Of a DNA stretch of 64,000 nucleotides, positions 1 to 64,000 are shown piece after piece. Made by a program: the position numbers and the translations under genes. The notes beneath the pieces were generated by a model. That model was not told the origin of the DNA and did no database searches. It saw only the letters and a program-made list of their open reading frames with translations. The stretch comes from Paragordius varius. Taxonomy: Eukaryota > Animalia > Nematomorpha. The DNA lies in assembly GCA_964247055.1 (NCBI GenBank), contig OZ176052.1, forward strand, positions 2,232,001 to 2,296,000, written 5' to 3'. The number at the start of each line of letters is the position of its first letter. Position 1 is the stretch's first letter.

Positions 1-193
1 CTGACGAGACTTTACAAATTTTATTCCCGAACAAATGATAAAAATGTTTCCCTTGATTCTAAAATAATTTCAAATGATTATATTTCTTAAAACAACATCT
101 CAAAATACGGAAAAATCTACCTCCATTCTCTCTGGCTATTAATTTAATTAATCCAAATTCTGAGCTTATTAGTTAAGCTTTGCAATTACTATC

Positions 194-227
<34 letters not shown>

Positions 228-248
228 TTTTTTCCCACTGACATATAG

Positions 249-1270
249 AAAATAATAAATGGAATGAAGAAAAACTCAAACTGGCCTACAACTATTTCGC
301 CGATCCGGCTTACAATCAAAAGACTAATACCGAACTTGCAAAGTTAATTGGCGTTAACAAAATTAGTCTTGGGCGTTACCGACAAGATTTGGCTAAAGGC
401 AAGGAAATACATTTAACTAATAGTGGTAGAAGGCCAAACTACGAATTGATGAAGTGGTTGAAAGGCGTTTTCGAAAACGATAATACCATGAATCGAAAAC
501 AACTTAAACAAATGCTACCAGCTTCGTTTGAGAAAGTTTCCCTAGTCACCATACTAATTACACTTGGTAAAATGGGTATGAGAAGCAAAATGCATCGCAT
601 TTACGAGGAGGAGATTGTCAATACGCCAGAAATTATTAACCAACGTTACCATTTTGCCGTACGGACCAAAGATGTACCCATGAATAAAATATTTTACATA
701 AAACAAGTTCAAGTGTTTCCAAATGGATTCATTAAACGAGTATATGTTCACAAAGACGAACCACCTACCCTAAAATATACGAAGGAACGAACAAGCCTTA
801 TGTGTCTCGTGGGTGTGAATGGTGTCATCCGATATGATATTAAACGGGGTCTTTATGATGCAACTAGTTACGAAACATTTCTCGTCAAATGCTTAAATAT
901 GCCTCAAACTAATGGTTCATATCTTGTGTTTGATCCAACAAATGTTATGGTAAACTTCGATACTCCAGCCCTAAGTCAGTTTAGGGAGAGATTGATTTTA
1001 TTACCCCTGTATAGTCAACAATTGAATCCGGCACATTTATTCCTTAACAAATTCCTTAAAGAACATAACGTAACGGCTCGTAGCGATACGATTGATTTAT
1101 GCTCTAAAATCGTCGATTTAATTCAAACCATAGATCAAAAACTTATCAAGGGTTATTACAACTTCTCTCATAAACTTTTGTGCAACGTTGCTTTAGCTGG
1201 GAAACCGTTAACAAAAGAATTACATGTTAATCGGCACACCAAACTCAAATATGATTTAAATTGTGATTAA
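249..1270 (+). CDS. Tc1/mariner-IS630 (DDE_3-like) transposase-derived protein, terminal exon of a spliced gene; catalytic triad degenerate
   Basis: The frame of ORF 389..1270 stays open back to 242. A strong acceptor (T-tract, CTGAC at 237-241, TAG at 246-248) precedes it. The N-terminus is HTH-like (WNEEKLKLAY...TNTELAKLIGVNKISLGRYRQ...SGRRP). The C-terminal half follows the IS630/Tc1 pattern, with IFYIKQ for FIDE, LVFDPTN for MDNA and LLPLYSQQLNPAH for LPPYSPELNPIE. Confidence 0.7.
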
Positions 1271-3087
1271 AAAATTGTGTTTGAATTTATTTTATATTTG
1301 TTTTGATTAAAATTATTTCTCAATTATATATAAATAATTCTTTATAAATATATGATCACATACGAACTTTGCCTAAAACGAAGCTATTATTTTAATTTAT
1401 CCAAAGTATTGGAGGACATTGTCATTCTTTGATAAAATCGAATTAATTGTGATTGGATCGCTATGTCGAATTACTATACCCCTATAGTTATGTTGAAGCA
1501 ATGAATTATATGTTAGCCTTAATTATTTTGAACCAATTATTCATTTTTAAGATATACCATATTACGGCTAAATTGTATTATCTTATCATGGAGGGATGCG
1601 TTGCTAGAGTCGACGTCGATATTTTGCAAGATTTTAAATATCTTTTACAAATTGCGGTTTATAGTTTTGATATTGAGTTCTATCAATAAATTATTTTTTT
1701 AAATATTGTCCATCCACTTGATTTTATTCGACTTCTTTAACGTATCCAATGACCTTTCTCAACCCTTTAAATTCCTTTGAACTATAATTTTAAGGAAATT
1801 TATCAAATAAAAAATGTCTTGACAGAATTATAAACATTACGATCCCTAATATATCACTGTTTTTCACGTCCATTTTCACCGAATAATATTCATTGACACT
1901 TAAAACGAAATATGTTCCGGGAGGAGCATCTTTTTACTTCCCAAAGTATGTTACCAAAAATGGTCAAATCATTTTTATTTCTTGATTTTAAAGAAGTTAT
2001 TAAAAAATCTCGATTTTGGTAAACAACCTGTTTTGAAAAAACTCTGACATTAATTGTGACTTAAAATTCGCGCTTGAAGTTTTGACAGATTATAGAAAAA
2101 AATTTACAATATCACTTTCACAATAATTATTTAAACAGAGCTCACCCATTTTTACAGAGGATTTGCTATGTCCATGCCTTCACTACGAAATGATTTAATG
2201 ATATTTTAAAATAAATGATTTATAAAGATTTTTATTTTCTATAATATATAAGCATGTATGCATGAATAATAATGAATATTAAATTTTTTAAGGACAATAT
2301 ATCCTAATCGCAAAGGATAAGACTGACTATTTTGTTATTTTAATTATTCATATAGGGCTGTCTTACTACTGTAAACAAGCGCCAATAGGCTACATTTTAT
2401 ATTAATTTGGGCACATATTTAAAATAAAAGATCCTATTTTTACAGGGATTAAACCGAATTCTGTTTCAAAAAAGCAGAAAAAGATAATCTTGATTCATTA
2501 ATAAAATACCTGAACTCATAATTACATTCAAATAACCTAAGTTGTCGGAGAACTACTTCATCCCATTATTTTCCATTTTTATTAATACATTGATAAATTA
2601 CGGAATTGATTTTGGATGATGCAGTATTAACTTTTAAGTTGATTAACAACAAAATAAGTAGTAAAATTTAATGGCTGCTTTTTCCTATTTATAGGTTTAA
2701 ATATTTTAAATTTTAATAATATGGTAATATGGAATAGCCGCTTTAAAATTCAATCAGAGAAAGCTTTTCGATAGACCCCATGATTAATCTCGTAACTTTT
2801 GTTTTGTTATCAATTATAGGCATATTAACGATGACAATAGTCTCGATTACAATTGATAAATGGATTAAATTGTATCTGAATTATAAATATATTTACATAT
2901 TCTTTATTATAGTTGATTCAAAATAAACGCAAGCAACATAATTTTAATCATAAATCTGTATTAGTTTGTTACAATCACAAAATGGTCATTAAATTTAAGT
3001 AATCAAAGAAATTTTAGCGCATTTATACTTCATGGTGTATAAGGGTACATATAAAAAAATAGATCATTTAGATCATCTAGGCTTGTG

Positions 3088-6000
3088 TTAACGGGGTCGA
3101 TTATTAAACGTTTTTTGATATCGATTATCTTTATTGTTATAATTATTATTATTATTGTTGTTAATCATTTGATTTCCTGTGTAACGCATTCCCATATTAT
3201 GCCTTGGACCATTGAGACCCCCAACGTTAAAAGATGACATCATTTGGTTTGGGGTTCGGGGAGCACCCGTGGCATTAAAGTGATAAGGATCATCTCTGTA
3301 ATGAGATAAAAAAATTACTGTAAAAACCGTATAAGATATTATGCCTCAAATGACAATTTTTATATCACTTTTTATCATAAAAGGCTAGACACAAATTGTA
3401 TCAATTGATCTTTTCAACTCTTCAACTCTCACTTATACTTCAAGTATAAAACTATAAAGGCGCCTTAACCTTAAAAGGTTAAACAAAAGTAACTATTAGA
3501 TTTGCACAATAGAAATATATATTTCATACATCAATAAATACGGATGTTTTTATGTGACAACTCTCCATAAATGTATATACGAAACGCGTTAACCCAAAAT
3601 TAACCAACTTTTTAAAGTTTTATTTAAAGAGTAAATTTTACTGCATTTGCTGTTGTTGACGAAGCATAAGGGCTGCCTGAAGGGCCATGGCAGGATTCGG
3701 AAGGCCAGAATTCGGTCTTAAAGCTGGACCTAACAGGCTTGTCGCATTATTCATATTAAAATTATTATTAGTGTTTGAAAGTAAGGCAGCACCCATTTGT
3801 CGAGCAAGCAAAAGTTTACCCACTAACCCGCTCACATTATTAACGTTATTTGCGTTGTTTTGCATAAGGAGTTTGGACATGACATCTCCAATGTTGGCAT
3901 TTGTTGCATTGTTAACGGAAAAATCTACAATTTCACAGTTGGTAAAAAATCGATAAAAGAAGCGTTTTTAAATTTTATTTTGTAATCCATAAAATTGGAA
4001 AATAAAATTGGTATTTATGAAATTTTTAATCAATTTAGGAAAACCGATATAAATGTGATTAAAACCAAATTAATTAACAACATTTTTATGCAAAAATAAA
4101 TTTGATTAAAGAATTTCAATTTAAAATCGAAAAATTGTGCAAGGGACCAACTACCACTCCTTTTAACATTGTGCATGAAAATGTAAACATTATATTATTT
4201 AATCTTTCTTACAGAATATTATTTCTTCTTATTTTATTGATGGTATCCATTTTTACAATAATTAAAATTTAATTTTTACCGTAAAGATTTTTTGATATGT
4301 ATTACAAAATTAGACTACGATATTGTTAAAAATAGTTTTTCCCACATAATTATTTATAACTGATTGCGTTATTTATAATTTCACATAAATTTAGAAAAGT
4401 AGAATAGAATATACATACTATTATCAGGTCCGTTATTGTTCATGTAGGACCCACTAGATAAATATGATTGTTCGGGCATCCCCGTATTAAGGACATGAAA
4501 ATTATCTTGAATCCTACGTGGAATGTTAGGGGAAGGATTGCCATTGTTAATCATTAAATTATTGAATTGTTGAGGTTGGGGTATTTGATTAAATGCAAAT
4601 GCATTATTATTATTATTATTGTTGTAATTTGGAAAATTATTACTATTTATATTATTATTGGCAAAATTATTGAATGTTTTGCGGTTAAAATCGTTTTCTT
4701 CAAGGTTCTTTTCAGGATCTAAATTAGTTTTACTCTCTGTTTTAACATTAGTGGTGAAGGGAGATTGATATTTTGAGGTAATATCACCACCAGCGAAATT
4801 GGTCGCATCTACACCATTGTCTATTTATAAAAATGTTTAAATAATATATATTTTTGTCCGCAAAAAAGCCCACAATTTCAAAAAAAACTTTATTATAATT
4901 TTGTTAATAGCAATTTACAAAATAAACAATATACCGTTTTTTTTAAACAATACGATAAGAATTAAAGCGAAAAAAAATGGTTAAAATGAAAACATAATGT
5001 AATTTAAGTTTAAAACAGGATATAAATTACCTCCTTTATTATTTGCAAAGTTCTGACAACTTAAATCTAATCCAGGTATCCCATTTGTGTTATTAATGGC
5101 ATTCATTTTGTAATTAGAACTATATTCATTAATATTATGGTGGTTGTTATCAATCATATCTAACCCTGGTATAAGATTTAATTCTTTCGTAGCATTCATA
5201 TCAATGGATTTGTTTAGCGAAGTATTTTGACTATTAACTCCAATATCGGATTTATTTAATGATTCATCCGCTACGAAAAAAATGGATAAATTTGGTAAAA
5301 AGTATTTGGTTAGTATTATAAAAAAAACGTAATTTTTAAAATTTCCAAAAATAAAACTTAAAAAAATTATATGATAAATATGCCATGTAAAAATATACTA
5401 ACCTATATTTGTAGATGGTAGGATATGTAAAGCGCTACGACCCGTGCTATATGAAGATAAGTCAGTTTTGATGACTAAAACGAATAATATAAAAATATTT
5501 ATTATTTACAACAGTAAAATTAAGAATATAAAGACAACACATTAAAATTGAAAATTATTTTTTTATAAAAACATCCATATATTTGAAACCTTGATTTTTC
5601 GAAATATAACTTATCATTTTTAGTTGCAAAAATACGGATGTAAATAGATAACTTTCGATATTTTACAATTGTAATTATAAAGTTATATAGAAAACAAGGT
5701 TTAAAAAGTCCATTAAAAATTGAAATAAACGGACAAAACTTAAGCATAAAGACAAATATTTTTTTTCAAAAAAGACCTGTACTTTTTAAACATGTTTTTT
5801 CCTATATAAATCATTAAATTACAATTTTTATTTATAAAATTAAGTGCATTACGAATTTACATCTCTATATCCTATTTCGCAAACCAAGATGATGAGTTAT
5901 ATTAAAAAAACAGGATTAAAAAGTACAGTAGTCTTTAAAAAAAATATTTGTCTTTTTGTACTAACGTTTTGCCGGAAAAATTTAATTTTTTCCCTATGTC

Positions 6001-9000
6001 TGCCTTTACAAGGAAAGTATTTTTTGTCTTTTAGTTTTTAGTTCTTGTTTTTCTAATGTTTATATTTACTGTAATTCTAAAAAATCGTAAAATTTTTTGA
6101 TATATATTCGAGTATATATAAACTTGATTTTGACGCAAATGCCTCATCCAATCCATAAGAGGTAGCCATATTATGAGCATTTATGGTTTCTTTATCGTGC
6201 AACAAATCACCTGGTCTTGGACGCGTCCAAAATTTACTATATACATATATATAAAATATGTATCGGCATAGAAATTTTTGATAAAGGAGAATTAAGTTTT
6301 ATGTTAATATTCATAATTATATGTAAATGCTCATAATTTTATTATAAAATTTCGAAAATATTTAGTTAACTTTCATAAAAAAATATCCTCAAACAAATTA
6401 TATATAGTCCAAATACATAGATATAATATATACAGTATTAGGGAAAAATGTATTAAAAATAATTAATACCGATTTTACTTAAGTTTTAATAAATTTTGAT
6501 TCAATAATTAAATTATATTCAACATATAAAAATAATTAAATATTTTTTTTAATTTTTTTGACTCATTGTAAGGGCTATGAAATATTATACCCAAATTCGG
6601 ATTTAAAAAAACTGACATTATTTAAAAATTGGAAAAGATGATAATAGGCTACTGTAATTGATATTTTAAATTTGAAGATAAATATTAAAATATTTCGAAG
6701 AAAATAGTAGAATTACGTAGAATGATCATTTGAGCCTGAGACAAGGATATGACCAAGTGGATGCCAATTCAAACTCCAGATAATACTGTCATGTGCTTGT
6801 TCTATAACCCCTAATTCCTTGTCATTTCTAAATGGAGATATTTTAAATTTTTTTACAATGGTGGTTTATATTAATAAATATATTAAATTCTTTCTATAAA
6901 TAATTATTTTTCCAACACTTATAAATTTTTACTATTTTATTTTAATGATATATTTCTTTTTTAAACAATATTAAAAAGGTTTTTGAATCCCGTTAATTAA
7001 ATTCACTTCAACATATATGGTAATGTTTAGAGACCAATCGATAAAATCATATTAGAACTTACCCAACCGTCCAATAAAGGAGAGTTCCGTCGGCTGAACC
7101 GCTAACAAACAACCCCTCATGAATCGGGTGCCATGCCAAAGCTAAATGATTAAAATATTTTTAGTATAAAAAATTAATATTTTTAATTATTGAGTGAAAC
7201 AATAATTTTTTCAAATCTTATATAAAATATAAATGATAAAAGTGTGTAAATAAAATTTAGTTTAAATTCATGAAGGAATAGAATCAAAAATGTTTGCAAA
7301 TACCATTTACAATTCAAATTCACCCTAAAAATAAATTATGTGTTTTCGGGCTTATAACTCATCATTAATAAGAAATTCTTATGGCATAATTTATTATTTT
7401 CCCGTATTTTAGTAATTTTCGAAATCATTTTATAAAAATAAAAAAAATATAGGTAATTTTTAATCTAAAAAACAAAATTTTAGGGTGAATTTGAATTTAG
7501 GGGTGAATTTGAAGCTTATGTAACAATGGTATATTACATAAAAAACTATCTTTTATGATTTAAAAGTAATATCTTGTTTTTATATGCAAAAAATATATCC
7601 ATATTTCTACATGTTATATCCTTTTTATGGCCCTTGAACACTTGAAACTCTTCTCTAAAGTTCCTAATATCAAACAATTTAAGCGAATGATCCCGTGAAG
7701 CAGTTAAAAGCCAATTCCCATTAAATTGATTCCATCCCAATGACATGACTGTTCCTTTGTGCGAATGACTACCCAATAAAAGATAGATGTTATATAATAC
7801 ATTTTATTTATATGAAATCATGATGTTTTTAGGAATAAAATTTGAAATGTTATATGGCGTTAATAAAACATTTTTCAAAACATTACATGACCAGTATAAT
7901 TTAAATAGAATTTAACCTTAGTAATTATATTATCTGGATTCAAAAGTATAAATCGTATCATTTATTTAATTGCTTAAATCATAAATTTAAAACCTACCAA
8001 ATTTAAGAGTCAAATAAAATTGGACAATTAGAAAAATATAATATTTAAAAATTATTGAAAGAAGTTATTAAAAAAAGAAAGGTGAAAATAAAAATTAAAT
8101 AACGCAATTAAATCTATTCTTTTAACATAATTATGGTGACACAAATAGTTAATTGTATAAATATTATAAGTATATATCTAAAATAATAAAACGTAATAAG
8201 TATCAGGGACAAGAAGCGTCTAATCAAATCAAAAAAATAAAAAGGAATATATATTTTAACGTAATTATGTTTGAAATGAAATGAAGATTAATATATTTAT
8301 AGAATAAAGTTTGATCAGGAATCTTAAGCTTTTATATTTTTACCTATTGGCCATATAATTTTAAAAAAGGAAAACCTTTTCAAAATAATAAAATTCAAAT
8401 ATAATCATACCCGCAAATAACCTTATTCATTTTAATTATAATGTAAAAATATATTTAGCAAAAATATAAGATGATGAAATCTCCTAAATAAAATAAAAAA
8501 TATTCCTTAAATAATAATTAATCAGTTTCGAGCATGGATTGATTTTATATTTTACAATGAAGCTAACCAATAGCGATGAACTTGGTGCAAAACCAAAACT
8601 GTTAAAAATATTCGTTTATGTTTTTACAACTTGGAGATAAAAATTAGGTTTAAAATAAACAATAGACTTAAAATATGGTGGTAATGATATGGAGAGTGTC
8701 AAGGAATTAATATCAATAAAGTTAAAAGCGAAAGTTATATTCAAGGAAGGGATTATATATCGTGACTTTTTGCGCTTTATTTATCAATTTTATGATACCG
8801 CGCCAAGAATCATATAATCGATTAGTTAAATGTATACTAACCCCTGATTAAAAATGAACAAAACCCATGTTAGATTAAACTAATGACAAAGGCTTTAAAG
8901 GTGCAACACTCACGCAAAAACATTGTTTTAAAAATTTAATCTCAAAACCTTTACCATATTCCACATCCAACCCTTTTTAACTCTACCTCTGGCTTGAAAC

Positions 9001-12000
9001 CTAAAACCGTCGCAATGATACCTAGACCCCGCTTAGTATCAGCTTGGAAAATTTCACCGACTTAAACATTAAATGCAACCAAATCTTAAAAACAAATATA
9101 GATTCTATATAAATGTCATCCTATTTAACCCGCTTCAAAACTTTGCTATTGAATGTTTCGTAAACAAATTAAAGCTTAAAACATAAATTCGAAAAGAAAG
9201 GCCTGCAACTAGCATGAATAAAGCCAGATAAATCTAATCTTTTTCAAAATATGAAAAGCATTGAAAGATAAGGACAACTATCTTTAGAAAAAACTATACT
9301 ATTATGAATGACCAAATATATGGAAAACCAGGGGTATTTTCCTCGATAACAACAATCGCTTAAACAAAAAAAAATTGTCACTCCAATCATTTTTTGTATT
9401 ATCGGCTTGATAATTCCTAAAAATACAAAATTTACCGTTTATCCATATACATAATATTTATTTTATCATGTATTCGTATTTGCATCATGTAACCACTTTT
9501 TCCATTTAATATTGTTGTTGTAAAAGGAATAAAATTTATATATACTACTGCTGTCTGTGAAACTATCACAATTCTAAGAAGAAAAAATAAAACAAACATG
9601 GTAGCAAGCGAATTTCCCGATTTTGGATCCCACAATTTTACAGGCTGTTGGTTATCCTTGCTTCCTGAAGCCAGTAGGGATTTACTAGGGTGCCAGTCTA
9701 TACATTTCACATCACATCCATGTCCTAAAACATTTGAACAAAAAATTAATTGATAAATTTAAAATGTTTATGTAAATTTGAATAAAAATATAAATTGTAT
9801 TGTTTTAGATTTGATAAATATATATGTTGAGTTTTCAAAAATATAATAACCTAATGCAAAATTAAGCTTGTTTATATCCTATTCAAACATTATCCAAAAA
9901 TCCGAATTAATATATGGATTACCCTACTTAGAGAATTATTATCGCACGTAAATTATATTTAATTATTTAATAAATAAGTTTATATTAAATATACAAAAGA
10001 TGTCCTTTGCCATATTTAGGTTAAAAACTATTTCGGCTGTTTACGCATTCTATTGTAAATTTGATAATAGTTTCATATTTATAAAATTTTTATATGGCAA
10101 AGCTCTAAAAAAATTTTTTTCACTTTAAACAAATTTATATTTATGATTTTTTTGGATATATGTGGCAGAATTATTAAATCATTTGATGGCAATTAATCAT
10201 TACCCAAATAATAATTCAACAATTTTTCGAAATAAAGAAATCATAAAAAATAATAAAATAAAAAGTAGAAACAAGCATATAAGAAATGACCTTCCAAAAG
10301 CTTTTGGATATTGAATAAAGGGTAGGAATAATAGATCCAAAAAATTATATCCAATAAAACGTGATAAAATGCAGACCTTTTGATAAAAAATTGGCAAAAA
10401 AGGATTAAAAAGAAAAGCTAGGTAAAGGGATATGAAATGGAAATGTACGAAGACGTCCTAATTGAATTATAGTTTATTTCACGTAAATTCAGAAGCATGG
10501 ATGATAACTTCTATAATATTTAAAGCTTAGAAGAGATACTAAAGAGGCCACTGGGTCTTACTATATAAACATAGAGATAATGGTGAGATAGGGTTTTGCA
10601 ATAGAAGTGAGTAAACGCAAAGTTAGGGTGAATATATTAACAAAAGAGTGATAACAGGAGTATAAAACTTGGCTTACATACTATGAGGAGATCATATAAC
10701 GATTTGTATAAAAAGCCATTGGATTTATACTTAGTAATAATGAGGTTATTTATGGAGTTAGAATGTAAACATACGAATATGTAAGAGAAAAAAGGGATTT
10801 ATCCGTTTTTGAGAGATAATGAGAAAACTTTTGGTAGATTATTAAGAAGATTTAATTTTAAGAAGGATGTCTGATGTCTATATTATATTGTTGGAAGCAA
10901 TGCAGAAGGGGTACCCAACCAGAATATATACGGCTAAGGGCCTTTCTGATGCTTTTTTTAATTGATGCAGGAATATAATAGGCTGGTATTGAAGAAGGTA
11001 GGGCGTTGAATGCCGATGTTTAATTTAAAAAGTCACTAGAAAAACAGTTGTGAGTTATCAGGGGTAAAATTGTAGCTTTTGAAATGGCCAAAACATATCA
11101 AAATTTAGTTAAAATTGAGTATTGAAATAAAATATCTTATAGGTAATGTGTTAAGCACTGATAAGTTAACAGACGGTATAATAATAGTATAGGGTGTAGG
11201 TGGTTGTTTAAAAAAAAATTTTATAATTTATTTTATGAGAGAAATATTCGAGTTAATCTGAGGTAAGAATTTATATTGATGCGATTCAGAAATCATAACA
11301 AATCGTCGTCAGCGCTACGGATATCCAAAAAAGTTTTTAAAGAAAGTTGCAGAGATGAGAATGCATAGGCTTCTAATAGGTTTTTAACTATTGACCATTG
11401 ATTAGTATATTAAGGTTTGAAGAGGTTTTAATATTTAGTACAAAAGATAAGAAGGTGTAATGATGTTGCCCAATTGTATAAAAATAGGGGACTAATTTTA
11501 GCAAAAATATCCGCTTTTGGAAATTAAAAATAGAGGATTCCCAAACTATTTGGTTATCCAAATAATGAGAAAATTAAAAACGCTTAATTAAATTAAAAAA
11601 TAAAAGTAAAAAGGATAATATATTTATTACATATATGGATATATGTTTGATAACCATAAAAATAAAGATTAGGTAATAACATAAAAAAATCAAAAAAGCA
11701 TATAAAAAACAAACAGTGTCGAATAGACGAAAACAATGAAGAATTAGTTAATAAGACACCTCGCAAAATTTTTTCTTCAAAGCATCTTTCGAAATCCCAA
11801 ATACGAACAGTTCCATCATCCGCACAAGAGGCTAGTTTATGATCCGTTGGGCTAAAACTACAAAAATAAAATATTCATTTTAAATAATTACTTGTATGAA
11901 AAAAGTAAGTAAACCAACTTTCATATCATAAAAAATAATTAAGTTAAGTCTAAAAAAATCTATTTTACCACCAAAATTGATATAATATTATAAAAAATAT

Positions 12001-13900
12001 AGATATAAACATTCTAAGTAGTTAATCGACATTATTGATCAATTTTTACAATAAACATATATAGCTGCTTTCGGAAAAAAAATAAATGCGAATTTGAGAA
12101 TTAAAAATTTACCTTAAACCCCTAACTGCATCCTTATGAGCTGGGAACATTTTAACATTATTCATGTTACATTGCCAATATTTGATGTAACCGCCGTGAT
12201 CAGCTGTTACCATCCATTGATCATTGTGACTCCAAATCATACATCGGACTGGCGTGTCATGTGCCTAAAACAAAAAAAATTATTAAAGATAAATTTTATT
12301 TTAAACCAATTTTATAAAAAAAATTGTTTTAAATACAATTTTTGTAAAACAAAGTATGAAACCAATTTCGGCCAAATTTTTCTACTATAAGACGTTTTAG
12401 GTGTATGATTCGGTTATATTTTGATTTAATAGTATTATTAAATGATATATAATTATAAGCTATATAATCCTAAAACCAAATTCGAATCGCGCATCAGGCA
12501 TGAAAAACTATATTTTTTTAAAATAAAATAATTTGTCAGTATTTTCACATGCTATAATTAAAAACGTGTTGCATGCACACTTATTAGCAAAAGCGTTTTA
12601 GAAATTACAAACTTATAATAAAAAAGCATTATTTCCTACTAAATCTAGTTGATACAGTACCTGTAACACAAAACAAACTGTAACTAAAAGAAAAAAAGGA
12701 CCTGTAAAATAGTTTCAAAATTGAAGGTAAGACCATTCCAAAGAGTAAATTCTCCACTAGAGGCACCGGTTATAAGTCGACGTCCATCAGGTGTCCAAGC
12801 CACACAAAAGATGGGGCATTTTATTTTATTTGTGGCGGCTCGGACAAATTTGGTCGTTACGGCATTGTAGGGATTATCTAGATAACCTTCCGGGGGTAAC
12901 ATCTAATAACATCAATATGAATGACAAAATGTGTGTCTTTATAAATTATGTTAAGGATAAAATATTTAAAAATGATCTGTGTGGACAAATTATTATTCTA
13001 AAGTTTCTTACATCAACTGTGTATAGAGGATCAGGTTCTGGATAAGTTGTATCTCGAATATCTCTAGTCCAGGCTCTTTTCTAAAACAATATTAGAACAA
13101 AAAATTGACATTCAACATTATATTTTAAAAAAATAGCAGAGCATTTCAAACTTAAATATTTTAACAAATATCCTAGATATTGTAAATAATAAAAAAATTG
13201 TTTATATGATCTTTTAAAGCATATTATAAAAACTTATTTAAAAATAGTGAAATGTATTATCTCAAATTTTTGCCGCCAAATAAATTATCTGATTTTTCAA
13301 TCTGAAAAAACCTGGCATATAATAATTCTGATTAAAATAATTTTATTAATTTATTTAAAAGGCTTATATTTTGAAATAAAAAATTTTGGTTAATTAATTG
13401 ATAAAATTAGCGGTTTGTTTCAAAAAAAGCAATGCAACTTTTTTAGCTATGCAAATTAAAATTGTAAAAATTATATTTCGTCTACCGATAAATGGGTTTA
13501 AAATTAATTAAAATACTTTATTTTCTATAAATTTTAAGACTTAAAACTTTAAAATATATTGTTCATAAATTTTAAAAATAATGAAATGTTAAACTTATCA
13601 TATATAGTAAAAAATTACCTCCAACAAATGTAAAATAGATGAATTTTGATCTACAGTTTTTCTAGTAATAGATTTTCGAACTCGTTTTCCATCGAGCCCA
13701 ATGGTTAAACCACTTTGAGCAGGTGTCATAAGATGTGGTAGGGCTGGCAGTTGATGTGTAGAACTATATTTGGCCGCAATCGAATTCAGTTGAAATGATA
13801 TTTTATTGACCAGAACCGGTTTGTAGGACGGTTGTTGAAGTTGCATTTGTCTAAAACTTTCCATATCCGTAATTTGAGATGGAGGTGCCAGAGCCATCAT
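3088..13900 (-). CDS. WDR33: Pre-mRNA 3'-end processing WD40 protein WDR33 (Pfs2-like), 15 exons
   Basis: Exons join in frame through GT-AG introns: [17 protein letters not shown]; [55 protein letters not shown]|AHDTPVR; [26 protein letters not shown]; [11 protein letters not shown]; [16 protein letters not shown]|[10 protein letters not shown]. An N/Q-rich tail ends in exon 3088-3295 (TAA). The start is ATG 13900 or 13864. Confidence 0.95.
7301..7531. mobile_element. MITE family A copy 1 (TACCATT...AATGGTA termini, AATTCACCC subrepeats)
   Basis: Terminal inverted repeats taccatttacaattcaaattcaccc / gggtgaatttgaa...aatggta. The same internal sequence recurs near 35700, 37650 and 45090. Confidence 0.75.
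10440..11460 (-). pseudogene. Probable decayed non-LTR retrotransposon (LINE) RT C-terminal remnant in a WDR33 intron
   Basis: Strong G>C strand skew over ~1 kb. Broken minus-strand frames give RSADDDLL (YADD-like) and [14 protein letters not shown] (K..I.P.L.Y-like), with many stops and frameshifts. Confidence 0.3.
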
Positions 13901-13966
13901 AAGCAAATCAACGGGTAAGTGAACGAATGAATATTATAGAAAATTTTAAACGATCCCTCTCTCCAT

Positions 13967-15704
13967 ATGATGATAAAATTAGGGCATTTTTGGTTTTATG
14001 CGATTCGTTGGTTTATCTTGTTTATATTCCTTCTCAAACATATATCGTGTGGCAATGTTTATAAACTTAATGAAGATAATGTCGACAATATTTTTTCTGG
14101 GAGGTGGATGATCAAATTGTATAAATAATTTTTATATTTAGTTATGCGGATTGGTGCCCTGCTTGCCGTGATTTAACTTATCCATGGGATCAACTAGAAA
14201 AAGAAGCCGATAATTTAGATATTAATATAGGATCCATAAATATTGAGCGACATCCAGGTTTATCTAATTTATTTCTAATTTACCAGAATTAAGTGGACGT
14301 TTCTATGTCACATCCCTACCGACGATATATTAGTAAAAAATATAACTAATATTTTAGCATTGAAAATGGTGTTTTTCGAAATGCCAAATATTTAAACACT
14401 GCTGATAAGTTAATTGATTTTGTCAAAAACAAAGAATACATAAAAATTGATCCGTTACCAGTTTGGCGGTCTCCAAAATCCTTCCAGTATTTTGATTTCT
14501 CTAATTAATAGAATGCGATTATTGGGAAAATTTTACAAATTCTCATTGCGTATTAAGGTATATGCAACATTTTATATCATCATAGGATTTGCATACTAAA
14601 ATGGTAGATGTTTATAAAATCCCTGTTTGGGCATCTTATTTAATTTTTTTGGTCGCAACTATTTTGATCGGAGCCTCTATGGGAATGGTAAATTTTTTGA
14701 TTAATTTAAATTAACAAATAATTTTAATAAACTATTCGTTAAAATAAATATAATTAATTTTATATTTTTTCACTTCGATTTATAACCTAAAAATTCATAT
14801 TTTTTCACGAATTAGACTCTGAATCAAGTGATTTTTTTGGTTTTGATATATTTTTTGTGTTAGTTGCCAGAGTTCCGGACATTAAAATATTATTCTTAAA
14901 AATTCTTTTTGTTTTTTTTTATTTCATGGTTTTGGGTTCTTTTTTGAATCTTAATAGCCATTTTAGATACATGTTAAATAAAAATATAACCTATAAACAC
15001 TAATCTTTAATGCAAAATATAAATTAAATACTATTAGGATGACTAAAAAATTATTAAGAATGGGGTTTTTAATAATTGAAAAAAATAAAAAATTTAAATA
15101 ATTTTTTAAAACGTACTTTTTTAGTTATTTTTTATATTTTTTTACCAAATCGAAAGGTAATAAATGATTCTGATTTCTTGGTTTATCATCTTTTATTATA
15201 TTGTTCTTCATAATTATTTGTGTTTTGTTTAACATGACCATTCTTCATTAATTTTTTAAAACAACTTTTTTCCTTATATTATTGTAACAAATACAAATAA
15301 ATGCAAATAATAAAACAAAACAGGAATATTACATTATTTTTATATTTTCAAATTCACTATTATTAGTCTTTATATATAAGATTGAAAAAATTAAAATAAT
15401 ACTTACATATCAGACTCAAACTCAATTTTATATTTGAAATACACAAAATTACTTTTTAGGGCTTAGTATTTGTCATGGATTTTTATGGGTCACTCCGAAA
15501 ATCGGATTCATACATGGAGGATGAAAATATTATACAACAAGGAAGGAAAGAAAAACCACACCATAATGGCCAAGGGGACGACCATGAGAAAGAAGTAAGA
15601 ACTTTTTAAATAAAATTAGTATATTTCAAAAATGATTTTTATGTCCTTAAACGCTCGTTTATTTTTAGATAACCCTTAAATGCTTCGTAAAATTATTTTT
15701 ATAA
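13967..15704 (+). CDS. TMX1: Thioredoxin-related transmembrane protein TMX1-like
   Basis: Signal peptide MMIKLGHFWFYAIRWFILFIFLL, then GRWMIKF|YADWCPACRDL...HPE|LSGRFYVTSLPTIY|IENGVFR, and a TM segment IPVWASYLIFLVATILIGASMGM|GLVFVMD. Introns at 14119-14141, 14258-14286, 14333-14357, 14487-14511, 14558-14585 and 14688-15459 all keep the frame. The exon ending at 15594 is secure; the last exon (15669-15704) is tentative. Confidence 0.9.
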
Positions 15705-16331
15705 CAGTATATATACAAAATTTAATAGTATAAATTAAAATATGTTTATTGAAATAAATAAATTAAAATACGTTTATTGAAATAACTGAAAGACAATAAG
15801 TAGACGATAGGGCTCTCTGTATGTAAAGTGCATAATAGTAGTCAAAGGATTAAATTTAATTGGTTTCTTTCGTTTGTCTTTAACTCTCTCTCTCATTCTC
15901 TTATAATATTTATTTTTTAGATGTTTACATTTGTAGGTTTAACATATCTAACAAAGTTTAATTTTCTCACCTTATTTGTTTGATTTTTCTTTTTTGCCAA
16001 CCAATATTATTTATAATATATATCAAAATATCAAATTTATATATTAGGATTGATCAAAGAATCTCAATTCATCAATTTTTGTTGAAAAATCCATATTTAT
16101 TTGATACAATATTTTTGTTATATAATATGCATTCCAATTGTATTAACTAAACACTTCCATCCAAAAACTATACATAATGTGATGCTATTTACCCTTTTTT
16201 TCATATGTACTTAACATTAAATAAACATATTTTTAAAACCTATATAATAAATGAAACAATTAATAAATATATTTATTAATCTATATTTTAACAAAACAAT
16301 GTACAAGCATGAAATTATATTGTCGATATCC

Positions 16332-19300
16332 TTATTCTGAAGAGCATATGGCATCAGACATTTCATTTATAATGAAATCTAGCATTTCCTTGCATTGAAT
16401 GTGTTCTCCATTAAGAGCTAAACCCTTAAAAGAACAGAATTAATTAATTATATGTATTTTTGGAACAATAACAAGGTTGACAAAAATATAAAAAAAACGT
16501 TCTTTTTAGGCTTAAGGAAATATGTTTGAAATGAGTCTCTCAAATAAATTCCTTATTGTTATTTGGGTAATCATATAAAGGTGAATTTTCAAATTTATTA
16601 TTGCGAACAAAGGGGATGTTTATAAGGATTAAAATAATTTTTTTAAAAAAAATATAACTTCATTGAAAGCATCAATGGCTAAATGTGGTTTATTCAATAA
16701 ACCATAAGTTATTCCTAGTGACATGTAAAAATCGGACGTTTGTGGACTCAATCGTTGAGCTTTGAGAAAATAGTCTAGGGCTGTTTCATACTTTCTATAT
16801 TGCAAAAAATCAATAAATAATCAGACACAAATATTGTAAGAGAATTTTTCAGCCAAAAAACACAAATTTATTATTAAAAATAAAATTATAAGATGATTTG
16901 TGGATGGATTATCTTTTCCATAAAAATTTGGCTTTGATGCATGACATGACGATAAAATTAGTTAAAAACCTTAAAAAATATTCACACCAAACTGCAAATC
17001 CAAATAAAAATACATTTATTTCCATATCTTACTTCATGGTTAAAGCCAAATTTCCCATATTAGTAAACAACGGTTCCCAATAAGGATTTAGTAAAGACAA
17101 TAATAAATCAGTATCATGATATTGCGATTTTATATCTGAGGTATTATCACCTTTATCTATTTCAGATTTTTTATCGTTTCCATATATGCTATTTTGTTGA
17201 TGAGTTGTAGTTAAAAGTTCCAAACATGCATTGAAATATTCCCAAGCTATGTCATACCTATACAAATTATGAGTAAACGGTGGTAAAATTAAAATATAAG
17301 CTAATATATGTTAATTAAAACGAATAAAATGATTCTTTTAGTATCAAAAACGTAAAAATAAAATATATATCTAAATTCTCCCCATTACCTGATCTTAATA
17401 AATAACGCCTATAAATAAATTTAATCATCGTATTCGCAATTTCCTCTTATTGTTAGTTTTGAGACAACTATTAAAATTTCGTTACCTTCCTGAAAACATA
17501 TTTTGAGCCAAATACCAAAAATACTATATATTTAAAAAACAAAATAATGGAGTTTTTATTTTTTCATATAAAGGTCATAATACTTAAATGATGAGCCATG
17601 CATTTTACCCTATCAAATATGCGAATAAGATTTTATAATAAAGAGACTGTTTGGAAATAATTTATGACATAAACTTAGCAATCTATCTACACTATTTGGT
17701 AAAACCAATCAAAAAATCTTGTTTTTTTCACTGTTTTAACTTTAATTTAACAAAATTTAATTTCAAAAAAGCTTCACTTTCATATTTATAAAAAATATAC
17801 ATTTCACATTGATATGCGACATAAGCAAGTTCGTGCAATATAACCGGATCGTTTGGATATAATTGACTTGCTTTCAGGACATATTCCAAAGCTACCCGAT
17901 GATTTTGAGTTAAGGAATATTCCAAACCCACATAAAGATGTGCCATATGACAACTATCAGATAAATACGGTGTTAAACATAAATAAATGTTTAATTCTTA
18001 GACATATCAGGGATCATTTTTAAAATATAGATTGTAAAACTTAGAAAAGCTTTTATTTCCCTTTTGAAACAGACTCAAACACTATATAAGCAATAAAATT
18101 CAAGCCTTAAACAGTCTTTGGTTAATATAATCAGCCATATTTTTTAAAACTAATAGCATGTATGATTAATATGAGATATAGAATTGTGACATATGTACCA
18201 AATAATAAACGGATAAAAAATAATTTAGGTTAAAAAAATTTCCAGCCTACACTTTTTGTTTGAACGGCCATCATTAAAAAGTTTAAATTCCACCCTTAAC
18301 GTTTTTCATCTCCTATTTATAATCAAAACTGGATATTATATATTTGTAGCGATTAATATATTTTAGTGCTCCTTATTTAATTCACATATAAAGAAACTTA
18401 AACCTTTTCCCTTATCGTTTTACACCTTACTTTTTTATTAACACTGTATTCTACATTCCATCTTAAATTTTTTTTATTATAATTAATTAAAGTAAACTTT
18501 GGATTATGTTTAAGGGCTTGATAATAAGCTGTAAGAGCTTGATTTGGTTCACTTAAATAATGGTATATATGTCCCAGGAGGATCCAAGAAGGCGCAAATG
18601 TTTTATCAAGCGCTGTTGATTGATGCAAATATTTTATGGCTACGAATTTTTCTTGCAGTCGATAATAGCAAGCCAAAGCATATAGCGATACCTAAACATT
18701 ATAATAAAACAGACACATTGCTATGTTTATAAAAAAAAGTCGGGAGACCTCTAAAAACAGATAGGATAAAACTAAAAAGTTCTATTTTTTAACTTTAAAT
18801 TTTTTACCAACTATCATTTGCCAACATAATTGTGTGGTAAAAATGACTAAAAAATTTTATATGTCATATGGAAAAAAAATCGAATTAAGGCCCTTATAAA
18901 TGTGTTTAGACAAATAGGATGAAAATTGTATTTGCATGAACATTTACAAAAATAGTCGGTACAAAAAGAGGTAAAAATGGGTATTTTTTAAAGTATAACT
19001 TTGGCTGTAAACTCTATTTCTTTATAAAGTTTATATGTAAAGCAGGGCTTCTTAAAGTATGGGTCGCAACCCCATTTGGGGTCGCGTAGCAAAATTATGG
19101 GGTCACGAGTGATAAAAATACAATTTAACAAAACATGTTTTTTAACTTATAAAATTATTGTTATAAAGAAAATAACAATCATCGTAGATAAATCTATCAT
19201 AAAATCTTCTGGTTGGAAAGACTGTTTATACCGGCATGATCATTATAATATCTTGTATAAATTTACTATGAATCAAAAGATGTTATAAAAATTAATAAAA

Positions 19301-22300
19301 AATGTAGATTTATTTTTGTCAATCTCTTAAAACCAAAATAATCCTGGTAAATATTATCAACGAAATTTCGAGAAACTATATAAAGATTTCGTGTTATTTT
19401 CATTTAACCATTGTATAATTGTGAACGAAGTGCATGTTATTCCGAATAAGTCAGTTTAAAAAAATCCATTTATACTCGGATATTGTTGGATCTACCACCA
19501 GCCAGTTAAATGAATTTATTTTATCGGTGAAAGTATTAGTGTTAAATTTTAAAAAGATTATTGTTATTATAGGACCAAAATATTTTTTACTAAACGAAAA
19601 TGTTAATTTGCTGCTTTTTTTCAAAATGATTTGTGGCTATCCAAGCTGTGTTATTTGTCAGATATTTTTGGGTCAAACGATTTTCACTTGTCTCTTCAAT
19701 TGCGATATATTTACTTTAAATAATAAAATTGAAATCATTTGGAAAAGTAGGGTCAAAAAAAATTCGTTCGAAATGTTTTCCAGTGTCGACAATTTTGTAA
19801 TTAAGAAAATTCATTGTAAAACTTTTATTGCAAAAACTATTGTAGATCACTTAAAAGTGTTAGAAATACAGTATATTTTATATTAAATATTGATTTACAA
19901 AAAATAGTTTGGATTCAAAAGCCGTTTTAGATAGGCTTAAGTGAGAGATCGATCATTTGCCACTTAAAGCTCAAGAGGAATTTGCTAGGCTTTCGTGTGA
20001 CTAAAGCTTAAAACTACAATTTAATAAAAAGCCCTTGACAGAATTCTGGATCGGAACTAGAACAGAGTTTCCCACAATCGCCGATATGGCATTAAATGTA
20101 CTTCTGTCATTCAACACCACATATTTATGTGAAGTTACTTTCTCAGCTTCAATACACATTAAATCCCAATATCGTTCAGAAATAAAAAATGTTGAAGAAT
20201 GAGGTCTTACATCCAGTAGTTTCAAACATTACACCAAGATTTTGTTATGCAATAAAAAACAGACATATCCATCTCATTATTTTTAACGTAAACTTTAATT
20301 TAATATTTACCACGCAACTACTTGGATATATTGGAAAGAATTAAGACGGTCAAAATCCACTTTTGTTTTTTAAACTATAATAAAATTTTTCTAACATTTA
20401 GTGCAAATTTAAATTTTAGATTTTTATATGTTTTAAAAAGAATTCTAAATTTATATATTTCATATGCATATGTATATTGTTACCTAATTCTTAATATATA
20501 ATCAAAAAATATTATTTTTTTTTAAATTTGTTGGGAATCATAAATGGGGTACTGTAAGGTTGATTTATTCACGTATAGCAGTATGGTATAATAAAATAGA
20601 GTTGAGCGATAAAAAGAAAACCAAAATAAAAAAGTGAGTTGCTATTATATCACAAGTTCTTTTTATGTGTGCATGCCTTATTTGCGTAGACGTTACACAA
20701 TGGTTATTCTCAACAACAGATAAGCTTTAACACGAAATATATATATATAATATTGAAATACAAAATAACTGATGCAACATGAATTGAGTGTGTTAACAAA
20801 ATAGAATATTATAACCTTACATTACTCTCCCCCTAAGTTAACCACGGGGGCTGTCGTGTTCGTACATTATACCTATAAGTTTAAACGATCGGGAGGCTGC
20901 CGTCTTCTTAGCGGATATCTACGCTCGGGTAGGTCAGAAACCTCCTTTACCACGTCGGGTGTAGCCTCTACAGGCGTCAGCGATTCTGGGGTACGTCTTG
21001 CCATGAGGTAGCAGGCGTTGGGGCATGGACTATTTGAGATTCCGAGGTGGGATGGAAGGTTTGTTCGGAGTGGGCCTCGACATGACCCGGGACACTTTCG
21101 ACGCTGGGATATTTATGCTCTATTAAGGGATTAGTTTCGTATGAATTCCCTCCTGACCTACGTCGTAACTGATCTGCATGTTTACGTTTTCGAATCCCTT
21201 CCTCATCTTGCACTTCATACGAGAGTAACCCCCTTCTCTCCAGAATGTGACCTGGCCGCCAGCCTACGGCCATTTCATTTTTAATATAGACAGGATCGTC
21301 TTGTTGGAATTCGCGTCTCGGTTCATTTTCGTGCTCTATAAATTCGACAGGGGTTGTTTTTACCCAAGAGATAGGATTGTGTACACGCCGTTTTAGGAAT
21401 ATGGCGGAAGGAGTTTCTTTTAGCGAAGAATGCATGCTAGTTCGATACGAATAAAGGACCGTGTTGATAGCTTCATATGCATGCATTTGTTGGGTCTTAG
21501 TAGCGGCGTATTTCGTTTTTAATGTCTTTATTACTCTCTCTACTAGACCGTTTGTTTTGGGGTGATAGGGTGCTGCACAGATGTGCTTTATATTCATATG
21601 ATTTAGGAGAGTCGTAAATTCTCTTGAAGTAAAATACGTGGCGTTATCGGTCACAATTTGGCGGGGAAAACCAAATCGTGCGATGTGTTTTTCCAGGCAA
21701 TTTAAAACGCTTTGACTCGTTATTGATTTAAGAAGATCTATCTCTACCCACCGTGAGGCGCTATCGATAGTCACTAACCAATAATATCCGTCCACCGGTC
21801 CAGCAACATCTATATGTAACCTTTCCCATGTCAAAGTGTTAAAATTCCATCGATAGGGAAGATTTTCAGGTGCGTTAGGTCGATAGGTTTGGCAAGCCTC
21901 GCACCTTTCCACATAATTCTCTAGATCGGTGTCTAATTCGGGCCAAAATACCGAACACCGGGCTTGGGCTTTCATTGTTTTTAGCCCGCTGTGTCCCGTA
22001 TGCAGAAGTTTCAATATCGTTTCCTGCATCGCTTGTGGTATCACTAAGCGATCATTCAGGTATAACAGATTATAACAACACTCCAAGTCGTTTTTATGTT
22101 TTAAAAAAGGTTTCAGATCTTCGTCGATCCAACTGTTTGTCCTGAGAGCATTTTTAACTTTTGATAACCGTTGGTCAGTGATCGTTGCCTCTTCGACCAC
22201 TTTCTTATTTACATCCAGCGTTTTTAGAGCCAAATATCGTACCTGCTTGGTGGCCGCGTCGGCTAAGTTTTCTTCCCCTTTCTTGTAAAATATTTCATAC

Positions 22301-25300
22301 TCGTACCCGATGGTCTTCGATATCCACCTGAGCAGTTTGCTATTATTAATGTTGTTGATGTCTCTCTTCCGCCCAAATAGTGACACTAGCGGTTTATGAT
22401 CTGTATATATCTCGAAAGGTCTTCCATATATAAAGTATTTAAATTTTTCTAGGGCAAACACTATGGCTTTGGCCTCTTTTTCGATCGTGGAATAACTCTT
22501 TTCTGCTATTGAACAAGTTCGTGACGCGTAAAAAATTGGGCGTTTCCCCTGTGGGGTCTTATGAAACAGTATTGCCCCAAACCCCTTGTTGGAAGCATCT
22601 GTTTCGATCAACAATGGAAAACGGTCGTTAAATGGCATTAAAGCGGGGGGCCTGGTTAGCAAGCTTTTTGCTTTCGCGAATTCACTATCATCTGCCGGGG
22701 TCCACCGCCAAGGTGTATTCTTTCCACTTAACTTGTGTAAGGTTGCTAGGTGTGGGTGACAGTTTGGTATAAACCGCTCATGAAAATTTATTAAGCCTAA
22801 GAACGAACGTAGCTCAGTTTTGTCTGTAGGTGTCGGACAATTTTTAATGGCCTCTAATTTTTCATTGGACGGCTCAATACCTTGGTCAGAAATCACGTAC
22901 CCCATGTATTTGACTCGTGAGATACCAATTTGCAATTTGTCTCGGTGCAATCGTAATCCCGCCTCTTGTAACCTTCTAAATACTTCCCTTAATCTTTGAT
23001 CATGTTCCTCCCTGGTAGCTCCGGAAATTAAGACATCATCCAGGTACACACAAATACCAGGTATGTCCTTTAAAAGATTGTCCATGCATCTTTGAAAGAT
23101 AATAGGTGCTGAAGTTAATCCGAATGGAAGTCGCTGGTAAGCATAAAACCCTTTGTGAGTTGTGATGGTTACTAGCGTCTGTGACGCCCGGTCTATCGGA
23201 AATTGTAAGTAAGCATCTTTAAGGTCTAAAGTGGAAAAAATTATCCCATTTGCCACTTTGGTGGCCAACTCGTCAAAAGTAGGTATCAGATGAGAATCTT
23301 TTGCTAAATAACGGTTGATACTAATTCGGAAATCGGCACATATCCTAATTTCTCCATTTCCTTTAACTATATTTACTGTGGGAGAGGCCCATGTTATTGG
23401 GGTTTGGGTCGGATCGATAGGTCGGAGTATTTTGAGTTTAACTAATCTATCAATTTCATTTTCTACTAAAGGTTTTAGAGTTAAAGGTACCCTACGACAA
23501 GGAAAAACTTTAGGTTTGGCCCCGGGGTCGATAAATAATTTTATTGGGGGCCCCTTGAAAGTACCTAACTCGTCTGAAAACAATTTGTCAAAATAATCAA
23601 ATAACATTTTATTATTAGGTGCTTGCGTATGTAAAACTGAAAAAACATTTTTTGGGAATTCTAACCGAAACACCCGCATCCAATTCATCCCGAACACTGC
23701 TGGCGGGTTAGTTTGCGTCACCACGCAGGGCAGGCACTTCTCCTCTTCGTTCAAAACCACTGAAATCATCGATTTTCCGAGTACTTCTATCGGGCCATCA
23801 TTGTAGGTTCGCAAATTTGGAGCTGGGAGCAAACGAGGTCGACCAATATTTACCCAAGTGCGCTTGCCAATAACGGATACCTCGGCGCCCGTATCGTAGA
23901 TAAACGTTGTTGGTATATTATTTATTAATACTTGAATCCGGGGGGTGTTGTTCGGGCTAGTCATGGTGCGGATTGACGGCCGTCGGAACGTTGCCTTGCA
24001 TACTGTGCTGAAATGATTCCATTTGTCGCAATTGAAACACCGTTTTCCTTTTGCCGGACAGGTGGCGGAACCATGTCGATACCCACAATTACTACATAGC
24101 TTTCGGGTTATTTGATTGATTGTATTATTATCATTAACAACTGGTTGGATACTTGAAGGAAGTTCACTGGTATTATTATTGTTCATATCATTATTATCTC
24201 TGATGTTGTGAACCTTTTTATCTTCTAATTCATAGGAATAAGCGATGTCTACAATCGCTTGAAGGGGTACCGGACCCCCGTCCTTTTTGCCATCTGGATA
24301 TTTGGATTGAATTTCGCGTTCTACTCTGGGATTTTCAAGACCTACTAGGAATAAATCGCGTAATTTTGACTGAATATCCCCTTCAAATTTCCCGGCTTCA
24401 CACTTTGCCTTCAGACGTTCCAGGAAATCCATGACTGATTCATCTGGCATTTTTTTTAATCGGTAGAATTCAACTCGATTTAACCATAGGCTGCTGATTG
24501 GTGAATATATCTGAGTGGCCAAGGTTGCAATTTCCTCCCATTCCATGTCATCTATGAGTTTTGGGTATGCTAACGTTTCGATTTTCATTATTACTTGAAT
24601 ACCGCCGAAAGCGAGAAAAGTGCGTTTCATTGTGGTGTCATTGGATTCGATATTTTTGGAATTTAAGACTCTCCTGATGTGACGTATATATTGCGTAAAA
24701 TTCATCGGCTCCTTAAAAGGCTCCAAAATCAGTTTTGAAATGTCCAACGCTTGGCTCATTGAAAGCTAATACGGCACCAAATGTAAGGTTGATTTATTCA
24801 CGTATAGCAGTATGGTATAATAAAATAGAGTTGAGCGATAAAAAGAAAAACCAAAATAAAAAAGTGAGTTGCTATTATATCACAAGTTCTTTTTATGTGT
24901 GCATGCCTTATTTGCGCAGACGTTACACAATGGTTATTCTCAACAACAGATAAGCTTTAACACGAAATATATATATAATATTCAAATACAAAATAACTGA
25001 TGCAACATGAATTGAGTGTGTTAACAAAATAGAATATTATAACCTTACAGGTACGAATTACAAAAGTTTAAGAAGCCCTGTAAAAGAAAAGTCAATACAA
25101 AAATAAAAGACAACATTTCGTTTAAAAGGAGCATTTATTATTAACAAGATTTTTTGGTCAAATTAAAAGTTTTTCATTTAATGTGTTTTTAAATCAAAAA
25201 TTTCCAGCTATTATGGTCCAAAATTTTGTCTCAAATTAATAAACATTTTCCAAAAAATATATAAAATAATAATTAAGTAGAAGAATAATATACGTGGGAA

Positions 25301-25559
25301 ACATGCATGGTAGAAAATTCGTTGCACAATTTCATTAAATCTATGTATTAGAAATTTAAAATAGATATTATATTAAAGGAATTTAAATATAAAAGTAAAT
25401 AATTCAATTATTGATGACATATTAGTTAAAGAAATATATGAAAAAAGTTTCAAAATCATTACTTATTCCAATTGTTTACATAAATTTGTTTTAAAAAAAT
25501 TATTTATAGATAACTAATAAGGCGGTCAATAAATTTGGCTAATTTCTGTTTTATACCCA

Positions 25560-25597
<38 letters not shown>

Positions 25598-26817
25598 TGC
25601 ATTGTAATGGTTGCTTAATTAACACTAGAGTTGGGCAATTTGCGACACAGTAGTGTATGGAAAAAACAACAAAATATTGAAAATAAATGTAATGTAAGGG
25701 AATGTTTATTTGTTCAACATTTTGTTGTTTTTTTCCATACATTATGTTTCAAATTGCCCAACTATAGTGTAAAATAAGCAACCATCAAAATGCATACTGT
25801 AATTGAAAAGATGCAAAATGACCGCACAAAAAATTAGAAATTGTAAATAACCAATTAAAATTATTTTTAATATACATTATTTTCATGCACAAACAAAATT
25901 ACCGATTAGATTTGATGTTTGGAACAAACAATTAATGTACAATGTCAAGTGATTTGAATTAAATTTGTCAAGCTTTAACATTTTATCCACAAATTTGAGA
26001 CATGTGGAAAAATCATAAACATTATAAGATTGTATTGCTTTCATCCAAATATGATTGTAATTAGTATCCTTTATGTTATTATTATCATTATATAAAATGA
26101 GAGGCCCATTGGTGTTATAATGGCGAATATATCCTTTGTAATCTGCTAAAATTATTTGTTTGTCATACAATGACGTTTTTAAATCCTTTAATCGATCAAA
26201 CAAATTTTCTACTATATGGTTTAATCAAAAATTAACTTTCAGGTTCATCCAAATATGCGTTATTTATGAGTAATTTAAAGGATTCAAAGTTGCTTATATT
26301 ACTATGTAGGGCAAGTAAAGCATTTTCTTTGGCTGATTCCTGATTTGAAATTTCATGGTATAACTTGGCTTTCAGTAAATATAATTGGCTTTTTATATTC
26401 AATTAATATCTTTAAATAAAATACTTCATCCTTTAGAATTGTTTTAGAGCTGTCCTCAAATAATTCAATTAATAGTGTTATTTTCTTCACTTCATACTTA
26501 TAATTAAATATTGTATTAACCAACGATAACGCTTTCAAAAGGTACAACTTTTCGCTCATAAATTTGTGGCTATTGATTAAACTAATAACTCTTTCATATT
26601 CCTGATTGTTGTATAAATTTTCAGCAAATATTAAGAAACTATCAAAATCTTAATATATTAACATATAAAAACCTTGATATTTGTAAAAATAGTTCTCAGC
26701 CCAGTATAAAGCATTTTTTCTATCACCTGCGTTTAAATTTCCCCCTATGACAGCATGATAGCCTAACATCAAAATCGTTGATATGATAAAAAACCGTATA
26801 ATTTGATTGATCTTCAT
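16332..26817 (-). CDS. CDC16: Anaphase-promoting complex subunit 6 / CDC16 (TPR protein)
   Basis: Spliced peptides match CDC16: NALYWAEN; LNIKSQLYLLKAKLY; VSLYALACYY...FAPSWILLGHIY; CHMAHLYVGLEYSLT...YPNDPVILHELAYVAY; YWEPLFTNMGN; KYETALDYF; GLALN. Stop TAA at 16332. The start is approximate. Two local frame problems remain (26403-26424 and ~18735). Confidence 0.9.
20553..20821 (-). repeat. 3' LTR (269 bp)
   Basis: Direct repeat of 24782-25049, differing by 2 substitutions and 2 small indels. Confidence 0.97.
20825..20834 (-). other. Polypurine tract AGGGGGAGAG
   Basis: Lies 3 nt upstream of the 3' LTR on the element's coding strand. Confidence 0.9.
20977..24759 (-). CDS. Gag-Pol polyprotein (zinc knuckles, protease, RT, RNase H, integrase), 1260 aa
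   Basis: Motifs CSNCGYRH and CFNCDKWNHFSTVC; YDTGA; YLDD; ETDAS; HTGH...CEAC, LHIDVAGP, VTDNA, NGLVER. The PR-RT-RH-IN order is that of Ty3/Gypsy. Confidence 0.97.
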   Translation of the reverse strand: MSQALDISKLILEPFKEPMNFTQYIRHIRRVLNSKNIESNDTTMKRTFLAFGGIQVIMKIETLAYPKLIDDMEWEEIATLATQIYSPISSLWLNRVEFYRLKKMPDESVMDFLERLKAKCEAGKFEGDIQSKLRDLFLVGLENPRVEREIQSKYPDGKKDGGPVPLQAIVDIAYSYELEDKKVHNIRDNNDMNNNNTSELPSSIQPVVNDNNTINQITRKLCSNCGYRHGSATCPAKGKRCFNCDKWNHFSTVCKATFRRPSIRTMTSPNNTPRIQVLINNIPTTFIYDTGAEVSVIGKRTWVNIGRPRLLPAPNLRTYNDGPIEVLGKSMISVVLNEEEKCLPCVVTQTNPPAVFGMNWMRVFRLEFPKNVFSVLHTQAPNNKMLFDYFDKLFSDELGTFKGPPIKLFIDPGAKPKVFPCRRVPLTLKPLVENEIDRLVKLKILRPIDPTQTPITWASPTVNIVKGNGEIRICADFRISINRYLAKDSHLIPTFDELATKVANGIIFSTLDLKDAYLQFPIDRASQTLVTITTHKGFYAYQRLPFGLTSAPIIFQRCMDNLLKDIPGICVYLDDVLISGATREEHDQRLREVFRRLQEAGLRLHRDKLQIGISRVKYMGYVISDQGIEPSNEKLEAIKNCPTPTDKTELRSFLGLINFHERFIPNCHPHLATLHKLSGKNTPWRWTPADDSEFAKAKSLLTRPPALMPFNDRFPLLIETDASNKGFGAILFHKTPQGKRPIFYASRTCSIAEKSYSTIEKEAKAIVFALEKFKYFIYGRPFEIYTDHKPLVSLFGRKRDINNINNSKLLRWISKTIGYEYEIFYKKGEENLADAATKQVRYLALKTLDVNKKVVEEATITDQRLSKVKNALRTNSWIDEDLKPFLKHKNDLECCYNLLYLNDRLVIPQAMQETILKLLHTGHSGLKTMKAQARCSVFWPELDTDLENYVERCEACQTYRPNAPENLPYRWNFNTLTWERLHIDVAGPVDGYYWLVTIDSASRWVEIDLLKSITSQSVLNCLEKHIARFGFPRQIVTDNATYFTSREFTTLLNHMNIKHICAAPYHPKTNGLVERVIKTLKTKYAATKTQQMHAYEAINTVLYSYRTSMHSSLKETPSAIFLKRRVHNPISWVKTTPVEFIEHENEPRREFQQDDPVYIKNEMAVGWRPGHILERRGLLSYEVQDEEGIRKRKHADQLRRRSGGNSYETNPLIEHKYPSVESVPGHVEAHSEQTFHPTSESQIVHAPTPATSWQDVPQNR
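24771..24779 (-). other. Primer binding site TGGTGCCGT (tRNA-His-like 3' end)
   Basis: Lies 2 nt inside the 5' LTR boundary and is complementary to ...ACGGCACCA. The tRNA assignment is from recall. Confidence 0.75.
24782..25049 (-). repeat. 5' LTR (268 bp)
   Basis: Direct repeat of 20553-20821. Confidence 0.97.
25593..25799. mobile_element. Foldback MITE family C (TA-flanked, CAGTATGC-like ends)
   Basis: ~90-nt inverted arms (agtatgcatt...gttgggcaatttg...gtatggaaaaaacaacaaaat). A related, more degraded copy lies at ~54390-54565. Confidence 0.8.
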
Positions 26818-26853
26818 TAACACTTGAATACAACAAATTCATTTTAGTCCTTC

Positions 26854-27334
26854 GATTCATATTGGGGTAGTTACATACCCCAGGCCTGCTTAAAATTAAA
26901 TTCTTTAAAAATATAGAAGGAATCCATGGTAAAATTTTGCACTTATATAACATTAATAAATTAATATATAAACAAATTTATTCAAAAATACTTGATATTA
27001 CTTATTTTAAGCTAACGAAAGGTAAAAATTTGGTCAACGTGATATGTGTGCACTAGTAAAATTAAAAAAATACAAAATAAACGGTTTTTTCTTTTTCTAT
27101 CAATGTTAAATGTAATTAAATAGAATAGCTTTAATTCTACCCTTAAAATAAATGAAGACGATATTTTGCAAAAATTATATAAAATAAAAATGGCGTCGAA
27201 GTAGTTTGATATAAAACTTTTTTTTCAGAGAAAATTTTTTAGAAATTTGGCATATTGGGACCGTTTCATTCAGTAGTTTTTTATAAAAATCCTAACTCAA
27301 ATTTAGTCTGGGTTTAGATACCCCAATTTGAATC
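26854..27334. mobile_element. MITE family D copy 1 (GATTCA.ATTGGGGTA termini)
   Basis: Inverted terminal motif at both ends. The whole body aligns by eye, in reverse orientation, with 30273-30490 plus 32095-32325. Confidence 0.65.
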
Positions 27335-27469
27335 AAAGTTTTAAAAGTACGAGACCAAAAACACAGCGTTAACAAAAATAACCTGATAAAATCTAAATTC
27401 TGATAGGAATAATTGGATTACCATATGGATTTTAGTTTTACCCTTACGAGTGATTTAATAAACATTTGT

Positions 27470-28030
27470 AATGAGTGCTCCATATCAAATGGCACAGTTT
27501 GCGCACATTCTTCCAATTTTCTTTTTAAAAGCCAGTGGCTTCATTTCAAAAAATATCAGTAAAATATATGAAGAATTACTTATAAAAAAAGTAATATTTT
27601 CAAAAAAATTTTTAGATGTGGGCTGCGGAATTCCCTTTGCTCTTCTAAAATGGGCTAGTCCCCTTAAAATAAACGCAAAATGCTGGGATTGGCCTTATAA
27701 AAGTTTTAAATATGTATTAAGATATCAAAAACATTTTTAAATGCACCCTTTTTTCAAAATTCAAGTCTTTAACAAAATTCCATTCAAGCGTACTTCAAAC
27801 TATGTTGTGGCATGGTAGTTTAAAAAAACTAGCCCATTCAAAAAGCAATAATTTGGGCCTTTAGAGCCCACATCTTATTATAAGAATTTTTTAAAAATTC
27901 TGATTTGCTTTTTACATCTAATTTATGATAAATTTTAGTGATTTTTTCGGAAAGAAGCATTTATTTTTCACCGAAAAAAATTATTTTTAAAAACTGCGCA
28001 AATTTTGCCATTATGGAGAACTTACCAAAA
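27470..28030. repeat. Old long-arm foldback element, family E
   Basis: Imperfect inverted arms (ctccat...tggca...tttgcgca and agatgtgggct / agcccacatct). Homologous arm fragments lie at ~31640-31960 and ~56970-57230. Confidence 0.55.
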
Positions 28031-28813
28031 AAGTGCAAATAACTTATATTCAAATTACTAGTAACGGCCAAACCCACAAGGACCATCATAATCCTGATAC
28101 ATTTTTTTATCCCGAATAATATATTTCATTATGGACACAGTGTTTTTTTAAAAAAATTTATCGTTCGCCTAAGAGGCTAAAGAAAGCACAATTTATTTGG
28201 CCCATGGCTAAATATATTTTACCACATTATTAAATTTTAAATGACCCTGGGGTATAAAACAAGTCCAAAATGTCATATGTTAATTAGTGTAACTTTTGAA
28301 ATCACAAAAATGATAGAGTTGAAAAATTAATTCATGATCGCTAAACGGGTAAGGAGAAATTTGGTCTCTGATAACCGTCATTATTTATCATACTGTCAAT
28401 TCTTACTATATTTTTAAATATATGCTATAAATCTAAAACAAAATAAAATTACCCAATACAATTATTCAAAGTTTATTACAACATTACTAATAAGAGAATA
28501 ATTTTTCGGCGGTCACAATCGACTATTGTGCTTTCAGTTATATTCGTAACAGATTAATTATACAGTTGTATCAAATACGCGTTTAATTTTACATGTACAC
28601 ACGGTTTGATCGAACTGTGTTTTATATAAAAATAAATGTATAAATTTTATTCCAATTAGGCTCGCATTTCTAAAGTAATTTATTTTTGTATCAAATTCAG
28701 AAATATCGTCAACCATTCTTGGTGTGCGTCAAAAAACTCTTATTAAAAAACGCGCAAAAAATAATTTGCTAAATGTGATTGGTGGTAAATGATAAGATAT
28801 GTAAACAAATAAA

Positions 28814-29100
28814 TCAGCTTCTTTCGGATAATTTGTGTGTATCTGACATATTTGGTTTTAAATTACTTAATACATTAAAAAAATCATTGGCTTCATATTC
28901 ACAAGTTCTAAGAACCTTAGCTTCATAATCAAACGCATTATGAAGCAGTTTATCCACCCTGATTATTTTTATTATAGGTGTTATTGATTTTGTATTCACA
29001 TTCAACAACAATTTATTTGCGAATCTGATAGTATTTTTCTTATTTGTTATTTCAATTTCCTCCAATACTTTTTATTAATGAAATGGTTAAATCTTACTTT
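28814..29100 (-). CDS. Candidate exons of an unidentified small gene or pseudogene
   Basis: The 83-aa ORF is preceded by a 30-nt GT-AG intron (gtaagatttaaccatttcattaataaaaag) and a short in-frame exon (LRSRKNIK|ILEEIEI...). Upstream exons could not be joined in frame. Confidence 0.3.
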
Positions 29101-29855
29101 TAATATTTTTACGTGAACGTAACTAAATGTCAAAAAGGAGGTGGTTCATATTTTGGGAATCATAAATGGCTATTTATTAAAAACCGTATCAGACGAGTAA
29201 TGCAGGAAAAACCAAAAAATTTAAATGATATTTTGCTTATTTTCTAAAACAAAGAGGTAAAATGAATCAACTTACAAAATAGGTTAAAAAAAGAGATATT
29301 GTTTAGAATTAAATTGGCTGAGTGTTTTGATTGCACTCAACAAAATCACGATATTCGCTTTGACCGTCGCCTGTATGAAAGCTTAACATATTTAGATATA
29401 TTGACTTTTTAATTATCACATCAAAATATTTGTACTGGTATAAGGTAATACTGTATACTGTATATCATCTACTAGCTAGCTGAATCTTTAGTATTATAAA
29501 CATTAAAAAGGCTGTTAAACTTTAGAAAAAGTTATTTCTGGTAATTGTATATTATTATCAAAGAGGGAAAAATCAGATAATTTTTGTTAATAATTCATAG
29601 TATGTATTATATTTTGGGTTAGCAATCCATCATAAGATAATTTTAATTAAAAAATGACACTTTGGTGAGATTATAGCCAATAAAATTAAAAAATGCGGTA
29701 AAATGTTTTAATTTTATTTTAAAATGAACACATAAAAAATTGTTTTGATTTACACCATATAAAAAAGATGAACCATAATTTACAAGATGTTCCCTTTTTT
29801 TAGTTTAAATTAAATTTTGGGCTTTATCGAATTTTACTTTCAAATTTAAAAAAAA

Positions 29856-29971
29856 ATTACGACACCCGGGATTCCCAGGCGGTCACCCATCCAAGTACTA
29901 ACCGGGCTCAACGTTGCTTAACTTCGGTGTTCGGAAGGGAACCGGTGCTTTCAACGTGATATGGTCGTAAT
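29856..29971 (-). rRNA. 5S rRNA gene, single dispersed copy
   Basis: ATTACGACCATATCACGTTGAAAGCACCGGTTCCC...CCGAAGTTAAGCAACGTTGAGCCCGGTTAGTACTTGGATGGGTGACCGCCTGGGAATCCCGGGTGTCGTAAT has box A and box C, a perfect terminal helix and a T-run Pol III terminator. Confidence 0.96.
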
Positions 29972-30272
29972 ATATTTGTTAAAAATTGAAATATAACTTA
30001 TATTTTGTTTTTACTACACAAAACTTTTTCTTGGACGAATCGATTTAGGGGAAAAGAAATCAAAATTCTAGTAAAGGACGCATGTCGTCAATCTCTGCGC
30101 ACTATGTTAATTTAATATTGTAATTAGTGCCATTGGCATAATTTGGGAATTTATATATCTTATATAATCACCTATGTGTTTATATTTTATAAAATATTCC
30201 GCTTAATACGCTGCCTTGGGTTTGATACACGAAATACAAATATATTTCAATGGCATATTTCTTTAACACTTC

Positions 30273-31398
30273 GATTAAAATTGGGGTATCCAAATATGTA
30301 AGTTAATATTTTCAAAAAAATTACTGAATGAAACGGTTTCAATTCAAATTTATGCTTCTACTATTTAAAATTATATAAATAAGCCAAAAGTACTTGAACG
30401 CCATTTTTTTGTAAAATATCGTGTTTATTTGATTAGCCTATAGTTTACATTTTTATAATCACATTTAACATTGATATAAAAAGAAAAAATGGTGTATCAG
30501 GTATCCAGAAAAGGGTGTGACAGGCATTGTTCCAACGGTAATGTGACCAGATAGGCTGTTTTTCGCAGTACAGTACTGGGTTTTCAGAAAAAAACTGCGC
30601 CTGTACTGCGCCCACTTTTGTACTGCTTTTTGAAAAAAATTTAATTTTTATAAATATATATTAACCTTTTATTTATTCAAAAAAATTATTTTAGAAACTA
30701 ATATAATATCCTCTGTAAAAATAACTCCATCATTTGTAAAAAATGGTTTATTTTGCGGTAAAAATGGCCTATTTTTAATTGGTTAATATTTTATCTGCTC
30801 TATTTATACATAAAACTTAACATTGCAGCCTTTGGCGCAATGGCGAAACTATACTGGGACTCCACACGGTATGATTCAGGCTAATGGCTCGTTCAATCAG
30901 GGCTTTCGCAAAATAAGGTGCCTCAAAATTTAAAATTAACAAATTAATTTATGATTTTTATATAAATGTTTGATCAAGTTTAGAGAGTCCATTTTTTGTT
31001 TTAATTATCAAATGGAAAATTATATAGAAAATTATTCCCGTAACATATTATATAAAATTTATTATATATGGCATATGATTTCGAAAAAACATTTTTTTCG
31101 TATCAAAAAATTAAGAGTTTTTACGATTTCTATACTCATTAGGTGGGAGATATAATATTACTTATTTTTTCCCCTAAACTATAATTTTTATTAGTTTCTT
31201 ATTTTTTTGCATAATTTGAGATATTTTGAAGCGTACTAAATCCCTTTTTCTAAATAATTCGATGATGTTGAATATTACTATAGGTTCAGAATTTTAATTT
31301 AAAAGTTTTGCCAATTTTGTTGAATTTTTGTAAAAACATTTTTATTAAACATAAATTTACAAATTTTTTAATTAAAAATTGGATTGAGAGCATTATCG

Positions 31399-31435
<37 letters not shown>

Positions 31436-32325
31436 TATAACATCTCAACCTTTTATATCGTCCATTGTTAAAAATATTATGAAGTACGCTTGAACAAAAC
31501 TAAAAATTAATTTTTTGAAAATGTGCATTTTTTAAAAAATATATTTAGTTAATATCAAATTAGTATATATTTAAAATTGTTGTATTTTGGAATTTTTGCG
31601 TTTATTTTAAGAGAACAGTCCATTTTAAAAGAGCCAAAAAATTTGGGACTTTCAGAGCCCACATCTAAAATTTTTAAAAATATTTTTTGCTTTTTATATG
31701 TAGTTTATGTTACATTTTAATGATTTTTTTGAAATAAAGCATTTACTTTCACCAAAAAATATATTTAAAAAAAATTGCGCTCCTTTTGCAATTTTATACG
31801 GAGAACCTACCACAAAAGTGTAAACTTTCTTTAATAACTCGTAAAGGTTAAAACTAAACCATGATAATCCTGATATTTTCCTATCAGATATATATTTCAT
31901 CAGGATATTTTTTAGTGGAAACTGTGTAATATACCACGCCGATGGTGTAAAAACAGGCAAAGTATGTTTTAATTTTGTACTGCGTCGAAGTTAAAAATAT
32001 TTGGTCACATTATCCAACGGTCACTGTCCTCACAGGACGACCCTTACCGCCTTCCTGCGCTTTTACACGCTTCAGGGCAGGGGGACGCCACTTTGATTTT
32101 GCCTAATTTTTAAATTTAGCTTATGCACAGTGTTGGCTAAATTTTTACCTTTAAGTTTTACCTCTGAATAAGTAATATTTAGTATTTTTGAATAAATTTT
32201 TGTTTATATTTAGGTTCATTAATTTTATATAAGTGCAAACTCTTGCCATGGTTTCAATTTTTTTTTATATTTTTTGAAATATCTAATTTTAAACAAGCCT
32301 GGGACTAACTACCCCAATTTGAATC
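30273..32325. mobile_element. MITE family D copy 2, interrupted by a GC-rich insert and a hAT element
   Basis: Same termini as 26854-27334. The two halves align with copy 1 once 30495-32092 is removed. Confidence 0.6.
30539..32012. mobile_element. Non-autonomous hAT element (1474 bp)
   Basis: TIRs TAATGTGACCAGATA / TATTTGGTCACATTA match 14/15. A perfect 8-bp TSD TCCAACGG lies at 30531-30538 and 32013-32020. Repeated GTACTG subterminal motifs; no transposase ORF. Confidence 0.9.
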
Positions 32326-32709
32326 CCAGCCTAGTTTCTAAGAGATATTTTTTGTAATTAAATAAATTAGCAAAATGGAAATTTTGTATTTCACATAGTT
32401 GTTTATCATCTATGAAAAATAACAGATCATGTTTGCAAATACATGAAATTATTGATGCACTTCAGCTAATGCTAAAGGCCATTACAAAGATATTAGAGTT
32501 TATTGACAAGGCAAGAATATACAGTAAAATTACTAAATGCTATTTGAACATATGGCATTAAAATATTTATTTATATTATATTACAATAAAATGAATATAT
32601 AAACAAAAATAATATAAATACATTTTTGGTGAATTGTATTTTGACATTTTTGCGATATACCCACAAAACGCTTTCATTTATCATATTAATTTTGATTATT
32701 ATAAAACAT

Positions 32710-35700
32710 TTAAATACAATGGTACAATTTATTGGCATTAACGATAAAACTTGAGGGCTCCTGAAAGTCTCTGGTAATCCCAAATTCTACATTACACTAA
32801 AATAAAAAATTAAATTTATAACCATGCGATCATATATAACATTAAAATTACAAATATTTAAGGTTTACATAATGTTCATTTAACCATAACAATTTAAACC
32901 TACACTATTAGACAAAAACATTTTATATTATTATCGAAAATATAATTACAAAAAGATCATAAACATCACATTTTTTCACCAAATATGTAATAAATTTAAT
33001 GATAAAAGTCGCAAAATAATAGCTACCTTTGGACAAACGTCGTCGAGTAGGTTTATGAAAAGCTGAACCACTTTGTAATGCTTCCAATAAGCTATCCATA
33101 ACACCTTCGTGTTCACCCTCTAAGTATGGAAACATATTAATTAAAACTTATTTTAATTTTATTTTTGTTTTAATTTTAATAAAATTAGAAGATTTTTTAA
33201 CGATAATAATATAAATAATAATATTTTTATTAATTTCGCCGATTAATAATATATAGCCTGCGTAACCTTTGTTGTAACATAATAAGTTATGCAAGTAGAG
33301 ATTGGACCCAATTAAAAAAAAGTTGATAATTACTAATAATCAATTTTCAAGTGTACCCCATAACTTGTATAAAATCATAAAATAAAAAATTGATTATTTC
33401 ACAGTTTGTAATATTTATTAATTTTTACGTTAGTCCTGATTCTCAAAAAAGAAAATATTAACAATAAGTAATGAATGATATAATATAGTATATTAAACTA
33501 TCAGTTTCAATGTTATACAAAATTTCCATCCAATGTAATTTAGACAAAGTAATACTTCGTTTTTAGCAAATTATTCAATAGGTGTATAATTTTATTTTTA
33601 GGCCCATTTATACGGCCGTATAAGAATTTATTATTATCAACCTTTAAGGGTTTTTTTCTCCCGACAAGGAGGTAACCCTTTGGATAGCTCCACGCCATAA
33701 ATTCATTATTAATTATATATATAATTTTTAAATCAAAATCTTTTCATTTTGAGTCTAAAAAATTATAGTATGAGTAAGGATCCGTTTTTTCAATAGCATA
33801 GCATATGCAAAAAAAGCATTATTATTGGCTAATGGTAGTAAAAAGTAAAAAAAATAACTATACACCAATAATAGTACTTCCCATATGCATCTGGCAATAA
33901 ATGATAAACTAGTAATGCATCCTTACTAATACTGCAATATCCAATATATATAACCCTTTGATTAGATTTAAATCAAACTAAACCATGTTACTAATCTTCT
34001 TAATTAATTAACCTGCATTCATATCAACGATAGCTTTTCGCTTAAATTTATCCCGTTTTTCTTTTTCGATGCGTTCCCTGGTTTCTCGGGCCTTTTTTGA
34101 TTTTTCGTCGGCTTCCTTTATTTTATTGCATTCGGTTTGAGCTTTCTGAAATTTTAAGAAATAACATAATAAATTATAGCCTTAAACATGGATAATTTAA
34201 AAGTACATAAATTTATTTAAAAAATTTGTTGTATACTATGTACACTTCAAAAAAATTTAAAGAAAAAGTTCATAAATATTTATTGTAGATCAGTTTTTCG
34301 TACCTAACACTTGGAATTATTTTCCTAATATATATACTATTTTAATCTTTGCATTTGGGAAAATTTTACAGTTTAGAAATAAACCAGAAAATATAATTTA
34401 AAATAGTATATTACCATACCTGAAAATTAACAATAAATGCTTTAATGTCACTGAAAAAATCTTCCATTTGATACTTTTTGGTGTCAAAACAAAAATATGT
34501 GGCCATCTGAGCATAGGTTGCATCCATTTTATCGTACATACCCTTCAATATTCCGTATTGTTCTTCGGATTGGTTATAGAACTCGTATAATCATTCATAA
34601 ATAATTTGTATGAGTCAAGAATAATTATATTTTGTTTAACTTTTATATATAAATTAGAAACGATAAGAAGCGTGAAAAGTCATTTTTTGTAAAATTTATT
34701 AAATTAAAATGTCCATATTCTTAAAACATGACCTAATCCTAATGGTAAAATTAAGGCTTTATAACCATAGCCAGTTCGTTCAAAAAACTCTTTAATCACA
34801 GAAAAATAATTTTCGCGTTAAACTTTCAATTTTTGCGGCAACCTTTTCAAAACAAAATTTTCTTTAGAAACCATCATTGATATAAAATTTGAAATTCTCC
34901 TGAAAAAAAATTCGTTAAAAAAATAAAAAATGGTAAAAAGCATATCTTCATTATAGGTATAAATTTGTCCTTGTCAAAATTGTAGGTTGAATCACGTCCA
35001 CACAAATCCAATTCGGATTTTACGAGTTTAAGCGATGTCCCAAGTTGATTCAAAGTTTTGGTTATATTTTCTTGACACACTAAATGTAAAATTTAAAAAA
35101 AACGTAATTACAAAAAAAAACAGTAAATATTGAAATCATAAAGGCAAAAAGCGTAATTACAAAAAAAAAGTTAACCATATTTTTGGCCTTATTCTGTTTA
35201 ACATAGTATTATAATCTAACTCTTCTTTCCTCTCAATTTATATCCAAAACAATAGGTTATATTCAATATACAAGTTTTATAAAAAAGTATGGCTCCCTCT
35301 ACAAATTTATTTTTAACTGTACTTTTTCCCTTAAAATGTATCCAAAATAATTAAATTTAATAAGAATTAAACAAAAATTTAATGCTATATAAAGTATAAC
35401 CCTTTGAAGCCTTATCAATAAACGATAATTCCGTGAAAAAATCTTTGAGATCAGGATATGAGTTATCAATCGTTTGGACAAGAAAATGGAGTAACGTTGT
35501 AGTTTGATCATCACTTTTAGTATTTTGAATCTAATTTGTGTATAAAAAACTTAAGCACAATAATTAAATTTAAAAATTGTAATGCCATAATTGTTAAGAG
35601 GCTAATTTCGCAAAACATTATAAAAGACAAACAAATTTTCGTAGATCACAAAAGTATAATATCGAAAAGCGTAATTTTATAATTGCTAACTTGGTATCAT

Positions 35701-38700
35701 TTACTATTCAAATTCACCCCAAAATTAAACTATATGTTTTCGGGGTAATATAACTCATCATTAATATGAAATATATATTTATGGCATAGTTTATTCTTTT
35801 TTTTCAAATTTCATTTTAAACTAAATTTCATTTTTTAATTCTAAAAAATATAGATATTTTTTATTCTTAAAAGTATATATGATATTTTAGGATGACTTTG
35901 AATTGTTCAAGGGTAAATTTAAGTGTTGATGGAATATTAACAGAAGTTATTTATTGAGAGTAAAGATTGAAAAATTGTGATTTTCCTATGATTGGTATGA
36001 CCCCTTATAAAAAATAAAATATTTTTTCAAAAAAAATTGATTAATTACATGCTATAAATACAATTTGTTAAAATTCTACGTACCTTGGTTAAAAAACTAA
36101 GTTCAAAACCATAACTTTGAGCATTGTTTGAACCGGAATTCATATAATTCCCAATCAATAGTATGAGTTGTAACAATCGTTGGAATTTTTTACTTTTATT
36201 AATTTGATCACAACACCCAGAGACAGAAACGATTGCCTATTTAAAAAATAATCACAATCCATAATCAAAATCAAAATTGTAAAAAAGTCATCAAAAACTA
36301 AAGGATAAATATTTATAATGATGACAGATTAATTTTAAATTAATTTGAACGATACTAACTATAAATGTAGAATTAAGTGTGTGTTATGAATTAACTTCTC
36401 TCTATTCCATACTTTCCCAAAACGATAACCTTCATTAAAAAAAATAAGTATGGCTTTGAAAAAATATTTGTCTTTTTATACGCTTTGTATTTAAATTTGT
36501 ATTGTAATTATTGAGATATCAAGAAGAATGATAAATTCATTGAAAAAATTAATTTATATCCGTATTTTTAAACCTTGATTTCAAAGATATAATGAAAGTT
36601 TTGAAGTTTTGTGATAAAATGAATTGAAATGTAAATTGGCAAGAAAGTCATTATATATTTTACAATTATAATCATATAAAAGATTTTGTGGAAAAATAAA
36701 TATGTTTTCCTTATTAAAATATTTAGTTTTAAACCATAATTTTAACTGTTAAACCATTATAATATACCAAAAAATATATACAATTTAGAAAAATTTATAA
36801 AATAAGTTTCATACTGGTTTAATGTCAGACACCATTTCGTTATATTTAATTTTGAAACATATGCACTTCAATCGGGCTTCAATACGTTTGATTGGTGCAA
36901 TCTGCAAAAATAAAAAAAACGGATAAAATAATTAAAATAGAGTATGAAAATATATTTCTTCCAAACAATTTTTTTAAAGTGTTAATAAATTTTTATAATA
37001 AAATATAAGTTTAAATGGAGTGTAAAAAAATAAATTTTTTAGAATTTTTAAAAATAAAATTCCAATTTAAAAAAAAATAAAATGGAAATTCCCCATACCA
37101 TAACTAAAAATCTTTCGGCTTCATTTAACATGTCAGGCCTTTGACCATATTTTTGAGCTAAAGTGTCAATTCTTTCTTGTTCAGGTATGTATTTTATCAA
37201 TTGTTGCAAAATTTGATCATCTAATTTGGGTTGAGATGTGGATGTAATTAGGCTATTCCCATTCGTGGTTTGTGTTGAACTACACAAGGTCACAATATAA
37301 ATTGGATATAAATTTCACAATTTTGATTGCGGTAGCAATTAATTATTTGATTAAAAAACTGATCATGATTGCTCTTTTCAAATTTCAAATAGGAGAACAT
37401 CCTCCTAATTATTTGTAAGTAATAATCGTTTATGTCAAAAACTTGTGGTATTTTGGGGACATGATAATTAGTTAAAAAAATTATTCATATTAAAATATGT
37501 TTTATTGAATAATTTAATATTAAGACTTATTTGATATCGTATTTAATTTTAAATTTTCCCATTAAAGGGTCATATGCGTATTATGATCCATGTATTTTCT
37601 GTGGACATTATGGAAAGTAGGGGCGTATAGTATTATAACTGATATTCAATTATACCATTTACAGTTCAAATACACCCATGAATAATTTATATTTACCCTT
37701 GAACAATCAAATTCACCCTCGAACAATTCAAATTCACCCTAAAACAAATAAAATATGAAATACTGTTTAAATTTAATATAATGCTGAAAAATAATAAACT
37801 ACGTAGTAAAAATAAATTTCATAATCAATAATAAGTTATATTAGCCCGAAACACTTAATACATTTTTAGGGTGAATTTGAATTGTTCAAGGGTGAATTAG
37901 AATTGTGAATGGTATATATATATATACTATTTATAATAATTTTTTTAACCAAAATTTTACTCGATATCCGTCAAATTATTTGATTGAGAAGGTATAGAAT
38001 CAATGGGTAAGGGTTCATTGATGGACCAAATGAGATCACATATGGCTTCGTAAGGGAGTTTTATCGAACCCAAACATATTGCTAATGGAGAATATAATAA
38101 AATTTTGCAATTATTTAAGGCAAAATTATACTCAAATGAATAAAATTTATAAAAAGTAAGGCGTGTGTCTTACATATATTTTGAGCAGATTTGGCATCAA
38201 GGACTCTCAATTTGCGAACTTTTAGCGATTGAGATGTTTGATACGTCGATGAAAAATGTCCATTTCTATGCGTGTTATCACCCATGCTTGTATTACTGAA
38301 TACACCTATATGGACAAAAAAAGGATAAAAAGAAATCTTTCTAAGGAAAGATAATACAGATATTATAACCGTATAAAAAATTCATATTACTATTTAAATT
38401 ATCTTTTATAGTAATAACCAAACTTATTCTAGTATATAACAAAAATTTTGAATTTATAAAGATATTTATATACCAGAATGATTTAAAGCGCTATCATCAA
38501 ATTCATCATTATCGTTTCCATCATTTTCTGTCGCTGAGACATGTATATTGGATTTAGAATCACGAGCGTTTCCTATATATATATATATATATGACATATA
38601 ATATATTTAAAAATATTATATTGTATTGTAATATAATGGATTAGGATTCAAAGTTTTATATAATTATTGAAATTTCATTTATTAATTTATAGGTTAAAAA

Positions 38701-40169
38701 AATTATTTAAATCGAGATTTAAAATTTTTTGTTTGTTTTGTTATGGCTTGTATTTATTATAGCTTATAAACTGTTTAGTTGACATAATTTACCTTTTCAT
38801 TTCATTACCAGTTATAATGTTTAAACGAACAAAAACAATTTCCCTTTCATAGTTTAAAACATTCCTTCACTAATAACATTAATTATTTTAGCAATATACT
38901 AAGAATAAAGATAATAATTGGAATTCTCGTAATATTTATTAAATTGAACTATATTCAAAATTTTCGATACATACATGGTAGTATTTTTGTTCAAATATTA
39001 TTTTATTTATATTTTATCATTATTATTTTCTTTTTTTATTAGTTAATCCATTAAAAAAGATACTATCATGATTGTATCGAAAATTTTGAATATAGTTCAA
39101 TATAATAAAAATTTTACAAGAATTCAATATCTTAACATAAAACATTCGTTCTTTTTGACAATTAAACATACTTCGTTGTGTAGTTTGCGTAGCAAGACTA
39201 AATTTCTGACAAATTTGTTTAAAGAGCTCAGGCGTGGCTAAATCTTCCTCACAAACATTGGACCAAAACGAATTTTGAGATAATTTTTGTGGTGCAATCT
39301 ATTAAGCACAATATAAATATATATATTTAATCAATTTATTTTATTGATTTTATAAAAACTTGACAATTTTGTGGACAACTGTATATCGTCACATGAAATA
39401 TCGTTAACTATGATTTAGCAGAAAACAAAGCAAATATTTTTTGTTAACCAACAATATTATGAATGGATTAAAAATAATCCTTAAAACATCTAATAAAAAT
39501 TATCAGATAGATATAAAACTCAACAAAAAATTATTAGCATTGCAGGTTTAATCAACCGCTAACATACTACCTTTGTCCAATTGACACGTTTCAATTTCCG
39601 GTCAGGATCCCAACGCTTTTTAGGTCTCAGGTATTCAGGGAGAGCGTTTGTACCACAAGAATTTGTCATTATTGGAGCGGTTGCTGGACTTTTATTAATC
39701 ATAGGTGGTGGTGGTGGTGGCATAATAGCTCCTGTATTATCATTTTTTGTCATTGCCAATTTATTCATCATTTTAGGGAGCATGGGGGGAGGTGGGGGTG
39801 GGGGCGCTTTAATAAGGCCTGGAGGGGCAGGAATTCGCCCACTCAAACCTCCAGGGGGTAGAGGGGGTGGGGGAGGTACTACCCCACATGATTGTGTAGA
39901 TGTTGTTGAGGTTAAACACGTCTAAAAGGAAACATGGTAAAATTAGGGTTAAGAATATAAAACTACTGCATAGATACTATACAGTATGAGTAAAATTAAA
40001 CTGGATGATATCAGAGATTTGTGTATAATTATAAATTGTATACATATAATGCATAAAAAAATACTCATGGATATATATATATATAAGGTTCAGGCTTAAT
40101 AAATATAACAGCAGCGGCATTTTTGCTAGACAAGATTTTAATATAAATAATTTAGCAACAAAGAGACTC

Positions 40170-40217
<48 letters not shown>

Positions 40218-43200
40218 AAAATTAACAGGGGGATTTTAAGAGACAACTGCATAAGTATGGGGCTGAACATATAAATATTATAAATGAATAGAAAGATGAA
40301 TTTTAGAGTTTTTTTAAGCGTAACCAAATGAGGAATTATTCACAGCTAAAATTTTTCACTCGTATCTCTAAGAATGCAGGTAAGATATTTTGTCTAAAGC
40401 TTAACCATTATAAAGCATCGAAAAAAGTTCTAATATGGACTAATTTGTAAAAATCGTAATGAAGAAAAACGAGTCAACATCAACAGAAAGGGCCTGTAAA
40501 AATGGCTTGTTAATAATAAAGTGGCTAATACATTAATCGTACGACACTACTATAATTAATTGAATATTTATTTTTTAATTTTATACTGAATTACAACAAG
40601 CATTAACAACGAAATATCAACATAACATTAAAGCGAGGGGTAATCTAAAAAAACAATTAGTATAGGCATACAATGTGGCTTTGAAAAGAATTATTATTTA
40701 CTGATAAAAACTCTATATTTTCAGGATTTTATTTAAACGTAAAGATTAATATCTAACAGTCTTCAACCATTTTCTCATTAAAAAATAATATACAGAATAA
40801 CCAAAACGTTTCAATTTAACAGTCCATACTCTAAAAAAATTGAACTTTTCAATAAAATTACCATTGGATTTAGAGTTTCATACAAATTTTCAGCAAGGGC
40901 GTTATTATTTACATTTGCTGTGGAAATTGTGACATTTGTAGTAGGATTGGTGGTTGATTGTTGTGCATTTAATTGTTCCAAAGCTTGTTTAAGTTTAAGT
41001 TCCAGATGAGCACATTTAGCTTCGGCTTCGTGTCTGGCTACGATGGCTTCTTCGTAAGGAGATTTTGTATTATTAATATTTTGTGTCGTATTAAGGGTAG
41101 ATTGATGATAGATTATAGCTAAAAATGATTGAAAATATATACAATTTGTTTGATTCGATAATAATATCATTATAATACAGTAAAATTGATAGAAGTATAA
41201 GTATTAAAAAGGATCTAATATATCAGAGTTTTAAAAAATACAGAAAAACATGAAGAAATCAAAAGAAAAAACGTAAAAATCAAAAGGCAAATATTTTTTT
41301 TGGATAAAGACAGTCAGTCATACTTTATAAAAGCTTAATTTGTCACTTAATATTTTGGGTTGCAAAATAAGTAATAGAGATGTAAATCACAATTACATGG
41401 ATTTTGAATCGTAATAATTTAGGGCTATATGGAAAAAATCAACGATTTTGCTTAACTTTATAAAAAAATTAATTGTCTTCTAATTTTTATTGATGTAAAT
41501 GTTATTAAACCCTTAATTTTACCCTTAATAGGGTTCATTATAATATAAGATTACATAAAACAGCCCTAACATTTCAGCTATATGTAAAAAACGGATCTAA
41601 TGACACATTTTTAACTTTTAACTGTGGGAAAACTCCTATTCTCTCAGATATTTACGGCTTATTTCTATGAAGTCCTCATATATTTATTTGTCCAATAAAT
41701 TAACGTAGTTTCAAAAAAAAACTCTTATCAAATCTCAATTTTAAATCAATCAATCAATCTATTTTAAAAATCTCTTTACTTTACTTTTTTTTGACAAAAC
41801 AAATTATTTATTTTGGGTAAAAATGAATACCGTTTGGTAATCCACTGTTTCCAGAATTTAGATTGTTGGAATTACTCGATAGGCTGGTACATGATGTTGA
41901 TGATGCGTGATAAGGTAAAACGCCATTACCATACAACCCTGTAGGACAGCCATCAAGAGAGCCCGATTCACTTTTTCCCATAATCATTTCTTAGGGGGGG
42001 AAAATTTAGAAAATTGTTATTAAGTTTCAAAATTAATACAATAATCTTATTTATAATGAGTTTGTTTAGGAAAAAAACAGCAATTATTAAGTGATTCGTT
42101 CATGCTTATCATAATTCGCTTTTTTCCATAATTATTTCTTAGGGAAAAAATGCAAGAAAATTATTATTGACAAGTTTTCAAAAAATTAAAATTTATAAAA
42201 TGCCTCCCCCCTCTTAATGAGTATATAAGAAAACAGCACTCGCTTAATAAAATACACGATTCACTTTTTCCGTTCGTGAGTTCTAGAAAATGTTAAGAAG
42301 ATTATTACAAGTTTTCAAAAAATTAAAAATTTATATAATGTCCCCTCTCATAACTATCTTGGTTAAATTAACACTATAAACATATTAGCATAAGATTCAC
42401 TTTTTCTTATAATCAATTCTAATTTGCTTATTTTTAAGAAACTGCTTCAAATAAGCTTATATGATGATAATCATGCACTTTTTATCATTTCTTAAAAAAT
42501 TAGTTTTTATAATCGTTTTAAGTTAAGTATCCTCCCTTCACAAAAACCCTTATAGAGATATTTATGGGCCATTAAAATAAACCAAAAATACTATATATTT
42601 AATACTTTCCTACAAATATCTGTAGGATATTTTATTAAAGAAAAACTGAATAATTATTAAATCTAAATATAAAAAAATTCATTTTTTTTATAAATCGGGG
42701 TTATAATGGGGATTATAAGCGGCGTATTTTACGTTAATATTAGGATCATTATAAGCTACTGTAAAGTTAAAAATCATTTTTTAAAAACCAAAATTCACCA
42801 ATAATGGGCTCAACATTCATTTTGAATCGCCGTGAGCCCTTGTAATCTGGATCAAAGCCATTTTTGTGCAAAACGATTTGGGAAACGCACGTTTCAATAA
42901 GCTTGTAATAAGCTAGTCTATAGTGTGGAAATATATATATATATATATATTATTTAAAAAATATATGTTTGATATTCAAAAAAGTGAAATCAGCCTAATC
43001 ATTATTTATTATATATGAAACCAATTTTTTACAGATAAAATCACAGGGTTTAATATACAGTAGCGTATGGCATAAAACAATATTAGTCAATAAACGATTA
43101 AAAAAAGTGTATATACAACTAGGCTTGTTTTTTTTTAAAAAACATTTTTTTATTATTTTATGGACTAATAATGTTTTATACCATACGCTACTGTAAATAT

Positions 43201-46200
43201 TGAAAACCTAAATGTAAAAAAACATGAATTTGGACAGGGAATACATATTTTTAAAAGCATTTTATATAAAATTTTATCAATCAGTTCCAACATTTAAACG
43301 TAAAATTTCAGATCTTTTATAAATAAAAACTTTGAAGTATCATCGTCCTTTATACATAGAATATATTGGAGAATGGCTAAAAACGTATTTTCCAGCATGG
43401 CATTTCGCGACAATTGTCCCCGAATTACACGGAAACAATCATCAACATCTTCGAATTCAAAACGGACATCATCATATCTATTTTTTTAATTTTACCCGCA
43501 TAAAAAAATGAATTTCAAAATATATTCATTATTTTAAATAAAACTACAATTATATTATGCCAAAAATTCGAAAAAAAATTATTTCATACTTTAAAGAAAT
43601 TTTTATAATCGCATTCATTGCGCAGTAAAAAATATATTTATTTAATCAACAACAGAATTTTAGATTTTTATACTGGCAAACAATAATACCCGATGTGATC
43701 GCTTATATGTATGCAGTCAATTTGGACATAATTATTGAAAATGGTATATATATGTTATAACTAAATGGTGCAAAACAAAATTAATTAATGATATCCCACT
43801 TTTAATAATGTCAAAAATTTAAATATAATAATTAATATCCAAAATTGTCGAAATATTATATTTTACATGGATTATTTAAATTTAAACCATTATTTTATAT
43901 TATTTTATATCACATATCCCAATTCTGTTCATTTTTTTTCAACCGTATATTTTTTAAAGCGATCACAAACAAAAATGCATTAATAATCGGATAAAATCAA
44001 ACACCCTAATCAGCAAAGAATAATGTAATGAAAAGTATATAACCTATGTGCCAGCTCATCTCGATCCTCATCTCTTTGTTCGATAAAAATGTCATATTGT
44101 ACCTTGAAATCGGGTTTGAAACCATCCCTTGTTTGAGTAATCAACTAAAAATGTGCAATTAAAATAAAACATAAAATTTGATAAAAAATATAATAGATTT
44201 GAAAACTTTTATCGCATACAAAACAAGTGGGAATTATGGCGAAAATACGTATATAAATAAAAATAAATAATTAATTGTCCTTTTTTATTCAAATTTCCCA
44301 TTATTAAAATAGAAAATTAAAAACTATTTTTTAAATGCCGATAATATATATATATATTCTTTATTGATAATACAAACATCGTATAAAAAAAATTTTTTCT
44401 CTCTTAATTACTTACATCCAAAACATTAGCCAAGCCACATCGAAAAAACTCATTCCGTAAATGAAGGCGAAAATCTAAATCTTCAGGTGTACTTACGATA
44501 GCATTAACGAATTGCATGCATGAAACCTATTAATGTAATTATTTTTTGGGTATTTAATAAATCGAAATTTGCCATAATTAATCACAGTAAAAAATAATAT
44601 GGATAAAACGGAAAAAGCAACCAAAATAACCAAATATATTATAACTTACTTAAATGATAGTTATTAATTATAATTGGAAAAATAATCACCACTCCTGATC
44701 AATAGATGTTAAAAACGAAAGGTATTATTAATCTTTTATTTTTTCTCGTAATAAAATACTTAAAAATGAATATATTTAATTATAGGTTTTATTTCAAAAA
44801 AAATATAAAATAAATATATTAGTCTTTAACTTTTATATACGTTTTTTTCATGTTTCTACTTACTGTATGATGGATGTTATAAGTTAAAAAATAATTTAAA
44901 AAAGGAAATTTATATAGGTTAGTTACCTGTAAAACTAAATTATCACGCAATTCAAGACCATTAACTATGGGTTGAAATCGGTCCATATCATCATCATCCC
45001 AGCTAACGGTTAAGGCTTGTAGGACACGACCATGCCTTATTTTCATATTCAGTCAAGTAAAAATTAATATATATTATATTACTAACTATTTCCAGTTCAA
45101 TTTCATTCTTGAAAATTCAAATTCACCCTTGAACAATTCAAATTACCCTAAAAATAAATTATGTGTTTTTGAACTAATATAACTCATTTTAATATGAAAT
45201 ATATCTTTATGGCATAGTTTATTATTTTTTCAGTATAATTTTAATAATTTAAAATAAATTTTTATTTTACAAAAATATATATAAATTTAGGTAATTTTAA
45301 AAAACAAAGATTATATTGAATTCGAATTATTCGAGGGTTAATTCGAATAATGGTATATATAATATACTATTTAATGATGAAATTGTTTATAATCTTGGTT
45401 TTTTATTAAAAAAACGCGAAACTAAATAAAAAAATTATGTTTATATTCCATTATAAATTAATACTGTTTCTTTCAAAAATAACATTTTTTCCATCATTTT
45501 TCCCATTTGCACTTCAAGAGTGTCCTTGAACAGTTCAAATTGGTCCTTGAACAATTCAAGTTGGTTCTTGAACAATTCTAGAACAATTCAAGTTGGTCCT
45601 TGAACAATTCAAGTTGGTCCTTGAACATTTCAAGTTGGTCCTTGAACAATTCAAGTTGGTCCTTGAACATTTCAAGTTGGTCCTTGAACACTTTAAGTTG
45701 GTCCTTAAAATTTATAAATTTTGATTTAACCATAATTTTTGCATTTATTTTTTTATTTTATTATTTATTAACCTAATTTTCTTTATTTATTATATTATAT
45801 TTATTTAAAAACAAAATTCTTTATTGAAGAACTTTTTTGCTTAAAACTATTTTTTTCCAATTGAACAAAATTATTGACTTTTAAATGTTTTTAATGAAAA
45901 ATTAAAATTAATAACCCAGAAAACATATATATTTTTTCATTTCATGTTAAAATCCTATAAATATCCAAAATTATTTTACGAAATTAATAAAGGTATACGG
46001 TTTCTCAAAGATTAAAAGTTGTTATCGATTTAAAATTTATGTAAAATAATAGAAAATAGGTTAAAAACATTAAAATAGATGAATTATTTACGATTTGATT
46101 GATAAAAGTTAAAAACAAAACAAAAAAGTTAAAGGACCAACTTGAACTGTTCAAGGACACTCTTGAAGTGCAAATGGTATATAAACGATTGTAAGCCTTG

Positions 46201-47708
46201 AATAAACAGATATATAAAAATGCTGTAAAATATATCAAACCAATGTGATAAATAAATTTAAGCGAACAGTCTCTCATGATACAATCTCAATATATCCAGA
46301 TCCGTAGACTCAGCTACAACGGTCACATGCAAAGATTAGATAATGATAATTGGATTAAAAATATAGCAAATTCCAAGCCAAACATACAAAACAAAGTTGG
46401 TCGTCCAGCAATAACATGGGACAAAAACATTACCCAAGACTTACAGGCCAAAAACATATAAGCCGGGGACTGGTTAAACAAAAAATTCTTCAAAGCAATG
46501 ATCAAACACACAAACCCCGTCAAGACAGGATGCCAAGGGATCCCTTGACAACAGCCATCTATCTATCGTATCTACAAAGTAAAAACATTTCTTTGGCAAA
46601 AACACCGCATACCAATTATAAATGGCGAAAAAAGATTAATTGAGTATCAAAATATAGTAAGGTAAAACTTTAACCAAAATTAAATAAACAATTTTTTTAA
46701 AAATGGAAAAATAAAAGAGAATTAAATTACCCATCAGGCGGTACAAGGCAAAATGCAGCCATAATTTTTACTGTATCGTTCATTATGGCAGGGAATTTGG
46801 GATCCACCGATTTTGCCATCAAAATAATTGCATCAGGGTGAGACATTACAGTCGTTAGTCCAAACTATTTTTTGGTTAAATAAAATTTCCAATTATATTT
46901 TTCAGCAATATAAATTTTTTATTTACGAATCTCTTTATATATCCGTTTTTTATAAATGATAAATATCATTTGGTTATAAAATCCAGTAAAAATATAGTTT
47001 TTTTTCAAATTGTCATACCTTATTATTCATGAAAGCTTTGAGACATCGGATACATTCATGCTGTATCTTGATATTAATTTCATTGGGGTACCTAAAATTT
47101 GTTTAAGAGACAAATTATAATTTAGTTGTATTCAAAAAAACATTTTAACTCAGGGGTGTTCAACATACAGCCCGCGAGAAATTTTGAAATACAAAATTTA
47201 GCAAAATCTAAATGCAAGTGATTTTCTTAAACAAATTGTTAAAAATGAAAAGTTTAACATATATACTAGCAAAAAAAAGTTTTGTTTAAAATCTACAAAA
47301 TATTTGTAAATTCCCATGCATGTTTAACAACCCGCGAAACCATTTGTGTTGACATCATCCCTGTTTTAATTCAAACATTATAAAATGGTTTTATAATCTA
47401 CCTATCATATGATGCGGCCAAATTGGTTAATAATCCATTAAGTCCTCGTAAGCCAAATTCACGCACCCAGCTACAAAATGTAAAATAATAATGTATGAAG
47501 GAAAACAAAGTATATGGAATAAAAATTAAATTATGGGAAAAAAACAGATAAAGTAAAAGACAGATAAGAAATTTAATAAAAAAAACCATATTTTTAATTC
47601 TCGATTTTTTCTATATCTCGTAAATGATTAAGAAAGAGAAATTCATGTTTCTCTATTGCTTATTTTTCGCAACTCCAAAAGTTTATGTTATATACCAAAA
47701 AATTAGTG

Positions 47709-47743
<35 letters not shown>

Positions 47744-48648
47744 CCTCTACTCTCCTCCTGTTTTTATGATTTCTATTATTACATAAAACCAGAATCTCAA
47801 TATTTTCTCAAAATTTAACATAGATATGCATTGCTAAAGTAAACGCAAATCAAAAAAAATTACCTAACAGGGTTAGATTTAAGGGCAACACGTAAAGATT
47901 GAAGCCATCGGAGTAATTTAGTGGGATTCCCTTCATAATGATCCAAAAAACGGATGTAATCACTCGGCCCGGCAGCTTTTACAGCACCTTTCTATATTAA
48001 CAAAACAAAACAAAACTTTTTAAAACGTTTAATATAATTTTTTGGATGTAAAATGTGTTAAAAAAATTTTCATGATAATTTTATTTTGATTAATTAAATT
48101 TTATTATTAGAAATAGTATTTTAAGTCTCCAATTCGGTTAAAAAATATGTAAATATAAGGAGGAAGAATATGTAACACCACAATTTTATATAAAAACAAA
48201 ACTTTTTAAAACTTTTAATATGATTTTTTGAGGTAGAAAAATTTTTTTTCATGATAATATTCATTAAAATTTTATTATTAAAACTAGTATTTTAAGGTCT
48301 TCCATCCGGTTAAAAAAAATGTAAATATAAGGAAAAATGATAAATTTGCACACAAAGGCAGCCATTATAAGTAATTACATGAGAAACTCCACGTAAATGC
48401 ATAGATAACATTTCTCGTTTCATTTTAAGGTCTCTGTTTCGGAGTGGGGCTTTACGTTCTTCCGATAAATTCATATCCTCCTACAAAAATATAATTTTAA
48501 TTTTAACAAAAGTTTTTTTTCTGTAATAAATTTAAATAGAAATTTTGTAGTTTATATACCCTTAAAATTGAAATTATACAGTAGACACAATGTAAAAACG
48601 TCTAAAGACAAACATTGTTTAAAATAGATTGTAGTTTCTATAAACTTG

Positions 48649-48694
<46 letters not shown>

Positions 48695-51600
48695 CATTGC
48701 TTTAAACTACAAAGTATGTTATAGGCTGTAAATTAATGTTACATATTTCACAATAATAATTTATATAGATAAAAAAAAGTATGATGTCTTTTTTCACGTT
48801 TTGTTTGTGTAATTTTTTAAACTGTAAGTTTAAGCTTGTAAGTCCATCCAAAACGGTCAATTTAAACAACACTTTAACACATTAAAATATCAGTTTAAAT
48901 ATAAATGTTTCCTAGCATAGATATGTTTAAATTTTTAGAGTTTTATTCATGTAGTAAAAGTTGTAAAATGTAATAATATAAATTTTTATCATATGATAAT
49001 TGGCGTTATATGCCTAATTAACTATAACATTGTAAAAACGAAATCTATATATTTTAATAAGCGTAGGAGGAGAAACAATGCGGAGTTTTTAAGTAGTTAT
49101 AGTTGTTATATCGCGGTTAAATTCAATTTTTTTTAACTTAATCACCAAAAATGATTAAAATGTGTAAAAATAACTCTCTAAAAATCACAATAATGGCTTA
49201 TTAAAAAAACTTATCGTAAGTGATTGCTAAAAAATATTTAAATACATTAAATTACAGTACCATTATTTTCCCGCTAATAATATTACTTATTATAAGAATA
49301 TTTTATGTTAATTTCATAAAACAATTACTAATGGTTCGCTAGATAAATTTTCTTCAACAATAATTATTATTTATAACATTTTTGTGATTTAAATTGTTTA
49401 ACAAATAATAGAAAAGATTGGTACTAAATTATATGATATCTGAAACCAATAAAAAGAACAAAATAAGTTATGAAAGTGTGTGTATACCAACATATTTTCA
49501 AATTTGGTATTTATTTCATCCTCAGGCCAATTGGCAATATCGGTGTTAGATCCTGCAAAATTTATTGCTGTACCATAGATATCATTGGTAACTGTATTAA
49601 AAAAATTCAAATATATTATAAAATAATATGACTCATATATAAGTATAGTTTAAATGCCAAAAAATATAACATATACTATATATATATGCATTTGCATTGA
49701 TATTAATAAGGCCATTGTCAATGTATGTTTGATTTTAAATTTAACGTAAAAATGACAATGGTTACCAAGCTTACCATATATTTAAATTTAAAATCAAAAC
49801 TGTATAAATTAGTTAAATTCTATAAATATGTTAATTATTCAGAAAGGTAAAACATTTTCGTAAACTCCTTTTATAAATAAATATTTCAGAGTTTTGATGA
49901 TAAGAAAGTGAAATTACAATCCTGAAATTAATGAGGATTAGTTGTTTGATTTAGAAATAAAGCATTAACCCTTATATCATAGAACGAATGGATTGAAACT
50001 GAAACTAAACCATCAGTCTTTTAACCGTAAACAGTCAAAAAGCGGTTCAAGAAAATTTTTTTCCGTTTAATAGAGTGTTAACCTTAACTATTTTTTACTT
50101 TATTTCAATATTCAAAAACAAATTTTTTAGAGATTATTTCGTTTTTTTTATCCCATGGTAGTGCAAATATATATAATATATATAATGAAAAAATACCTAT
50201 TTTACCAAAAAACAAGGGAACCGTAATAACATTGTTGCATAAATAAAAACTCCTTGTAACTTATCGTTTAAGACCCATTTTTATGCAAACAAAAGCGGAG
50301 AAAAAATATTCCGAAAACCAAAATGACAACATAAACACTTCTAGTATTAGAGACTCATAATATTAGTTAATATTGTGGATGTTAGTATATTTATATTATA
50401 AATTTTTGATTTTTTGGTTGTTTAATAAATTATGCGTAAGAAATATGGACCGAAATATAAACTAACCTACCTGCAGTTGATGATAAGGCTGTCGTCGTAC
50501 CAGTTATAGCACCAAGCGAAGCCATCCCCAAATTAATATTGTGATAAATGTCGCGAAATAAATTGGTAGAAACAACTGCTGAGGCCTGTTGAAGGGAATT
50601 CAGGGTTCCTGCACTACCATGTAATAGAGTTGCTTTAGAGCATTTTTTATTCCGAGAATGTAAAAATGTTGTTGGATGTGCCGGCCCAGGTGGATCATAA
50701 TTGGAGGAACTGGCGTTAGAGGCCAAACTTAAGTTATCATCACTGGTCATGGAGGTTCGAATCGCAGTGTTTACATTAGAACAATTATTTGCGACGCCGT
50801 TACCATAATTGCAATAATGAGGATTATTATTTGTGAATGTTGTTGACTAATGAATACAGTGGTAGGTTTAAATAAAAGAATATTTGTAGCAAAGAAATTA
50901 ATATTAGGAGTAAAAAATGAATATTAGTTAAAATAAAAAGAAACAAAGGGCCATGGTGCACGAGCATACTCATTAAATAATAATTATTTTATGCTATTTA
51001 CTAATGAAGGGGTAGTATGGTTTTATATACTCAATAAATGCCCTTCCTTTCCTTTTTTTTCTTTCACTAATACAAAAAAAATAATTATTAATGCTTGCTT
51101 GTGCACCATGGCCCTCTGTTTCTTTTTCTTTATTTTCACTAATATTCATTTTTTTACTCCTAATATATTAATTTCTTTATTACAAATATTCTTTAATTTA
51201 TAAATTTATACATAGGTTTTAATTATCTAATATTAGTATTTTAATACAGACACGCTATAAATATTATATATAAAAACATTTAAAATAAAATTTAGATTGA
51301 AATGAACGCGTTTGATTGCTATTGAATTAACATTAAATGAAAAGTATCTTAAATCAGTTTCATAACTTCGAAAAAATTGAAAATGAATATATCCTCCTTA
51401 ATTTAAGTAGAAAACTTCAAAACACAGGAACTTAGATTATGAGAAAGAATAAAACGTTAATTATTATCTAAAAAGTTTAAACAAGCATTTTTTAAACAAA
51501 AATACATTTGAAGTGCCATGTGGAGTCCCTGTAAAAAATTTGGCTCCTAAACGCCCCCTTTCTTTTTTAGCTTTTTTGGATTGGGATGAATTATTCATGT

Positions 51601-52598
51601 AGCTACTGTAATTATTGTTGTAAGAATTTCGGACAGACCCGCCTGAAAACATTGCTGAGTTATTGTTAAAATTATTGTTTGTGGTAGTGGAATAATTGGA
51701 ATAAATGCCAGAAGATGATATATCGTCTCCAATGTTACCTGTGATATTAAGAAGAATGCAGGTTTGAAAAATGTTGCATAAATTTTTTTACTAGATATAA
51801 AATTAAGCTTGGGTCTGTACTAAAATATAATTGATAGATTACTTCATTATCTAAAGTTTGATAGAAGACTATTCATATTATTAATGATTTATAAGGATAA
51901 AATTTTTAAACCACTTTTGAGCCAAGTCAAAACTTATAGTTATCGTTAATAAAAATATCTATATTACATGGTATAAATTAATTGGAATGTAAAAAATGTC
52001 AAAAAACATTGATTATATTTATTATTAAATAAATAGCATTTATATAATGATGCGTAATTCTCTCGATATAGCACAGCACTATAAGAACTTCAATTGATTT
52101 TTATACAGTTAAATCACATATTTCCAACTATGGTATTAAATAACTGGTTATAACCGTTTATGAATGCCTTCATATATAAGCAGTTATAACTTTTCCAGCG
52201 GTCAAAAACCCAACCCTAGATAAAAATATTTGAATTGTTCAATGTTAGTCTGCAATTTCAGCCTTTTTAAAAAATATAGCAGTTCACTCAACAAATTTTA
52301 ACAAAAAATCGTTAAAATTAAACATAAACTGCCTAAAAACATTTCATATACCAATGTGTTGTTGAGCCACAGAATATGCTGGAATTTCGTTTCCAATTAT
52401 ATCGCCATTATTAAGTTGAAAATTAAAAGTAGTTTTTGCCGTTGTCCCTTCATCGTTATGATTTGCGGAACCAGGAAAATTTTGTTCAAAATTTTGTATT
52501 AAATTATTATTAACAGTATTCGTAGTTGAAGATTTTAAATGGTTTGATGCCGCGGATATACCTTTACTAAGCGATGCTCCAAACGAAAATTTATCCAA
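32710..52598 (-). CDS. DIAPH: Diaphanous-related formin (GBD/FH3, coiled coil, FH1, FH2, DAD), ~30 exons, 5' end unresolved
   Basis: Spliced peptides: FENML|[91 protein letters not shown]; polyproline FH1; LKRVNWTK; LRVLDAKSAQN; IGNYMNSGS; NTKSDDQTTTLLHFL; DAD motif GVMDSLLEALQSG. The last exon (32710-32786) is tentative, and the exon at 52598 starts at an acceptor, so an upstream exon is missing. Confidence 0.95.
34585..34945 (-). other. AT-AC (U12-like) intron in the formin FH2 region, 361 nt
   Basis: Exon ...DKFIPIMK|ATATGCTTTT ... TTCTTGAC ... ttatAC|EFYNQSEEQY... restores the frame and the homology. No GT donor exists at this junction, and read-through stops at 34874. Confidence 0.85.
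35700..35935. mobile_element. MITE family A copy 2
   Basis: Contains aattcacccc...tgttttcggggtaatataactcatcattaata...gaattgttcaagggt and is homologous to 7301-7531. Confidence 0.7.
37651..37915. mobile_element. MITE family A copy 3 (inverted)
   Basis: Termini taccatttacagttc / gaattgtgaatggta, TA-flanked, with tandem aattcaccc(t)gaac subrepeats. Confidence 0.75.
38921..39125. repeat. Foldback/hairpin element in a formin intron
   Basis: attgaactatattcaaaattttcgatac...tagtat is inverted at ~39060-39101. The arms extend to ~60 nt. Confidence 0.75.
41965..42480. repeat. Degenerate ~145-bp tandem repeat (about 4 units) overlapping a formin exon acceptor
   Basis: The motif gattcactttttc...cataat.atttcttagg recurs at 41965, 42114, 42258 and 42394. 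Confidence 0.6.
43058..43193. mobile_element. Tc1/mariner-type MITE (136 bp)
   Basis: TIRs cagtagcgtatgg.ataaaaca / tgttttata.catacgctactg, with TA on both sides. Confidence 0.85.
45090..45355. mobile_element. MITE family A copy 4
   Basis: aattcacccttgaacaattcaaatt...atgtgttttt...ataactc...ggcatagtttatt...aatggta. Confidence 0.7.
45503..46177. mobile_element. Foldback-like element B with 46-bp TIRs and a one-sided 21-bp tandem array
   Basis: TIRs ccatttgcacttcaagagtgtccttgaacagttcaa.ttggtcctt match 45/46. About 9 units of gtccttgaacaattcaagttg span 45522-45706. Confidence 0.85.
46276..46573 (+). pseudogene. 5'-truncated RTE-type LINE 3' end
   Basis: IRRLSYNGHMQRLDNDNWIKNI...VGRPAITWDKNITQDL matches the RL.W.GHV.R...GRP...W C-terminal motif. 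It is followed by a short 3' UTR and an ATCT-repeat tail. Confidence 0.75.
47151..47363. mobile_element. hAT (Charlie-like) MITE, 213 bp
   Basis: Termini caggggtgttcaac...cccgcg / cccgcg...gttgacatcatccctg. The flanks ttttaact / ttttaatt match 7/8 as a TSD. Confidence 0.75.
50875..51195. repeat. Foldback element with ~115-nt arms in a formin intron
   Basis: aaagaaattaatattaggagtaaaaaatgaatattag...gggccatggtgcac is inverted at ~51100-51195. Confidence 0.8.
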
Positions 52599-54389
52599 CT
52601 ATTATAATAAAGCAGACAAAAAAGATTTAAAAAGTTACAAAAATGCTTATGTAAAATATTTTATAAAATTTGTAAAATTATATTTAACTTAAAGCTTTTG
52701 TCCAAATTAAAACAATGGAGAAATGAAATGTATAGTATAGTATGTTCAGAGGATATAAAAAATACGTACTGTTTCTAAAGCGTCGTTAGAAAAAAATAAA
52801 AAATTAATTATTTTTTACACTTTTGATTGCTGAAAGGCCAATTAATTATTATTTGTAGCAGTATAAAAATAGACGAGTATCTTAATTAATAAAATATAAA
52901 TATGCACAACATAGGAGAAAATGTAATAATTTTTTTCCAAACTTATAAAATGCTTTATTTTTTATACCATAGTATTATTTTCAGAGTTTTTTTGAAAAAT
53001 ATTTTTTCACCTTTTAAAGGTGAAAAAAAAATTCAAAAAAATATTTGCAAAATAATTTTAAAATTTTGGGATCATTGGCCGTTTATACAATAATAGTGTT
53101 GATATTGAAATATATATATCATTTGTGGTATTTTATGAATTCCAATAAAAGAAAGATAATTAAATTTTGGTTGAATAATTAAATGATTAGAATATACAAT
53201 AAAAAAACTAATTTACCAAATAAATCTCATATTAAATGTAACCGATTTTCACCTACGAGCTGCCAACAAAATTTATAGCGCTAAAATGTGAAATTTTTCG
53301 AGCATAGTTTATGCTCTAAGTTTAGAGTTAAAGGAAAAAATATGTATAGTTATTAAAAAAAACATAATTACAAAGTCAAAAAGTTTAAAAAATAGATTTA
53401 GCATGTTAAACACAAGTTAATAAGATGATGATAAAGAAAATGAACTAAATTGGCTTTAAAAGTTGAGAATCCTAGACAAGCTTTTTTGTATAAATATAAA
53501 CCACCTTATACTTAATCTTATTCTACTTTAAGATAAGATAATATTATATATTTTATAATGATGAAACTAAATTGTGATAAAATACGTAGTATAGTATAGA
53601 TAAATGATTAATCTATAATTCTTATCATATTTGTGTCCGGAGGTTACAAACGACTTACTTCATCTCACTAAGTTACGTAAAACAAACAAATGAGGAACAG
53701 TATTACACATGCGCGAAAGATTCTAAGAAAAATGTAAATATGTCTGATGATTCACGCAAAATAAATATTTTTAAGTTTTGTGGTGATACCGAAAATACTA
53801 CCCAAACTTTTCAAAAACTTATTTTGTGACAGTTACTTATAAATCGATTGGTAAAAAATATTGTATATACTAATTATGTAAATTATTATTAATGTACATA
53901 AATTTGAAACACAATAGGTAAGTTTATAATGAACCAACCAGACGTACAAAACAGTTAATAAAGTTCATGTTGTTTTATGTATAAACGAACGGTAATGTTA
54001 CATAAACTTTATATTTTTTTCTTTACAGTAACGTATAGTAACAAACAACAAATGGTTCAAATTAAACATTTTACTCTTTTGTTTTAGTATACTACTATTT
54101 ATTTTTTATATTTAATACTAACTTTTTTATACATCATATGCTACTGAAGAAGAATTAATTATTATCAGCAGAAAAATAGAGAAATGATGATTAGAGCGCG
54201 CGTTATATAATAAAATATTGTTGTAATTAGTATCAATTAATTATAATAATACATTGTATTATATAATAAAATATGCCGAAAGTAACTCTATAAAATTTAA
54301 TTTAAAAGTATGTTAAATGAATTAGGTAAAATTTTTAGGATGCAAATTATCATTATCAGTCAAATTATATGCATTTATGGTGATTTTTA

Positions 54390-54565
54390 AAGTACACTAT
54401 GCATTTTAATGGGTTCTTAGCTTGGCAATTTGCAACACAGTAGTGTATGGAAAAAACAATAAAATGTTGAATAAACAATCTTTTCCTTTCTTTTTTCAAT
54501 AACTACTGTGTTGCAAATTGCCCTCTATTATAGTGTGAAATAAGCAACCATTAAAATACACACTT
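54390..54565. mobile_element. MITE family C degraded copy
   Basis: Shares ggcaatttgc.acacagtagtgtatggaaaaaacaa and tagtgt.aaataagcaacca with 25593-25799. Confidence 0.7.
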
Positions 54566-57500
54566 AATAGAACATTTTAAATAACTTTTTTTGGCAGTAT
54601 TGTGTCACCCAAAAGATGGTTTTTATTGTTAATTTTAAAATAATATTTGGTCGTAAATATACTGATGTTAGTTAATGTTGAATACAATGAGAATTCCTTA
54701 TCTTTAAATATATAGAGCCAAAAGAGAGATATAAATACTAATTTAATTATATAAATTAATTACATAAAATAATTATTGTAAATTGTTTTTTATGGAAAGG
54801 TATGATTTTCTATAAAACAACCTCATTTTTTGCTAAATATTTCAAAAAAATCAATATTTGTCACACATAAATTATATAATGGGCTTCCTTACACCTATAT
54901 ATATAAATGCCCCAAATTCCCATATTTATGTCATTATTTGCCTATTATATAATGAATTAAATATAAAATAAATTTAATTTGTTATGGCAAAAAATTATAA
55001 AAAATTATATCCAAAGTTGCGTTTAATTTTGGCATTATAAATTAATTTTAATACATTTATAAAAAAAATTTTTTTAAAACTAATTTCAAAAAAAGTATAA
55101 AATATTTTATAATTCTACCACATTCAACCAACAGAATCGTTTTTGAATTCCTTTCAACGGTTATTTTATAAAAATATTGCTCTAAACTAAATAATTCAAT
55201 AAAGAGATATATTTAAGGGAATTTACATTGGTTATGAATACAAATAAAATGCATTTGTACAAGTTTGAATTTGACTGATAATTATTAAAAGATATTTATA
55301 TCCAATAATAATTCTCTTTTATTTGAATGAACAATATTTATACTCCCGTAAAAAAAATATTATAGAATAAATAGAGTATTACATTTCCCTAAAAATAAGC
55401 TACCATAAGATATTTATATGTGCATAGCAAAGATAAGCACCTGTTCAATATAAAAGATAAGCCATTTTTATTGAACTATCAACAGGTTAGAATTCGATAA
55501 AAGGGCATCTTTTTCAGTAAGCATATTAATATATAATAAAAAAAGTAAAAATTAAACCAATTAGGAATTAATCAAAATTCAAAGCATAAATTTTTTGTTC
55601 TTTTAATAATTAAAAATGACTTGAGAATAATGTTAAAGGAATTGTTAAAACATGAGGAAAGGTATAATTTCCATATATTGTGTGGTAATATAGAAAAAAA
55701 GATAACATTCTAAAAAGGTGAATCTTGCTGTCGTCGCTAATATTTTGTTATATAAATAAAGCATGACAAATTTACTATTACTGACTCTATTAAAAAGAGA
55801 AAAATTAGTATGCAAATTTAATATAGTTATATTTAGATATTGTTTAAAAACGGTACGAAATAACATAAAACATGCGCATATATTTAATAAATTAATTAAA
55901 AAAAATTGGTGTGGGTTGAAATAAAAATAACAGTTCAAAGAAATAAATTTTAATATCTATTTACACAACTAAATTGGCTATAACACATGCGCTAGAATTT
56001 ACGCACCCTGTAAAACATTAAAAATCATACTGTGAAATAATAAATAAAGATAATATAACAGAAAATATACCAATTTTTGCCCGTTATTCTTTTTCTCTTT
56101 CATTTAAAGTTAGACGGAATAATTTGCACATGGTATAATGGTATGATAGAATTTTATATGTTGCTTTGTGTAAGCAACAATTGATTACATAACCGTAAAG
56201 ATATAAAATATTTTAGGCATCAAACGACTGAAAAAAGCATATATTTTAAGTATTTATGCATATAAAAATATATAATGAAAAAATATATTTGGGGTTAAAA
56301 ATTTTAATGCCTTTAACCCATAGTTATATATCTTAATAACACCAAAAATTAAACCTGAATACCATTTAGCCACCTATTTTACAAAACAATTTATAAAAAG
56401 CTTGACAAAGAATTATCCGCTTAATGTTTTTTGGTAAGTTTGATTAAATTTTACTACCAATATTTTTTCCAGTTATACACTTTATTTTTTAACATTTTTG
56501 TACTCAATATAATATGGGAGTATTTTTTATATTCCAGAGCTCAATCTTATTAATAAACTTTTAAATATTTTAGAAACCATATTATCCTGTATTAGATAAG
56601 AAAGTTAAATTTTTTACAGTGTTATGAATTCTATTATCCAAAATTGAGACAGCTCCAAAAAACGCTTGCATCATATGGCTATTTTTAAAATCAGTCATTT
56701 CAAGTTTTTGCTGCTAAAATACAAGCTGAGAGCTTAATTATAACATCTCCTATTCACTTTTTCGTCCTAGTTTACATTTTGGGTAGTTTTTGTCAGAGCA
56801 TTTTTTTCCATCATGCCTCTAAATAGTTTGAATTACACTTGAACAAATTTCGCAAAATATGCATTTTTAATAATATTATTAGTTGATAACAAAATTTAGC
56901 ATATATTAAAATTTGTTATTGCGCAATCTCGCCATTTTTCGTTTTTTAAGAGACCTTGCCGATTTAAGAAATGGGACCTTCGCAACCCACATCTAAATTT
57001 TATAAAATATTGTTGGTCTTTTTATATATTTATTACATTAATTTTGGAATAAGGCTTACCCAAAAAAATCATTTTAAAAATGTGCGTAAATGTTGTCATT
57101 TTCTAATATGGATCACTCGTCAAAAAAGTTTAAATAACTTCCTAAAATCACTATTAAGGGCTAAAACCAAAAGCACCATAATAAGTACTAATACATTTTT
57201 CTATCAGAATATACATATTTTACCATTGTTATCTTTTAAGATAAAGAGATAATATAAAAAATGGGAAATGAATTGCATTTATTTGGTTTTTTAGGGTGTA
57301 TATATAGCAATTTTGATTGTCCATGATTTGCATTATATCAATAAAATTTCAAGTAACAAAGGTTAGGTATTTACATATTACACAAAAAATATAGAAAATA
57401 ATATAATTCAAATAAGGGTGAAAGTTATGATATATAACCAAGGTATGCATTTCACATTTGCCTCTAACAGATAATTATGATATAAAAATAAAGTATATCC

Positions 57501-57948
57501 AGATTTGCATAACAACCATGTAATTTTTTTAGTATATGCTGTATTATGCTAAATAAAATTTTGGTGAAACATAAATGGTACATTCCAAAAAATATAAATA
57601 ATCTATATTTAAAAAATATATATTTCATTTTTTAGATGTTAGATATCAAATTTATAAACCACATCAATATTATCTATTTTTTAAAACTAACTGCGAATTG
57701 CCGGGATTATTTTTCATAGCTAGTCAGATTTGACATCAAAAGTTTTTTTGCAGAAAAAATATTTTACTTAAATATTAACTTTAGCGAATCTTTTTAGGCC
57801 GGTTTTCTGATATTTTAACGCATGCTAGAAAAGATATATAACCCTAAAGTAAATTTTCTCTAAATGATGCTAACATTTGAACCCCAGAATTTTGTATTTA
57901 AGACTCGTTTGCCCTCATATTAATAAGTGTATTTTATTAAAATTATAG

Positions 57949-58458
57949 GTGTTCGGCAGAACATACAAGAACTAGTCTTGCTGGTAATTCCTCAAAGCTG
58001 ATCCCGACAACACTCCGGGGAAGAACCAGTAAGACTTTAATTAAAAATATATATTTTTAATTTAAATAAATCAGCGTACATACCTCATGCTTGGAAAGAG
58101 TATCGTCTTTCATGGCTCACAGTGTTAACTGAATTGGTGCAGAAAATCGGAAAGATCAAACATCAGAAACCAACAATATATTTTTCATCAAAACATAAAA
58201 CATGTAAGATTTTAAGTTTCCAAATATATAACATAAGATTTAAAGAATCAAAACAAAAGATTAGAATTTGAAATAAGCAAATTATTTATGAAAACAAAAC
58301 ATAATAATTTTTTAACCGATTCTGATATAAAAAATAAAATCACATAGGTTAATTAGTTAGATAATTAAAAAGCGTTTAAGTGATAATATTTTACAATAAA
58401 TTAGTGTACATAAGGTAAAAATTTAGATATAGTGTTTTGGATTCCGTACCATATTTAA
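57949..58458 (+). CDS. 3' exons of an unidentified gene (upstream exons probably lie within ~53900-57900)
   Basis: Exons 57949-58028, 58075-58203 and 58427-58458 join by GT-AG in one open frame (CSAEHTRTSLAGNSSKLIPTTLRGRT|TYIPHAWKEYRLSWLTVLTELVQKIGK...|YIVFWIPYHI*). No family was recognised. Confidence 0.45.
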
Positions 58459-58636
58459 GTAACAACTAATATTCCCCGAAGTAATTAAAGGCTTAAAAAC
58501 GTAATAACCCACAGACTCTCAATCGTTTCACATGTATTGATATATTAATATTTTATTATTAATTATTATACAGCACACATGTATATATATAAACATATAA
58601 TAACAAAAGTGTTTTTGCAGAGATTATAAAATTCCG

Positions 58637-61600
58637 CTATTTTCCCTTTTTCATGTAGGAGGCGCCCAGTGCATTTTTTCGTAAATTATATCGACCTCGG
58701 CGCATTTTACCCAAACCCATGGTACTGCGTTTGGGCCCGCGTCGAAAAGATTTTTTATAGTTGTAGGCATTGCCTCCGTCTTTTTTGAATCGTTCATAAT
58801 CATTCCCTTCTAATATTAGAAAAAAATATTTGCGATAATTTAAGATATAAAAACCAAAAAAATTCACCCTATTAAAAAAAATTAGGTGGTCTAAGTAATT
58901 AAAATAAGTTTGTTTGTCTTTTTAATTTCAAATGTGCGCACGATTTCACCCTAAGACAAAAAAATTTAGCATCTCTACAAAAGAATGTCTATTTAAAAAA
59001 TGAAGCATTATAATTTTATTAAGGGAAAGCGTAAAAATTAAAAGATAATATTTTTTATAAAAACAGCCATACTTTGTATAACTTTTAATGACGATAGTGA
59101 AATATATATTGAGGGTGTCCAAAAATCTCTATTCCTTATTTCACAATTGAAATCATTTGATTTTAAAGTAAAAATCAAGTTTTAATAAAAGTATAGCTGT
59201 ATTATAAGATATAATCTCGATTTTTTACAGCTTGTCATTATAATGTATCAATAACTTAAATATAAAATCTGTAGCATATTTTCCACATATTATACCCATC
59301 TCATTCTCAACTTCATCGTCATCATTTTCATTGTCATCAAGATTGTATGGGTCAAACAGGGTGGCAGTTTTTGTTTTAGCTTTTGCCGATTTTTCCTCAC
59401 TAGATGTGGTATAATCAACCAGTTGAGCATGTGAGTTTTTAGCATTTCCAACAAAAATGCTTTTCTTTGTAGTTGGCATTGGTTTTATTTTCTTCGTTGT
59501 AAAATTATTAGTGGTTACTGGAGATACAGGAGGAGTACAGCCAGAATGATAGTTTCCTTTTTCTCCCGATTTCCGTTGAGACCTGGGCGAAGCTATAAAA
59601 CGCAGTAAGCTAGCTTTGGTTTGACGTACTATACCTGTAGGGATGGATTTTACTAATTTTGCCACATTTGGACTCATAGGAGGCAAGGGTGAATCTAAAG
59701 TAAATGTTTGGGAATGTTATATTCGAGAAAAAAATTGTGTATAAATAATTAAATGAAATAGCAATGAAAAGCCAAATTACGAATTCGACCAGCTTCAACT
59801 GGAAAGTTTTTTATTTTCCTTGCTTCCAAAAAATAATGACCAGTCCCATTGTGCTATAAAGTTTCAATGTTAAAAAGCTTTGGTAATATATGGTAAACAA
59901 ACGTTAGAAATTGGAACAATACATCTATAATCATTTATTTACACAACCAATAAAATTATCCCTAATGCTTTATAAAATAAATGATAAAAAATGCGAGAAT
60001 ATTAGTATTCAGCTAAAATGTTAGTTAATTCTTGAATCAAAGAACATAAGGTAGCCGTTTACAGGAATATTAGGCATATTTATAAAAAAATTCTAGAATT
60101 GACATGATACAACTAATAAAAATCGAAATTTCCAACCTTTTGGCGTTTCAAGAATGATTGGACTTTGATTCTTACGTGGATCCGTCATTGCTATTATTCG
60201 TTTAACACTATCATTTTGTTTGATTAATCTATTTTGTTGGTTTTTTTCGGTGGTGGCTGTGGTGGTATTTTTATGAGCACTATTGTTTTGTTGTTGTACA
60301 TTAATATCCCAAACGTTACCAAATACTTTTTTACGAAACCCGGTGCGAGTTAATCGATTTAGGACGGGTTCAAACTCTTCCCCAGTAGTGTTTAAAGCAT
60401 TTCTTTGATCGTTGGGTGTCGGTGATTGTGATAAAATACTATCTTCATTGGTGTTGTAGGCTTCAGCACGTTTTTCGAAAACGGTCATATCACGTTCATT
60501 TGCAGATTTCAAAGGAGTAGTCGTTTTATCTTTTGAGTTTATTTGATCGTTAATAAACGGTGTCCTAGGTTCAATGTTTTGTTCATCAACATCATCTTCA
60601 TTCATAACCAAGGCGGTTTTCACCGATTTTTTTGACTTTTTCCTCGTATTTTTTACAGCAATAGTCGATATTTGTTCAGATAATGGCGAATTATCCACCA
60701 TATGTAAGCCAAAAGAGTTAGATCGTTTTTTAACCACGGTTTCTTTCACATCATTGGCAAAATGTTTTGAGCATTCTGAACTATTTCTCAGTTGTAACTT
60801 ACGTTTGTGGGTAGAAGAACGATTAGGACCACCATCTTTTCCAATCTGCATTTAATATATTTAAGGATATTGGATATAAAAAAACTCATATTCACCATAA
60901 AATTTTGGCAAATTAAATCCTTTCTTCCTCTAAAAATATTAGTTATAATTCTTTCAAAATTTTCCAGAAAAATGCAACCCATATTTATCGAAAAAGGCAT
61001 AAAAGGTATAAAATTATTTTAAAAATTTATACATCTATCCACTTTTGTTGATTGCATATTAAAAAATCACAAAAAATAAAATTATCCTAATATAAAAACA
61101 AAAATTATAAGGTAATTTCCAAAAAACTGTACATGTAAATAATTATTGTTTCCAAGCGTTACATCTGGCTCGCTTGATTCAATTATTTGTGCAAGAGCAT
61201 TATTATCCTTGCATTTATCATTATGAGGAGCAGGGGGTGGTGAACACATCATAGTTGACGAAATTAATTTATTTTTTGGGATGGCAAAAGGTGAAAATGT
61301 ATCATAAACATTGGAGCCAAGCTTTATATTCCTATCTTTTTTAGGCAATGATAATAGATGACCATTGTCATTTTCATTTTTATCCTCTATCATCAATGGG
61401 GCTAGACCTGGGACGGTTTGTTGAGGGATTGGAACTTCTGTGGTTAAAGAAATATTAAACGAATAATTATGGATATTTAGAAGAATGACATTTAAATTTC
61501 GAAAGAATATTATTATATTTATAGAAAAAATCGTTCTAACCAAGAAATAAACACCATATTAAAATTATTTAACTTTTCCAGTTCGTAAAACTCGGCATAA

Positions 61601-61938
61601 ATATAATTAATAACAAAATAGCGAGATAATCCTAAAAAATCGTAAATTAAGAAACACAACTATAATAAGAACTCCTGAAATATCTGACTAAGATGGATGG
61701 CATTTTCATAGTTTTTAAAACTGATTAACAAATTTTGTTACTTTGTGTCAATATAGGCTTGATGTTTGTGGTAAACCATTCATAAAGTTTAGTTTCATTC
61801 GGTGTTAATTCAAAGTTATCTAATTGCTTCATAATTATGGTGAGGAGTGGTGCTCCAAACATTTCTTCGGTTCGATCATTTAATGTTCGATACATCTAAA
61901 ATACAAATATTTTGGATTCAAGTTATATATCCAAAACA

Positions 61939-62016
<78 letters not shown>

Positions 62017-62330
62017 TGCAGTGAAGATTAAAATTATAAATAAAAAGCGTAAAAAGTAAAACGCAAATTTTTATCCATAAATACAGACATACTTTTATAA
62101 ACTTTGATTTTTTTGAAAAAAATTATGATTACGATTTATAGAGTATGTTATCGGCTCACATCACTATGCCTAGAATTGCAACCCAAAATAATGGGTTATG
62201 TATGATAGATATTAAGGTTTATGGTTGCCATTATATTTATTTTAGCTTTTTTTGTAAAAAGCTGATATTATAGAGCAAATATTAAATTAAAATTATTCAT
62301 TTATTAATACGAGATTTACGCTAGTTTATT

Positions 62331-62373
<43 letters not shown>

Positions 62374-63344
62374 CCTACCTTTATGCATTTGTCGCGCGTT
62401 CGGATTTTGGATTCATATCCATCGGTCAACCTTTTGATCGCTTTATTATGATATTGTCTACACATATAAAGATTATATAGATACAAAAATTTAAATATAC
62501 AGAGTATTAAAATACATTTTCTCACTATTATCCTTAAAATTACGGTTGTAAGCTATATAATTAAAGAGGTAACTTATTTATATCCCAGCCCCATATTTTA
62601 CAAACGTAATCATATAGAAAAAGTTTAGGGTGAAACTATGAGCTTTTGCCGAAAAATAGGGTTTTAACCTTTTAAAATCATCTCTATTTATTATATTAAA
62701 CCCAAAATTTTATTTTAATATGAAGACAAAAACCATCAAGTATTAAGTAAGTATTCCCCAATATTGTAGATTTCTTATTCATCTGCATAATTTTAATGGT
62801 CACATTATTATATCAATAATTATATTATAAATTTAAATGTAAACTTACTCGGATAATTCTAAATTTGTCTTGTACCATTCATAAAAAGTAGCTGATAAAT
62901 CTCTACGCAATTTCATTTCCTCATTGAAATGTTTCTCTTCCAACGCTTTAAGATCCTGTTTTAAAATATGGTTTAAATTAAAAGTATACATAGAAAACCA
63001 ATTAAAATGATTATTTCATAACTAAATAATGCTGGTTTATTTTGTGATTAAAAATATAATATCCCGATTTAGTTATATTTTATCAAAAAATGAAACCAAA
63101 ACTGAACCAATTTGTGTTAACTCTTTATTTTCTAAAAAACCTAGCATAATAACTATTCCAGTTAAAATCCTTGCCTATATATTACCTTTTTACATTCTTC
63201 GAGATATTCATTTAGGTTATATGCATTGCCTTGAAAATCGTACAATATATTATCCTCTTGTTCGGTCGTTTTAGGGATAAATTCTGCATTAACCTTTATG
63301 TATGCGTATTGTATTGGAGCTCCATCAGGTTCTTTAACATGCAT
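58637..63344 (-). CDS. Unidentified protein: helical/coiled-coil N-terminal part, long S/T/K/N-rich region with many S/T-P sites, basic C-terminus; 5' end unresolved
   Basis: At least 8 exons join in frame by GT-AG (..EECKK|DLKALEEKHF..|QYHNKAIK..|MYRTLND..|EVPIPQQ..|IGKDGG..|SPLPPMSP..|GNDYERF...KKGK*). No family was recognised. Confidence 0.75.
61941..62008. repeat. (TA)n microsatellite, the longest of many
   Basis: Other TA tracts lie at ~198-224, 25565-25593, 31404-31429, 40170-40209, 42930-42950, 47714-47738, 48654-48690 and 62335-62372. Confidence 0.95.
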
Positions 63345-64000
63345 ATAAAATAAATTATTCCTTCAATGTTTTATATACAAGACTTATTGTTAAGATATCA
63401 AAAAACATAATTACCTTAATTTTTTTGAAATAACCTATCGTTTTGGGTTACTAAATTGGGAAAAGAGATGTGAATTGTTAACATAATCAATTTAATATAT
63501 TTTACAATCATATGCGTTGCAATAAATATATTAAACTTTTACTTTTTAAAAAATATAGGATTATTTTTATGGCTCAAATTTCATCAAAATATGTAACGAT
63601 TTTAGTTAAACGCTTTTTCGGCGTTAAATACCAATGTTAGAACGGTTCGAATCAAATTAACGTTTAAGTACGGAGAGAATATATCTGATTATAATTAGAA
63701 TTGTATCACTAAGAAAAAAGAAGAATAGTACGTTAGCAATAAAGCAGCCGTTTGTGCCGCAATGCCACAGATATCAATATATTACCCTCCTAAATTAACC
63801 TATAATACAGTGTTTATAAATATATTTATGCTAGTAGTTTATTAAATATTGCCAGATAGAATTTCCAGTAAAGAGAAATATTTTATCGGTTAAAAGGAAG
63901 AAATAAGCGGAAAAATGCATAATTTTTATATGCATCAAATATAAGCCAAACATATTGATTTTTATTGTAATTACCATCTAGAAATAATTAAATTAAAAAA

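What the first reader, a model, noticed from the sequence alone, without database searches (positions are those of the whole stretch)
14119..14585. Five consecutive ultra-short spliceosomal introns (23, 29, 25, 25, 28 nt) in TMX1
Seen: each GT-AG removal is required to restore the thioredoxin/TMX frame. The introns are almost pure A/T with no room for a separate branch point and pyrimidine tract. From recall, their positions (F|Y, P|x, IY|, before the conserved M, and so on) match vertebrate TMX1 introns, so these are shrunken ancestral introns. Established: most animal introns are at least ~45-70 nt, and sub-30-nt introns are known from only a few reduced lineages. The organism's spliceosome must handle both 23-nt and 7-kb introns.
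Basis: partly seen in the sequence, partly recalled or inferred. Interest (0 to 1): 0.75.

Follow-up and report, generated by a model that had tools for sequence, protein, structure and literature searches.

The report
Five tiny introns in worm TMX1
A thioredoxin-type membrane protein gene (TMX1) of a very AT-rich worm genome, probably a horsehair worm, is split by five almost certainly genuine introns of only 23-29 bases. They sit exactly where a fish has introns of 78-926 bases, so they are shrunken ancestral introns in a lineage where this is not yet published.

Summary
Five GT-AG segments lie in a TMX1/TMX4-family gene on the + strand: 14119-14141 (23 nt), 14258-14286 (29), 14333-14357 (25), 14487-14511 (25) and 14558-14585 (28). 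None has a length divisible by three.

With these segments removed, the exons, read one at a time, map without gaps onto TMX1 of Daphnia, a spider, an ant, frogs and fish. Exactly one residue is left over at each split codon.

The recalled match of intron positions also holds. In a catfish TMX1 locus, exons 2-6 are 116, 46, 129, 46 and 102 nt, identical to this gene, with the same phases.

A sixth intron, 14688-15459, is 772 nt, so tiny and ordinary introns coexist in one gene.

U1 and U2 snRNAs are canonical, and SF1 and SF3b1 are present. Three of the five introns carry CTAAT with its branch A 7-8 nt before the 3' end, so there is room for a branch site, though not for a pyrimidine tract.

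No RNA evidence could be reached.

Published work (MBE 2026) reports introns under 30 nt only in myxobolids and dicyemids.

This scan has already flagged the same class many times elsewhere in this genome; this is one more, unusually clean, instance. The joined spliced protein was never built or searched.

The parts
13967..14118 (+). Exon 1 (152 nt): start codon, hydrophobic signal-like N-terminus, start of the thioredoxin domain
   Evidence: Translation. The last 20-40 residues align to TMX1 orthologues and end one residue before exon 2 begins.
14119..14141 (+). Intron 1, 23 nt, GT-AG, phase 2 (inside the Phe codon before YADWCPAC)
   Evidence: Same position and phase as intron 1 of catfish, Daphnia and ant TMX1.
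14142..14257 (+). Exon 2 (116 nt): WCPAC active site
   Evidence: Pfam Thioredoxin profile positions 26-60. PDB 1x5e residues 30-67, ungapped. Catfish exon 2 is also 116 nt.
14258..14286 (+). Intron 2, 29 nt, GT-AG, phase 1; CTAAT with branch A 8 nt from the 3' end
   Evidence: Shared with catfish (78 nt there); absent in Daphnia and ant.
14287..14332 (+). Exon 3 (46 nt): LSGRF..LPTIY
   Evidence: Catfish exon 3 is also 46 nt.
14333..14357 (+). Intron 3, 25 nt, GT-AG, phase 2; CTAAT with branch A 8 nt from the 3' end
   Evidence: Shared with catfish (205 nt), Daphnia (71 nt) and ant (164 nt).
14358..14486 (+). Exon 4 (129 nt): end of the thioredoxin domain
   Evidence: Its only PDB match is TMX1 chain 1x5e, in register from residue 84. 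Catfish exon 4 is also 129 nt.
14487..14511 (+). Intron 4, 25 nt, GT-AG, phase 2; CTAAT with branch A 7 nt from the 3' end
   Evidence: Shared with catfish (218 nt).
14512..14557 (+). Exon 5 (46 nt)
   Evidence: Catfish exon 5 is also 46 nt.
14558..14585 (+). Intron 5, 28 nt, GT-AG, phase 0; no TAAT
   Evidence: Shared with catfish and ant (158 nt).
14586..14687 (+). Exon 6 (102 nt): start of the transmembrane helix
   Evidence: The catfish locus holds an unannotated 102-nt exon at the same place.
14688..15459 (+). Intron 6, 772 nt, GT-AG, phase 0: an ordinary-sized intron ending in a T-rich tract
   Evidence: Exon 7 continues the frog and Daphnia alignment directly after exon 6. Same position as ant intron 4 (82 nt).
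15460..15609 (+). Exon 7 (147 nt plus TAA stop): rest of the transmembrane helix and a charged tail. The whole coding sequence is 741 nt, 246 codons plus stop.

Best explanation
These are five genuine major-type (U2-dependent) GT-AG spliceosomal introns of a single-copy TMX1/TMX4-family gene. The gene encodes a signal sequence, a thioredoxin domain with CPAC, one membrane helix and a charged tail. The introns are the ancestral bilaterian introns of this gene, kept at the same codon and phase as in a teleost but shrunk to 23-29 nt. A sixth ancestral intron in the same gene stayed at 772 nt. The likely mechanism is recognition across the intron. A reduced donor (GTA or GTT followed by A/T) is read by a normal U1 and U6. 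A branch site of the type CTAAT or TAAT, 7-13 nt before the 3' end, pairs with the normal GUAGUA of U2, helped by SF1 and SF3b. A TAG or CAG acceptor follows almost at once, with no real pyrimidine tract. Shown here: the anatomy, the collinearity, the positional homology, and the presence of the machinery. Inferred: the actual cutting in RNA, which adenosine branches, and how efficient the splicing is. Every tiny intron has a length that is not a multiple of three, so a retained copy would shift the frame and meet a stop within 13 codons. Unspliced messages could therefore be discarded rather than translated.
For: Coordinates, GT-AG ends and frame bookkeeping come. Exon by exon, every piece maps end to end onto consecutive residues of TMX1 from Daphnia, spider, ant, damselfly, frog, lungfish and zebrafish, with exactly one residue left for each split codon and none at the phase-0 junction. 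PDB gives TMX1 chain 1x5e for exon 2 (residues 30-67) and as the only match for exon 4 (in register from residue 84). The 16 residues between them equal 1 + 14 + 1, as the model predicts. Catfish TMX1 exons 2-6 are 116, 46, 129, 46 and 102 nt, identical to this gene with identical phases; the ant shares four positions and Daphnia two. The gene is single copy in the genome. U2 carries GTGTAGTATC and U1 carries ACTTACCTG. SF1 and SF3b1 are encoded. CTAAT lies 7-8 nt from the 3' end in 3 of 5 introns, against a mean of 0.16 in shuffles. The size class recurs in an unrelated gene on another contig: a BiP-like HSP70 has 23-nt and 28-nt introns, and their removal is collinear with an in-genome paralogue that is uninterrupted there.
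Against: No transcript, cDNA or RNA-seq evidence could be reached, so excision itself is inferred. The branch-site signal is weak. The CTAAT test was chosen after seeing the data. The generic YTRAY motif is found in only 3 of 7 introns (P = 0.3). Two TMX1 introns (1 and 5) have no good match. 'No length divisible by three' in 7 introns is expected by chance about 6% of the time. I could not fetch the orthologue from a related hairworm.
Confidence: 0.9

Rival explanations
1. The introns are real but poorly or conditionally spliced. A large share of transcripts keeps one or more of them and is degraded, as reported for the very short introns of Microsporidia. On this reading the tiny introns act as a brake on expression rather than being neutral.
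For: All five shift the frame and bring a stop within 13 codons if retained. The donors are reduced to GT plus A/T, and two introns lack a recognisable branch motif. PMC13644364 cites a median splicing efficiency of about 25% for microsporidian short introns.
Against: TMX1 is a conserved single-copy housekeeping-type gene, and five inefficient steps in series would leave very little product. The machinery looks normal. There are no RNA data either way.
Confidence: 0.1
2. The segments are not spliceosomal introns. They would be short DNA insertions in a decaying pseudogene, assembly errors, or germline-limited DNA cut out of the genome, as ciliate internal eliminated sequences are.
For: There is no RNA evidence. 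Frame-joining GT...AG pairs are common by chance in this AT-rich DNA.
Against: All seven exons are open and conserved, with the active site intact. All five segments lie at the exact nucleotide of ancestral introns and have GT-AG ends. At roughly 0.002 per site for both dinucleotides, chance gives about 5e-14 for five sites (my estimate from base composition). The segment ends are GT and AG, not the TA ends of ciliate eliminated sequences. The same size class occurs in a second gene on another contig.
Confidence: 0.02
3. The mature message uses different, longer introns that skip some of the small exons, so the tiny segments are never removed one by one.
For: Exons 3 and 5 are only 46 nt. Exons that small are hard to define in organisms that recognise exons rather than introns.
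Against: Skipping exon 2 removes the CPAC site. Skipping exon 3 or 4 removes core thioredoxin strands. Exons 2, 3, 4 and 5 each have a length that is not a multiple of three (116, 46, 129, 46 nt), so skipping any one of them breaks the frame. Each of these exons is conserved residue by residue with orthologues.
Confidence: 0.02

Closest known systems
Ultra-short introns of Dicyemida (Dicyema japonicum) and myxobolid Myxozoa (Henneguya, Thelohanellus, Myxobolus), as described in PMC13644364
   Same: The introns are under 30 nt in an animal and sit at conserved ancestral positions between conserved exons. The donor is reduced to roughly GTA, the acceptor is little more than AG, and A residues lie shortly before the AG. 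U2 is canonical and the host is a parasite.
   Different: In those lineages the median intron of the whole genome is 22-27 nt and the genomes are compact. Here a 772-nt intron sits in the same gene, and introns of 69-540 nt occur in other genes I inspected. The window holds an intact-looking retrotransposon ORF, so this is not simple genome compaction. The lineage also differs: a conserved cox1 lies on a mitochondrial contig of at least 10 kb, next to other open frames, with zero-loop palindromes. That fits Nematomorpha, not dicyemids or myxozoans.
Ciliate ultra-short introns (Paramecium about 25 nt, Stentor 15-16 nt)
   Same: The size class is the same, the ends are GT-AG and the sequence is AT-rich. 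The published idea that retained short introns must break the frame fits the five lengths seen here, none of which is divisible by three (PMC5014332 abstract).
   Different: In ciliates essentially all introns are tiny; here the sizes are mixed. This genome reads TAA as stop in this gene, unlike Paramecium, which reads TAA and TAG as sense codons (my own knowledge).
Human ultra-short introns (43-65 nt), spliced with SPF45/RBM17 in place of U2AF (PMC4463651, PMC8363638)
   Same: These are short introns with a truncated pyrimidine tract handled by the major spliceosome. They offer a possible precedent for 3' site recognition without U2AF65 binding to a tract.
   Different: The human cases are about twice as long and rare. 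Whether an SPF45-like route works here was not tested.
TMX1/TMX4 family (TXNDC1; DPY-11 in C. elegans, from my own knowledge)
   Same: CPAC active site, one thioredoxin domain, one membrane helix and a charged tail. The best solved-structure match is TMX1. The sequence is collinear with named TMX1 proteins.
   Different: At 246 residues the protein is at the short end of the family. Identity to arthropod and vertebrate orthologues is only about 30-45% over the exons.

Membership tests
Major-type (U2-dependent) GT-AG spliceosomal intron | GT at the 5' end and AG at the 3' end | tested here: met
   All five, and the sixth 772-nt intron.
Major-type (U2-dependent) GT-AG spliceosomal intron | Precise removal restores one reading frame that is collinear with orthologues | tested here: met
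   The exon-by-exon maps show no gaps, with one residue left per split codon. PDB 1x5e register holds.
Major-type (U2-dependent) GT-AG spliceosomal intron | Same position and phase as introns of orthologous genes | tested here: met
   Catfish shares all six positions and has identical exon lengths; ant shares four, Daphnia two.
Major-type (U2-dependent) GT-AG spliceosomal intron | Branch-point adenosine in a sequence that pairs with U2 | tested here: inconclusive
   CTAAT lies 7-8 nt from the 3' end in 3 of 5 introns (P about 1e-4, but the test was chosen after seeing the data) and TAAT in 4 of 5 (P = 0.04). Generic YTRAY is found in 3 of 7 (P = 0.3). Introns 1 and 5 lack a good site.
Major-type (U2-dependent) GT-AG spliceosomal intron | Excision seen in mature RNA | not testable with these tools
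   No transcript of this species could be reached. The word searches gave no same-species protein.
Major-type (U2-dependent) GT-AG spliceosomal intron | The genome encodes the machinery (U1, U2, SF1, SF3b1) | tested here: met
   U1 and U2 score over the Rfam cut-off and have canonical pairing sequences. SF1-HH and SF3b1 domains were found. U2AF was not tested.
Minor-type (U12-dependent) intron | Long conserved donor (ATATCCTT-like after the first base) and a TCCTTAAC-like branch site | tested here: not met
   The donors are GTATAA, GTTTAT, GTAAAA, GTATTT and GTATAT, and none of the five holds TCCTT.
Genome-wide ultra-short-intron state, as in dicyemids and myxobolids | Introns under 30 nt | tested here: met
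   Lengths are 23-29 nt; a second gene has 23-nt and 28-nt introns.
Genome-wide ultra-short-intron state, as in dicyemids and myxobolids | The median intron of the genome is under 30 nt and the genome is compact | tested here: inconclusive
   No genome-wide census was made. In my small sample of 13 introns, 7 are 23-29 nt and the rest are 69, 79, about 105, 165, 540 and 772 nt. The window holds a 1260-residue retrotransposon ORF. A mixed distribution looks more likely.
TMX1/TMX4 thioredoxin-related transmembrane proteins | Thioredoxin domain with a CPAC active site, followed by one membrane helix | tested here: met
   Pfam Thioredoxin hit on exon 2. WCPAC and the hydrophobic stretch of exons 6-7 are read directly from the translation.
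TMX1/TMX4 thioredoxin-related transmembrane proteins | Closest named relatives are TMX1/TMX4 | tested here: met
   1x5e is the top full-length PDB match for exon 2 and the only one for exon 4. All seven exons are collinear with proteins that their sources name TMX1 or TMX4.

The most novel reading that the evidence does not exclude
Horsehair worms (Nematomorpha) would be a third, independent animal lineage with spliceosomal introns under 30 nt. Unlike dicyemids and myxobolids, these introns occur in a repeat-rich genome, where tiny and ordinary or kb-sized introns sit side by side in the same gene. Extreme intron shrinkage would then not be a by-product of genome compaction. A standard-looking animal spliceosome would be able to work with only about 16-20 nt between donor and branch site and 7-8 nt between branch site and acceptor.
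Probability: 0.7. Interest if true: 0.75.

Novelty: new member of a known kind. Interest (0 to 1): 0.6.

Why it matters
Introns under about 30 nt were long treated as annotation errors in animals. A September 2026 paper reports them in just two parasitic lineages and predicts that more will turn up (PMC13644364). This TMX1 gene is a clean textbook case in what is probably a third lineage. All six introns are ancestral, and five of them have shrunk to 23-29 nt while the sixth stayed at 772 nt.

It has practical consequences. Gene finders with a minimum intron size of 30-40 nt would break this gene and others like it. That could inflate the apparent gene loss and the low completeness scores reported for hairworm genomes.

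It also provides a natural test set for how little spacing the major spliceosome needs between donor, branch site and acceptor.

Tried and rejected
- **Exon 4 word search.** It found no candidate, because the length window excludes full-length relatives.
- **Exon 2 representative search (collected).** It returned mostly multi-domain disulfide isomerases. Only a few mis-modelled vertebrate TMX fragments were useful, and they served as stepping stones.
- **Reaching a hairworm (Gordionus) TMX1 or a same-species transcript with an alignment of guide proteins plus exon rows.** MAFFT misplaced the short exon rows unless two guides were present. A local test showed that even this gene's own exons would rank below 80 of 120 known TMX proteins with such a profile. 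I ran no further search on it.
- **An unrelated window ORF as first row.** The exons stacked on top of each other, so I dropped the idea.
- **Species identification from a stop-free COX1 piece.** It returned only unnamed fragments of at most 79% identity, so no species name came out of it.
- **Ab initio scan for tiny introns by ORF joining.** It has no power: 243 candidates against 213-282 in controls.
- **Frog TMX1 locus.** No DNA was returned because the file is too large.
- **Pfam and PDB on exon 1, and Pfam on exons 4 and 6.** No matches.
- **Joined spliced protein.** It was deliberately never built, searched or folded. Everything was done exon by exon, by reference.
- **Human DNA.** No contig that I take for human was met.

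Full report
**What is in the sequence**

The window is very AT-rich (22-31% G+C, apart from a retrotransposon at 20-24 kb). At 13967 on the + strand an ATG opens a gene. Its reading frame is interrupted five times within 470 bases by short GT...AG segments:

| Intron | Coordinates | Length |
|---|---|---|
| 1 | 14119-14141 | 23 nt |
| 2 | 14258-14286 | 29 nt |
| 3 | 14333-14357 | 25 nt |
| 4 | 14487-14511 | 25 nt |
| 5 | 14558-14585 | 28 nt |

Each string occurs once in the window. The segments are 75-91% A+T and the exons 62-72%. No length is a multiple of three. Reading through any segment meets a stop 0-13 codons past the exon end.

**Is it more than chance?**

Open frames alone prove nothing in this DNA. 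A scan for GT...AG pairs of 20-33 nt that join two open stretches found 243 candidates in the window. Reversed or locally shuffled controls gave 213-282. The evidence has to come from homology, and there it is strong.

- I translated each exon separately and aligned each piece to seven TMX1/TMX4 proteins from the word search: ant, spider, Daphnia, damselfly, frog, lungfish and zebrafish.
- Every exon maps end to end onto consecutive residues.
- Exactly one residue is left over at each of the four split codons, and none at the phase-0 junction. On Daphnia, for example, the exons end or span 42 / 44-81 / 83-96 / 98-139 / 141-155 / 156-189.
- Among solved structures, exon 2 aligns ungapped to residues 30-67 of chain 1x5e (thioredoxin domain containing protein 1, that is TMX1).
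- Exon 4 has that chain as its only match, in register from residue 84. The 16 residues in between are exactly 1 + 14 + 1, as the model predicts.
- Pfam places exon 2 at positions 26-60 of the Thioredoxin profile.
- The gene is single copy in the 110.6-Mb assembly.

**The rest of the gene**

After exon 6 (14586-14687) a normal GTAAAT donor opens a 772-nt intron (14688-15459) that ends in a T-rich tract and TAG. Exon 7 (15460-15609) continues the membrane helix and a charged tail, and picks up the frog and Daphnia alignments directly after exon 6. The coding sequence is 741 nt, 246 codons plus stop (exon lengths, with the end of exon 6 moved back one base to 14687). So intron sizes of 23 nt and 772 nt coexist in one gene.

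**Are the positions ancestral?**

I tested this on three public loci, deriving each exon chain from the protein and its own DNA.

- **Catfish (Bagarius yarrelli).** Introns lie at the same five codons and phases (2, 1, 2, 2, 0). Exons 2-5 are 116, 46, 129 and 46 nt, identical to this gene. The first four catfish introns are 926, 78, 205 and 218 nt.
- **A skipped exon in the catfish record.** The annotated catfish model skips an exon. Inside its '816-nt intron 5' lies an unannotated exon of 102 nt with AG and GT flanks, again identical in length and phase to exon 6 here.
- **Result for catfish.** All six introns are shared, and exons 2-6 are the same length to the base.
- **Ant (Dinoponera).** It shares introns 1, 3, 5 and 6.
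- **Daphnia.** It shares introns 1 and 3.

These are therefore old bilaterian introns that shrank. They are not new insertions.

**How they are probably removed**

- None of the five looks like a minor-type intron. The donors are GTATAA, GTTTAT, GTAAAA, GTATTT and GTATAT, and none holds TCCTT.
- The genome encodes U1 with the normal ACTTACCTG 5' end and U2 with the normal GTGTAGTATC branch-site-pairing stretch.
- It also encodes SF1 and SF3b1.
- Introns 2, 3 and 4 carry CTAAT with the branch A 7-8 nt from the 3' end. That is 3 of 5 against a mean of 0.16 in composition-matched shuffles (P about 1e-4), but I chose this motif after seeing it.
- TAAT occurs in that zone in 4 of 5 introns (P = 0.04).
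- The generic YTRAY motif is not enriched in 7 introns (P = 0.3).

My reading is ordinary U2-type splicing across the intron. About 16-20 nt separate the donor from the branch A, and 7-8 nt separate the branch A from the acceptor, with no real pyrimidine tract. Which adenosine is used, and how efficient the splicing is, remain inferences.

**Is the class real elsewhere?**

As an independent check I looked at HSP70 genes on other contigs.

- A BiP-like gene has GT-AG introns of 23 and 28 nt near its 5' end, then one of 69 nt.
- Removing the two tiny ones makes it collinear with an HSC70-like paralogue that is uninterrupted at those points. The paralogue has introns of 79 and 165 nt elsewhere.
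- The neighbouring WD40-repeat gene, head to head with TMX1, has a first intron of 540 nt by my reading.

Sizes are therefore mixed rather than uniformly tiny.

**What organism?**

Earlier notes of this scan call it a hairworm related to Gordionus. Those notes are unchecked leads. My own evidence is as follows.

- The mitochondrial contig carries a well conserved cox1 with TGA read as sense.
- It also carries zero-loop palindromes with arms of 131 and 97 nt that lie inside open frames. Coding palindromes of this kind are described as a peculiarity of Nematomorpha mitochondria (PMC6649704 abstract).
- Cox1 shares this contig of at least 10 kb with other open frames. From my own knowledge, that speaks against dicyemids (single-gene minicircles) and against myxobolids.
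- A COX1 piece found no named close relative, so I have no species-level identification.

**Literature**

- PMC13644364 (Mol Biol Evol, September 2026) states that introns under 30 nt are found in animals only in myxobolid myxozoans and in Dicyema. It describes donors reduced to GTa and A residues before the AG. It does not mention Nematomorpha.
- The Gordionus genome preprint and a comparative hairworm preprint never use the word 'intron'.
- No paper in the library couples Nematomorpha with intron length.
- The first hairworm genome paper (Current Biology 2023) is not held, so I could not check it.

**Limits**

- No RNA of this species could be reached.
- I could not fetch the hairworm orthologue. 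Its length puts it outside the window of any exon-sized query, and a guided profile would not have ranked it.
- The joined spliced protein was left out on purpose. All searches and alignments used single exons by reference.
- I met no contig that I take for human.

**Verdict**

It is a new member of a known kind: ultra-short spliceosomal introns, here probably in a third animal lineage and in a mixed-size setting. This scan has already flagged the same class many times on other parts of this genome. What this instance adds is the exact match to a vertebrate gene structure at all six introns.

Noticed in passing
window 13598-13906 (- strand) and 13967 (+ strand): TMX1 lies head to head with a WD40-repeat gene. 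By my reading it resembles WDR33, but the family was not tested. The two start codons are only about 66 nt apart (about 13900 on the - strand and 13967 on the + strand), so they would share a very short two-way promoter. The first introns of the neighbour are about 540 and about 105 nt, not tiny.
   Followed up: partly
window 20977-24759 (- strand): An open 1260-residue Ty3/gypsy-type pol frame (protease, reverse transcriptase, RNase H, integrase) sits in a block of 38-42% G+C that stands out from the 22-31% background. Observed only.
   Followed up: no
window 29854-29972 (- strand): A full-length 5S rRNA gene (116.5 bits) stands alone between protein genes.
   Followed up: no
L016:2724-2825 (Bagarius yarrelli, GCA_005784505.1, VCAZ01000006.1): The public catfish TMX1 protein model (P0119) skips a 102-nt exon that encodes the start of the membrane helix. 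The exon is present in the DNA with AG and GT flanks. This is an annotation error in the public record.
   Followed up: yes
L024:1224-1246, 1479-1506, 2545-2613 (G000 contig C4): A BiP-like HSP70 gene has introns of 23, 28 and 69 nt. The two tiny ones are the 5'-most of the three.
   Followed up: yes
L022 (G000 contig C44, mitochondrial): 53-314, 770-1472, 4064-4257: Zero-loop palindromes with arms of 131 and 97 nt lie inside open frames. About ten tandem 72-nt units, each itself a hairpin, lie in the same open frame that runs into cox1.
   Followed up: partly
G000 contig C3, about 257-527 kb, and other contigs: There are 46 U2 snRNA matches, many of them degenerate copies clustered on one 270-kb stretch of the window's own contig. 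Seventeen U1 matches are mostly clustered on contig C6.
   Followed up: no
window 32923-33135 and 37048-37293 (- strand): The Diaphanous-type formin lies on the - strand (DAD motif and FH2 exon found). Its exons are spread over many kb, so kb-sized introns are likely in this window, though I did not measure them.
   Followed up: partly
L022:2020-2427: The cox1 of this genome has no relative above 79% identity over a 136-residue piece among 5.8 billion proteins. This species and its near kin seem to be absent from that collection, at least for fragments of this size.
   Followed up: no

What the first reader, a model, noticed from the sequence alone, without database searches (positions are those of the whole stretch)
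34585..34945. AT-AC intron in Diaphanous with a deviant minor-class 5' splice site (ATATGCTT) and a distant branch point
Seen: the FH2 frame can only be joined through AT...AC termini (IMK|EFY). Established: U12-type introns have a nearly invariant RTATCCTT donor and a CCTTRAY branch point usually ~10-20 nt from the 3' end. I recall that vertebrate DIAPH genes have an AT-AC intron at this position. Here +5 is G rather than C, and the best branch motif (TTCTTGAC, A at 34615) is 30 nt upstream. Inference: this lineage keeps a minor spliceosome with co-evolved U11/U6atac/U12, or it splices a relic AT-AC intron by a relaxed or major-type mechanism. Either would be notable in a genome that also has ~23-nt introns.
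Basis: partly seen in the sequence, partly recalled or inferred. Interest (0 to 1): 0.8.

Follow-up and report, generated by a model that had tools for sequence, protein, structure and literature searches.

The report
Worn minor-type intron in hairworm Diaphanous
This is the hairworm copy of an ancient minor-spliceosome (AT-AC) intron in the Diaphanous formin gene; in this species it has one base change at a normally invariant donor position, so it looks like a minor intron caught partway to being handled by the major spliceosome, a known kind of transition and not a new mechanism.

Summary
A Diaphanous-type formin gene lies on the minus strand. Its FH2 exons ending at 34946 (…DKFIPIMK) and starting at 34584 (EFYNQSEEQY…) join only through a 361-nt intron: ATATGCTTT … TTCTTGAC (branch A at 34615, 30 nt from the end) … TATAC.

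The site is an old U12 site. The hairworm Gordionus has, at the same codon and phase, a textbook ATATCCTTTT … TCCTTAAC … AC intron, and its branch A is also 30 nt from the 3' end. A hemichordate, a wasp (GT-AG subtype) and three unnamed invertebrate contigs also carry U12-type introns there. A millipede has a converted GTAAGCTT relic, and a nematode and a mite have lost the intron.

So the distant branch point is ancestral to hairworms. Only the G at +5 and one C>T in the branch motif are new here. Co-evolved snRNAs are unlikely.

No RNA data exist, and the G itself was not checked against reads. My reading is a "minor-like" transitional intron, about 50% already spliced at least partly by the major spliceosome and about 35% still purely minor.

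The scan has earlier, unchecked notes of both textbook and degenerate AT-AC introns elsewhere in this genome, but not of this intron.

The parts
33028..49571 (-). Diaphanous-type formin gene (the part matched to Gordionus XP_065320815.1 residues 211-1238): GBD/FH3, FH1, FH2 and DAD
   Evidence: tblastn of P0002 against the window, with exon identities of 45-95%. Eighteen introns were set: 17 GT-AG and 1 AT-AC.
34946..35079 (-). Upstream FH2 exon, (V)CQENITKTLNQLGTSLKLVKSELDLCGRDSTYNFDKDKFIPIMK, ending with A-2 G-1
34585..34945 (-). AT-AC intron, 361 nt, phase 0
   Evidence: Orthologous to Gordionus L001:63147-63332.
34937..34945 (-). Donor ATATGCTTT: 8 of 9 match the U12 AT-AC consensus ATATCCTTT. 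The exception is G at +5 (34941).
   Evidence: Identity to Gordionus at +3..+9 is 6/7, against a mean of 2.9/7 in 16 U2 intron pairs of the same gene.
34614..34621 (-). Branch-site motif TTCTTGAC (7/8 to TCCTTRAY), branch A at 34615, 30 nt from the 3' end
   Evidence: Gordionus has TCCTTAAC at the identical distance. The 10-nt block is 8/10 identical (background 3.9/10).
34585..34594 (-). Conserved 3' terminal block ATGATTATAC, ending in AC
   Evidence: 9/10 identical to Gordionus ATGATTAAAC (background 4.6/10)
34420..34584 (-). Downstream FH2 exon, EFYNQSEEQYGILKGMYDKMDATYAQMATYFCFDTKKYQMEDFFSDIKAFIVNFQ
   Evidence: Matches mDia1 FH2 structures at E=1.8e-7. 156 relatives found at E<=1e-3.

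Best explanation
The intron is this hairworm's copy of the ancient U12-type AT-AC intron that sits between the last two helices of the Diaphanous FH2 domain (phase 0, ...D(K/R)F..xM.|xF...) in many animals.

Shown: it is orthologous. It keeps the AT and AC ends, the rest of the U12 donor (ATAT-CTTT), a branch motif that can still pair with U12, and the hairworm-specific 30-nt branch-to-3' spacing. These blocks are far more conserved between two hairworm genera than anything in the gene's U2 introns.

Derived in this lineage: C>G at +5 of the donor, a position that pairs with U11 and U6atac, and C>T in the CC of the branch motif.

Inferred: +5 G is the one change that both damages minor-spliceosome pairing and creates the key U1/U6 contact. 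The intron also has A-2 G-1, a G at exon +1, phase 0 and a U2-like branch distance. The gene's own U2 donors are very loose (AG|GTAWKW, no pyrimidine tract). I therefore read it as a 'minor-like' transitional intron that is now removed at the same AT/AC ends at least partly by the major spliceosome (AT-AC type II route), with any remaining minor-spliceosome use weakened. Which spliceosome acts is not shown.
For: Orthology and ancestry:
- Gordionus has ATATCCTTTT...TCCTTAAC(30 nt)...AC at the same codon.
- The hemichordate Glandiceps has ATATCCTTTA...TCCTTGAC(10 nt)...AC.
- The wasp Vespa has GTATCCTTTC...TCCTTAAC...AG.
- L005, L006 and L010 all have ATATCC donors.
- 34 clusters of read-through ORFs end in xAC-type codons at this site.

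Constraint: donor 6/7, branch block 8/10 and last ten 9/10 identical to Gordionus, against 2.9/7, 3.9/10 and 4.6/10 in 16 U2 intron pairs. The joint p is about 5e-7.

Tilt towards the major spliceosome:
- C5 and C6 pair with U11 G6/7 and U6atac G14/15, and the CC5/6GG mutant abolishes U12 splicing (PMC4980772).
- In the minor-like intron class, A-2G-1, a weakened branch CC, a longer branch distance and phase 0 go with major-spliceosome use (PMC11347168).
- U2-type AT-AC introns exist (PMC1557818).
- The local U2 donors have G at +5 in 6/17 and T at +4 in 6/17, and the pyrimidine content of the last 25 nt is 12 here against 13.6±2.9.
- The millipede orthologue GTAAGCTTAAC...GCCTTAAT...CAG shows that this same site has converted elsewhere while keeping CTT and branch relics.
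- Unchecked notes report two AT-AC introns without U12 marks in this genome.
Against: - No RNA, lariat or snRNA data are available.
- Eight of nine donor positions and a pairing-competent branch motif remain, as expected if the minor spliceosome still does the work.
- Both branch-motif changes (C>U, A>G) keep pairing through G·U wobble.
- TTCTTGAC serves an otherwise canonical orthologue (L006).
- In the P120 reporter the 5'ss CC5/6GG mutant was not rescued at the AT donor by the major spliceosome; cryptic sites were used instead (PMC4980772).
- U2-type AT-AC introns are very rare (15 against 169 U12-type AT-AC in human; PMC1557818).
- The G at 34941 was not confirmed by reads.
Confidence: 0.5

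Rival explanations
1. It is still an ordinary U12-dependent intron. The minor spliceosome tolerates the single +5 mismatch, helped by cooperative U11/U12 binding to a usable branch site, perhaps with lower efficiency.
For: - AT-AC ends, 8/9 of the donor, and a branch motif with wobble-compatible changes at the conserved 30-nt spacing.
- Strong conservation of all three blocks against the U2 intron background.
- TTCTTGAC works with a canonical donor in L006.
- By a rough position-by-position estimate from remembered frequencies (inference), +4, +6 to +9 and the branch motif would still favour the U12 class.
- Unchecked notes say the minor spliceosome is active in this genome.
Against: - +5 pairs with both U11 and U6atac (PMC4980772), and from general knowledge of the family it is among the least variable U12 positions.
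- All five other AT-A(C/G) orthologues checked have C there.
- The intron has two hits on U12 signals in one lineage, plus A-2G-1 and phase 0, which in PMC11347168 mark introns that do not respond to minor-spliceosome inhibition.
Confidence: 0.35
2. The G at 34941 is an assembly or sequencing error, or a rare allele, and the functional intron is a canonical ATATCCTT U12 intron.
For: No listed read record covers 34937-34945. The sample is visibly heterozygous, with divergent contigs at equal depth.
Against: A C/G error at a non-homopolymer site is unusual. The neighbouring contig 34560-34906 is identical to the window. The branch motif shows an independent U12-weakening change, which fits real drift.
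Confidence: 0.08
3. Another junction is used: AT-AG three bases downstream (IMK|FY, one residue shorter) or TG-AG (IMKIFY).
For: An AG lies 3 nt inside the exon (TATACGAG|TTC). AT-AG U12 introns exist at this very site in L005.
Against: Gordionus has the same ACGAG context, and its RefSeq model uses AC|GAG. The residue before F is present in nearly all orthologues.
Confidence: 0.04
4. The lineage's U11 and U6atac have co-evolved to read G at +5.
For: None was found.
Against: Gordionus is canonical at this site. Unchecked notes list many ATATCCTT introns in the same genome, and these would be broken by such a change.
Confidence: 0.03

Closest known systems
The U12-type AT-AC intron of Diaphanous-related formins (Gordionus sp. 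XP_065320815.1 locus; Glandiceps talaboti; vertebrate DIAPH genes listed as minor-intron genes)
   Same: Same codon position and phase, AT-AC ends, the ATAT.CTTT donor and a TCCTTRAC-type branch motif. The 30-nt branch distance is shared with Gordionus.
   Different: G instead of C at +5, and TTC instead of TCC in the branch motif. The intron is 361 nt against 186 nt in Gordionus.
U2-type AT-AC (type II) introns, e.g. SCN4A/SCN5A (PMC1557818)
   Same: AT-AC ends with a donor that fits the U2 pattern apart from +1 (AAG|ATATG, +5 G). The branch distance is typical of U2 introns.
   Different: Known type II introns lack U12 donor and branch motifs, and this one keeps most of them. Dependence on U1/U2 is not shown.
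'Minor-like' transitional introns (Olthof et al. 2024, PMC11347168)
   Same: A near-minor consensus with a lowered score, A-2G-1, a weakened CC in the branch motif, a long branch distance, phase 0, and orthologues spanning the minor, converted and lost states.
   Different: That class is mostly GT-AG, whereas this one keeps AT-AC ends. Their position weight matrices were not run here.
AT-AC introns without U12 marks noted in ARPC5 and TPI of this same genome (scan notes s1-373567, s1-373506)
   Same: Same genome, AT-AC ends kept, and an ancestral U12 site in the case of ARPC5.
   Different: Those are reported to have lost every U12 mark, while the Diaphanous intron has lost only two bases. The notes were not checked here.

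Membership tests
U12-type (minor-class) AT-AC intron | AT...AC terminal dinucleotides | tested here: met
   ATATGC...TATAC at 34945/34585
U12-type (minor-class) AT-AC intron | C at +5 of the donor (pairs with U11 G and U6atac G) | tested here: not met
   G at 34941. The pairing role of C5/C6 is from PMC4980772.
U12-type (minor-class) AT-AC intron | Rest of the donor consensus, ATAT.CTTT (+1 to +4, +6 to +9) | tested here: met
   8 of 9 positions match, identical to Gordionus except at +5
U12-type (minor-class) AT-AC intron | TCCTTRAY branch motif near the 3' end (8-30 nt window in PMC1557818; usually 10-20 nt) | tested here: met
   TTCTTGAC matches 7/8, with the A 30 nt from the end, at the outer edge of the window. 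The spacing is the same in Gordionus. Such a motif arises by chance in about 5% of cases.
U12-type (minor-class) AT-AC intron | Orthology to U12-type introns at the same site in other species | tested here: met
   Gordionus, Glandiceps, Vespa, L005, L006 and L010
U12-type (minor-class) AT-AC intron | No polypyrimidine tract | tested here: inconclusive
   12 pyrimidines in the last 25 nt, but the gene's U2 introns have 13.6±2.9, so the feature does not discriminate here
U12-type (minor-class) AT-AC intron | Removal depends on U11/U12/U4atac/U6atac | not testable with these tools
   No RNA runs were found. No minor snRNA lies in the window.
U2-type AT-AC (type II) intron | Good match to the U2 donor apart from +1 | tested here: met
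   AAG|ATATGC fits the local pattern AG|GTAWKW at -2, -1, +2, +3, +4 (T in 6/17) and +5 (G in 6/17). C at +6 is rare (1/17).
U2-type AT-AC (type II) intron | Absence of U12 donor and branch motifs | tested here: not met
   The donor CTTT and TTCTTGAC are retained
U2-type AT-AC (type II) intron | Removal depends on U1/U2/U4/U6 | not testable with these tools
   No RNA data
Minor-like transitional intron (PMC11347168) | Near-minor consensus with major-type marks (A-2G-1, weakened branch CC, longer branch distance, phase 0) | tested here: met
   Exon end AAG, branch motif TTC for TCC, 30-nt distance, phase 0. The authors' PWM scoring was not run.

The most novel reading that the evidence does not exclude
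This hairworm is moving its AT-AC minor introns to the major spliceosome one by one while keeping the AT-AC ends. The Diaphanous intron would be the earliest stage (one donor and one branch-site change), and ARPC5 and TPI would be late stages. Together they would form a natural series for the U12-to-U2 conversion by the AT-AC type II route, in a genome with unusually loose U2 splice signals.
Probability: 0.3. Interest if true: 0.6.

Novelty: new member of a known kind. Interest (0 to 1): 0.4.

Why it matters
[quoted passage not shown] An intron with a canonical sister-genus orthologue and just one disabling and enabling donor change gives a clean natural test case. It could show how far the minor spliceosome tolerates a +5 mismatch, or how easily a major spliceosome with loose signal requirements takes over an AT-AC intron. 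On its own it is a modest evolutionary detail. It does not indicate altered snRNAs or a new splicing mechanism.

Tried and rejected
- **RNA evidence.** No run on record as RNA holds the stretch. The two RNA-guessed runs that were laid gave no contig on the gene.
- **Word search with the ORF that reads through the donor**: nothing was found, and the species is absent from the protein collection.
- **PDB search with the upstream exon alone**: no hit, because the exon is too weakly conserved.
- **Look-up of P0002**: not on record. It was solved through the longer product, P0153.
- **Other locus look-ups.** The Haliotis gene range is too long, so no DNA was returned. The Pollicipes locus was too short to use.
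- **A hairpin that might shorten the 30-nt branch-to-3' distance**: the window sequence gives z = -0.06 and Gordionus z = -2.2. This is not convincing and was dropped.
- **A canonical U12 intron in this window as a positive control**: none was found. The best-looking ATATCCTTG, at 6750(-), is coding sequence (WD40 ...HILVSGS).
- **Rfam**: no minor snRNA in the window.
- **Limits I kept to.** No full joined protein was built or searched; only ±10-codon joins were scored locally to set intron ends. The DNA of P0125 (a mammal-like DIAPH1 fragment, possibly human) was deliberately not fetched.

Full report
**What is there**

The window is AT-rich, at about 25% G+C. Between at least 49571 and 33028 on the minus strand it carries a Diaphanous-type formin gene. 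A tblastn of the best relative against the window matches exon after exon at 45-95% identity, from the GBD/FH3 region through FH1 and FH2 to a DAD motif that matches 14 of 14 residues (GVMDSLLEALQSGS).

The stretch in question reads as follows on the minus strand:
- The upstream exon ends ...GACAAATTTATACCTATAATGAAG at 34946.
- The intron starts ATATGCTTTTTACC.
- It ends ...ATTATTCTTGACTCATACAAATTATTTATGAATGATTATAC at 34585.
- The next exon starts GAGTTCTATAAC at 34584.

The intron is 361 nt long and in phase 0. +5 is G (34941). The A of TTCTTGAC is at 34615, 30 nt from the 3' end.

**Is AT-AC the only join?**

Reading through the donor meets a stop before the first GT. I scored every GT/GC-AG and AT-AC pair within tens of bases of the two exon ends against the orthologue. 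AT-AC at 34945/34585 scores 55. The next candidates score 38 or less and add or delete residues.

The downstream exon alone matches solved mDia1 FH2 structures (E = 1.8e-7). The joined sequence DKFIPIMK|EFYNQSEEQY is gapless against Gordionus DKFLENMK|EFYGKADENY.

Two alternatives cannot be excluded without cDNA. One is an AT-AG join 3 nt further in. The other is a TG-AG join.

**Whose intron is it?**

I ran a full HMMER scan of 1.84 billion representative proteins with the 55-residue downstream exon. It gave 156 hits at E <= 1e-3. The best full-length hit is XP_065320815.1, 'protein diaphanous homolog 2-like' of the hairworm Gordionus sp. m RMFG-2023. The window's own species is not in the collection. 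An earlier agent of this scan called the genome hairworm-like, which agrees.

In the Gordionus locus (L001) the same codon boundary holds a 186-nt intron. It reads GAAAATATGAAG|ATATCCTTTTATT ... AAATCCTTAACTCGATTTTAAATTGCGTTTATGATTAAAC|GAGTTTTAT. That is a textbook U12 AT-AC donor and branch motif, and its branch A is also exactly 30 nt from the 3' end.

**The site across animals (DNA checked)**

| Species or locus | State at this site |
|---|---|
| Gordionus sp. (hairworm), L001:63147-63332 | AT-AC: ATATCCTTTT ... TCCTTAAC, A 30 nt from the end |
| Glandiceps talaboti (hemichordate), L003:33135-33609 | AT-AC: ATATCCTTTAC ... TCCTTGAC, A 10 nt from the end |
| Vespa velutina (wasp), L009:22435-22529 | U12-type GT-AG: GTATCCTTTC ... 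TCCTTAAC, A 19 nt from the end |
| L005 (unnamed invertebrate contig) | AT-AG: ATATCCTTTT ... TCCTTGAC ... AG |
| L006 (unnamed invertebrate contig) | AT-AC: ATATCCTTTA ... TTCTTGAC, A 11 nt from the end |
| L010 (unnamed invertebrate contig) | AT-AC: ATATCCTG ... TCTTTAAT, A 10 nt from the end |
| Chamberlinius (millipede), L004:2908-2977 | U2-looking GTAAGCTTAAC ... GCCTTAAT ... CAG: a converted intron that still shows CTT and a branch relic |
| Soboliphyme (nematode) | No intron |
| Blomia (mite) | No intron |

At the protein level, 59 of the 150 listed clusters are unspliced ORFs that read through the acceptor. Of these, 34 end in H/Y/N/D (xAC-type codons), and 20 of the 34 carry the tripeptides that TCCTTRAC translates to. 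One of them, P0125, matches the mDia1 peptide over its first 20 exon residues ([20 protein letters not shown]). I did not fetch its DNA because it may be human.

The literature agrees. All diaphanous-related formin genes hold minor introns (PMC6865273), and DIAPH2 has an A-type minor intron (10.1101/2020.08.06.239418). The site is therefore an old U12 site with every known fate: kept, subtype-switched, converted and lost.

**What is new in this species**

Compared with Gordionus, only two signal bases differ:
- C>G at +5 of the donor.
- C>T at the second position of TCCTTRAC. The A>G at the R position is within the consensus.

The long branch distance is shared, so it is ancestral to hairworms and not a deviation of this genome.

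I compared the two species over 16 orthologous GT-AG introns of the same gene, whose sequences are otherwise at random-level identity:

| Measure | AT-AC intron | Mean of 16 U2 intron pairs |
|---|---|---|
| Donor +3..+9 identical | 6/7 | 2.9/7 |
| Block -38..-29 identical | 8/10 | 3.9/10 |
| Last ten bases identical | 9/10 | 4.6/10 |

The AT-AC intron is top or tied-top on each measure. The joint binomial p is about 5e-7. The U12 signals have therefore been under selection for most of the time since the two genera split.

A branch-like motif alone would arise by chance in about 5% of such 3' regions. It is the identical position that makes it convincing.

**Which spliceosome?**

This is not shown. 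No RNA run holds the gene.

Evidence for continued minor splicing:
- Eight of nine donor bases remain.
- Both branch-motif changes keep pairing with U12 through G·U wobble (inference from the established U12-branch site duplex).
- TTCTTGAC serves a canonical orthologue (L006).
- Unchecked notes report textbook U12 introns and a ZRSR2 gene in this genome.

Evidence for a shift to the major spliceosome:
- C5 and C6 pair with U11 G6/7 and U6atac G14/15, and the CC5/6GG mutant kills U12 splicing (PMC4980772).
- All five other AT-A(C/G) orthologues checked have C at +5.
- G at +5 is the hallmark U2 donor base.
- The exon ends A-2 G-1, the next exon starts with G, the intron is in phase 0 and the branch is 30 nt away. 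In the 'minor-like' class of Olthof et al., these features go with major-spliceosome binding and with no response to minor-spliceosome inhibition (PMC11347168).
- The gene's 17 U2 introns have very loose signals (AG|GTAWKW; +5 G in 6/17; no pyrimidine tract, 13.6±2.9 pyrimidines in the last 25 nt against 12 here). Apart from its end bases, the AT-AC intron looks like a local U2 intron.
- U2-type AT-AC introns exist but are rare: 15 against 169 U12-type AT-AC in human (PMC1557818).
- Two AT-AC introns without U12 marks are noted in this same genome (unchecked).
- The millipede relic shows that CTT and a branch remnant can outlast conversion.

I therefore commit to a transitional, 'minor-like' intron. 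My estimates are about 50% that the major spliceosome already removes it at least in part, about 35% that it is still purely minor, about 8% that the G is an error or a rare allele, and a few per cent each for another junction or for co-evolved snRNAs.

**Limits**

- The G at 34941 is not confirmed. The listed identical contig covers 34560-34906 only.
- No snRNA of this species could be examined. Rfam finds only a 5S gene in the window.
- No canonical U12 intron lies in this window to serve as an internal control.
- A hairpin that might shorten the branch-to-3' distance is not supported.
- No full spliced protein was built or searched. Only short local joins were scored to set intron ends.

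**Verdict**

This is a new member of a known kind: a degenerating U12-type AT-AC intron at a well-known minor-intron site. It is of moderate interest as a clean natural snapshot of minor-to-major drift.

Noticed in passing
window 29854-29972 (-): An intact 5S rRNA gene (116.5 bits) lies about 3 kb downstream of the formin gene's 3' end.
   Followed up: no
window 35652-36045, 37622-38015 and 33485-33878: Stretches inside formin introns have summed contig depths of 10^4 to 2x10^6 in the DNA-like runs, with many inverted and back-stepping joints. This points to a very abundant short repeat family (MITE- or satellite-like) inserted in these introns.
   Followed up: no
window 33716-34036 and 34288-34730: Divergent contigs (31 differences plus 19 gaps in X1; 27 plus 30 in X3) run beside identical ones (depths about 196 and 185 in X1). 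This suggests strongly diverged haplotypes in the introns.
   Followed up: no
window 44043-43478 (-) vs L001 intron after P0002 residue 518: The intron set here sits 7 nt upstream of the Gordionus intron (after ...AHR rather than after ...YDE). This is either intron sliding or a mis-set boundary in one model.
   Followed up: no
window 33120-49487 (-), the 17 GT-AG introns: U2 signals in this gene are very loose: the donors read GTAWKW with G at +5 in only 6/17, there is no clear pyrimidine tract, and the acceptors are mostly A/T-rich ...WAG. In this gene the introns are 92-1695 nt, although the same window is noted to hold 23-29 nt introns in TMX1.
   Followed up: partly
L004:2908-2977 (Chamberlinius hualienensis): The millipede orthologue of the intron is a 70-nt GT-AG intron, GTAAGCTTAAC...GCCTTAAT(12 nt)CAG. 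It looks like a converted U12 intron that still shows relics of the donor and branch motifs.
   Followed up: partly
window 6716-7803 (-): WD40-repeat coding exons (...[20 protein letters not shown]). The ATATCCTTG at 6750 is coding sequence, not a U12 donor.
   Followed up: partly
window 20001-24000: A G+C-rich island (0.38-0.42) stands out against a background of about 0.25.
   Followed up: no
L001 (Gordionus) vs window: The Gordionus orthologue spans about 64 kb with introns up to 9 kb. The part of the gene matched in this window (Gordionus residues 211-1238) spans about 17 kb here, against about 23 kb for the same residues in Gordionus.
   Followed up: no
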